From assembly GCF_044704955.1 (NCBI RefSeq), contig NC_091999.1:59210001-59274000 (forward strand): a stretch of 64,000 nt of DNA. Reading direction: 5' to 3'. A program made the translations under genes and the position numbers. Of the stretch, positions 1-64,000 are shown piece by piece. Each line of letters starts with the position of its first letter. Position 1 is the stretch's first letter. Under the pieces are notes generated by a model. The model did no database searches. It was not told where the DNA came from and worked only from the letters and a program-made list of their open reading frames with translations. This DNA is from Pristiophorus japonicus. Taxonomy: Eukaryota.

Positions 1-1560
1 CCCTCATCTCCGGAATCAACCTTCGCTGGAAAGCCTCCAATGCAGGTATATCCTTCCTTAAATACAGGGGCCAACACTGGACGCAGTACTCTAGATGTGG
101 CTTCACCAATATCCTCTAGCGTTTTGCCCATTCACTTAGTCTGTCCATATCCCTTTACAGATTATTGGTGTCCTCCTCACAATTTTTTTTCCCACTCTTC
201 TTTTTATCATCTGAAAACTTGGCTACATTACACTGGGTCCCTTCATCCAAGTCATTACTATCGATTGTAAATAGTTCAGGTTCCCCCACCGATCCCTGCG
301 GCACACCACGAGATACTGTTTGCCAACCGGAAATTGACCCATTTATCCCGACCCTCCGATCTGTTAGTTAGCCAATCCACTATCCATGCCAATATATTGC
401 CCTCAACCCGGAGAACTTTTATCTTGTGCAGTAACCTTTTATGCGGCACCATATCGAATGCCTTCTGGAAATTCAAATACACCACATCCACTGGATTCCC
501 CTAATACACCCTGTTCGTTTCATCCTCAAAGATCTTCAGCAAATTTGTCAATCATGTCGTTCCGTTCATGAAACCATGCTGATTCTGCTTGATTGAATTT
601 TGCTTTTCCAAATCTCCCGCTACTGCTTCCTTAATGGACTCCAGCATTGTCCCAATGACAGATGTTCAGCTCACTGGTCTATAGTTTCTTGCTTTTTGTC
701 TGCTTATTTTTTTAAATAGGGGCACTACATTTGCAGTTTTCCAATCCGCTGGGCCAGCCCCAGAATTCAAGGAATTTTGGTAGATTACAACCAATGCATC
801 AACTATCTCTGCAGCCACTTCTTTAATACCATAGGATGTAACCCATCAGGCCCTGGGGACTTGTCCGCCTTTAGTCCCATCATTTTACCGAGTACGACTT
901 CATTAGTGATAGTGATTGTAATAAATTCCTCCCTCCCTATAGCCCCTTGATTTTGCATAATTTGGATGTTTTTAGTGTCTGCTACCATGAAGACCGATAC
1001 AAAATATTTGTTCAACGTCTCTGTCATTTCCCTGTTCTCCATTATTCATTCCCCAGTCTCATCCGCTTGATGACCAACATTTACTTTAACCTCTCTTTTG
1101 CTTGTTATGTACCTGTAGAAACTCTTACTATCTGTTTTTATATTTCGCGCTAGTTTACTTTCATAATCTATCTTCCCTCTCTTTATCATTTGTTTAGTTG
1201 TTCTTTGCTGGCTTTTAAAAGTTTCCCAATCCTCTGGCCTCCCACTAGTCTTGGCCACATTGTACGCCTTTGTTTCCAATTTGATACCATCCCTATTTCC
1301 TGAGTTAACCACGGATGGTTATCCCCTCTCTTACAGTCTTGCCTTCTAATTGGGATATTTTTTTGTTGCGAGTTATGAATTATCTACTTTAATGTCTGCC
1401 ACTGCTCATCAACCGTCCCATACTTTTATCTTTTTTCCTAGTCCGCTTTAGCCACCAATGCCCTTATACCTTTGTAGGCTCGTTTATTTAAGCTTTGGAC
1501 AGTGGTTTGAAAACCAATTCTCGCACTCTCCAACTGAATTTGAAATTTAACCGTGTTATG
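1..1560 (-). mobile_element. CR1-type LINE ORF2 (RT) fragment, degenerate
   Basis: Minus-strand peptides DVVYLNFQKAFDMVPHKRLL, DKSPGPDGLHP, IKTDSKSFYRYI; frameshifted. Confidence 0.9.
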
Positions 1561-1689
1561 GTCATTCATAGATTAGTACGGCACAGAAGGTGATAATTCA
1601 GCCCATAGAGTCTGTGCCGGCTCTTTCGAAGAACAACCCAGTTAGTCCCATTCCTGTGCACTTTCCCTATATCACTGCATCTTTCTGCT

Positions 1690-1958
1690 CAGTTGGTTGT
1701 AAGGGATTCATGGCACTATACTGAAGAGCAGATGAGTTCTCCAGGGTTTCCAGCGCAAATATTTATACTTCAACCAACATCTGAAAAACAAATTATCTGA
1801 TCAATATTTCATGCTCTTTGTGAGAGCTTGCTGTGCACACATTGTCTGCAACGTTTCCTACATTACAACAGTGAGCACACTTCCAAAGTAATTCATTGGC
1901 TGTAAAGCACTTTGGGATATCATGAGGTCAAGAAAGGCATTATATAAGTGCATGGTGT
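1690..1958 (+). mobile_element. Deu-domain SINE (SacSINE1/AmnSINE1-like), 3' part
   Basis: cttgctgtgc...gtttcctacattacaacagtg...cattggctgtaaagcactttggga; same element at 11228, 27730, 39212. Confidence 0.75.
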
Positions 1959-2789
1959 TTCTAAATGTCAACATTTGTAAATAAAAGTTGAGATATGTGA
2001 AAAGCTCAGATATTAATGTGATTGTAGGACACTCCTCTGGTCACTGGTTTTACTTTCAATGTTTAGTTTCAATGGGTTAAATCTTCCACGAAATGGAGAT
2101 CCAGTAGAATAGCAGCCTGTTGAGAGATGTTCCATTAATTTCGGCAGTAGTTCTTTCAGAACTGAATTATTCATTTTACTATGTATTCCTTTGACATAAA
2201 TGACATCTGTTCTAATTGAACAAAACTGAAGCAAACCTCACTGTTGGAGATTTTTCTATTAAAGTTGTACCAACTGTCAATATTTTTACAAATGACACTT
2301 GTTGTGAGAGGAGACTAATCAATAAGTGACTCTGTTGATCTGATTTTGCTGCCATGAACACTTCATGGGAACCGGTGAGGCGGTTATGTAAATAAACACA
2401 GAAATAGAAGTTCTCGATTAGAGTATTGAGTGACAGAAACAAGTTAAATGTTTCCCCACCAACACAGAATAGAAATAAGCAGAGAAAGAAATGCAAATTT
2501 CCCAACGGATTCCAGTAGCAATTGTTTTGCGGGACATTTTTCTAAACAAAAGAGAATAAAGTAAAGATGATACCCAGGGACAGAATGGGGAAAGATTCTA
2601 TTCACCGTATATAGTAACATCACAAATTGTCAGTGGAGATTTCCTGTACCCTCTCCCTCTCCTATTTCCAATTTGTGTATTGTCTCTCAAGAATGGATAA
2701 TTAGCCATCTCCCACAACTAGATATTAAAATCTAACAAATGTTTTTCTTGAACCCGAATGATACGCCTCGAACCAACTTCATTGGAATG

Positions 2790-3180
2790 CGCAGAGGGAG
2801 CTTTAATCCAAGATATGACCTGTGAATTAAACGATCTGGGAGCGTTTGATTGGACAGTGTAGGGAGAGCTTTACTCTGTATTTAAACTGTGCTCTACTGT
2901 GTCCCTGGGAGTGTTTGATAGGACACTGTAGAGCTCGTTTTACTCTGGATCTGACACATGCTGCACCTGTCCTGGGAGTGTTTGATGGGACAGAGTCGAG
3001 GGAGCTTTGCACTGTATCTAACCCGTACTGTACCTACCTTGGAAGTGTTTGATGGGACAGTGTATAGAGTCCATTTTGCTGTATCTAACCCGTACATACC
3101 TGTCCTGGGAATGTTTAATTAGAAAATGTAGAGGTCGGTTTACTCTGTATCTGACACATGTTGTACCTGACCTGTGATTT
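2790..3180. repeat. ~67-bp tandem repeat (ctgtacctgccctgggagtgtttgatgggacagtgtagagggagctttact...)
   Basis: Several visible units; same family at 12680, 29050, 40510, 51270, 52100. Confidence 0.85.
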
Positions 3181-3469
3181 ACAGTGTTTAGTGCATTAAT
3201 AACGGTGACAGGGTCTAATTTAACATAAACGGAGGCATTGTCTAGTTTAGTAAAGTGAAATGATGGGGCTAGAGTAATGTAAACACCGTCCTTGTCTAGT
3301 TTAATATAAACAGAGACAGGGACTTGTGTAATAGGAACAAAGGCACATACTATTCCAGTATTATATGAGCCAGGGCGTAGTACAATATTAATAATTCTAG
3401 TACTGTAATAACTGAGGCAGGACTTAGTGCAGTAATTACTGATACAGGGACATTGTTTTATTCGTTCCT

Positions 3470-4600
3470 GTCATGCGGGTGTGAGAGTCATTCGGCCCAT
3501 ACAGACCATGCCGCTCTCAGCAAGAATATTTCAGCTAGTCCACTCCCCCGCCCTTTTCCGTAGCCCTGTGATTGTTCTTCCTTCAGGAACTTATCCAATT
3601 CCGTGCCATGATTGAATCTGTCTCCACCACTCTTTCAGGCAGTGCATTCCAGATCCTAATTTTTCCTCGTGTCGATTTAGGTTGTTCTGCCAATTGCGCT
3701 AAATCTGTATCCTCTGTTCTCGACCCTTCCGCCAATGGGAACTGTTTCTCTCCAGCTACTCTGTCTCGACCCCTTATGACTCTGAATACCTCTATCAAGT
3801 CTCATCTCAACCTTCTCTGCTCTAAGGAGAACATCCCCAGCTACTCCAGTCTATCCACATAACTGAAGTACCTTATCCCTGGAACCACAGGGAAATCTTT
3901 TCTGCACCCTCTCGAAGGCGTTTACATCCTTCCTAAAGTAAGGTGCCCAGAATTGGACACAGTAATAGCTTGTGGCCGAAACCGTGTTTTACACAGGTTC
4001 ATCATAATTTCCTTGCTTATATATTATATGCCTCTATTTATGAAGCCCAGGATCCCATATGTTTTTTAAAACACTTTATGAACCTACCCTGCCACCTTCA
4101 AAGACTTTTGCATTTCGACCCCCAGGTCCCTGCGTTCATCACAGCTTTTAGTTTTGTACCCTTTGGTTACTTTTCCTCTCCTCGTTCTTCCTTCCAAAAT
4201 GTATAACTTCACACTTTTCTGCGTTTCATTTGCCAAGTGTCCGTCTATTCCACCAGCATGTCGCTGTCCTCTTGAAGTCATCACTATCCTCCTCTCCTCA
4301 CTGTTCACTAAACTTCCCAGACTTGAATAGTTTAAACATTTTGAAATTGTGCCCAGTACACCCGAATCTAGGTCATGAATATAAATCAAAAAAAGCAGCG
4401 TTCCTAGTACCAACCGCTGCGAAACACCACTGTATACCTCCCTCCAGTCCCAAATAAAACACAGCTCTCTGATTCCTGTCACTCAGCCAATTTCATATCC
4501 ATGATGCCACTGTCCCTTATATTCTATGGGCTTTAACTTTGCTGGAAATGATATTATCAAAGCACTTTATCAAATGCCTTTTGGAAGTCCATCATAAACT
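3470..4600 (-). mobile_element. Old CR1 LINE 3' fragment
   Basis: WREVYSGVSQRLVLGTLLFLIYIHDLD; RIWNALPERVVE. Confidence 0.85.
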
Positions 4601-5989
4601 GAAACTGGGTCTACTGCAGCAAAAACCGCGATGGGGTCTGGTGTAATGAGAGAGACAGTAAGTCAGATATTTACAGATTTATTAACCTCATGCCAGATAC
4701 AGGTGCAGTTTCATGTTTACCATCACTTGAGGTGTATATCAGCGGATTCTGTGTGATGGTGAGATGATCACTGGACAATAAAGCGCAGGGACTGGTGACT
4801 GGTTGCGCATTATTCTCGGAGTGATTTAATCCACTTTCCCACTGAATACTGCGGACAGACATGGTCACCTTGGTAATGGAATTGTCAGTGTGACATCACT
4901 TTCTAAAGAAGAGCACGCAAGACAATGTGTTATCAATAAATGTTAAAGGTATTAAACGATCTGCAATTAGCTGTTGAATAAAATAAAATGCTGAAAAATA
5001 ATGTTTGGAGCTAATAATTTATCTTTGTGGAATGCACTTGCACACCTTATGNNNNNNNNNNNNNNNNNNNNNNNNNNNNNNNNNNNNNNNNNNNNNNNNN
5101 NNNNNNNNNNNNNNNNNNNNNNNNNNNNNNNNNNNNNNNNNNNNNNNNNNNNNNNNNNNNNNNNNNNNNNNNNNNNNNNNNNNNNNNNNNNNNNNNNNNN
5201 NNNNNNNNNNNNNNNNNNNNNNNNNNNNNNNNNNNNNNNNNNNNNNNNNNNNNNNNNNNNNNNNNNNNNNNNNNNNNNNNNNNNNNNNNNNNNNNNNNNN
5301 NNNNNNGTGCTCTTTTCAGTTGTTCGGCTTAAGCAGATGCGTTATTAGTCCGGTGGATGTTTGGACCATGCGGCCGTCCATCCGGCGGTGCTGTGAGGTC
5401 ACGGTTCCAGGCTCTGTCTGACACAATCAGTGGGACACGTGAAAATACTGCGAGAAAAACAATCGTTTACATTAAAGAACCGAGAGCAATTGGCGCAGGA
5501 CAACACCAGTGTGAGTTAGTAACCTTTAACACACAGTGCCACTAAGTAGTGTAAAGTGCAGTGAATTGCTCACCTTCAGTCCTGTCCCTCAATCCCAGTC
5601 CATCTCTGGGAGATTGTTACAAGATTAACCCCATCCCCTCAGCACAAATATTACCGACACAATACCAGATCAATTAGACTTTGCACACAACTCTTGTTAC
5701 CTATTATTGAAACTAAACGTATGTTCTAACCAAAAAAGTATTAAATCCTCCTAACCACACATATAAATATCTTTATTTATATCAATATCTATCCAGCGTC
5801 TATATATCTTCTGTCAATCTAACAGACGCATGGTCAAGTGCAGAAATAACGGTGACAGGGTCTATAGTACAATAACTAGAGACATATTCCTTGGAGTGGG
5901 AGTTTATCCCAAAACTGTCTTAGACGGGGCGAAGTGAGACACACTGTGCCTCGGCTGACACAAACAGACATTGTAACATTAGAAGACCG

Positions 5990-7370
5990 TAAGGATATAA
6001 GAAATAGAAGCATGAGTAGGCCATACGGCCCCTCGAGCCTGCTGCGTCATTCAATATGATCATGGATGATCCGATCATGGAGTCAGATCCACTTCCTTGT
6101 GCGCGCGCCGTAACCCATTAATCCCTTATCGCATAAGAAACTGTCTATCTCTGTCTTAAATGTATTCGATTTTCCGGCATCCACAGCTCCCTGAGGCAGT
6201 GAATTCCACAGATTTACAACCCTCTGAGAAAAGAAGTTCCTCCTCATCTCAATGTTAAATGGGCGGCTCTTATATTAAGATTATGCCCCTAGTTCTAGTC
6301 TACCCTATCAGTGGAAACATCGTCTATGTATCCACCTTTACGATAAGATCACCACTCATTCTTCTGAATTCCAATGAGTAGATGCCCAAACTCCTCAACC
6401 CTTCCTCGTAAGTCAAGGCACTCATCTCCGCAATCAACCTAGTGAACATTCCCTGTACTGCCTACAAAGCAAGTATAATATTTCGTAAATGTGGAAAACA
6501 AAGCAGTACGCAGTTTTCCAGCTGTGACCTCACCAATACTCTGTATAACTGTAGCAAGATCAACCTGCTTTTATACTCCATCCCCTTTGCAATAAATGCC
6601 AAAATTCCATTGGCCTTCATGATCACTTCCTTTACCTGCACAAATACCCCCAGGTCCCGCTGTAATGCAGCACTTTGCAATTATTCTGCCAAAGTGCATG
6701 ATCTGACACTTTCTTACATTATATTCCAGCTGTCAATTTTTTTCCCACACACATGGCCTGTCTGTCCTTTAGCAGATTATGTGTGTCCTCCTTACACATT
6801 GCTTTTCGTCTCATCTTTGTATCGTCAACAACCTTCTCTGTGTTATACTCGGTCCCTTCATTCAAGTCGTTAGTATCGATTGTAAATAGCTGGGGCCCCA
6901 GCACTTATCCCTGTGACACGCCACCATTTACTGATTGCCAAACCGAGAATGAACAATTTAGCCCGACTCTCTGTTTTCTGTTAATTAGACAATCCTCTAT
7001 CAATGCTAATATATTACCTCCAACCCCTTGAAGGTTTATCTTGTGATGTAACCTTTTATGTGGCACCATGTCAAATGCCTTCTGGAAGTCCAAGTACACC
7101 ACATCAACTGGTTCCCCTTTCTTCACCCTGTTCGTTACACTCAAAGATTTCCAGCAAATTTGGGAAACATGACTTCCTCTCCATAAATCTATGCTGACGC
7201 TGCCTGACCGAATTATGCTTTTCTTCATATCCTGCTATAGCTTCTTAATAATGAACTCCAACAATTTCCAAAACACAGATTTTCGGCTATCTGATCTATG
7301 ATTTCCTGCTTTCTGGCTGCCTCCTTTTTTAAATAGAGGTCTTACATTTGCAGTTTTCCAATCTGCTGGG
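5990..7370 (-). mobile_element. CR1 LINE 3' part
   Basis: DVVYLDFQKAFDMVPH, LYRVLVRSQLENC; 3' tail near 5995. Confidence 0.9.
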
Positions 7371-7554
7371 TCTTCTTGTGAAGTGCAATGATACATGACC
7401 TCGTCCATCATAAAGGGAGACCGGGTCTAGAGTAATATAAACAGAGGCAGGGCCTGGTGTAATATACACAGAGACAGGGTGTGGTGTATTATAAACAGAG
7501 ACAAGGTCTAGTGTAATAGAAATAGCTACAGTGCCTAGTGCAATATAAATATAA

Positions 7555-9560
7555 AAACATAAGTACATAAGAAATAGGAGCAGGAGTAGGCCAACTGGCC
7601 GCTCGAACCTGCTCCGTCATATAGGAATGTCATGGCTGATCTGATCATGGACTCAGCCTCACTTCCCTGCCCGCTGGCCACAATTCTTTATTCCCTTATC
7701 GCTCAAATATCTGTCTGTCTCCGCCTTAAATATATTGCATGTCTAGCCTCCACAGCTCTCTGGGGCATAGAGTTCCATAGATATACAAACCTCGCAGAGA
7801 AGAGATTCCTCCTCATTTCAGTTTTAAATGTGCTGCCCCTTATTCTGAGACTATGTCCCCTAGTTTCTTTCTCCCCTTGGAGTGGAAATATCCTCTCTGC
7901 ATTCACCTTGTTGAGCTCTCTCGTTATCCTATGTTTCAGTAAAATCACCTCATTGTTCTGAACTCCAATCTGTATAGTCCCAACCTACTCAACCTATCTT
8001 CATAAGTCAACGACCTCATCTCCGGACTCATCCTAGTAAACCTTCTCTGGACAACCTTCAATGTAAGTATATCCTTCCTTAAATACGGAGACCAAAACCT
8101 TACGCAGTACTGTACTACAATATCCTGTACAGTTCTGCCCACTCACTTAGCCTGTCTATATCCCTTTGCAGATTTTTTGTGTCCTCCGCACAATTTGCTT
8201 TCTCACCCATCTTTATATCATCAGCAAACTTGGCTACATTACACTCAGTGCCTTCATCCAAAGTCATGACAAAAATTATAAATAGTTGAGGACCAAGCAC
8301 CGATCCCTGCGCACCCCACTAGTCACTGTTTGCCAATCGGGAAATGACCCAAATATCCCGACTCGCCGATCTGCTAGTTAGCCAATACGCTACCCATGCT
8401 AATATATTAACCCCAATCCCGTGAACTTTTATCTTGTGCAGTAACCTTTTATATCGAATGCATTCTGGAAATCCAAATACACCACATCCACTGGTCCCCC
8501 ACTATCCACCCTGCTCGTTACATCTTCAAAGAACTCCATCAAATTTGTCAAACATGATTTCCCTTTCATTAAACCATGCTGATTCTGCTTGATTGAATGA
8601 TGCTTTTCCAAATGTCCCGCTACCTGAATGGAATCCAGCTTTTTTACAATGGCTGACGTTCGGCTCATTGATCTATAGTTTCTTGCTTTTTGTCTGCCTT
8701 CTTTTTTAAATAGGGGCGTTATATTTGCAGTTTTCCAATCTGCTGGGTCCGCCCCAGAATCCAGGGAATTTTGGTAGATTACAGCCAACGCATCCACTAT
8801 CTCTGCAGCCACTTCTTTTAGGACCCTAGGATGTAAGCCGTCAGGTCCAGGGGACTTGTCCGTCTTGATTACCATTATTTTACCGAGTACTACTTCATTA
8901 GTGATCGTGATTGTAATAAGTTCCTCCCTCCCTATAGCCCCTTGATGTTCCACTATTGGAATTTTTTTAATGTATTCTACCGTGAAGACAAATACAAAAT
9001 ATTTATTCAACGATTTTTCCATTTCTTTGGTCTCCATTATTAATTGCCCAATCTCATCCTCTAGGTGACCAATATTTACTTTAGCCAAACCTTTCCTTTT
9101 TATGCACCTGTAGAAACTCTTACTATCTGTTTTTTATATTTCGTGCTTGTTTACTTTCATAATCTATCTTCCCTCTCTTTATCATTTATTGTTTCTTTGC
9201 TAGCTTTTAAAAGTTTCCCAATCCTCTGACCTCCCACTCGTCTTGGCCACAATGTATGCATTTGTTTGCAATTTGATACATTCCCTTATTTCCTTAGTTA
9301 GCCCCGGATGGTTATCCCTTCTCATGCAGTGTTGCCTTCTCATTGGGATATATTTCTGTTTCGAGTTATGAAATATCTCCATAAATGTCGGCCACTGCTC
9401 ATCAGCTGTCCCATCCTTTTATCTAATTTCCCAGTCCACTTTAGCCAACTCTGCCCTCATAGTATCCTTCATTTAAACTTAGGATACTGGATTGTGAACC
9501 AACTCTATCCCACCACCTCCCCCACCGCCAACTGAATTTGAAATTCAACTATGTTATGGT
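7555..9560 (-). mobile_element. CR1 LINE, 3' ~2 kb of ORF2, disrupted
   Basis: ORF 8429-9088 DKSPGPDGLHPRVLKE...WKTANITPLFKK...CLTNL; KFADD; YCVRFWSPY. Confidence 0.92.
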
Positions 9561-10596
9561 CATTCATAGATTGGTACGGCACACAGGGTGGCCATTCAGC
9601 CCATAGAGTCTGTGCCGGCTCTTTCGAAGAGCAAGCCCATTAATGTCAATCCCCCGCTCCTTCCCTATATCCCTGCATTTTTGCTCCTTCAAATACTTGC
9701 ACAATTTCCTTTTTGAAGGCTACTATTGAATCTGTATCTACCACCCTATTATGCAGTACACTCTAAATTCTAACCAGTGGTTGCATAGAAATTTTATCTA
9801 CATATCGCTTCTTGTTCTTTTGTCAATCACCACCCATCTGAAACAGTTTCTGTTTATTTACTCTGTCAAATGATTGATATTTTCAAAAACGTCCATCAAA
9901 TCTTCTCTTCGACTTCTCTCCTCTGAAGAGGAGAATCCCATCTTCTCCTGTCTCTCCACATTAACTGAAGTCCCTCATCCCTGGTACCATTCTATTAGAC
10001 ATGCCCTCAACCTTGCCTCCTCCAAGGAGAGCAAACCCATCTTCTCCAGTCTCCGCTTTAACTGAAGTCCCTCATGCAGGTACCAATGTACTGAATCTCC
10101 CCTCACCATTCTCTGCTGTATGGAGAACAGCCCCAGCTTCTCCAAGTCTGTCCATGTAGCAAGAGCTTGTGAGCTACCATACCGTACACACAATGGCAAC
10201 AAGCTCCAGGCGGGCACTGGCCCATCCTCAACAGCCAGAATGGGGAGGGAAAACAAGAAGTTGAAAGTTGACGATGACTTAAAACAATTTTTAAAGAAGT
10301 TACCCTTCTTTTTTTTAATCATGAAAAGGAAAAATACCCCGACTGTACCAACTAGAATTTCTACCCAGTGCCAGTTCCCCAGCCAACTCCCTCTCTGGAA
10401 AGGTCACCATTTTATTTATCATCAGTATTATTTTAGGCAGGGGGGTTAAATATATACATTTGCTGTCGCTCACTCTCTTATTTGTTAATATATATGAAAG
10501 CCCGGTGAAGGAATTGTGTGCAGAATATTCCAGCTGAGGAATCCTCATCGATGGAAGCAGAAACACTGCAAAGGGAAAATACGAATCGGCTGAGCT

Positions 10597-10845
10597 GAGG
10601 GAGGGATGGAGGTAGGGAGGAGTGGAGCAAGGAAGGGGTGCTGTGATGGAGGGGTGGAGGGATGGTCGGAGGGTGGGAGGGATGGTTGCGGGAAGGGAGA
10701 GATTGATGGAGGGAGGTATGGAGGTATGGAGGGCTGGAAATGGAAGGAGGGTGGCAGGGGATGGTGGGAGGGAGTGATGGAGGGTTGATGGTGGGAGGGA
10801 AGGAGAGACGTGTGGTCGGAGGGAAGGATAGTTGGAGGGAGTAAT
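10597..10845. repeat. (GGA/GGGA)-rich low-complexity tract
   Basis: Purine-rich degenerate microsatellite; counterpart at 27037-27357. Confidence 0.85.
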
Positions 10846-11227
10846 GGAGTATCTCCCATTTTACAAGATCAAAACTCTTCATCTTCTTGAGCACCTCTAA
10901 TAAGTGCCCCATAACCTGCTCGGCTCGAAGGAGAAAAATGCCAGGTTCCAGCTGCTCTTATGGTGCAGCTCACACAGTGTAAAACTCAAGTTCCGTGAGT
11001 CCTTCTGCCTTGGGCACTTCCAGACGTTCCTTGTGGAATCGCTTTTATCTAGATCCAGTGGAAACCCTAGTGTGTGAATGACATCCCGGACAAGATAAGA
11101 GAACTCGCCCGTGATAATAAACGGATCGGAGTAAGGCTGGGTTCAGGCCCTGAACTTCAGGCCCTGAACTTCAGGCAGGATGAACTGAATGGCAACATTT
11201 TAAAATAAAGCTGTGATATGTTCAAGC

Positions 11228-11665
11228 CTCGGCTCAGTGGGATCACTCTCGCCTCTGACTTATAAGGTCGCAGATATTAACCCCACTCCAGAGACCTGAG
11301 CCCATAATCGATGCCGACATGCACGGTGCCAGTGCTGAGGGAGTGCTGCACGATCAGAACTGCCGTCTTTCGGGGAAAACATTAAACTGAGACCACATCT
11401 TCCCACTCAGGTGGATTTAAAGTATTCGTTGCACTATCTTAAACAGCTGAGGAGTTCTCCAGGGTTTCCACGGAAAACATTTGTCCCTCAAACAACATCT
11501 GAAATACAGATTATCTGGTCATTATTTCATTGCTGTGTATGGGATCTTGCTCTGCACAAATTGGCTGCCACATTTCCTACGTTGCAACACTTCCAAAGTA
11601 ATTCATTGCCTGTAAAGCATTTGGGACATCATGAGGTCATGAAGGGCGCTATATAAATGCTAGTT
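11228..11665 (+). mobile_element. tRNA-derived Deu-domain SINE (SacSINE1-like), near full length
   Basis: ggctcagtgg A-box-like head, Deu core, 3' gcgctatataaatgc. Confidence 0.8.
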
Positions 11666-11959
11666 GTTTCTAAATGTCAACATTTTAAGATACACGTTGC
11701 GATTTGTGAAACGCTCAGATATTACTGATGGTCGCTGGTTGAACTTATTTAATTTCACTGGGTTAAATCTTCCACGAAGTGGAGATCCAGTGGAATACAG
11801 AACTTTCACAGCTGAATTATTTTTTTTTATACTTATTCCCTTTGATATAAATCACATCTGTTCTAATTAAACAAAACTGAAGCCAACGTCACTGATCGAC
11901 ATATTGCTACTTCTGTGTACCCACTGTCAATATTCTTAAAATAAGCTCTTGCTGTGAGT

Positions 11960-12347
11960 TTAGAATAGAAACGTTTAAGATTCTGACGGGTTTCGACAGG
12001 TTAGATGCAGGAAGAATGTTCCCAATGTTGGGGAAGTCCAGAACCAGGGGTCACAGTCTGAGGATAATGGGTAAGCCATTTAGGACCGAGATGAGGAGAA
12101 ACTTATTCACCCAGAGAGTGGTAAACCTGTGGAATTCTCTACCACAGAAAGTAGTTGAGGCCAATTCACTAAATATATTCAAAAGGGAGTTAGATGAAGT
12201 CCTTACTTCTCGGGGGATCAAGGGTTATGGCGAGAAAGCAGGAAGGGGGTACTGAAGTTTCATGTTCAGCCATGAACTCATTGAATGGCGGTGCAGGCTA
12301 GAAGGGCTAAATGGCCTGCCCCTGCACCTATTTTCTATGTTTCTATG
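11960..12347 (+). mobile_element. Young 5'-truncated CR1 insertion
   Basis: RTRGHSLRIMGKPFRTEMRRNLFTQRVVNLWNSLP and ttctatgtttctatg tail; absent from other block A copies. Confidence 0.9.
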
Positions 12348-13249
12348 TAAGTGACTCTGTTGGCATGATTTTGCTGCCATGAACACTTCATAGGAACCAT
12401 TGAGACCTTTTTGTAAATAATCACAGAAATAGATGTCCCAGATTAGAGTATTGAGCGTCAGAGACACAATAAATGTTTCGCTACCAACACAGCATAGAAA
12501 TAAAGATAGACAGAAATGCAAATCTCTCAACAGACTCCAGCAACAATTGTTTTTTGGTACATTTCACTAAATTTTATTAGAATAAAGGAAATATGATACC
12601 CACGGACAGAATGAGGAAATACTCCTTCTCGTCAGCATGTACAGCAATATCACTAATGTGATAGTGGAGGTTTATGCTTAAAGTTGTACCTGCCCTGGGA
12701 GTGTATGATGGGACATTGTAGAGGGAGTTTTACTCTGTATCTGACATATGATGTACCTGCCCTGGGAGTGTTTGATGGGGCAGTGTAGAGGGAGCTTTTC
12801 TCTGTGTCTAACTCGTACTCTACCTGCCCTGGGAGTATGTGATGTCCTAGTATAGAGGGCACTTTACTCTGTACCTGACACATGCTGTACCTGGCCTGGG
12901 AATGTATGATAGTGCGGTGTAGAGGGCGTTTTACTCTGTAGCTAACACATGCTGAACCCTGCCAGAAAGTTGCAGAGTTTAGTGCAGTAATAACTGAGAC
13001 AGGGTCCAGTGGAATATAAACAGAGACATGTTCTAGTTTAGTAATGTAAAAGTTTGGGGCTAGTGTAATATAATCTATGTCCTGGTCTAGTTTAATATAA
13101 ACAGAGACAGGGTCTTGTGCAATAGGAACAAAGGCATGACATATTCCAGTAATATCTGATACCGGGCCTATTACAATATTAATAGTTCTAGTGCAGTAAT
13201 AACTGAGATAGGGCCCGGTGCGGTAATTACTGATGCAGGGACATTTCTT

Positions 13250-13665
13250 TATTGTCTCCTGGCATATGGGTATGGGTGTCGCTGGCAAGGCAAACATTGA
13301 TGGTCTAGCCCTAATTGGCCTTGAAAAACAGGTGGCGAGCTGCCACCTTGAATCGCTGCAGTCCATGTGGCGATGGAACCCCCAAATTGTTCGGAAGGGG
13401 TTCCACGAATTTGACCCAGCGACTATGAAGGAACGGTAATACGGTTCCAAGTCAGGGTGATGTGTGATTTGGAGGGATACATGGAGGTGATGGTGTTCCC
13501 ATGAGCACGCTGCCCTTGTCCTTCTAGGTGGAAGAGGTCGCTGGTCTGGAAAGGACTGTTGAGGATGTCTTGGGAAGTTGCTGCAAAGCATCTTGGGGAT
13601 GTTAATCACTGCAGGCATGGTGCACCGTTGGGGGAGGGAGGGAATATTTAACGCGGTGGATGGGG
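13250..13665 (-). mobile_element. Non-LTR retrotransposon 3' end
   Basis: RSFIVAGSNSWN peptide; homologous copy at 29490-29880. Confidence 0.65.
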
Positions 13666-13699
13666 TAAAATAAACTTGAGAATGGTCTACTGTAGTGTA

Positions 13700-15180
13700 G
13701 TGGAGTATTTTTGTGTCCTCGTCACACATTGCTTTTTCTCCCATCTTTGCTTCATCAGAAAACTTGGCTATGTTACTCTCGATCCCTTCTTTAAAGTCGG
13801 TAGATTGTATATAGATTGTATCCCAGCACTGATCCCTGCAGCACCCCACTATTTACTGATTGCCAACCCTAGAATGATCCATTGATCCTGAATCTCTATT
13901 TTCTGTTAGTTAGCTAGTCCTCTATCCATGTTAAAATATCAGCCCTAACCCCGTGAATGTTTATCTTGTGCAGCAACCTTTTATTTGGCACCTTGTCACA
14001 TGCCTTCTGGAAGCCCAAATACATCACATCCACTGGTTCCTCTGTATCCACCCTGTGTGCTCCATCCTCAAAGAATTCCAGAAAATTTGTCAAACATGTC
14101 TTCCCCTTCATAAATCCATGCTGACACTGCCTGACCGAATTTTGCTTTTCCAAATATCCTGCCACTGCTTCTTTAATAATGGGCTCCAACATTTTCCCAA
14201 GCACAGATGTTAGACTAACTGGTTTATAGTTTCCTGCTTTTTGCCTGCAACCTTTCGTAAATAGAGGCATTAAATTTGCAGTTTTCCAATCTGTTAATCA
14301 CCTTATATCTGTGTCCTTTGTTCTCGATCTTTCCACTAATCGGAACAATTTCTCTCTATCTACTCTGTCTAGACCCATTATGATTCTGAACACCTCTATG
14401 AAATCTCATCTCAACCTTTCTGCTCTAAGGAGAAAAATTCCAGCTTCTCCAGACTATCCACGTAACCGAAGTACCATATCCCTGGAACCATAATTGTAAA
14501 TCTTTTCTGAATCCTCTCTCAAGCCTTACATCCTTCCTAAAGAATTGGACACAATACTCCAGGTGAAGTTCATCATAACTTCCTTTCTTTTGTACTCTAT
14601 GCGTGTATTTATGAAGCCCAGGATTATGTAAGCTTTTTTGACCATTTTCTCAACCGGCCCTGCCACCTTCAATGATTTGTGCACATTTACCTTCAGGTCA
14701 CTGTGTTCATGCAGCTCCTTTAGCATTGAACATTGAGTTTATTTTTCCTCTCCTCATTCGTCTTATAAAAATGATTCATTTCACACTTTTCTCCATTTCA
14801 TTTGCCCCGAGTGCACCCCTTCCATCAGCATGTCTATGTCCTCTTGAAGTCATCACTATCCTCCTCACTGTTCCCTCTACTTCCAAGTTTTGTATCATCT
14901 GCAAATTTCGAAATTGTACCCTGTACTCCTAAGTCTAAGTCATGAATATAAATGAAGAAACGCAGTGTTCCTCGTACCAACCGCTGCAGAATACCACAAT
15001 ATACCTTACCCCAGTCCATCAAAAAATAACTGGTCACCACTACTCTGTGGTTCCTGTCACTCAGCCAATTTCATATCCATGCTGGCACTGTCCTCTTTAT
15101 TCTATGTGGTTAAATTTTTATGGCAAGGTTATTATTAAGGCACTTTATCAAACACCTTTTAGAAGGCCACCACATCAACC
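13700..15180 (-). mobile_element. CR1 LINE fragments
   Basis: GNYKPVSLTSVLGKMLE, QHGFMKGKTCLTN, ISKFADDTKLG. Confidence 0.88.
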
Positions 15181-15322
15181 TTATAAACTGAGACTGGATC
15201 TAGCGCGGTAAAAACTGCGACGGTGTCTGGTGTAATGAGAGAAATAATGCCAGATAATTGCAGATTTATTAACCTCCTGCCAGGTACAGGTGCAGTTTCA
15301 TTTTTACCATCATGGGCACTAA

Positions 15323-15830
15323 TCATAGAAACATAGAAACATAGAAAATATGTGCAGGAGCAGGCCATTCGGCCCTCCGAGCCTGCAGCACCATTCAATA
15401 TGATCATGGCTGATCATACAACGTAAATACCCCACTCCTGTCTTCTCTCCATGATCCCTTTAGCAGTAAGGGCCAAATCTAACTCCCATTTGAATATATC
15501 CAACGAACTGGACTCAACAACTTTCTGTGGTAGAGAATTACATAGGTTCACATTTCTCTGGGTGAAGAAGTTTCTCCTCATCTCTGTTCTAAATGGCTTA
15601 CCCCTTATCCTTAGATTGTGAATCCTGGTTCTGGACTTCCTCAACATCGGGAACATTCTTCCTACATCTAACCTGTCCAATCCCGTCAGATTTCATATGC
15701 TTCTATGAGATCCCCTCTCATTCTTCTAAATTCCAGTGGATATAAGGCTAGTCAATCCAATCTTTCTTCATATGTCAGTCCTGCCATCCCGCGAATCAGT
15801 CTGGTGAACTTTGGATGCATTCCCTCAAGG
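15323..15830 (-). mobile_element. Young 5'-truncated CR1 insertion
   Basis: (catagaaa)n tail; GKPFRTEMRRNFFTQR; splits block B. Confidence 0.9.
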
Positions 15831-16849
15831 TGTATATCAGTGTTTTCTGGGTGATGCTGAGGTGATCACTAGACGATAAAGCGCAGAGACTGGCGTCTGG
15901 CTGCTCATTATCCTCGGTGTGATTTAATCCCGTTTCACACTGAAACTGCGGACAGAAATGGTCACCTGTAACAGAATCGTCAGAGTGACATCATTTTCTA
16001 AACAAGAGCACGCAAGAGAATGGGTTATCAATAAATGTTAAAGCTATTAAACGACCTGTAATTGCATTTTGAATAAAGTAGAATGCTGAAAAATATTGGC
16101 TGAAGCTAATCATTTATCTTTCTGGAATGCACATGTACACATTATGAATGTGAGCAAGTGTTTTGTACACACACACATACATTCACACACACACACACAC
16201 ACATACATAAACACACAAACGCGCATACACACAAACACGCATACACATATAGCAAACACTTTCTGTGTCCTCTTTTCAGTTGTTCATTTTACATGGTGAG
16301 AACATTTATTCTGGTGGATATTAGGACCCTGCGGCTGCCCATCCGGCGGTGCTCTGAGCTCACGGTTCCAGGCTCTGTCTTACATAATCAGTGGGCCACG
16401 TCACAGCTAAATAGAAAATACTGGACCAAAAACAATCCTTAACGTTAAAGAACTTGGAGAAATAGGCACAGGACAACACAAGTGTGATTTAGTAACCACA
16501 AACACACAGATTTTGCCAGTAGTTCAAAGTGCAGTGCACTATTGCTCACCTTCCGTCCTGTCCTTCAATCCCAGTCCATTACTGGAAGATTGTTAAAAGA
16601 TTCACCCCATCCTCTCAACACAAATATTACCGTCATAATACCAGATTAATTCAAGATTACACACACGTGTTGATAGCTGTTAACAAATCTAAACCTATAT
16701 TTCCAACCAAAAAAGTATTGCATCCTCACAGCCACACATATATACATCTTTATTTATATTAATATCTGTCGATATCTCTTTATATCGTCTGCCTATGTAA
16801 TAGACGCATGTGCAAGTGGAGAAATAACTGAGGCAGGGTCTATGCTACA

Positions 16850-17350
16850 AGAAATAGATACAGGATCCAGCACACTAATAGTTTAGACAAGATCTAGTGT
16901 AATATGAAGAGAGACAGGCATTTATTATAATATATTTCAGCCATGGTCTATGGCAGGAATAACTGAGACAGTGCCTAGTGTAATATAAACAGAGACATGG
17001 TGTAGTGTAATATAAACTGAGACAGGGTCCAGTATAATATACACAAGGACCGAGTATAGTGTAATATACACTGAGACAGGGACGAGTGTAATATAAATAG
17101 AGACAGGGTCTAGTGTAACATAAACAGAGACAGGGGCTAGTGTATTATAAACAGTGACTGGGTCTAGTGTAATATAAGCAGAGACAGTGTGTAGTGTAAT
17201 ATAAACAGGGACAGGGTCTAATGTTATATAAACAGAGACAAGGTCTAGTGTAATATAAATAGAGACAAGGAAGAATGTAAATTAAACAGAGACAGAGTCC
17301 AATGTAATATGAACAGAGACTGGGTCTATTGCAGTTATAACTGTGACTGG
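16850..17350. repeat. 27-bp minisatellite (agtgtaatataaacagagacagggtct)
   Basis: Tandem units directly visible. Confidence 0.9.
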
Positions 17351-17439
17351 GTCCAGGGCATCGATAAACAAGAGAGGGACTGCTGAGAAGATTAGTAAAC
17401 TGACTACAACACGGAGTTAATGGGGACATTCAAGTGGTT

Positions 17440-18380
17440 GTGTAAAAATAAATGTTGGGTGCAAAAGCAAATTGTGAGGAAGACACTAAAAAATTATGCA
17501 AGGAGATATAGACAGGCTAAGTGAGTGGACAAAACTTTGACAGATGAATTATAATCGTGAAAATCTCAGATTATCCACTTTGGCAGAAAAAAAAAGTAAA
17601 GCAAGTTATAATTTAAATGGAGAAAAATTGCAAAATGCTGCGGTACAGAGGGACCTGGTTGTACTTGTGCATGAAACACAAAATGTTACTGTGCAGGTAC
17701 AGCAAGTAATCAGGAAGGCAAATGGAATGTTGCGATTTATTGCAAAGGGGATGGAGTACAAAAGCAGAGAAGTCCTGCTACAACCCTACAGGGTATTGGT
17801 GAGGCCACACCTGGAGTACTGCATAAAGTTTTGTTCTCCGGATTTAAGAAAGGTTATACTTGCATTGGCGACTTTTCAGAGAAGGTTCATTGGGTTGATT
17901 CCGGAGAAGAGGAGGTTGATGTATGAAGAAAAGTTGAGTAGTTTGGGCCTATACATGTTGGAGTTCAAAGAATGTGAGAAGATCTTATCGAAACATATAA
18001 GATAATGAGGGGGCTCGAGAAAGTGAATGCAGAGAGGACATTTTAATTCACAGGGGAAACTAAAACTAGGAGGCTTAATCTCAGAATAAGGGGCTGCTAT
18101 TTAAAACTGAGATGAGGAGGAATTTCTTCTCTCAGAGGGTTGTAATTCTGTGGAAGTATCTGCAACAGAGAGCTGTGGAGGCTGGGTCATTGAATATATG
18201 TAAGGCAGAGATGGGCAGATTTTTGAGCGATAAGGGAATAAAGGGTTAGGGGGAGCGGGCAGGGCATTGGAGCTGAGTCCATGATCAGACCAGCCATGAA
18301 CTTATTAAATGGCAGAGCAGGCTCGAGGGGCCAAATGGCCTACTCCTGCTCCTATTTCATATATTCTTATGTTCTTGTGT
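17440..18380 (+). mobile_element. CR1 LINE 3' part
   Basis: KANGMLRFI...YRVLVRPHLEYC; tcttatgttctt tail. Confidence 0.9.
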
Positions 18381-19529
18381 TCGAAGGTCTTCGCGTGATA
18401 TAAAAACATGCCGTGACCGGTGCAATAATAGCTGCGGCAGGAACTAGTGTTGTATAAACCGAGACGGGTCTTAGTGTAATATGAACCGAGACATGATGTC
18501 GATATAAAATCACAGAATGGAAGAATGATACAGCACATAACGTGCACATTAAGCCCTCTGGTGCCTGTGCCTGCACTGAGTTGAAACAGCTAACCAATTG
18601 GTCCCACTATCCCTGCTTTTTCCCAATAACCCTGCATTATTTCCAATTCAATTATTTACCCAATTCACTTTTGAAATTTATTACTGGAATTGCTTCCAGC
18701 ACCCTGTCAGATAGTGTATTCCAGATCATAATAGCTAGTTGTGTATTTCTTTTTCCTCATTTCGCCTCGGGCTCTTTTGCGAAGTTCCTTAAATGTGTGT
18801 CATATGGTGACAGACTCATCAGCCACTGGAAAATTATCTTCTTATTTAAAGTGTCAGAACCATTCACGGTCTTGAGCATGTTTGTAAAAGCTCCTTTTAA
18901 CCTTCTCTGCTCTAATGACAACAATCTCAATGCCCCGAGTGTCTTCACTTAATTGAAGTCTTTTATCCAAGATACTATTCTAGTAAATTCCCCAAGCACA
19001 CTTTCCAAAGCCGTTCAATCTTTCCTAAATGTGGCGCTCAGAATTAAGAACAATACTGGAGTATAACCAATGTTTTACAGATGCTTACCAATAAGTTCCT
19101 CGCATTTGAACCCTATATCTCTATTTATGAAAACTAAAGATAGTGTATACCTTTTGCATTCCAGATCAGAACCACTTGTTACATTAAAACATCTCCACAT
19201 CTCCCTTTTGTTTTTTTTTTGCAAATGATCTTAAATATGTATCCTCTGGTTACCGACACTCTCAGTGTAAACATTATCTCACTTTTAACCGTATCAAATC
19301 CCTTCATAAAAGGAAGGCTATGACAGGCAGAGGCATTATTTTCTGATTGCTGCCAGAGATTGATTGGTAGATTTTGGTTCGGTTAGGAGATTACGGGCGA
19401 CGGAACCAAAGCTGGTCGATGGAGTTAAGATGCCGATCATCCGTCATCTAATTGAATAGAGGCATGATATAGTTCAGTACTAATTGAGAAAGCGTATCGT
19501 GTAATTTAAACAGAAGACTGGTCGAATCC

Positions 19530-20501
19530 ATTAATAACAGAGACAAGACCTAGAGCAATATAAAGAGGAGACGTCGTCTAGTGTAGTAATAACTGCAACA
19601 GTGCCTAGTGTAATATAAATAGTGACATGGTATAGATTATAATAACGGAGAGTGCCCAGTGTATTATAAACATAGACATTGCTTAGTGCTTTATAACTGA
19701 GGCAAGGTTTCGTGTAATATGAGAGATACATACCAGAGGGCAGCAATAAATGAGACAGTATTTAATATAAGACTATATGAAAAGGGGCACGGTCCAGTGC
19801 AGTAATAATTGAGACAAGGCTGAGTGAAATCTAATCACAGGCATGGTCTAGTGCAGTGATAACTGAGACAAGGCCTAGTGTAATATAAAGAGAGACGTGT
19901 TCTCATGCAGTATAACAGAGGGAGCATTGTGTAATATAAACAGAGACATGGCTTAGTGCAGTAATAACTGAGGCATGGCCCAGTGTAATATGAACAGATG
20001 CAGGGCCTAGTGTAATATAACTAGTCACCGGATCTAGTGCAATAATAAATGAGGCAGGGCATTGTGCAATACTAACATAAACAGACTCTAGTACAGTACT
20101 AACGGAGAGAGAACCTAATGTAATATGCCACCGACATGGTCTAGTGCAGTAATAACTGAGACAGAGTCCAGTGTAATATAAATTGAGACATTGTCTGATG
20201 TAACAAAAAAGAAAAAGGCTATTGTGTAATATAAGCAGAGACATTGTCTCGTGTAATATAAACAGTGACACTGTCTTGTGTAATATAAACAGGGAAAGAG
20301 TCTTGTGTAATATAAACTGAGACATTGGCTAGTGTACTATAAACAGGGACATTGTCAAGTGTAATATTAACGGAGACATTGGCTCGTGTAATGTAAACAG
20401 CGACATTGTCTCGTGTAATATAAACAGTGACACTGTCTAGTGTAATATAAACAGGGGAAGAGTCTAGTGTAATATAAAATGAGAAATTGTCTCGTGTAAT
20501 A
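19530..20501. repeat. 27-bp minisatellite array (left flank of ERV)
   Basis: Tandem degenerate units up to the LTR edge. Confidence 0.88.
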
Positions 20502-20999
20502 TGTTGTGGAAATTTTTTCTGAGACTGCATAATATATATAAAGAGAGGTTTATTAAATTGGAGTCAAAACTTTGGGAGAAGTGTAAAAGACCCCTGTCTT
20601 TGAACCATCTTCTCAAATTGGTATCGGCAGTGAAGTTCTTTTATCTTACAAATTACGTCACTTTACAACGCATGCTTTAGCACTACAAAGCTTTGACTAT
20701 CGAAGGCTAAGCTTTTGATATAACCCATCCTGCATTGTGACAGGGCAGTATAAACAAGTGCAGGCTTTTGACACCGGTATAAACAAACATATCCAGCACT
20801 TAACTCTCCAGTGTTCATTATCTCACTTTCCTATCTGCATTAACTCAAGGCCAGCATACCTTAAAGTCTAACTGTTTTTTTTTATATCGAGCATAATGCA
20901 TCAGTATTGTCCCTTACAAAATTCATTTAAAGGGGAAAATAAAACAAATGTTTGAACCCGTATATTAGTCCAGTATATGTCCAAAAATCCGCTCCAACA
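20502..20999 (-). repeat. ERV 3' LTR
   Basis: On the minus strand begins TGTTG and ends CAACA; follows polypurine tract AAAAGGGGGAA (21003-21013); AATAAA near 20550. Confidence 0.8.
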
Positions 21000-21212
21000 A
21001 TATTCCCCCTTTTGGTCCTGGATGATGTTTACGAAATCCAGATGACCACAATGATAGTAGCATATATTCGTCCTTTGGCGTATGTTACTTCCCAGATGTT
21101 CCGTATGTCCACCTTGCCTGTAGCTCTAAGCTACCCTTCAAAGATAGTGGTCGGTGTCATTGTCGTCTGTTTCTTCATTCTTGGTGTCTTCAGGTATTTC
21201 CATCAGATGTGC

Positions 21213-22459
21213 TTATTCTTCAGCGATTACACTGGCTACTGGCTTCAGTCGAGCCATCGTAACATTACAGCAGATATTAAAACACCCGATAATCAGACAG
21301 CAAGTAATTATTATTACAACCAGAATAATTACTCCATGCATAAGATAGGACCCCCAGGATCCCCCTAACAGACAGTCAAACCAGCCAGATCCTCCTGCTG
21401 TTATATATAACTTCTTTACCTCCCTTCTTATGTGATCAGCGAGGTTGGTTATGTTTTCTGAATTATCAGGAATGTAAGTGCAACATTCAGCTCCAATTAA
21501 GGCACATTGTGCATATGGCTACCATTTCAGCCGTTATGCCCTACATTGCTTCAGCAGTGCCGTTAACTATCTGTTCCAGTACCCTCTCTAGGTTATGTAA
21601 TTCATCCATGGTGCGTCCTATCTCGAATGGAAGCATCATGACCCCAAATAGCCTCTCTACCGCGGTAAGATCTCGTCTTAGTCGACCTGGTGTCTGTACT
21701 TCTGCTAAAGTACGTACCCGTCTGACAAAGGTGACCACATATCCCAAATAACAAGACCCCCTCCAGTTCTGAGGCAACCAGGGGTAGGCCTTATGCCCGC
21801 ACACAAAATAAGTGCAATTATATGCTGTTAGATTCGATCCCAATCTCTCTCTCAGCCCCCGTCGCCACCTAATCTTAGCGTCCCAGTCCTGGCTACTTGT
21901 CTGATTCTTCAAACCCTCTATTTCGAAGAAGCCTTGGTTTGTTGTTTCGCTGGCTATTATGTTCCATCTGGTGAGGTTAAACTATATCCTGCTACAAAAC
22001 CTGTTTCCTCACCGGTCAGGTCTCTAGTGAAACAAATGTCAGCGGTGGGCCTTCCAACTTCTGAGGTGTTGGTCAAAACCAGGAACGGGGGTCGTACCGA
22101 CCTATTATATTCCGGCTGGTACCATCTGTCAATGCATCCAAAAGGCAATCCCCCGATCTCCACGTTTCTTTATTCCCACTGTGGTTCCAAGTATCATTTA
22201 CTTCCCCTGTACTGTTTTGTCGCATTACTCACTCTGCTACTTCTGAACTGTTAAGGGAGATTGACGTCAAAGGGATGCCTCCTTTGCTATGTATGGGGAT
22301 GTGCGAACATACCCAGCAACTAGAAAAGTTCTCATTTTGTGCATAAACATAAGACATGTACAAAAAGGTATTCACAAGTAACTCTCGTTTCGGTCTAGCT
22401 AGCAGGCCGGACCGAACACGAACTATGATAATCGCACTGATCGCAATATATAGTTTCAT
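21213..22459 (-). pseudogene. env: ERV env, gamma-type, frameshifted
   Basis: Signal peptide MKLYIAISAIIIV, CWVC motif, WLPQNWRGSCYLG, furin site RLRR, CX6CC (CALIGAECC, 21480-21506), TM GVIILVVIIITCCLII. Confidence 0.9.
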
Positions 22460-22589
22460 CTTATTACTCTATAATTAACAAATAGTCAAAGGAAAAATGG
22501 CCATATGGCTTGCTTGAAGAATCTCTCGCTGTCAATCTTTAAATAGACAAACAACAACAACTAATATGTGTGCTAAACGGCTGGTTCAA

Positions 22590-24822
22590 AAACCTTAAGC
22601 TGGGTCCGATGCTTCCATTGTCCGTTCCCTTTAACATCGATGCAGGCACAAGTGTCCCCGCTGAGTATAACCTCATATGGTCATATCCATTTTTGAGGCA
22701 AACCCCGGTTTTTCCCGGGAGGACCCTTACCATAATGCGACTTCCTGCCTACGGGACTTCAGGGAGTTTTGTAGGCTCTGCTTCCGAGTCTCTTTCTTCC
22801 TGATTGTACCGAACTAATTTATGCATCCCTTTTAATTGAGTACTTAGTTCCAAAACATACCGTTTTATTTTGTCTTTTTATGGGCCTACATCGGCCCACC
22901 CTGTTATGATGTTCTCGGGTAATTGCTTCGCCCTTCCTGTCATTAGTTCACAAGGGGTTAATCCGGTTGTCCGGTTTGTCGTGGCTCTTAACTTCATCAA
23001 TATAATGAGTAATACTTCTGTCCACGTTTTTCCTGACGTTTGCATGGCCTTTGCCAGGGCGTTCTTAAGGGTATGGTTCATGCGCTCTACCATCCCAGAA
23101 CTCTGCGGGTGGTAGGGGATGTGGAATTTTTGTTTTATGCCGATCAGCTGGCATATTGTTTTTACAATTTTTCCGGTGAAGTGGGTGCCTTGGTCGGAAT
23201 CTATTTGAAGAGGCACTGCCCATCAGGGAATCACCTGCGTGGTCAATATCCTTACCACTGTTGAGGCAGTGCAATCACGTGTGGGAAAGCTTCTACCCAC
23301 CGGGTAAATTGATCTATAATCACTAGGCAATATCTTTTTCCATGGGATGGGGCCAAAGGACCTGTGAAATCAATTTGTACGTGTTCCCATGGCCCACGTG
23401 GACGGGGCTTGTGTCCCATTTTAATTTTAATGGGCCTGCCTGGATTATATTGTGCGCACGTAACGCATCGATGGCAATGTTTGGTGATATCTCTCCCCAT
23501 CCCTTTCCACCACCAATCTCTTCCAAGACTCCCGGTCATGGCCTCTCATCCTGAATAAGACAGGCCATGATGCAACTCCAATAAGGTATTCAGTATGCAT
23601 TCAGGCGCCATTACCTTGTCGTTTCGTCTCCAAACGTTATCCTTCCCTTGCGTTGCGCCCTGCTTTGTCCACATACCTATTTCCTCCTCAGAAGTGTCCT
23701 GGTGTAGTTTCTCAATACTTATCTCTTCGTCTTGGGCCCCAGCGGCACTGACTTAATTTTAATCATTTAAAATTATTATCAATGGAGAGTGTTTTTTACC
23801 TCTTCAAAATATTTTTTTTTCAATGAAACCAATATCTTTTTCACAGCTGATATCAACTGGTATTTCGTAAGTTATGTCTTTATCCATCGCAAACATCCCT
23901 TCTCCCCCATGCTGTCATATAATCATGTACTACCCCGAATGCATATCTACTGTCCGTATAAATATTAACAATCATATTTTCCGATAATTCCAGTGCCCAG
24001 GTGAGGGCTACCAGTTCTGCCACTTGAACTGACGACCCCCCATTAATTCGCCCTGATTCAACTGTCTCTAGATCCTGGTTAACTACGGCCCATCCGGTAC
24101 GAGGTAGTCCCTCTACGTATTTTCGTGAGCCGTCCACAAACAAGGTTTGTTCTGCGGTTTGAAGGGGGGCGTCTTTTATTCTATCCTCTTCCATATCCTC
24201 ACATACCTCTTCGCAAAAGTGGGGTTCCCCCTCACCCATCATACCTTCTGTGGGGTTGTTTCCTACATCACTAATTATGGTTACCGCTTTGTTGGGTGTT
24301 AAGAGGACTGCTTCCCACTTTGCATGTCTCATATTAGATACGGTTCTCAGTTTTCCTGTGTTTAACATTTCTACCAATGTGTGTTTAGTGTGGAGAATGA
24401 TGTTTCCAGTCATCACCACAAGCTCGCTTAATTTTTACCGCCCAAGCTGCGCAATCTAGCGCGGCTATACATCTGGATAACCCAGTCACCACCGGGCTTT
24501 CGGTGGTAGAGTAATAGGCTATAGGTCTCCTTTTATCAGGGATAAAGTTCCGGCTGTAATTAAAGAGGCCCAGTACCTTCCTCACCCCCCTTACCGTTAC
24601 TGGTCTAGGCATGTCCTTGACAGCCTTTTTCCTATCCGTGGGCGTTTCTTTCAACCCCTTGAGAGGCAGTACCCTAGGTACAGGACCTGGGATTTCCCTA
24701 CCTGGGCCTTTTTGGGGAGTTAGTGGTGCTAACTCTTTCTTTACAGATACCCTTTTCCACTAGCCCTTTTACTATTTCTACAACCGCTGTTCTAGCTTCA
24801 GGTCTTATAGGGTATTGTGGCA
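22590..24822 (-). pseudogene. pol: ERV pol (RT remnants, RNase H, integrase), disrupted
   Basis: PQYPI; KKAQVGKSQVLYLG; VLGLFNYSRNFIP; LFVDGS..AELVAL..IYTDSRYAFG; CVTCAQ; QIDFTG, DSDQGTHF, SSGMVERMN. Confidence 0.93.
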
Positions 24823-25482
24823 AGTCCCCCTTTTCTGCCCTCCTCCTGTTCCCGTGGCAGAGACCTTTTCCTGCTTTATCTTTTTCTTTTCTAAACTGCT
24901 TAAGCTTACTGTTTTAGCCTTTTTCAAAAGTCCCTTTTACACCTTCACAGATAGCTCACCACTCGCCCAGGAGTTTGACCTGATCCCTGAAGTATTTCAA
25001 AATTAAAACTCTTTTTTTTTGCTGAGCTAGAAGCTTTCATGTCAAGGATTTACACAAAGGAAAATGGGAGCGTTTTGAAAGGCATTCTTTATCTCATTCC
25101 TAGACTAAATTTATGTATTTCAACCCAATTGCATGTTTTCTTTCGACAAGTAAGTGAGCGTGTCAAATTCTTTTTTTTTCTTTACTACCGGGACCATGTA
25201 TTTTTATCTTTTACTCAACAAACCTATCCTTTGTGCATTTCCTAGCTCCGTAACTTATATCCACACCTTCGTTTCCAACTTAAAATGTAATACCATAAGG
25301 TTCACAGTTTCTTAAATTTCCCACAAACAGGACAGCACTACGAAGGGTTAAAAAAAAACATTTCACTCTGTTTGGAAAGAGTGGATGGAGCTAAAACAGG
25401 CAGGCAGCTCCACACCTTTTTAAAACAGGCTTTCATTCATTCCACAGTCAAAATTACTCGAGTACTCTCTTCATTCAAAATA

Positions 25483-26060
25483 GACAGGGACATTGTCAAG
25501 TGTAATATTAACGGAGACATTGGCTAGTGTAATGTAAACAGCGACATTGTCTAATGTAAAATAAACAGAGACATTGTATAGTGCAATATAAACTGAGACA
25601 TTGTCTAGTGTAATGTAAACAGAGACATTGTCTAGTGCAATATAAACAGAGACAGGGTCTAGTGTAATTTAAACAGAGACAGTGTCTAGTGTAATATAAA
25701 GAGAGACAAGGTCGATTGCAGCACAAATCAAGACATGTCCTACTGTACTTTAAACAGAGACATTGTCTAGATCAGTATAACTGAAGCAGGATGCCGCTTT
25801 CAAATTTATTAGTGTACTCAAGCTAGCCTCAGTTTATATTATACTCGACCATATCCATGTTTATATTACACATGACCCATTCTCAGTTATTCCTGCACCA
25901 GAACAAATTTTATTTTAATTATATCTTAGCATATTTTTGTTTATGTTACATAAGTCCCTATATAACTTATTACTGAAACAGATCTTTTCTCTGTTTACAT
26001 AACTCAGGACCTGATTCATATTACACTCGGCCCTGTCTGAGTTATACACACTGTCCCTGT
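25483..26060. repeat. 27-bp minisatellite (right flank of ERV; distal part inverted and degenerate)
   Basis: Tandem units; same acattgtct variant as the left flank. Confidence 0.8.
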
Positions 26061-27729
26061 TTAGGAACAAAAGAAAATAACAATTCGGAGCAAGAGTAGG
26101 CCATTCGGCCCCTCAAGCCTGCTCCACATTTTAATCAGAGCATGGCTGGTCTCTGACCTCAACTCCACGTTAACTGAAGTATCACATGCCAGACACTAAT
26201 CTACTAAATCTCCTCTTAACCTTTTCTACTCGAAGAACAAACCCATCTTCTCCGATCTCTCCACATTAACTGAAATCCCTCATCTAGGTACCAATCTACT
26301 AAATCTTATTTTAACCTTCTCTGCTCTAAGGGGAGCAACCCCAGCTTCGCAAGTCTCTCCACATAATTGTAACCCCCATACCTGATGCGTTTCCAGTAAA
26401 TTTATTCTGCACCCTCTGGAAAGACTTCACGTCCTTCCTACAATGTGGTGCCCAGAATTGGACAAAATACTCCAGCTGGGGCAGAACTAGTGTTTCTCAC
26501 CATTCATCCTTGGTACTATTCTGGTAAATCTCCCCTCAGCCTTCTCTGCTGTAAGGAGAACAGCCCCAGCTTCTCCAACTCTGTCCGCGCAGCGAGAGCT
26601 TACGTCCTACTGTCCCGTACTCACATTGACAGCGAGCTCCAGGCGGGCACTGGCCTGTCCACAACAGCGAGAAAGGGAAGGAAAAAACAGCAGCTGAAAG
26701 TCGACCGATGACTTAAAACAATTTTTAAATTGTTACGCTTACTTTTTTTTATAAACAGGAAAAATATCCTGACTGTGCCAACTAGAATTTCTACCCTGTG
26801 ACAGTTCACCAACCAACTCCCTCTCTGGAAAGGTCAACATTTTAATTCCTGTCAGCTTTTTTAGGTGGGGGTAGGGGGGTTAAATATATATATAATTGCC
26901 ATTGCTCTCTCTCTCATTTGTTAATATATATGAAAGCCCAGTGAAGGAATTGGCTGCAGAAAATTCCAGCTGAGGAATCCTCATCAATGGAAGCAGAAAC
27001 ACTGCAAAGGGGAAAAAAAGACACGTTTGGGCTGACAGAGGGAGGGAGGTAGTTAGGAATGGAACAAGGGATGGATGGAGAGGTGGAGGGGTGGCGGGAT
27101 GGACGGAGTTAGAAATGGGTGCACGGAGTGAGCAATTGATCGAGGGGGCGATGGAGGAAGGGAGGAGTGGAGCAAGGGAGGTGTAGTGTATTAGACGGGT
27201 GGAGTCCGGCTGGAGGGAGGGAGAGGTGGGTCCAGGGAGGGAGCGATTGATGGAGGCAGGTATGGCGGGTGGGCGGGATAGAGAGAGGGAGGGATGAAGG
27301 GATGGAGGGAAGGAGAGACGGGTGGAGGATGGGAGGGATGATCGGAGGGAATGATGGTGTATCTTCCAATTTACCCGATCAAAACTTTTCATGATTTTGA
27401 ACAGCTCTATTAAGTGGCCCAGAACTTGCTCGGCTCTAAGGAGAACAGTTCCAGCTTCCAGCTGCTCTGATGGTGCAGCTCACACAATGTAAATATCAAG
27501 TTCCGTGGGTCCTTCTGCCTCGAGCACTTCAAATGTTCGCTGCGGAATCACTGACACTTGTTTACGGACCCAGTGGAAATCACAGTGTGGTAATGACATC
27601 TCAGGCAAGATAAGAGAACTCGCGCCTGATGATAAACGGAGCGGTGTAAGACTGGGCTCAGACCTTGAACCTCAGACATGATGAGCTGAATGGCAGCATT
27701 TTAAAATACAAGCGGTGATATGTTCAAGC

Positions 27730-28178
27730 CTCGGCTCAGCAGGATCTCTCTCGCCTCTGACTCAGAAGGACACAGATACTAAACCCCGCTCGAGACATCT
27801 GAGCCCATAATCTAAACCGACACGCCTGATGTCAGTAGTTTGGGAGTGCTGCATGATCAGAGGTGCTGTCTTTCGTGGCAGATATTAAACTGAGGCCCCG
27901 TCTTCCCACTCAGGTGGATTTAAAGGACTCATGGCACTATGTTAAAGAGCAGAGGAGTTCTCCAGGGTTTCCAGCAGAAACATTTATCCCTCAGCCAACA
28001 TCTGAAAAATTGATTACCTGATCATTATTCCATTGCTGTTTATGGGATCTTGCTGTGCACAAATTGGCTGCCACGTTTCCTACATTACAACGGTGACCAC
28101 ACTTCCGAAATAATTCATTGGTTGTAAAGCACTTTGGGACAACTTGAGGTCATTAAAGGTGCTATATAAATGCAAGGT
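27730..28178 (+). mobile_element. Deu-domain SINE (SacSINE1-like)
   Basis: Same sequence and position in the unit as 11228-11665. Confidence 0.8.
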
Positions 28179-29949
28179 GTTTCTAAATGTCAACATTGGA
28201 AAATACATGTTGTGATATGTGAAAAGCTCAGATATTACTGTGATTGGCCGACACTCCTCTGCTCACTGCTTTAACCTATTAAGTTTCAATGGATTAAGTA
28301 TTCCACTAAATGGAGATCCAGTGGAATAGCAGCCTGTTCAGAGATGTTCCACTGAGTTTGGCAGCAGAACTTTCAGAACTGATTTATTCATTTTTAAATT
28401 TATTTCCTTTGATATAAATCACATCTGTTCTAATTGAACAAAACTAAAGCCAACGTCACTGTTCGAGATATGTATATTTTTGTGTACCAACTGTCAATAT
28501 TCTTAAAATAAGCCCTTGTTGTGAGTTGAAAAGAATCAATAAGTGAGTCTGTTGATCTTATTTTGCTGCCATGAATATTTCATCGGAACCAGTGAGGCGT
28601 TTATGTAAATAAACACAGAAATAGCAGTCTCAGATTAGAGTATTGTGCGACAGAAAGACAATAAATGTTTCCCCATCAACACAGCAGAGAAATAAAGATA
28701 GGGAGAAATGCAAATCTCTCAACAGATTCCAACAACAACTGTTTTTGGTACATTTCTCTAAATTATAGGTGAATAAATTAAAGATGATCCCCACAGACAG
28801 AAAGGGGAAAGATTCTAATCACCGTATATAGTGACATCACAAATGTGTCAGTGGAGACTTCCTGTATCCTCTCCCTCTCCTATTTCCACTTTCTGTCTTG
28901 TCTCTCAAGAATGGATAATTGGCTTTCCCCCACAACGAGATGTCAACATCCAACAAACGTTTTCCTTGAGCCCTAATCATATGCCTCGAACCAAATTGAT
29001 CAGAAACGCAGAAGGAGCTTTAATCCAAAATGTGACATGTGCATTTAATTATCTGGCAGTTTTTGATGGGACAATGTGGAGGGATCTTTAAACAGTATCT
29101 AACCCGTGCTTTCCCAGCTCTGGGCGTTTTTGATGGGACAGTGTAGAGACAGCTTTACTCTGTATCTGACACATGCTGTACCTGCCCTGTAAGTTACATA
29201 GCTTAGTGCAGTAATAACTGAGACAGGGTCTAGTTTAATATAAACAGAGGCATGGTCTAGTTTATTATTATGAAAGAATTGGGCTCGTGTAATATAAAGA
29301 GTGTCTTTGTCTAATTTACTATAAGCAGAGACAGGGTCTTCGGTAATAGGAACAAAGGCATGGCATACTCCAGTAATATCTGAAACAGGGCCTAATACAA
29401 TATTAGTGTTTCTAGTGCAGTAATAACTGAAGTAGTGGCTCGTGCAGTAAGTACTGATACTGGAACATTGTTTATTGGTTGCTGGCATGTGCGTGTGGGT
29501 GTCGCTGGCAAGGCCAACATTGATTGTCTATCCCTAATTGGCTTTGAAAAGCAGGTGGTGAACTGCCATCTTGAACGGCTGCAGCCCGTGTGGTGAAGGT
29601 ACTCCCACAGTGTTAGGGAGGGTGTTCCACGAAATTGACCCAGCGATTATGAAGGATCGGTAATAAATTTCCAAGTTAAGATGGTGTGTGATTTGGAGGG
29701 TTATGTGGAGGGTATGGTGCTCCCATGAGCCCGGAGCCCTTGTCCTTCTAGGTGGAAGAGGTCGTAGGTTTGTAAAGTGCTGTCGAAGAAGTCTTGGCGA
29801 GTTGCTGCAATGCATCTTGTAGATAGTACTCACTGCAGACATAGTGCGCCGGTGGTGGAGGTAGTGAATATTTAACGTGGTGAATTGAGTAATATAAACA
29901 GGAATAGGGTCTAGTGTAATAATACCTGAGACAGGTTCTGGTGTATTAT

Positions 29950-31050
29950 AGAATCATAGAATGGTCACAGCACAGAAGAGGGCCAGTTGGCCCATATAGC
30001 CCATGCCGCTCTCTGCAAGAGTATTTCAGCTAGTCCACTCGCCCGCCCTTTCCCATAGCCCTGTGAATTTTCTTAATTGAGGTACTTATCGAATTCCCTT
30101 TGTAATGCCATGAATGACTCAGCCTCTTCCATCCTTTCAGGCAGTGCATTACAGATCCTAACCTCTAGCTGTGTAAAAACGTTTTCCTCATGGGAACAGT
30201 TTCTCTCCAGCTACTCTGTCTCGACCCCTTATGATTCTGAACACCTCTCTCAAATCTGATCTCAAACTTCTCTGCTCTAGGGCAAACAATCCCAGCTTCT
30301 CCAGTCTATCCACAAAACTGAAGTGTCTTATCCCTGGAACAACACGTAAATCCTTTCTGCCCCCTCTGGAAGAGCTTCACATCCTTGCTAATGTGTGGTG
30401 TCCAGAATTGGACACAATACTCCAGTTGAGGCCTAACCAATGTTTTATACATGTTCATCATAATTTCCTTCCTTTTGTATACTATGACTCTATTTATGAA
30501 GCCCAGGATTCCGTATGCTTTTAAAACAATTTCTCAACCTTTCCTGCCATCTTCGATAATTTGTGCAAACATACCCCCAGGTTTCTCTGTTCATCACACC
30601 TTTTAGAATTGTACTCTTTCGTTTATTTTCCCTCTCCGCGTTCATGCTACAAAAATGTATCACTTGAAAATGTTCTCCGTTTCATTTGCCACGTGTCCAC
30701 CCATTCCACCAGAATATCTATGTCCTCTTGCAGTCAGCACTATCCTCCTCACTGTTCACTATGCTTCCAAGCCATGAATGATATGAACATTTTAAATTGT
30801 GCCCCGTACACCAACATCTACGCCATGAATATAAATCAAGATAAGCAGAGTTCCCATTACCTACCGCTGCGGAACACCACTGTGTACCTTCCTCCAGTCC
30901 AAATAAAAACATTACTCTTGATTTCTGTCACTCAGCCAATTTCATATCCATGCTGCCACTGTTCTTTTTCTTTTATGGGCTTCAACTTTGCCGGCAAGGA
31001 TATTATCAAGACACTTTATCTAACGCCTTTTGGAAGTGGACCACATCAAC
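29950..31050 (-). mobile_element. Old CR1 3' fragment (paralog of 3470-4600)
   Basis: atagaatcatagaat tail; similarity to 3470-4600. Confidence 0.8.
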
Positions 31051-32044
31051 CATATAAACTGAGACTGGGTATTGGTGCAGTAAAAACTGCGACGGGGTCT
31101 GGTGTAACGAGAGAAACAACACATCAGACAATTACAGATTTATTAACCTCATGTCAGGTACAGGTGCATTTTCATTTTTACCAACACTTACACTAATCAT
31201 CCACAGTGGAGATAAATCTCAGGAACTTCTGTGTGACGGTGAGTTTATCACTAGACAATAAAGCGGGGGGCTGCTGATTATACTCGGTGGGATTCAATCG
31301 CCTTTCCCACTGAATACAACGACAGACATGCTCACCTTGGTAACGGAATGGTCAGTGCGACATCACTTCCTATACAAGAGCATACAGGACAATGGGTTAT
31401 CAATAAATTTTAAAGTTATTAAACGACATGCAATTGCATTTTGAATACAATAAAATGCTTAAAAATAATGGTTGAAGCTAATCATTTATCTTTGTTTAAT
31501 GCACACATAATGAATGATGTGTTTTGTACACACACACATACACATACACATACACATATCGGAAAAACTTCGTGTGTGCTCTTTTCAGTTGTTCATCTTA
31601 ACGAGATGAGAACATTTTTTCAGGTGGATATTAGGACCACGCGGCCGCCCATCCGGCGGTGTTGTTCGGTCAAGTTTCCAGGCTCTGTCTGACATAATCA
31701 GTGGGTCACGTGACAGCGAACTAGCAAATACTGCAGGAAAAACAATCCTTAACATTAAAGAACTTGGAGTAATTGGCACAGGACAACACACGTGCAAATT
31801 AGTAACCTTTAACACACAGATTGCCACTAAGTAGTACAAAGTGCAGTGCACTATTGCACACATTCACTCCTGTCCCTCAATCCCAGTCCACCTCTTGGAC
31901 ATTGTTACAAAATTCACCACATCTTCTCAACACAAATATTTACGAAACAATACCAAATCAAGCAGAAATTGCAGACAGCTCTTGATAGCTGTTAACAAAA
32001 CTAAACATATACTTCAAACCAAAAAAAGTATTGCATCCTCACAG

Positions 32045-33283
32045 AGTCTAGTGTAATATTACATAGACAGGGTCTAGTGCAATATAAAGAGAGACAAGGT
32101 ATAATATAATATAAGCAGGGACAGAGCCTAGTTTAATGTAAACAGCAGCAGGGTCTAGTGTAATATAAACAGGGACAGGGCCTTGAGTGATATAAACAGA
32201 GACAGGGTCGAGTGCAATATAAACAGGGCCGGGGTCTAGTGTAATTTAAACAAAGACAGGGTCTAGTGTAATATGAAAATAGACAAGGTCTAGTAGAACA
32301 TAAAGAGAGACAGGCCTAACATAACGTAAACAGGGACAGGGTCTAGTGCAAAATAAACTGAGACAGGGTCTACTGTAATATAAACTGAGACAGGGTCTAT
32401 TGTATTATAAACCGAGACAGGATCGAGTGTAATATAAACAGATACATGGCCTAGTGTAATTTAAACAGCAACAGGGTCGAGTGTAATATAAACAGGGACA
32501 GGGTCTCGTGTAATATAAACAGAGACGTGGTCTAGTGTAATATAAACAGAGACAGGGCCAATCTACCAATCTACTTCATCCACCCTGCGCGTTGCATCCT
32601 TACTTAAAGAAATCCATCAAATTTGTCAAACATGATTTCCCTTTCATAAAACCATGCAGACACTGTCTGATTGAATTATGCTTTTGTAATTGTCCCGGTA
32701 CTGATACTTAGACTCCAGCATTTTCCCAACGACAGATTTTAGACAAACTCGCCTATAGTTTACTGCTTTTTTAGATGGGGACAGGATCTAGTGCAATATA
32801 AACAGTAACAGCGTCTGGTATGATATAAACAGTGACAACGTCCACTGTAATTTAAACAGCAAGAGGGTCGAGTGCAATATAAACAGAGACAGGGTCTGTG
32901 TAATATAAATATAGGCAGGGCCTATTGTAATATAAATAGAGACAGGTCTAGTCTAATATATAAACATAGACAGGGTCTAATGTAATATAAACAGAGACAT
33001 GGGCTAGAGTAATATATAAAAAAAGGCAGGATCTAGTGCAGGAATAAATAAGACAGGGCCGTACTTTATATAGACAGAGATACCATTGAATGTAATGTAA
33101 AGGGAAACATGGTTTAGCAGAATGATAACTGAGTCAGGGCCTAGAGGCCTTTAACCAAAGACAGGGTCTAATTTAATATAAGCAGAGACAGATTCGAGTG
33201 TAATATGAACAAGGACATGGTCGAGTGTACTGTAAACAGAGACAGGGCCTAGTGTAACATAAACAGAGACAGGGTGTAGTGTT
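32045..33283. repeat. 27-bp minisatellite with a short CR1 fragment at ~32570-32770
   Basis: Tandem units. Confidence 0.88.
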
Positions 33284-35012
33284 CATAAGAACATAAGAAT
33301 TAGGAACAGGAGTAGGCCATAAAGCCCCTCGAGCCTGCTCAGCCACTCAACAAGATCATGGCTGATTTGGCCGTGGACTCAGCTCCACTTACCCGCCCGC
33401 TCCCCATAACCATTAATTCCCTTATTGGTTAAAAATCTATCTGTGACTTGTATACATTCAATGAGCTAGCCTCAACTGCTTCCCTGGGTAGAGAATTCCA
33501 CAGATTCACAACCCTCTGGCAGAAGAAATTCCTTCTCAACTCGGTTTGAAATTGGCTCCCCTGTATTTTGAGGCTGTGCCCCCTAGTTCTGGTCCCCCCG
33601 ACCAGTGGAAACAACCTCTCTGCCTCTATCTTGTCTATCACTTTCATTATTTTAAATGTTTCTATAAGATCACCACTCATCCTTCTGAACTCCAATGAGT
33701 AAAGACGCAGTCTACTCAATCTATCTTCATAAGGTAACCCCCTCATCTCCGGAATCAGCCTAGTGAATCGTCTCTGTAACCCTCCAAAGCTAGTATATCC
33801 TTCCTTAAGTAAGGTGACCAAAACTGCATGCAGTACTCCAGGTGCGGCCTCACCAATACCCTGTTAAGTTTCAGCAGGACCTCCCTGCTTTTGTACTCCA
33901 TCCCTCTCGCAATGAAGGCCAACATTCCATTCGCCTTCCTGAATGCTACTGCAAATGCAAACTAACTTTTTGGGATTCATGCACAAGGACCCCCAGGTCC
34001 CTCTGCACCGCAGCATGTTGTAATTTCTCCCCTTTCAAATAATATTCCCTTTTACTGTTTTTTTTTCAAGGTGGATGACCTCACATTTTCCGACATTGTA
34101 ATCCATCTGCCAAACCTGAGCCCATTCGCTTAACCTATCTAAATCTCTTTGCAGCATCTCTGTGTCCTATACACAACCCGCTTTCCTACTAATCTTTGTG
34201 TCATCTGCAAATGTTGTTACACTACAGTCTGTCCCCTTTTTCAGGTCATCTATGTATATTGTACACAGTTGTTGTCGCAGCACCGATCCTGTGGCACAAC
34301 ACTAACCATCGATTTCCAACCCAAAAAGGATCCATTTATCCCGACTCTCTGCTTTCTGCCAGCCAGCCAATTCTCAATCCATGCAAATACATTTCCTCTG
34401 ACTCTGTCTACCATTATATTCTGCAGTAACCTTTTGTGTGGTACCTTATCGAATGCCTTTTGGAAATGTAAATACACCACATCCATCGGTACACCTCTAT
34501 CCACCATGCTCGTTATATCCTCAAAGAATTCCAGTAAATTAGTTAAACTTCATTTCCTCTTCCTGAATCCATATTGCGTCTGCTTGATTGCACTATTCCT
34601 ATCTAGATGTCCCGCTATTTCTTCCTTAATGTTAGCTTCAAGCATTTTCCCCACTACAGATGTTAAACTAACCGGCCTATAGTTACCTGCCTTTTGTCTG
34701 CCCCCTTTTTAAAACAGAAGCGTTACATTAGCTGCTTTCAAATCCGATGGTACCTCCCCATAGTCCAGAGAATTTTGGTAGATTTTAACGAATGCATCTG
34801 CTATAACATCCGCCATCTCTTTTAATACCCTGGGATGTATTTCATCAGGACCAGTGGACTTGTCTACCTTGAGATCCATTAGCCTGTCCAGCACTACTCC
34901 CCTCATGATAGTGATTGTCTCAAGGTCCTCCCTTCCCACATTCCCGTGACCAGCAATTTTTGGGATGGTTTTTGTGTCTTCCACTGTGACTTTTGTGTCT
35001 TCCACTGTGAAG
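33284..35012 (-). mobile_element. CR1 LINE 3' ~1.7 kb
   Basis: cataagaacataagaa tail; QRRFTRLIPEM, DVVYLHFQKAFDKVPH, DKSTGPDEIHPRVLKE. Confidence 0.92.
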
Positions 35013-35289
35013 GGCCCCATGTAATATAAACAGAGACATGGTGTAATATAAGCAGAGACAGGATCTACTGCAAGATAAACAGAGACAGGATCGAGTTTAA
35101 TAGAAACAGAGGCAGGTCAAAATAACTTAAACCGAGAGAGGATCTAGTATAATATAAGGAGAGATATGGCCTCATGCAATATAAACAGAGACAGTGCCTA
35201 GTGTAATATTAACTGATACATGGTCTTGTGCAGTAATAGCTGTGCCCTCTAGATAATGGCCCTCCTGCCAGTATAAACATTTTCATAGA

Positions 35290-36700
35290 ATCGTAGGAAC
35301 ATAAGCACATAAGAAATAGGAGCAGGTTCAGGCTAGCTGGCCCTTCGAGCCTGCTCCATCATTTAACGACATCATAGCTGATCTGATCATAGACTGAGCT
35401 CTATTTCCCTGCCCGCTCCCATAACCATTCATTCCCTTATCGCTCAAAAATATGTGTATCTCCGCCTTAAATGTATTCAATGACCCGGCCTCCACAGCTC
35501 GCTAGGACAGCGAATTCCACAGATTTACAATCCTCTGAGGGAAGAAATTCCTCCTCATCTCAGTTTAAAATGGGCAGCTCCTTATTCTAGGACTATGTCC
35601 CCAAGTTTTATTTTCCCTGATGAGTGCAAATATACTCTCGACATCCACCTTGCGAGCCCCACATTACCTTATACATTTCGATAAGATCCCCTCTCATTGT
35701 TCTTAACCCCAATACGTATAGGTCCAATATAGTCAACTTATCTTCATAATTCATCCCCCTCATGTCCGGAATCAACTTAGTGAGCCTTCTCTCAACAGCC
35801 TCCAATGCACGTATATCCTTTCTTAAATATGGAGACCAAAAATGTACGCAGTGCACCAGGTGTGGCCTCACCAATACCACGTACGAGCCTTCTTTGCTTT
35901 TATACTTTTTCCCCCTTGCAATAAAGGCAAGAATTCCATTTGCCTTCCTGATTAATTGTAGCACCTGCAAACTAACTTTTTGTGTTTCATGCACAAGGAC
36001 ATACAGGTCTCTCTGTCTTGCAGCACTTTGCAATTTTTCTCCATTTAAATTCAAATTTGCTTTTCTACTTTTTCTGCCAAAGTGGATAACCTCACATTTT
36101 CCCACATTATACTCCATCTGCCAAATTTTTGCACACTCATTTAGCCTGTCTATGTCCCTTTGCAGCTATTTTGTGTCCTCCTCACAATTTGCTTTCTGTC
36201 AATCTTTTTATCATCAGCAAACTTGGCTACATTACACGCTGTCCCTTCATCCATGTCATTAACATAGATTGTAAAATTTGAGGACACAGCACCGATCCTT
36301 GCGGCACCACACTAGTCACTGTTTGCCAACCGGAAAATGACACATTTATCCCGACTCTCTGTTTTCTGTCAGTTAGCCAAAGCTCTATCCATGCTAATAC
36401 ATTAGCCCCAACCCCGTGAACTTTTATCTTGTGCAGGGACCTTTTGTGTGGCACCTAATCGATTGGAAATCCACATATACCACATCCACTGGTTCTCCAT
36501 TATCCACCCTGATCGTTACATCCTCAACAAACACAAGCAAATTTGTCAAACATGAGTTCTTTTTAATAAAACCTTTGCTTGATTTAATTATGCATATCCA
36601 AATATCCCGCTACTGCTTCCTTAATAATGGAGTCCAGCATTTTCCCAACGACAGATGTTAGGCTAACTTGTCTATAGTTTCCAATTTTTGCCTTTCTCCT
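35290..36700 (-). mobile_element. CR1 LINE 3' part
   Basis: MEYNVGKCEVIHFG, LVRPHLVHCVHFWSPY, VPQGSVL. Confidence 0.92.
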
Positions 36701-36709
36701 TTATAAAAT

Positions 36710-37390
36710 CGGGACAGGATCTCGTGTAATTAAAACAGAGATAGCGTATTGGGTAAATTAAACGGTGACAATGTCTCGTGTAATATAAACAGAAACAGGG
36801 TCCAGTGTAATATAAACCGAGACAGGATCTAGTGCAATATAAACACAGACAGGATCTGGTGTATAATAAACAGAGACAGGGTCTCGTGTAATATATAAAG
36901 ACAGATGGTCTCGTCTAATATAACAGATACAGAGTCTAGTGTAATATAAATAGAGACAGGGTCTAGTGTAATATATAACGAGACATGGTTTAGGATAATA
37001 TAAACAGAGACATGGTCTAGCCTGATATAAATAGAGACACGGTCTAGTGTAATATAAACAGAGACATGGTCTAGTCTGATATAAATAGAGACACGGTCTA
37101 GTGTAATATAAACAGAGATAGGGTCTAATGTAATGTATACAGAGACATGATATATAAATAGAGTTAGGGTCTAGTATATTATATACAGAGAGAGGGTCTA
37201 GTGTAGAATAAGCAGAGACAGGGTCTAGTGTAATATAAACAGAGATAGGGTATAGTGCAATATAAACAGAACCAGCGTCTGGTGCAATATAAACAGTGAC
37301 AGTATCGAGTGTGATATAAACAGAGAGAGGGCTAATGTAATATTAATAGTGACAGGGTCTAGTGTAATATAAACAGAGACATAGTGTAGT
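36710..37390. repeat. 27-bp minisatellite
   Basis: Tandem units. Confidence 0.9.
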
Positions 37391-38089
37391 GGAGTAATAA
37401 CTGAGAAACAATCTGCTGTGATTTCATAGTGTCACAGACAATTATGGCATAAAGAAAGCCATTCGTTCCATCACGCCTCTGCTGGCTCTGAGTGAAAACA
37501 AATTCTGCTCTTCTCCTGCTAATGCTTTTAAATATAGGACCTCTGCTTAGTGAGAGCCGATACACTATATCATAGAATCTTAGAAATTTACAGTACGGAA
37601 GGAAGCCATTTCAGTCCTTTGTACAGTGCCAGCCGACCAAGAGCTATCCTGCCTAATTCCACTTTCGAGCTCATGTTCTGTAGCCTGTAGGTTACGACAC
37701 GTTAATTGAACATCCAAGTATCGTTTAAATATGGTGAGGATTCCTGCCTCAATCAATATTTCATGCAGTGCGTTTCAGACACCCACCACCCTCTCGGTGA
37801 AGACATGTCCCCTTATATCTCCTCTACATTATAAAAACAAGTTAGCATGTTGAAGACATCTATTAGGTCGCTAATTAAACTTCTCTGTTACAAGGAGAAA
37901 AGTTCTAACTTTTGAACGCTCTAATTGAAGCCTCTCATCCCTGGTAACAACACGTTAAACCTCTTCCGTACCCTTTCTAGTGTCTGTACATCGTTATGGA
38001 AATGTGGTGCCCAAAATTGTCCATAATATTCCATGTGAAATCTAAGGCCAAATATAAGCAGATATAAGTTGCAACAGATTAATAACTGA

Positions 38090-38832
38090 GCCAGCGTCCA
38101 GAGTGATTTAAATAGAGACTGGGTCTAGTGCAAGATAAACAGTGATAGGCTCCTGTGTAACATATAAAGAGATAGGTTCCAGTGTAATATAAAGTGAGAT
38201 ATGGACGAGTGTAACATAAACAATGACAGGGTCTAGTTTAATATAAACAGAGATAGGGTCGTGCAATATAAACTGAGAAAGGATCTAGTGTAATATAAAC
38301 TGAGACAGGGTCTAGTGTAATGTAAACAGAGACAGGGTCTATGTTAATATAAACAGCGACAGAGTCGAGTGTAATGTAAACAGAGACAGGATCTAGTGTA
38401 ATATAAACTGAGACAGGGTCTAGTGTAATATAAACAGAGACATGTTCTAGTGCAATATAAACAGAAACAGGGCCTGCTTTACAATAAACAGAGGCAATGT
38501 CTAGTATAATATAAAGAGACATAGGGTCTAGTGTAATATAATCAGAGACAGTGTCGAGTGTATTCTAAACAGTGACTGGGTCTAGTGTAATATAAACAGA
38601 GACAGCGTCGAGTGTAATATAAAGAGAGACAGGGTCTCGTGTAATATAAACAGAAACAGGGCCTAGTGTAATATAAAGAGAGACAGGGTCTCGTGTAATA
38701 TAAACAGAGACAGGGTCTAGTGTAATGTAAACAGGGACAGGGTCTCGTGTAATATACACAGAGACAGGGTCTAGTGTGATGTAAGCAGGGACAGGGTCTA
38801 GTGTAATCTCAGCAGAAACAGGGTCTAGTGAA
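38090..38832. repeat. 27-bp minisatellite
   Basis: Tandem units; translates as (VYITLDPVS)n. Confidence 0.92.
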
Positions 38833-38964
38833 GTAAAACATTTTAAATCTCTGGCTTGTGGTTACTGAACATCCTACAAGTGGAAATGGTTCATAACTAT
38901 TTACTCGATTAAAACTCCTCATAATTTTGATCGCCTCTATTAAATCGCCCTTAACATTCTCGGA

Positions 38965-40500
38965 TCTAAGGAGCACCGTCCCAGTTTCCAGCTGCTCTAC
39001 TGATGCATCTCATGAACATCCCAGATGCGGAGTTCCTAAGATTTGATATGGAAATCCCACTTTACAACAGTGCCAGAATATCATCCCAGGCAAGATAAGA
39101 GCATTATCCACAGGAATTAAACCGACTGTGTAAGACTCGTCTCAGGCACTGAACTTTGGACACTCTGAACTAAATGACAACATCTAAAAAATAAAGCTGT
39201 GATGTGCGAAAGCCCAGGTACAATGGGATCTATCTAGCCTCTGACTGAGAAGGCTGTGCGTTCAAACCCCTCTCCAGAGACTGAGCACATAATCTCGGCT
39301 GGCACGCCCGGTACCAGTACCGAAGGGGAAGGGGGGGCGCTATATTGACAGTGGTGCAGTGTTTCGGATAAGACGTTACATCTGCTGAGTCTCCCCTCAC
39401 AGTTGGATGTAAGAGATTGAATGGCACTATTTTAAATAGCAGGGGAGTTCAACCCGGTGTCCATTACACATATTTATCCATTAACCAGCATCACTAAAGA
39501 ACAGATTCTGTGGTTATTATCACATTACGTTTGCGGGAGCTTGCTGTGCGCAATTTGACTCCACGTTTCCTACATTACAACAGTGACTACACTTCAAACG
39601 TACTTCATTGTAAAGTGCTTTTGGACATTCCGAGGATGTGAAAGTCGTGAAAGTTATTTCTAAATGTCAACATTTAAAATACACGTTGCAATGCTTCATT
39701 CCTCTGGTCGCTGTTCTAACTTCTTTAGTTTAAATGGCTGGAATCTTACGCTAAATGGACATCCAGTGAATCACTGATCTGTTCAGAGAAGTTCCACTGA
39801 CTTTGGTAGCAGAATTTTCAGAAATGAATTTTTAATTTTAATATTTTCCCTTTGATAAAAATCACATCTCTTCTAGTTGAACAAACCAAAAACCGATGTC
39901 ACTGCTGGATATATTTCCATTTCTTTGTACCACCTATCAATATTCATAAAATAAACCCGTGCTGTTAGTTAAAACGAATCAGTAAGTGACTTTGTGGATC
40001 TGCTTTTGCTGCCATGAACACACTTCATGGAAACCAGTGAGATGTTTATGTAAATAAACACAGAAATAGAAATCCCAGATTAGAATATTGAACGACAGAA
40101 ACACAAACAATGTTTCCTCATCAATACAGAATAGAAATAAACAGAGAGAGAAATGTTAATGTCTCAACGGATACCAGCAACAATTGATGTTTCAGATATT
40201 TCTTTCACGTATTGGTGAACAAATCAATGATGATATCCACAGTCAGAATGGGAAAGATGCTAGTCAACGTATTTAGTGACAGCTCAAATTTATTCGTGAC
40301 AATTCCCTGTATTCCCTCCCTCTCTGCCTCTCTCTGCTATCCACACCTTCTGCCTTGCCTCTAAAGAATGCCTCATTATCTTCACCTCACAATAAGAAGT
40401 CAATGTCTACCAAAAATGTTCCCTAAGATCTATTTCCAGGCTTCAAACCAAATTGGTGGGTGTGCGGAGAGGCAGTTTTATAATAAAATATGTCGTGTGA
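38965..40500. repeat. Segmental unit copy 4 (partial block C, SINE 39212-39650, block A), most diverged
   Basis: ttccagctgctct...caagataaga; SINE; ttctaaatgtcaacatt...gctgccatgaacac. Confidence 0.8.
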
Positions 40501-40509
40501 ACTCAAAGA

Positions 40510-41000
40510 TCCTGAGTGTTTGATGGGACTCTGTAAAGGGAACTTTACTCTGCATCTAACCCCGTGCAGTACCTGCCCTGGAAGTGATTGATGGGACGGT
40601 TTCGAGGTAGCTTTGCTCTGCATAGACCAGTGATGTACCTGCCTTGAGAGAGTTTAATGGGACAGTGTAGAGCGGGCTTTACTCTGTAGCTAACCCATGC
40701 TATATCTCCCCTGGGAGTGTTTGCTGGGACAGTGTGGAGGGAGCTTTACTCTGTATAGACCAGTGCTGTACTTGCCCTGGGAGAGTTTGATGGGACGGTG
40801 TAGAGCAAGCTTTACTCTCTATCTAAACCGTGCTGTACCTGCCCTGGGAGTGTTTGATGTGACGGTGTTGAGGGACGTTTACTGTTTCTCGAATCGTGCT
40901 ATACCTGAGCTGGGAGTGTTTGATGGGACAGAATCAAGGGAGCTTTTCTCTGTATAGATTCGCGCTGTACCTGCCCTGGGAATGTTTGATGGCACAGTGT
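40510..41000. repeat. ~67-bp tandem repeat array
   Basis: About 7 units of ctgtacctgccctgggagtgtttgatgggacagtg. Confidence 0.88.
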
Positions 41001-41239
41001 GACATCACTATCCCAGAAAAATGTTATTATCAGTGCAACTTCCTGTATATTGCATTTCGTTTTTACCTGTTTGACATCATCACGTCAGCAACACGTAAAC
41101 AATGGGCGACGTCATTATTCACAACAATGCAGCGTCATCAATGTGACTTGGTCGCCATAGCTAAATCAGTGCGATCTCTGACCCTCAGCCACACGGATTG
41201 GTCGATTTGATCTCTATGGACACATCTATACCCCAGGGT

Positions 41240-42200
41240 CCAGTGCAGTAATAACCGAGACAGGTCCAATTGTAACATAGACAGAGTGAGGATATAGTGA
41301 CAAGGTCCAGTGTAAAATAAACAGACACAGCGTCTAGTGTAATATAAACAGAGACAGTGTCTAGCGTAACTTAAACAGAGACAGGGTCTAGTGTAATATA
41401 AACAGAGACCGTGTCTAGTGTAATATAGAAAATACAGGGTCTCGTGTAATATAAACAGAGACAGGGTCTAGTGTAGTATAAAAAATACAGGGTCTAGTGT
41501 AATATAAACAGAGACAGTCTCTAGTGTAATATAAACAGAGACAGTGTCTAGTGTAATATAAAAAATACAGGGTCTAGTATAATAGAAACAGAGGCAGGTT
41601 CGAGTGCAATATAAATAGAGACAGGGTCTAGTGTAATATAAATAGAGACAAGGTCTAGTGTAATATAAACAGAGAAAGGACCAATCTACCAATCTATTAT
41701 AAAGAGACAGGAGATAGTATAATATAAAGAGTGACAGTGTCTAACATAATATAATAAAGGATATCGTGCTCTAATAATAACTAATACATGATCTATTGTA
41801 TTAGAAACATTGACATTTTCTAGTGCAATATAAACTGAGACAGAGTCTAGTGTAATATAAGGAGAGACAGGGACTAGTTAAATATTGACAGAAACAAGGG
41901 GTACGGTAATATAAACAGAGACAGCGTCTAGTTCAGTAGTAACTGAGACAGGTTCTAATGTATTATAACGGAGGGTCTAGAAATGTGATAACTGATACAG
42001 AGCCTAGCATAATAAAAAGAGACCATGTCTAGTGCAGTGTAACTGAGACAAGATCTACAGTAATAAAATAGAGCCCAAGACGAGTGCAGTAATAGCTGAG
42101 ACAGGGCCTTGGGCAATCTGAATAGAGAGATGGTCGAGTGCAGTTATAATTAACCAGGGTCTAGAGTAATTTAAACATATAGAATGTCTAGAGTAATTTG
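41240..42200 (+). repeat. 27-bp minisatellite, forward orientation
   Basis: agtgtaatataaacagagacagggtct units. Confidence 0.9.
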
Positions 42201-42344
42201 ATAGCAACATTCCAGCCATGCAAATTTTCATGTCTGTCTGACTGTCTATCTGTCTGTCTGTCTGTCTGTCGTTCGGTTGATCGGTCCATCCGTCTTTCCG
42301 TCCGTCGATTCGTACTTCTATCCATCTATCTGTACTTCTATCTA

Positions 42345-43245
42345 ATATTACACTGGACCCTGTCTCTGTTTATATTACACTGGACTCAGTCTCTGTTTAT
42401 ATTACACCAGAGCCTGTCTCTGTATAAATTACCCGAGTCCCTGTCTCTGTTTATATTACACAAGACTCTGTCTCTGTTTATATTGTACTAGACCCAGCCT
42501 CTGTTTATATTACACTAGACCCTGTCCCAGTTTATATTACACTAGACCCTGTCTCTGTTTATATTACACTAGAGCCAGTCTCTGTTTATATTACCCGAGT
42601 CCGTGTCTCTGTTTATATTACACAAGACCCTGTCTCTGTTTATATTGTACTAGACCCAGTCTCTGTTTATATTACAGTAGACCCTGTCCCTGTTTATAGT
42701 ACACTAGACCCTGTCCCAGTTTATATTACACTAGACCCTGTCTCTGTTTATACTACACTAGACCCTGTCCCAGTTTATATTACACTAGACCCTGTCTCTG
42801 TTTATATTGCACGAGACCCTGTATCTGCTTATATTACACTGGACAGTGTCTCTGTTTATATTAAATTATAACCTATCTCTGTTTATATTACACTAGACCC
42901 TGCCTCTGTTTATATTAAACTAGACCCTGCTCTGTTTATATTACAGTAGACCCTGTCTCTGTTTATATTCTTTCAGACACTATCCCTGTTTATATTACAC
43001 TAGACCCTGTCTCTGTTTATATTACACTGGACCCTGTCTCTGTTTATATTACACTAGACCCTGTCTCTCTATATATTCTTCCAGACACTATCCCTGTTTA
43101 TTTTACACTCGACCCTGTCTCTGTTTACATTACAGTAGATTCTGTCTCAGTTTATATTACAGGAAACCCTGTCTCTTTTTATATTACGCCAGGCACTGTC
43201 TCTGTTTATATTATCCTCGACACTCTCTCTCATTTTATTACACCA
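42345..43245 (-). repeat. 27-bp minisatellite, reverse orientation
   Basis: agaccctgtctctgtttatattacact units. Confidence 0.92.
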
Positions 43246-44019
43246 GATCATCTTTCCTTTTCAAATACATATTGATTTCCCTATTTGAAAGTTATGATTG
43301 AATTTGCTGCCATAACCCTTTCAAGCACTACATTCCAGGTTATTACAACTCGCTGCATAAAAAATCTCCTTATCTCCCTTCTTTTATTTATTTTATCAAT
43401 CACCTTAATATTTGTCCTCTGCTTACCGATAGACCTGCCGATGGAAACCCTACTTTAATATCAACTCTATGAAACCCCTTCACAATTTTAATTCCCCCCG
43501 AAGCATTCCCTCCTATAATAAGAATAATCCCATCCTCTCTCGTCTCCACATAACTGAACTCCCTCATGCCTTGTAGCAATCTCCTCTGCATCCTTAGCAA
43601 GAGCCTGACAATCTTCCTAAAATATGGATTGAAATAAATGCAATCATTATTTGCCCTTCAGATTATTTCTAAGGATACATGCTCCCTTCAAATTTGACTG
43701 ACTGAGAAGCATTAATTATATTGTTTTACTTGTTTTGACAATGCAGACGGTGACTGAAATGCTCAGCAACATCCGTCTCCACATGACTCATGTATCAATA
43801 TGATCACTGTCGCCACCTGCTGATAAACGATATCTACTGCAAGCCCCAGAGCTTACTTGAAACATGATTCATAATTCCAACCACAATAACTTGCTTGAAC
43901 GTTTACCCAGAGGATATTTTTTAGAGCAAACCACTAGAGGTGCAGATGATCAGAAAGTATCAAGGGCGGAATATCAAAATTATTGTTGCAAATTCACCTT
44001 CAAGCCATCACACAGAGCC

Positions 44020-44800
44020 GTCAGATTAGATAAACTTCCATAATGAATAAAAACCTCACAGGAAAAATGGTACAACCATGGCTAACAAGGGAAGTTAAAG
44101 ATAGTAGTGCATTAAATGAACAACTTAGAATGTTGACAAAAAGAGCAGTAAGCCCGACAATTGAGAAGATTTTAGAATTCTGCAAAAGATGCACATGCAA
44201 CTGAGAATATGGGAGAAAATATAAAATTAAATAAGCTATCAAAAACCTAAAAACAGATTGTTAGAGCTTCTACACGTGTATAGAAAATCAGTTAAATTAC
44301 CGTACTGTACAATACAAAGTTAGGTGGGACAGTAAACAGTGAGGAAGAAGTAAGGAGGCTGCAAAGGGATATTGACAGGTTAAGTGAGTGGGCAAGAACA
44401 TGACAGCTTGAGTATAATGTGGAGAAGTGTGAAGTTACGCATTTTTGTAGGACAAATAGAAACAAGAATATTTTTTGAATGCTGAGAAACTGGGTAATGT
44501 TGTTGTTCATAAAGACCTGGATGGCCTTGTACACGAATCACAGAAAGCTAAAATAGAGCCAAAGTGAGCAATTAGGAACGCAAATGGTAAGCAACATTTT
44601 ATTGCAAAAGGATTGGAGTATTAGAGCAAAGAAGCCTTCATGCACATATATAGGGCCCTGCTGAGACTACACCTGGTTTATTGTGTACAGTTGTGTTCTC
44701 CTTACCGAAAGAAGGATACACTTGCCTTGGAGGGAGTGCATCTAAGGTTCATCAGACTGACCTAATTCCTGGGTCGGCGGCGGGGGTGGAGGGGGTGCGG
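44020..44800 (+). mobile_element. Old CR1 LINE fragments
   Basis: LQRDIDRLSEWA, YNVEKCEV, YRALLRLHLVYCVQL-type motifs. Confidence 0.8.
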
Positions 44801-45784
44801 GGGTGGGGGGGTGGTGCTGACCTGTGAGGAGAGATTGAGTATGTAATGTCCATATTTACGAGAAAATCAGAACATAAGAACATAAGAATTGGGAGCAGGA
44901 TTAGGCCATACGGTGCCTCGAGCCTGTTCTGTCATTCAACGAGATCATGGCTGATCTTCTGCCTCAACTGCACTTCCCTGCACTATCCACATATCTGAAT
45001 GGAAACAAATGCAGGGCTTCGGGGAAAGGGCGGGGAATTGGGTCAATTATACAAAGTACTTCAAGTGTGGTCTAACCAAGTTTAGCATAAGTTTTGCACT
45101 TTTAGTTTTCTATCCCTCTCGAAATAAACCCGAGTTCAAGTATTCTTCTTTTTATGGAATTATTAACCTGCGTCGCAAGTTTTAGTGATGTGTGTATTTG
45201 CACTCTCAGAGACCTTTGTTCCTCCATCCTACTTAGATTCTTATTTTAAACGTGATAAGTGACCTCTTTATTTTTCTTACCAAAATGTAATACCCCATTA
45301 TTTTCTGTGTTGAAATTAATTAGTCAATTCATGTATTCTTGTAATTCGTTGAAGTGTTCCACAGTATTTACACCCCGACACGCCGGCCCCACGTGCATTC
45401 GGAAATGTAGAAGTTGTGTTTTTGACTCCAAAATCTAAATTGTTAATATAAGTTGTGAACAATAGTGGACCCAGCACTGATCCTTNNNNNNNNNNNNNNN
45501 NNNNNNNNNNNNNNNNNNNNNNNNNNNNNNNNNNNNNNNNNNNNNNNNNNNNNNNNNNNNNNNNNNNNNNNNNNNNNNNNNNNNNNNNNNNNNNNNNNNN
45601 NNNNNNNNNNNNNNNNNNNNNNNNNNNNNNNNNNNNNNNNNNNNNNNNNNNNNNNNNNNNNNNNNNNNNNNNNNNNNNNNNNNNNNNNNNNNNNNNNNNN
45701 NNNNNNNNNNNNNNNNNNNNNNNNNNNNNNNNNNNNNNNNNNNNNNNNNNNNNNNNNNNNNNNNNNNNNNNNNNNNNNNNNNNN

Positions 45785-46592
45785 ATTTATTTATCTATCT
45801 CTTTCTCTCCCTCTCTCTCTATCTATCTATCTATCTAGCTATCTATCTATCTAGCTATATATCAATCTANNNNNNNNNNNNNNNNNNNNNNNNNNNNNNN
45901 NNNNNNNNNNNNNNNNNNNNNNNNNNNNNNNNNNNNNNNNNNNNNNNNNNNNNNNNNNNNNNNNNNNNNNNNNNNNNNNNNNNNNNNNNNNNNNNNNNNN
46001 NNNNNNNNNNNNNNNNNNNNNNNNNNNNNNNNNNNNNNNNNNNNNNNNNNNNNNNNNNNNNNNNNNNNNNNNNNNNNNNNNNNNNNNNNNNNNNNNNNNN
46101 NNNNNNNNNNNNNNNNNNNNNNNNNNNNNNNNNNNNNTTTATGTATCTATCTCTTTCTCTCCCTCTCTCTCTATCTATCTATCTATCTAGCTATCTATCT
46201 ATCTAGCTATATATCAATCTATCNNNNNNNNNNNNNNNNNNNNNNNNNNNNNNNNNNNNNNNNNNNNNNNNNNNNNNNNNNNNNNNNNNNNNNNNNNNNN
46301 NNNNNNNNNNNNNNNNNNNNNNNNNNNNNNNNNNNNNNNNNNNNNNNNNNNNNNNNNNNNNNNNNNNNNNNNNNNNNNNNNNNNNNNNNNNNNNNNNNNN
46401 NNNNNNNNNNNNNNNNNNNNNNNNNNNNNNNNNNNNNNNNNNNNNNNNNNNNNNNNNNNNNNNNNNNNNNNNNNNNNNNNNNNNNNNNNNNNNNNNNNNN
46501 NNNNNNTTCTCTCCCTCTCTCTCTATCTATCTATCTATCTAGCTATCTATCTATCTAGCTATATATCAATCTATCTAGCTAGCTAGCTATGA

Positions 46593-46624
<32 letters not shown>

Positions 46625-46650
46625 GTCTATCTATCTATCTATCTATCTAT
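45785..46650. repeat. (TCTA)n microsatellite broken by assembly gaps
   Basis: tctatctatcta runs between N blocks. Confidence 0.9.
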
Positions 46651-48192
46651 TGCAGGGTTATGTGCGGTACTGATACTCCAGCTGACTGCTGCTATTGACA
46701 TGGTTTCTGAGACATTGGATATATTTCCTTTCCTGGGATATGGGAACATTTACACAACGAAAAAATTAAACTTAACTCCAGTACTGTTACTGGGTAGATG
46801 TGTATATAAATAAGTATTTTGACAATGTGAAGGTTTTGAAGTTGGCTTCCCGGCATGCGGTCAGTAGTGAGAAAACTGTCCTTTGATGGACTGCACAGAA
46901 ACCCACATGCTTCCTGTAAATGACACTGGTGTTCGAGGCTCGCTGACGGTAGTCAGTTAGGTTACTGCCAAATATTGTGTGGGTCAGATTAGCGTGAACA
47001 AGAATGGGAGAAAGATGGTATTTAACTATTTGAACATTAAATTATTCAGTCGAACTTTTAAAATAAGAAGCATTTTACATGGTATAACATCTCAAGAATG
47101 ATTTTCCATAAATTCCATTCTCGCCATATAATAAGATAAGATCGGAAATAATGAATTGATCCACACGGTATCTAAGGAAAACTATTTCCAAATAAAGACC
47201 ATTCTAGACCATTCAGTCACTTTATTCAGTACAGTATGAAGTGCTGGAGAGAGGTTTAATGGCCTCACCCCACACTGTAATGAGATGAGTGGGATTCGCA
47301 AAGTAAATAAAACAGGTTGAATTGCCTTGAATATTCTCACAGAGAAGTGCCAGCTGCATTTCTTTAATATTCTCACAGAATTTTGCGCCTGGTCTAAACT
47401 AATGTCTCTATTATTCCTGATTGGTAGCCGCGCAGTGTGCGGTGTAATTTGCGCTGATTTGGATCCCTGAACACCCCCTCTCATAGCCCGGTTACCATTG
47501 GGTGGTGCAATGCCCAGATTGTGATTTGTTTCTGCTGGAGATGAAGCATTTATTCCTGTGATATTCTGTAACATACCGTTATGTCCTGATACACCGAATT
47601 CCTGTTACCCGTGTCTGTTACACAGTCGGTCGCTATTAAAGTTAGCTGCAAGGATTTGGATGTCGAGGTTTGCTGATCACATTATCGGTTCTGATTCACA
47701 AGCTTCTCTCATAAAACGCAGGTCTGAAGCGGACGGGCCCCATATTATTATGTGTCTCCGTCAACTCACTCCTTTATCATCAGTCAAGCGGACTTATTTT
47801 AAAGCTAATTTTACAAACAGCTGTCTTAGGGTCACAGACTCAGGGGCAGTTAGTGAAATGCAATGAGAGACAATTGCGTAATGTGAGGAGCAAGATCTCA
47901 TCTCCAGACCAAAAGTGTAGCTTTAGCCACGTACACCGTAAATCGAATCACATTACCCATCTCTCGCACTCGGTTAAATAGAGTGATAACAATTCAGATT
48001 ATAGGGGATACTTTATTGGTACAGATGCATGGATAGTTAGCGGGAGATCGAGAAACACAAACTGGCAGTGTCTTTGGACCCTGATAATATAATTCAATCT
48101 CAGAGATTCACAACCCCTGTGAAACAGTGAGTAAATAAAGGGATTTAATTTACAGTCCAGATGTGAGTCCATTCTGTTGGTGATGCGGAAGG

Positions 48193-48275
48193 AGTGATGT
48201 GGATCCAGAAACCGCCCCTATCTGGGCATCAATGGGCGGCGCCAGTGACCTCGCCCCCATCTCCCGGGTATTTAA
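48193..48275 (+). promoter_or_regulatory. IgH V promoter: CRE/decamer-like motifs and TATA-like box
   Basis: AGTGATGTGG 48193-48202, AGTGACCTCG 48244-48253, TATTTAA 48269-48275, ~95 nt before the ATG; no ATGCAAAT octamer seen here. Confidence 0.6.
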
Positions 48276-48367
48276 CTGCCGGTCACTGGGACTGCAATAT
48301 AACAGTCTGGGAGTGTGTTTGCTCAGTGAGTTCTTGCCGGAACCATTCACCACACATTGCCAGGAGG

Positions 48368-48413
48368 ATGAGGTTGGCGATTTCTCTCAGTCTGTTGCTG
48401 GCTTTCTTTTCCC
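48368..48413 (+). CDS. IGHV: IgH V leader exon ([15 protein letters not shown])
   Basis: 46-nt hydrophobic exon, donor C|gtgagt, phase 1; 127-nt intron ending ttttacag at 48540. Confidence 0.95.
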
Positions 48414-48540
48414 GTGAGTAGTTTTTATTGTGCAATCTCTCACTGTTACTGTCTCAGTATTAGTTTCTCTCTGGAATGTTACAGCGTCAGGAATCATTTC
48501 ACCAGGATTGATCCTCTGGGGTTTTTGATTATTTTTACAG

Positions 48541-48858
48541 GTGTCCACTCGGATGTGGTGTTGATTCAGCCCGAGGCAGAGACCAGGATTCCCGGAGGCT
48601 CCCTGAGACTGACCTGTCAATCCAGCGGCTTCGATCTTGGTGGTAGCTACATGTACTGGATCCGCCAGGTTCCCAGACAGGGGCTGGAGTGGCTGGTTAC
48701 CTATTACAGTCCATCGAGCAAGTATTATGCCTCAGGGATTGAGAGCCGATTTACTGCGTCCAAAGACACTTCAAACAACATCTTCACGTTGGACATGAAG
48801 AATCTGAGGAGCGAAGACAACGCCATCTATTTCTGTGCAAGGGACTACAGCAATGGAT
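48541..48858 (+). CDS. IGHV: IgM heavy-chain V exon with fused D-like 3' extension (VD)
   Basis: [52 protein letters not shown] then DYSNG; open frame, canonical C-W-C. Confidence 0.96.
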
Positions 48859-48896
48859 CACGGTGCTATCCAGACCGAGCTCTCCATACAAAAACC
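48859..48896 (+). other. Recombination signal sequence, 22-nt spacer
   Basis: CACGGTG + 22 nt + perfect ACAAAAACC. Confidence 0.95.
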
Positions 48897-49212
48897 CCAG
48901 ACAGGGAGTTTGCTCAAAACTGTGATCGCTACCACACCAGGAGCGTCGAAGGAACTGAAGCTTAAATAAAAATAATGAGTGGAAGTAAGATATATATATA
49001 TATTTAAATGTATTACATTTGTCTGCTTTATTAATGGTGATTGCCATGCTGAATCTGCACAGAGGCTTCAGAAGTATTCCAATCATTGTTATAAATATAA
49101 TGAACGGTACAAACTGAAATATCTCACTGATTCACTCTTAGGGGTGTCGGAATCATGTTTTTAGAGCTGGGTGCAATTTAATCTCTGTATTTTATAGTTT
49201 ACAGTCCACCGG

Positions 49213-49240
49213 AGTATTTGACATGACATATCTCACTGTG
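49213..49240 (-). other. Recombination signal sequence, 12-nt spacer
   Basis: AGTATTTGA (6/9 to GGTTTTTGT) + 12 nt + perfect CACTGTG; no nonamer at 22 or 23 nt. Confidence 0.85.
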
Positions 49241-49288
49241 ACGCTACGGGCTACTGGGGACAAGGGACCATGGTGACGGTGACTGCAG
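49241..49288 (+). CDS. IGHJ: IgH J segment with D-like 5' prefix (DJ): ATGYWGQGTMVTVTA
   Basis: WGQG motif, donor G|gtaagg, phase 1. Confidence 0.95.
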
Positions 49289-51269
49289 GTAAGGAACATT
49301 CACTCATTCAAAAACTGTTGTATTTGTGTCTTTATTTTATATTTCTGTTCATTTTAATAATGATTTCGTTCACTGAAACTTGGGTCCGGTGGATTTTGTT
49401 TTGAGATTTTTTGCAACGCTCAATGTGATTCTGCTGCAAAATGATTATAGAATTCAACAGTTTCTCCACAGAAAATGTTGTTGATGTGATTTGGTGTTTA
49501 TTCGCTGACGACTGTGTGCCTGGTTACTTTAAATACTTTATGGTTGTTACACTGTTTGACGTTTCTGCAATGTTTAATCTCGGTGACCTATGATTGTTGC
49601 AGTTTTTCTGATCGAATGCAAACATTGTGTTTAAATCTATTTAAAGGAACATTGTAGGCACAAAACAGAAAGCTTAGCGATCAATAAATAATCTTCAGGA
49701 ATTGAATGCTTTTTATTGAAAATTACATTGTCATCTACTGAGCGAATGTTCCCGAAAGTTTAGATTCAATATGTGAAGCGTTACTGTAATTAAGAACTGA
49801 ACAATTAACACATTTCCAGCCGGAACAGATTTAAATTAATATTACTAACATTATTATAATGCAGTAATATCACCAATTATTATTAAATATGCTATAATAT
49901 CAACATTAATGTATTTAACAGTCTAAACACAATTCTGCTGAAAGTATTTTAAATTTCTGTTGAATTCAATCATTAGTTATTTCAGTGTTAGGCGGGTTCG
50001 GTGATTCTGTAATGAGATTTTTTGCAAGGATACATTTGATTCTGCTGGAAGTGTTTATAGAGTGAAGGGTCTGCTCCATGAAAGGTTCTGTCGAGGGATT
50101 CGACCCCTCAGTGATGTGATTTAGTGTTGATCTGCTGAGGAGAGTTTGTGCCTGTGTCACTCAGAATACCTAGAATTTGTGAAACCGTTTGGCGTTTCTA
50201 CAATGTTTAATAAATATTGGGTGTTGTTTGTTAAAACTTTCACTAAACTAATCTTGAACACTTTGCAAGACCAAAACCTGTCTCTCAATAACAAATTTCG
50301 CTGTATTAGTAAGGCTGAAATTCAGGCACATTAAGTTAATTTCAAATGTTGCAGGTAAGTGTGCTTCTGAGGAGGAAGGGCCAGACAGGCACTCAGATTA
50401 TTTTCAATAATCATCTAACATGAACATTAATTAGAATGTAACATCAGTGATCATTTATTAAACACAAACGATCCCTTACAATTGCGTTGCATACTGGTCC
50501 GTATTATAGTTATTGCAAAACCTCAATGGTTGGAGAGAATGTTTAATTAATTCCAAAATTAATTTATAAATCAATGCATTTATAACCCGGCTGTGCTGAG
50601 TTCGATAAGGTGCCGCTGCAGATTTTGGTGAATTAACTTCCTGTTTTGCCTCGATGATTTTACAGGTTATATTTACTGATGAAAATATATCAAATCAGTG
50701 GGTGGTCAGATTTCAATGTAGATGTCTCCTGGATTGTGACATTCTTATTCTGTCACCGAGTCCCGTGACGGCAGCAAATTCCCGTGGAATGTGAATTATT
50801 TCCAGATACTTGCTTTCAGGGGAGTTAATTTTTACACGGTTTCCAAGAAAGTTGACAGAGATGGAAAAATGGCTGGATTCTGAAGAGTCTCTCAAATTAA
50901 TATCAGTTTAATTTCAAAGAATCTGCGGAGTTGAGGTGGTTGGAAATTGACAAGAAATAAATTAGAAATCAAGCAGCTTCATTGAAATTAACAGATTGAA
51001 CTGGTCTCTCTGCCTGGAGCACCGTTTGTGTCTGTTCTGTTTCTGTGCGCCTGCTCACTGTGTGAGAATCAGGAGTCCTCCTGACCGGTTGTAAACCTTC
51101 TGGATTGTGATTCTGTATTGCGGGGAGTGTCATTTAACTCAGTTATTTAAGAAACTGGTATATGTGAGAAACGTAAAAGTTTGACTTTAAAGTTGATGAG
51201 TCGCCGCAGAAATGAGATCAGTTACCCAGAGTGTGACAGTCAGAAGAAACAGTTCCGAAACACCATGGG

Positions 51270-51780
51270 GGGACAGTAGAAGGAGCTTTAATCAGTTTCC
51301 AACCCAGTTGTACATGCCCTGGGAGTGTTTGATGGGACAGTGCAGAAGGAGCTGTACTCTGTATCTAGCCCATGCTGTACGTGCCCTGGGAGTGTTTGAA
51401 TGGACAGTGTAGAGGGCGCTTTACTCTGTATCTAACCCCATGCTGTACGTGCTCTGGGCGTGTTTGATGGGACAATGTAGAGGGAGCTTTACTCTGTATC
51501 TGACCCATTCTGTACCTGCTCTGGGCATGTTTGATGGGACAATGTAGAGGGAGCTTTACTCTGTATCTTGACCCATGCTGTATCTGCTCTGGAAGTGTTT
51601 GATGGGACAGTGTAGAGGGAGTGTTACTCTGTATCTGACCCATGCTGTACCTGCTCTGGAGGTGTTTGATGGGACAATGTAGAGGGAGCTTTACGCTGTA
51701 TCTTGACCCATGCTGTACCTGCCCTGTTTGGATTGATGGCACAGTGCAGAAATAATTTTACTCGGAATCTAAACCTTGCT
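51270..51780. repeat. ~67-bp tandem repeat in the J-C intron
   Basis: Period 67-68 nt; further units at 52100-52460. Confidence 0.9.
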
Positions 51781-53554
51781 ATATTTGGCCCGTCTTACGG
51801 GGTAGTGTAGTTTAATATGCATTCATCCTTTGCTTTACATGACCTTACAGCGCCAGACAGATCAGTGAAGAGAGAGATTTACTCTATCGAATCTATCCTG
51901 TATCTGATTTGAGTGATTTTCTAAAAATATTGAAGAAACTTCAATCTGCATCTAACTAATAAGATATCGAATTAGTAATGGTTATACAGTTGAGCATCAG
52001 ATAATTATTGAATGAGATTGGTGTGATCCGAAGCTCACTTTCAGAACAAACAGCGCCTCGTCTGATCTGATGGGTGCTCCAATTTATTTTGGCAATTTTG
52101 GACCTGCACTGGGGCTGTTTGATGGGACATTGTAGAGGGAGATTTATTCTGTATCTAACCCATGCTGTACCTGCCCTGGGAATGTTTAATGGGACACTGT
52201 AGAGGGAGCTTTACTCTGTACCTGTATTGGGAGTGTTTGATGGGACAGTGTAGAGGAAGCTTTATTCTTTATCCAAGCCTGACTGTACCTGCCCTGAGTG
52301 TGTTTAATTGGCAATGTGGAGGGAAATCTACTTTTTATCTAACTCGTGCCGTACCTACCCTGGGAGTGTTTGATATGACAGTGATGAAGGAGCTTTACTC
52401 TGCAACTAACCCGTACTTTACTTTATCTGGCAGTGCTTGATGGGACATTGCAGAGATTGCTTTAATCAGTATTTAAACTTTTATTTACAAAGACGTGGAG
52501 CTTAATTGGGTCCTTCAATATAGATTGATCTTCTATTTAATCAGAGCTATAGGTGAGCTGGTGCGCTTTACAGGGGCAGTGTATGGTAAGCTTGTCTTTA
52601 TACATGTGATAATTGTGCTGAATCTAATCGGTCAATTTGATAACGCATTTTATGGAGAGACATTTCGTAGCACATCTCTGCAGTACTTGAGCTGGGAATG
52701 TTTGACGGGATAGTACAGATAACGTACTACTCTGTGTGCAACCCTTGCTATACCTGTCATGACCCACACGACAGCATAGCGGGAGCTTTGCTCTCATATC
52801 TCTGCTGTATCTGACCTGAGAGTGCTTGGTCAGGCAATGTTCAAGATACCGCTAGCTGCGACTAACAAATAGCAGATAAACTACTCGTGACAGATATACA
52901 CAATAAATCGTCCGATTGACCAGATTAAACAACGCACATTCATTGATGTTTATATTCTTTCTGAAAAAATGCCAAATTTTTAATGAGTTATTAATGTTTG
53001 AACATTTTGAGCATCAGATTACTATTGAACACGATTGGCCTGATCCTCAGCTCACTTCCAGAACAAACTGTTTCAGGAAGTGAATAACGCTCCAGAAAGC
53101 AGCGCCTGTTCTGATCTGTTGGGAGGCTGTAAGTTATTTTCACAATTTAAATGGAGGATATCAAGACTCCCACTTGAATTAATCGTCATGAGGACCTCAT
53201 GTTTAGAAACATTATGTTGTTCAATTCTTCCTGAAAAGGTTAAAGGCAGGGACAAACTATGAGAGATGCAGCTATTGGCCTGGATCACAACACAAGGCGC
53301 ACAGTCACTGAGCTGCAATTCTGTGAAACATTTAAAGAGATAGAGTCAACCTGCAATAAGTCATCATTCGCAATGAATTTTAAGCCTTTATAGCAGCATG
53401 CGATTGACTAATTTGCGTCAGATTTATAAGATCTCTTTATTTTAAATATCCTCTTTAATTACAACAAACAATAAAAATAGATCTGGTAGAGGTGTCCAAA
53501 ATATGAAGCGTTTCCTTCCATTAAATCTAGTAGAACTATTCCCACTGACTCGTG

Positions 53555-54485
53555 TAGAATGATAGCATCTCACAGCACTGAAAAGGCCATTCAGGCATCG
53601 TGCCTATGCCGGCTCTGAAAGAGCTGTCCAATTTAGTCCAACTCCCCAGGGTTTTCCTTCTAAACGTGCCACTGAGTCCTCCTGACGTACAGGAGGAACT
53701 GCCTGGAGCATTCCTGAAATTACCAACCCTCTGTGTGAAAAAATTACCCCAATTTCCCCTTTTGATCTTTTGCCAATTATTTTAAATTTGTGACCTTTGG
53801 TTACCCACCTACTTTCCAGCGGAAGCAGTTTCTCCCTACTTGCTCTATCAAAACCTGTCATCATGTTGAATATCTCTCTTAAGTCTCCTCTTAACCTCTG
53901 CTCCAAGGAGAACATCCCAGCTTCTCCAATCTATCCACATAACTGAAGACCCCATCCCTGGCATCATCCTGGTAAAAGCTTCCCCTCTACACTCCCCAAT
54001 GGCTTGACATCCTTCCTAAATTGTTGTTCCAGAATTGTGCACAATACCCCAGCTGAGGCCTAACACGTGATCTGTAAGTTTAGCATAACCGTCTTATTTT
54101 TGTAGTCAATGGCCCATTTACAAAGTCATGTATCCCATACGCTTTCATAACTGTCTTACCAGTTTGCCCTGCCCCCTTCAAAGATTTTTGAATATGTTCA
54201 TCTAGATTTCTCTGTTCGTGCATCCCCTCAAAACAATACTATTTAGATTATACTGCTTATCCATCTTCCACCCAATGTGCATCGCTTCTCAATGATTCGC
54301 ATTAAATTGCAATTGCCATGTCCCGGCGCATTTCACTGGTCCATCTGTCTCCTCATGGAGTCTGCTGCTTTCATGCTCACTATTGGCTACGTTGCCAGGT
54401 TTTGCATCACCTTCGAACTTCGAAATTGTATTCCCTATAACCAAGTCCAGGGCATTGTGATATAACAAGAACAACAATGGGAACT
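53555..54485 (-). mobile_element. Old CR1 3' fragment in the J-C intron
   Basis: FSLEQRLRGDLRE, GHKFKIIGKR, TISKFEGDAK. Confidence 0.82.
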
Positions 54486-55235
54486 GAAATGGGCCATTTA
54501 AGGAGAAACTTCCAATTAACCGGATTTTGGAATGGTATTTTATTCGGATTATTAATTGAGTGGCAGGGAGGAGGAAACTCAAGAGACATGCATTCAATGG
54601 GATGGGATAGAGCCCAGATCACAGTGCACTGAGGGACATCGGTCTCCATCAAATGCTGAGAAAATGAGGGAGAAATTCGACTCAATCGCAATTCACCGAC
54701 AGCTTGAATCTTAGAAACTTAACTATGGAAATGCTACCTGTTGAATTATGTGGTATGCAAATTTAGAGGGTTTTTTGCTAACGTCCGAAGCAGGAATTCC
54801 GCTGTTACTTTGAAGTGCAGTCACTGTTGTTTTGTAGGGATACGCCGCAGGCAATGTGCACAGAGCAAATTTCCCCAAACTGCAATTAAATAAAGGACCA
54901 GAAATGGTGCTGATTGAGAAATAAATGGAGGCCGAAATAACAGGAACACGTCTCTGTTCTTCTATTGTATGATCCAATGAAGGATTCTTTATTGACGAGT
55001 TGTGTAAATGTTCTTGTTGTGTAATGTGATAGAGCTCGGGGATAGAGAGGTGTGTTCCTTACCAGGGCATCGACAGGTCCTTATGATGGAACTGACAGAA
55101 ACTCAAATGCCCGTGTAGTCTTTGATGGGGAAATGGTGGAATTAGTTTATTCTGCAGTCAAATTTCGAGCTGTTTATTTCTTTTATAAGCACGGATTACA
55201 GAGTCTAACTTGTTCAATGGGCCATTCTTTCCCAG

Positions 55236-55535
55236 TAACACCGTCTCCCCCCACCCTCTACGCCCTGCTCTCCTCCTGTGAACAACCCAGTACCGATGGC
55301 TCCATCACGTACGGCTGTTTGGCGATGGACTACTCCCCCGACATCACCAGCCTTTCCTGGAAGAAAGATAAAGAGCCAATCACCACTGGATTGAATACCT
55401 ACCCGTCAGTGCTCAACAAGAAGGGAATCTACACCCAGAGCAGCCAGTTAACCATCGCCGAGTCAGATATGGGGAGCAGCACAATCTACTGCGAGGTTCG
55501 ACGTGGTGTGTCGGTCTGGGCCATCACAATGCTAG
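55236..55535 (+). CDS. IGHM: IgM constant exon CH1
   Basis: cccag|..[39 protein letters not shown]..|gttagt; 300 nt, phase 1-1. Confidence 0.96.
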
Positions 55536-55611
55536 GTTAGTGATGTGGATTACAGGGCAAACAATGATAAGGTGAGAAATTATGTTCAACTTGTAGAGAA
55601 ATTTGGTTAGA

Positions 55612-56365
55612 CAACACTTAGAGTACTGTGTACAGTTCTGCTCTCCATATCATACTTAGAATACTGTGTACAGTTCTCGTCTCCAAATCACACTTAGAGT
55701 ATTGTGTACAATTCTGCTCTCCCTATCATACTTCTAATATTGTGTACAGTTCTGGTCTCCATATTACACTTAGAGTATTGTATACAGTTCTGGTTTCCAT
55801 ATAATAATTAGAATACTGTGCACAGTTCTAGTCTCCTTATCACATTTAGAATATTGTTCACAATTCAGGTTTCCATCTCATACTTAGAATACTGTCGAAA
55901 GTTAGCTCTCCACATCATACTTAAAATATTATGCACAGTTCCGGTCTCCATATCACAGTTAGAATACTGTACACAGTTCTGTTCTCCATATCACGCTTAG
56001 AATATTGCTTAAAGTTCTGGTTTCCATCTCATACTTAGAATACAGTGTAAAGTTCTGGTCTCCATATCATACTGAGAATAGTGTGCATAGTTCTGGTCTC
56101 CATATTACACTTAGAATAGTATGCATAGTTCTGTTCTCCATATCACACTTAGAATATTGCTTAAAGTTCTGGTTTCCATCTCATACTTAGAATACAGTGT
56201 AAAGTTCTGGTCTCCATATCATACTGAGAATAGTGTGCATAGTTCTGGTCTCCATATCACACTTAGAATATTGTGCATGGTTCTGGTCCGCATATCGCAC
56301 TTAGAATATTATGCACAGTTCCGGTCTGCATATTAAACTGAGAATACTGTGCACAGTTCTGCTCT
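55612..56365 (+). repeat. 38-bp minisatellite derived from the CR1 RT motif HLEYCVQFWSPY
   Basis: ~20 units of cacttagaatactgtgtacagttctggtctccatatca. Confidence 0.88.
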
Positions 56366-56484
56366 CTGTAAATGCCAGGTTAGTGTTCGTCTGACAGCAA
56401 AGAACCTGTTAAAATATAAGGACGCTTTGCATTTCTTAATCAATTATTTTCTAAGCAATGTCAATAATATGTTTTTTTTTGAAG

Positions 56485-56802
56485 ATCCTGAACCGGACAT
56501 CGTTCCTCCAACTGTTCTCCTCACGCTGAGTTCCACTGAACAAATCACCAGCAGCAGATATGCAAGCGCCGTGTGTTCAATCATCGATTTCAGGCCAAAA
56601 TCACTGACCGTGAATTGGCTGAAGAGTGGACAACTCATGGATTCGGGCATCATCACCTCTCCCGTCTTTGAGGTGAACGGGAACTTCTTGACGGCCAGTC
56701 GGCTGACAGTCCCCGCCGAGGAATGGTTCACCGGCTCGGTCTACACCTGCCAGGTCACTCATGAAGGGGTCACGCAAAACCGTAACTTCAGCAGATCTCA
56801 GG
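56485..56802 (+). CDS. IGHM: IgM constant exon CH2
   Basis: tttgaag|..[30 protein letters not shown]..|gtaaga; 318 nt, phase 1-1. Confidence 0.95.
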
Positions 56803-56919
56803 GTAAGAGACACAATCCCGGGAGGTTGCACACCATTCTGAGCGCTGACCTCAGTAAGGATTTTATTGGAATTAGTAAAAAGCAGAGGACTGTTCCTAAT
56901 TTCCAATCATGCAGTTTGT

Positions 56920-57370
56920 GTATTCTTGCGATACAAACTTGCCTTTATACAGCGCCTTCAGCGACCACAGACTGAACCAAAACGCTTGCCAGCCAATGAA
57001 TTAAGTTGTGAAATGTGGTCACAGTTGTAATGTACAAAGTACGGCAGTCATTTAGTGCACAGCAAGCTCCCACAAACAGCAGTGTGATAATGACCATTTG
57101 TTTTTGTTGAGTGATATTTCTTGAGGGATAAATATTCCCAGGCCACCAGGGAGAACTCCTCTGCTTTTCATTGAAATAATGCCAGAGTATCGTTTACCTC
57201 CACCTGAGAGGCCAGACGGATCCTCGGTTTAACACCTGATCCGACAGACGGCAACTCCGATAGTGCGCCATGCCCCCAGTACTGCACTGGGAGACTCAGC
57301 TTACATTTTGTGATCAAATATCTGGAGTGGAAATTCAATCCAGGATCTTCTGGTTCAGGATTCCTCATTG
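56920..57370 (-). mobile_element. Deu-domain SINE (SacSINE1-like)
   Basis: Reverse complement of the SINE core (gcacagcaagctcccacaaacagc). Confidence 0.78.
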
Positions 57371-57569
57371 CTCAGGATTTATTAACCTCGCCAAAGAAGC
57401 TTTCCCCTTGCTCTGATGTCAGGCAGTGAGTGAAGTGTCCTTAGTCTCAGGTTTATCCTGAGTTGGCTGATCATATACGGAGCGGCTGTCGGAGTCTGGA
57501 ACCCTTTCCTGCCAACTGTCCAGGAATCCTGCTAGAATGGGCATCTACCCTATTCAGAGCACTGAGCTC

Positions 57570-58065
57570 AATTCTCGGCTCCGCACCACAGGAAGGATAT
57601 ACATGGAGGCGCTAAACTGCAGGTTTACCCGAATTAAACCGGGGCTAATAATGTAAAATGATCAGTCGACGAGTATAAAACGTTAAGAGATGATCCAATT
57701 GACGTGTTTAAGTTGATAAATGGAATTGATCGAGTAGATATACAACATTTATTTAGTTTGATGAAAGAGTCGAGAACAAGTAGCAGAAACTTAACATTAG
57801 AGTTAGGCCGTGCAGAGGTGATGTCAGAAAGGATTTTCTCACAAGAAGAATATTGCAAGTCGGGATTTCCCTCCCCAAAAGCTGCTGACACTTGCTTTCA
57901 ATTGAAAAGTTGAAAATTGAGATTTATAGATTTTTGTCAGGCAAGGTTATCAAGGGTTACATAACCAATGCGTGAAGATGGTGTTGAGTGTTCATCAGCC
58001 ATGATCTAACTGGTTGGCGAGACAGGATGGATGGACTGAATGCCCTCCTCCTGTTCCTATGTTGC
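57570..58065 (+). mobile_element. Old CR1 3' fragment
   Basis: FKLINGIDRVD; cagccatgatcta 3' UTR. Confidence 0.7.
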
Positions 58066-58761
58066 TATTAATGCCCTGAGGTCATATTTCTCTCTGAATC
58101 TCTCTCACCAGACATGATAAATGTTCAGTAATTACAGAAATTAACAAGCGACCTCACATCATTCCAAATGATGCCGCACCACAAAGATTCCTTGGAACTC
58201 CATTCTCCCGAACTTGCACTTCTCCTCTGACGGGGGCTGTGACTGGTTCCTGCACATTTTCACTGCAACAAAAAACGCAGCAAGAGACCAGAAACTTAAC
58301 TTTGTTTCCTGTTGTCCCATAAATCCTGAAATTAATTTGACACTGGTTTTGAACCAGTATAATGTCTGGTGTAGACCTCTTGAACTTCGGGCTTTTCGGG
58401 CTTCAGCTATTATAACCAACGGTGATGCATTTGGGTGCAAGGATCTATGGACGGGCTTAAAGGAGCAAGGGATTTCAGGAAGAGCGCTATTCCATGCCTA
58501 ACACAATGTATTCCGATTTTATGCCGGGTATTTGCTTCACAGCCCATTACAGGTGGCTCTGGCTGCAAATACACAAGAAATGTTACAGATCTCTCGGAAT
58601 CGTTGCCAATTCATTGTCCTTCCAATAACGCCGGTGTTGAGGCAACAGCGAGAGGTTGATATCTCAAAAGTGATATATTCCCCTTGAAAGATTTAAGGCT
58701 AAATATTGGTGTCCGGATTCTGAAGCTTCAGCTTTTCCTGACTTTCATTCCTGTTTCGCAG

Positions 58762-59070
58762 TGGATGTCCCATGCAGCGATTCAAAAATCACTCTTCGCC
58801 CACCGTCATTGGAACAGGTCTTACTGGAGGCGATGGTGACCTTAACCTGCGTCGTGTCTGAGGCTCCTTATGGGCTCACCGTGACCTGGACCCGGGAAAA
58901 GGAGGCTTTGAAATCAGAGATTGCCTTCCAGCCGGGAGAGGATCCCAACATAGTGATCAGCAACTTAAACATCTCGACACAAGACTGGCTGAGTGGGGAT
59001 AAGTTCTACTGCGTGGTGAGCCATCAGGATATGCCGACTCCTCTCAGAGATTCCATCCACAAGGAAAAGG
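58762..59070 (+). CDS. IGHM: IgM constant exon CH3
   Basis: tcgcag|..[39 protein letters not shown]..|gtgagc; 309 nt, phase 1-1. Confidence 0.96.
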
Positions 59071-59989
59071 GTGAGCGGGGAGATTGTTGCAATAAGTGAG
59101 ATACTGTGACTATTTCCAGTGCATGTGCAAGGGACAATTCATTATATAAAGTGTTTAATGGGCTGCTCTGATCATTCAGTTTGGTAATTCCACGAACTCA
59201 GCACTCTGGGACCTGACATTATGTATTTTAGGGGAAACTGGACAAGTCCATGAGTGAGAAAGGAATAGAAGGGTATGTTATTAGGAATAGATTAAGTGAG
59301 CTAGGAGGAGGCTTGTGTGAAACATACACACCGGCATAGACCAGTTGGCCAAATCTCCTCATTCTGTGCAGTAAATTCTATGTAATTTTCCAGACCAACC
59401 CTTGGAGATTTCAGAGAGAAAGATTGTGTTCCCTCTGCTGCGGGATGGAAAACCAGAGAGGCCCCAGAGGGGAAAATGAAAAGCTTTAAAATTCAACGCA
59501 GTGTCCATTTCTCTCACATCTAACCACCTGAAATTGGCTGAATTTAAATGAGGAAGGCGAGTTGTGGGCGGTGGTCTCACAGGCCACCCGGAAGAACGGG
59601 AGGATTGGAAGCCGAGTCAGGAGGTCTCGGATCGCGGGGGCTGGGTTACACAGGGACCCTGGATCCAGGAGGTAGGTGTATGGGCAATTACCACCTGGGT
59701 GCAGCAGTCCCCGCCTCGCTGTAACTGCAGGGATTTACACAGTGTGTCAAACCGGACCAGCGACAGTTAAACACCAAATGGTGGTTAAAATAGAAGATTC
59801 CAGTCCCATTTAAATATTTTACTCAAATATAATATTACAACCGGGAGTGGGCGCGTTGACGTCGGGATTCCTATTTTTAACAATTTAAAAACCTCCACGC
59901 CCAAAACCCGCCTGCTGTATTGATTTAAAGTTTTCCCATTGTCTCTGGAACTGTCCAGTTCATTGGCCTTTATTGTAACTGTTCCACAG

Positions 59990-60381
59990 CGAAAGATCCG
60001 CGGGAACCGGCCGTGTCTGTCCTCCTGCCCTCGGCAGAAGAAGTCTCCGCTCAGAGGTTGGTCAGCCTCACCTGCTTAGTGAGAGGTTTCTCCCCCCGAG
60101 AGATCTTCGTCAAATGGACCGTCAATGACAAGCCGGTGGATTCCGGCAACTACAAGAACACCGAGGTGATGGCAGAGAACGGCAGCAGATCCTTCTTCAT
60201 GTACAGCCTGCTATCCGTTGCAGCCGAGGAGTGGGCCAGCGGTGCTTCTTACTCCTGTGTGGTGGGACACGAAGCGATCCCCTTGAAGATCACCAACAGA
60301 ACCATCAATAAATCCAGCGGTAAACCCAGTTTCGTCAACATTTCCCTGGTTCTGATGGACACCGTCAATTCTTGTCAATGA
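59990..60381 (+). CDS. IGHM: IgM constant exon CH4 plus secretory tailpiece
   Basis: ccacag|..[50 protein letters not shown]; internal donor G|gtaaa at 60319/60320 for the membrane form. Confidence 0.97.
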
Positions 60382-60409
60382 GAATCTCTCGATTGCATTT
60401 CAGTTCTTA

Positions 60410-60425
60410 AATAAAAAACAATAAA
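60410..60425 (+). terminator. Secretory-form polyadenylation signals
   Basis: AATAAA at 60410 and 60420, ~30-40 nt after the stop. Confidence 0.85.
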
Positions 60426-61329
60426 GGGCTTTTTTTCCAATCGTGAGTTAAACAGGCAGCCGCTCAATTAACTATGTTTCCTAGTTTTGCCAATGTGAGG
60501 GCTGTTTGTCTGAAGTAGAGTGTTTGCGTGTCTCGGTCCCAAGGCTTATACAGCCAGCGCTCCCAGCTCAGATACACCATGGGTTAGAGACTGGGTGAAG
60601 TTCTCTCATTACAGGATTCCTGAAAGTAACTTCAGCAGAGAGAGAGTAAAGGGTAATTTTCACTCACTGTACCTCTCATACCCACCAGCGAGAGGGGAAC
60701 GGGAAATGCATAATTCTCGTAACCCCCACTGCCCCTCCCACAGGGAGATGGGAAATGAACCACTCTCTTGTAAATGCACTAAGTTGCCATCAGTACAATG
60801 TCACATTCTAACCCATGGTCAAAAGATTTTAAACTTGCCACATGATTATTATATTCTGAAATAACTATTTATTCCACGTAATATTTTTTAATTAAATAGT
60901 CCCTGTTAATTGTAAACTAACATGCTGAATTCTAATGGGCCATATCTAAACTGGTGATTGAATCCTCTGCGGGTTTCTCATAGTTGTGTCCCTGATGTTT
61001 CTGAGGCCCATCGGTTGAATTGTTGCATTCCTTCGGCTGACGTCACATTGCGCCTCACACAGGACACATTTACACAGAGCAGGGAGAATACATGTGAAAG
61101 TGAGTCTGTCTGTGTTCATATGTAAGTGTGATGATGATTTTGTATAAGTGTGTGTATTTTTGTGTAAGTGCACAATTTCACAGTAACACACATAGACTTA
61201 CATATAAAGACATACGTTAACACTCTGACACATAATATTATACATAACTCGAATATAATGAAAACCATCATTGTCAAATCCAGTTATTGGTACTCTCTGA
61301 AAATTTTAACAATAGCAATAATACACGTC

Positions 61330-62460
61330 AATCTAAATGCACACTTACACAACGGATACTTACACACACTTACACACACATAGACACACACATCAATCCA
61401 CACAGACACTGACACAAAGCACACCTACACCCACTTACACACACATAAACACATACATCAATCCACACACACACTTACACAAAACAAACTTACACACACA
61501 TAGACACACGCATCAATCCATACACACAGACTTACAAAACACACTTACACACACTTACTCACACATAAACACATACATCAATCCACACACACACTTACAC
61601 AAAACACACTTATACACACATAGACACACGCATCAATCCATACCCATACACTTACAAAACACACTTACACACACTTACACACACATAAATACACATCAAT
61701 CCACACACACACTTACACAAAACACACACACACTTGTAAACAAACGCATCAATCCAAACACACATTTACACAAAACACACACACGCTTACATGCAAACAT
61801 ACTATTGCACTTAGACACACACATCAATCAAAACACACACTTTCACAAAACACACACACACAAACACACACAAACTTACCTGCAAACCCATTGCTACACA
61901 TAAACACACACATGCTTACACCTAAACATGAACAACACTGAGACATAGCCGTACACTTACAGGGAAACACACACCTGAACACATTTACACAAGTATGAAC
62001 ACGCATATAAATCCAAACACAATCTAACAAAAACACACACAGACAAACTTACAGGTACACACAATGTGACATGAAAACTCACAAACACACACTTACACCT
62101 CAACATTAGCAAACACTTGGACATAACCATACATATACACTTACAGGGAAACACACACATGAACATAAATATACACCGGGTTACACATACACTTACACAT
62201 AAGCACACACATGAACACACTTGCACACACACACACACACAAACCCTTTGATATGAACATGCTTACACATAAAAGTACACACACTCACCTACACCAAATC
62301 TCACACTCACAATTAAATTTAAACACACACACTTACATAAAAACACACGCATTCTTAAACAAAACATAAAGAAAGATTTACACACACATACACAATCTTA
62401 GAAATACACACACGCACAACCCCACAGATCAACACCCTCACAGGGAACACAAACACTGAC
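61330..62460. repeat. Degenerate (CA)-rich microsatellite/minisatellite
   Basis: acacacttacac repeats. Confidence 0.9.
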
Positions 62461-62954
62461 TAATCCAGAACAACAGATAGTTATACAGTGATATAGACAC
62501 TAAAGAGCACAAACAAAAACGTCAGGCTATAGAAGAATGTAGAACAAAGATGCAGTTTTTGGACGGGCAAAGTATCCAATGCTTGGCCTGAATAAATAAT
62601 TACTGATACCATAATATCTAACATTTCACTATTCTGGCCTTACACATACACTGGATCAATGTAGTTGTTGCAAGCTGAAACGTTATTTATGTTCAGAGCA
62701 TTGCCGTAACATATATAAAAAAAAGGTTATAACTCACAACTAATCTCTTAAAAGCCTCCTTGGCAGCCTCCAACTAAGTAACTACCTTAACCTAGCGGAA
62801 AAATAATCGATATCCTGCTGTACACCTTCCTCGATGTTTCATCGTATTATTCCCGAATGGTAGATCGTAGCAAAGTCATCCAAAATCAATTAGCCTCTGA
62901 CATGGAAGAAAAACTATCATATTTTCCAAAACGGACTATAGGAGGATCATAATG

Positions 62955-64000
62955 TTGGGGAGGAGTTAAACTAATATGGCAGGGGGATGGGAACCAATGC
63001 AGGGAGACAGAGGGTAACAAAAAGGAGGCAAAAGCAAAAGACAGAAAGGAGATGAGGAAAAGTGGAGGGCAGAGAAACCCAAGGCAAAGAACAAAAAGGG
63101 CCACTGTACAGCAAAATTCTAAAAGGACAAAGGGTGTTAAAAAAAACAGCCTGAAGGCTTTGTGTCTTAATGCAAGGAGTATCCGCAACAATGTGGATTA
63201 ATTAACTGTGCAAATAGATGTTAACAAATATGACGTGATTGGGATTACGGAGACGTGGCTCCAGGATGATCAGGGCTGGGAACTCAACATCCAGGGGTAT
63301 TCAACATTCAGGAAAGATAGAATAAAAGGAAAAGGAGGTGAGGTAGCATTGCTGGTGAAGGAGCAAATTAAGGCAATAGTTCGGAAGGACATTAGCTTGG
63401 ATGATGTGGAATCTATATGGGTAGAGCTCCAGAATACCAAAGGACAAAAAACGTTAGTGGGAGTTGTGTACAGACCTCCAAACAGTAGTAGTGATGTTGG
63501 GGAGGGCATCAAACATGAAATTAGGGGTGCGTGCAATAAAGGTGCAGCAGTTATAATGGGTGACTTTAATATGCTCATAGATTGGGTTAACCAAACTGGA
63601 AGCAATACGTTGGAGGAGGATTTCCTGGAGTGCATAAGGGATGTTTTTTTAGACCAATATGTCGAGGAACCAACTAGGGGGGAGGCCATCTTAGACTGGG
63701 TGTTGTGTAATGAGAGAGGATTAATTAGCAATCTCGTTGTGCGAGGCCCCTTGGGGAAGAGTGACCATAATAAGGTGGAATTCTACATTAGGATGGAGAA
63801 TGAAACAGTTAATTCAGAGACCATGGTCCAGAACTTAAAGAAGGGTAACTTTGAAGGTATGAGGCGTGAATTGGCTAGGATAGATTGGCGAATGATACTG
63901 AAGGGGTTGATTGTGGATGGGCAATGGCAGACATTTAGAGACCGCATGGATGAACTACAACAATTGTACATTCCTGTCTGGCGTAAAAATAAAAAAGGGA
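62955..64000 (+). mobile_element. Relatively young CR1 LINE: ORF1 end and ORF2 APE endonuclease, running off the window
   Basis: LNARSIRN, IGITETWL, GVVYRPP, IMGDFN, ILDWVL, GKSDHN; one premature TAA near 63200, otherwise open. Confidence 0.93.

Follow-up and report, generated by a model that had tools for sequence, protein, structure and literature searches.

An IgM heavy-chain minilocus with a probable germline V-D join and a full-length J segment behind a 12-spacer RSS

The DNA analysed here (the window, the whole stretch of 64,000 nucleotides) contains a complete cartilaginous-fish IgM heavy-chain cluster, at positions 48368–60381 of the + strand. This minilocus is probably rearranged in part in the genome itself: its V would be fused to a D by a germline coding join, and its J appears to be of full length and to carry an inherited RSS with a 12-base spacer. 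The parts of the cluster are the following.

48368–48413 (+): leader exon, ATG at 48368, 15 residues plus 1 base by translation
48414–48540 (+): leader intron, 127 bases, GT..AG; the spliced contig X5 record 9 joins 48413 to 48541
48541–48842 (+): V proper, ending TGT GCA AGG (C-A-R); Pfam V-set, E = 1.1e-16
48843–48858 (+): 16 bases, GACTACAGCAATGGAT, between CAR and the heptamer, read as a D fused to V
48859–48896 (+): RSS with a 22-base spacer, CACGGTG / 22 / ACAAAAACC, 1 mismatch to the consensus
48897–49212 (+): intersegment DNA, AT-rich, with a (TA)n run and without an RSS-flanked segment
49213–49240 (+): RSS with a 12-base spacer, nonamer first, AGTATTTGA / 12 / CACTGTG, adjoining J
49241–49288 (+): JH, 48 bases, frame ..ATGYWGQGTMVTVTA, donor G/GTAAGG
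55236–55535 (+): CH1 exon; Pfam C1-set, E = 5.2e-09; splice sites and phase checked
56485–56802 (+): CH2 exon; Pfam C1-set, E = 3.1e-16; splice sites and phase checked
58762–59070 (+): CH3 exon; Pfam C1-set, E = 3.1e-08; splice sites and phase checked
59990–60381 (+): CH4 exon and secretory tail; Pfam C1-set, E = 1.1e-22; open to a single stop

The V exon and a JH that shows the W-G-x-G motif (frame YWGQGTMVTVTA) lie within about 2 kb, and four C1-set Cmu exons follow about 6 kb 3' of J. The five proteins found in a protein homology search with the V exon are shark VH sequences 57–69% identical to it; they include those of horn shark, cloudy catshark and whale shark, and none exceeds 69%. The leader aligns with that of horn shark. 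At the other end of the cluster, the secretory tail of CH4 is of the mu type, with the penultimate Cys, and CH4 has an internal donor of the membrane-form type (G/GTAAAC at 60319); no TM-like open stretch was found in 60379–64000, the window stopping 3.6 kb past CH4. The leader, the V-set exon and the four C1-set exons are open, and the conceptual splice from J through CH1 to CH4 keeps the phase, with a stop only at its end (Pfam was searched exon by exon, and the spliced reading frame was checked by script). An earlier reading of this DNA, made from the sequence only, had described leader, V and CH1–4 as intact, which these open exons and the in-phase splice bear out.

The heptamers of the two RSSs are separated by 382 bases, and J lies 5.9 kb from CH1. 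In the nurse shark miniloci the intersegment DNA measures about 400 bases, and the distance from J to Cmu1 is 6.3–6.8 kb (PMC2435157). The geometry of the cluster fits that of shark miniloci.

Upstream of the cluster, a minisatellite with a 27-base unit, about GACAGGGTCTAGTGTAATATAAACAGA, occurs as numerous arrays of 10–33 copies, in both orientations (16961–17328, 20133–20502, 25480–25770, 32041–32557, 36713–37381, 38084–38830, 41299–41968 and 42345–43247), and it yields long false open frames (..YITLDPVSV..). A family of 67-base tandem repeats is found at 2836–3174, 12685–12963, 40514–41000 and 51276–51726, and one array of it (6.7 copies, 87% matches) lies between J and CH1, within the intron. 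Switching between clusters is reported in sharks. Most of the CH1-CH2 intron is filled by some 20 tandem copies of a 38-base unit (55614–56366, higher-order period 152), and a CA-rich compound tandem repeat (periods 55–120, window 61340–61862) is found about 1 kb past the CH4 stop, where TM exons are expected.

The window also holds a retrovirus-like remnant, at about 21200–24800 on the – strand, with an RNase H domain (23883–24434, E = 6e-12) and integrase-core pieces (22881–23222) below Pfam's cut-off; that these are in separate frames indicates that the element is broken. One of its open reading frames, 21216–21518, has a CX6CC-like motif and no Pfam match. A LINE-type endonuclease domain (Exo_endo_phos, E = 1.4e-13) is encoded in an open frame at 63202–63999 (+) that runs off the end of the window, and reverse-transcriptase-like open frames are present at 8432–9133 (–), 17541–18002 (+) and 35611–36165 (–). 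There are four runs of N (5052–5306, 45486–45784, 45870–46137 and 46224–46506), the last three of which lie in a low-GC stretch (31%) 2–3 kb upstream of the cluster.

Contigs of sequencing reads were compared with the window at 85% likeness, so that paralogues were included. Sample X1 is probably the one behind the assembly, and so does not amount to independent support; X5 is another sample, for which the kind of run (RNA or DNA), the tissue and the individual are unrecorded.

The case for the V-D join is made at the end of V. The codons TGT GCA AGG occupy 48834–48842, and 16 extra bases, at 48843–48858, separate them from a heptamer, CACGGTG (48859–48865), to which a perfect nonamer belongs (48888–48896). 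A consensus 22-spacer RSS with at most 2 mismatches is expected 0.03 times by chance, as judged from shuffles of the window. The germline V of horn shark terminates at CAR. In contig X5 record 9, a spliced and rearranged transcript, the V is 98% alike and the match ends exactly at 48842, to be followed by 36 other bases and then by a match to J from 49251; this divergence indicates that V proper ends at 48842. The CDR3 of the same transcript contains a D-like core, GACTGCGGGAGTGGGT, that is identical to the 16 extra bases at 11 positions, and 4 of the 5 differences are A/G transitions. The match is modest; 11/16 is reached in 0.4–0.6% of shuffles (p 0.004–0.006), and the reference for 48843–48858 is here the CDR3 core of a paralogue's transcript, not a free germline D; it nevertheless suggests that the 16 bases look like the D of the family. 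A DNA contig of X1, whose V end reads ..TATTACTGTGCAAGGAA (with AA added), matches the window from 48842 onward. It appears to be a second VD-joined paralogue with a junction longer by 3 bases, as is the case with imprecise coding joints.

The end of V thus bears bases that look D-derived together with a signal of the 22/23-spacer class, that of the 3' side of D. No DNA contig, among those listed, bridges the V-D junction (48843–48889) exactly. The breakpoint at 48842, the 11/16 match to D and the different junction of the second paralogue support a V fused to a D segment in the assembled genome, strongly although they fall short of proof. A germline V-D join is what the sequence-only reading had claimed, and the extra bases and the 22-spacer RSS lie where it had placed them.

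The extra bases may be seen otherwise, as the long native 3' end (..AGGGACTACAGCAATGGAT) of a V family that has a 22-spacer RSS of its own, in which case the locus would be a heavy-chain gene of V and J that has no D. The 3' signals of V and of D are both of the 22/23-spacer class, so that the length of the spacer cannot by itself tell the two readings apart. We consider this possibility very improbable, because a V that is 98% alike departs exactly past 48842 in a rearranged transcript, because the 16 bases are similar to the D core found in the CDR3 of this transcript, and because the germline V of horn shark goes no further than CAR. The paralogue in which AGG is separated by 3 more bases from the part that matches the window from 48842 on also speaks for a coding joint, which is imprecise, rather than for a native end.

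Downstream of this probable V-D join, the signal that adjoins J has a nonamer that agrees with the consensus at 6/9 positions (49213–49221), separated by a spacer of 12 bases from a perfect heptamer (49234–49240). A match as good as this one, with 3 mismatches, is expected 0.75 times by chance, so that it is not significant by itself, and its weight rests on its position at J and on its being shared by a paralogue. In 48897–49212, a relaxed RSS scan and a heptamer scan brought up neither a further RSS nor a further CACNGTG heptamer; the cluster has a single 12/23-compatible pair of RSSs with no RSS-flanked segment between them. It had indeed been claimed that a 12-spacer RSS stands about 380 bp further on with nothing RSS-flanked in between, and the 382 bases measured and the clean scans agree with this.

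J itself reads AC GCT ACG GGC TAC TGG ..., that is, two bases and four codons before TGG. Its 48 bases are a normal length for JH. Most paralogue contigs have a T at 49247, which gives GCT ATG GGC TAC, and in an RNA contig (run X7, record 14) ..ATGGA stands directly before CTACTGG. The start of J thus seems to be of the A-M-D/G-Y type, as in paralogues and transcripts, and the likeness between these starts implies that J includes A(C/T)GG(G/A)CTAC at the least. In this respect the sequence-only reading, which noted a J without the usual F-D-Y start, was literally right, but there is no sign of truncation in a J of 48 bases.

Contig X5 record 11 contains ..TTATTGT, 23 bases and CACTGTG, and it aligns to 49234–49288 with 0 gaps, so that a J with a conventional RSS of about 23-base spacer is just as long between its heptamer and its splice donor. 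The alignment has 7 mismatches in 55 bases, one of which was read, and the first codons of that J may differ from those of this one; a J of the F-D-Y type would likewise give 7 mismatches against 49234–49288, which would weaken the argument from register. At most about 5 bases at the start of J (ACGCT) could be derived from D2, and no D2 bases leading to a trimmed J were found after the heptamer of the 12-RSS.

The 12-RSS J is found in other copies. The multi-copy contig X1 record 7, whose depth is 114, compared with about 46–51 for the exact contigs, has the same intersegment DNA, 12-RSS and J at 89% identity, and X5 record 10 covers 49176–49280, across the 12-RSS and into J, with 1 mismatch. 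Being common to close paralogues, the 12-RSS J is a trait of the family rather than an event of this cluster, and the V-D fusion alone would set this type of cluster apart.

The sequence-only reading had proposed two germline coding joins in a canonical V-D1-D2-J cluster, between V and D1 and between D2 and J, the bases ACGCT.. then being the remnant of D2. It is true that a 12-spacer RSS in such an orientation precedes D2, not J, in canonical shark clusters (PMC2435157, PMC2193153), and VD1-D2J clusters have been reported in horned shark and little skate (PMC2193153). Moreover, no other single RAG event would place the 5' RSS of D2 beside J as simply as a coding join. We nevertheless consider a D2-J join here rather unlikely. 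J has exactly the 48 bases of a normal JH, and the stretch A(C/T)GG(G/A)CTAC is common to the J ends of transcripts of other clusters, which assigns it to J and not to D2; the J with a spacer of about 23 bases aligns from the heptamer onward without a gap, which leaves D2 the few bases mentioned above at most. Moreover, because the layout is common to close paralogues, a D2-J join would be an old event even if it were true, and no second join would have taken place in this cluster. In the form given, this part of the proposal is therefore not supported.

Two further readings were tried and rejected. An unjoined V in front of a D1D2J unit does not fit, for it is the V end that has extra bases and J that has none. 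A deletion of 11 bases that turned a 23-base spacer into one of 12 is unlikely, as the two spacers are unlike each other.

Other RSS-like elements are present in the introns. About 100 bases past J, in the J-C intron, the element at 49391–49427 (–) has GGATTTTGT (8/9), a 21-base spacer and CAATGTG (6/7); it has the orientation of a J-type signal, and no J-like coding sequence follows it. At the corresponding site, paralogue contigs (loose ends at 49376) read GGATTCTGT, so that the stretch is shared, and the element could be due to chance, a relic or a conserved element of the intron. In the leader intron, a 12-spacer RSS-like match at 48420–48447 (+), AGTTTTTAT / 12 / CACTGTT, has 3 mismatches and is at chance level.

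A cluster that looks partly joined could also be a somatic intermediate from a lymphocyte, and VD-DJ intermediates are documented in nurse shark B cells and thymocytes (PMC2435157), or it could be an artefact of assembly. We find either hardly credible here. Exact X1 contigs cover 48588–48762, 48889–49118 and 49089–49277, and their depths over V (51), the intersegment DNA (48) and the RSS12-J stretch (46) are equal to within a few units, and not those of a minority form; besides, a single clonal event would not dominate an assembly. The RSS12-J stretch is present in the second sample, X5, and the reads hold a paralogue that has the same layout. The like depths of the contigs, the X5 contig over RSS12-J and the layout shared by paralogues favour inheritance. 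The layout of the cluster is probably inherited and not somatic, as part of an explanation that we hold to be probable as a whole.

We propose that V was joined to the D of the cluster by a coding join of the V(D)J type in the germ line, as a result of which V would end in 16 D-derived bases and carry the 3' RSS of D, with its 22-base spacer. The layout in which J has a 12-RSS would most likely go back to an ancestral cluster in which D2 was lost. This loss may have occurred in a D2-J coding join by which D2 was almost wholly trimmed, in a RAG hybrid joint that exchanged signals, or by a deletion between two CACTGTG heptamers. In the present cluster the 22-RSS and the 12-RSS face each other in the deletional orientation, and a single RAG step that removes 48859–49240 would produce a complete VDJ exon, whose diversity would come from one junction only. 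A blunt join of V-D to J, made conceptually by script, is in frame. The claim that the gene would be completed in one RAG step follows from the 12/23 rule and from the single remaining 22/12 pair of RSSs, with nothing between them, and it stands. The anatomy, the likeness to D, the full length of J and the occurrence of the 12-RSS J in paralogues are shown, whereas the role of RAG in the germ line and the route by which D2 was lost are inferred, as would be any use that B cells make of the gene.

Regarding the use of the gene, there are RNA contigs in which CH1-like sequence is spliced on after 49287/49288. One RNA contig is exact over J (49251–49287) and differs from the cluster at 49288 and at one base of CH1; it comes from an allele or a close paralogue and is no proof that this copy is expressed. 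Among the contigs listed, there is no RNA contig over 48843–49175 and no transcript that carries 48843–48858. A TATA-like element, TATTTAA, is found at 48269, 99 bases 5' of the ATG. A search of 47000–48368 for the Ig octamer (ATGCAAAT or its complement, with at most 1 mismatch) gave none except two ATTTGGAT sites, near 47457 and 47654. The heptamer CACGGTG and the nonamer on the J side, with 6/9 matches, are possible weak points of the RSS pair.

Partly joined clusters are already known. The IgM clusters of sharks and skates may be partly joined in the germ line (VD-J, VD-DJ) or fully joined (VDJ) (PMC5192425), and VD1-D2J clusters are named for horned shark and little skate (PMC2193153). The partly joined IgH clusters of these two species (VD-J, VDD-J, VD1-D2J) likewise have V and D fused in inherited DNA and a single pair of RSSs left, in the same geometry; the comparison is with the descriptions given in reviews (PMC5192425, PMC2193153), not with junction sequences. 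Unlike these, the present cluster has no visible remnant of D2, and its 12-RSS is on a J of full length. The species is neither horned shark nor little skate, its V being at most 69% identical to the V of horn shark and catshark. On the VD side, the cluster is a further example of the known partly joined kind, and it opens no new class. The J side, to judge from its sequence, lacks the D2-J coding joint that defines the VD-DJ type, and would work like a layout that has been swapped or has no D2.

A precedent for such a swap exists in a V-D-D-J cluster of horned shark, in which a germline RAG hybrid joint exchanged 12- and 23-spacer RSSs (Kokubu et al. 1988, discussed in PMC2193153). It provides an example of an RSS with the wrong spacer placed precisely on an unaltered coding segment, like the 12-RSS on the full-length J described here. 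However, the hybrid joint of horned shark inverted the D1-D2 interval, whereas a swap in the present cluster would involve D2 and J. Such a joint would be recognised by a reciprocal exchange of the 12- and 23-RSS and by intersegment DNA that is inverted with respect to canonical clusters.

The somatic VD-DJ intermediates of nurse shark (PMC2435157) have the same layout, a VD with a 22/23-RSS that faces a 12-RSS. But they are somatic and clonal and have a true D2-J coding joint, whereas the cluster described here is at single-copy depth and recurs among paralogues. Shark Ig genes that are fully joined in the germ line are also known, and expressed: IgM1gj of nurse shark and the light chains NS4 and NS3 (PMC2193156, PMC5192425). 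They too arose in germ cells by joining of the V(D)J type, have a restricted repertoire and may serve early in life. They need no recombination, in contrast to the present cluster, in which one step remains to be made and one junction would stay diverse. A literature search on IgM clusters with one D or with a 12-RSS J returned nothing beyond PMC5192425, PMC2193153, PMC2435157 and PMC2193156.

The signals also recall the wiring of TCR-beta (V 23 / 12 D 23 / 12 J), in which J likewise has a 12-RSS and the 3' signal of D is of the 22/23 class. The likeness is one of signal layout only, the locus being here an IgM heavy-chain cluster. It would be possible to go further and to suppose that the cluster and its paralogues are a selected and expressed one-step heavy-chain gene, in which the preset VD, the J of full length and the in-frame blunt join would give a semi-invariant, innate-like CDR3, and with a 12-RSS that came from a germline hybrid joint, RAG having rewired a family of IgH clusters to TCR-beta-like signals. 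We regard this broader proposal as distinctly doubtful.

The classic evidence for an action of RAG in germ cells, by which antigen-receptor loci were reshaped, comes from the germline-joined antibody genes of sharks and rays. To these genes the present cluster adds a cleanly documented copy whose exons are all open, and it makes a narrower point, since what it has is a 12-spacer signal on a J of full length and not a visible D2-J fusion. Should this hold for the family as a whole, one would learn how RSS classes are exchanged in evolution, by a hybrid joint or by the loss of a D. The cluster would then also be a naturally occurring single-junction heavy chain, with which one may ask about its use, for example early in life.
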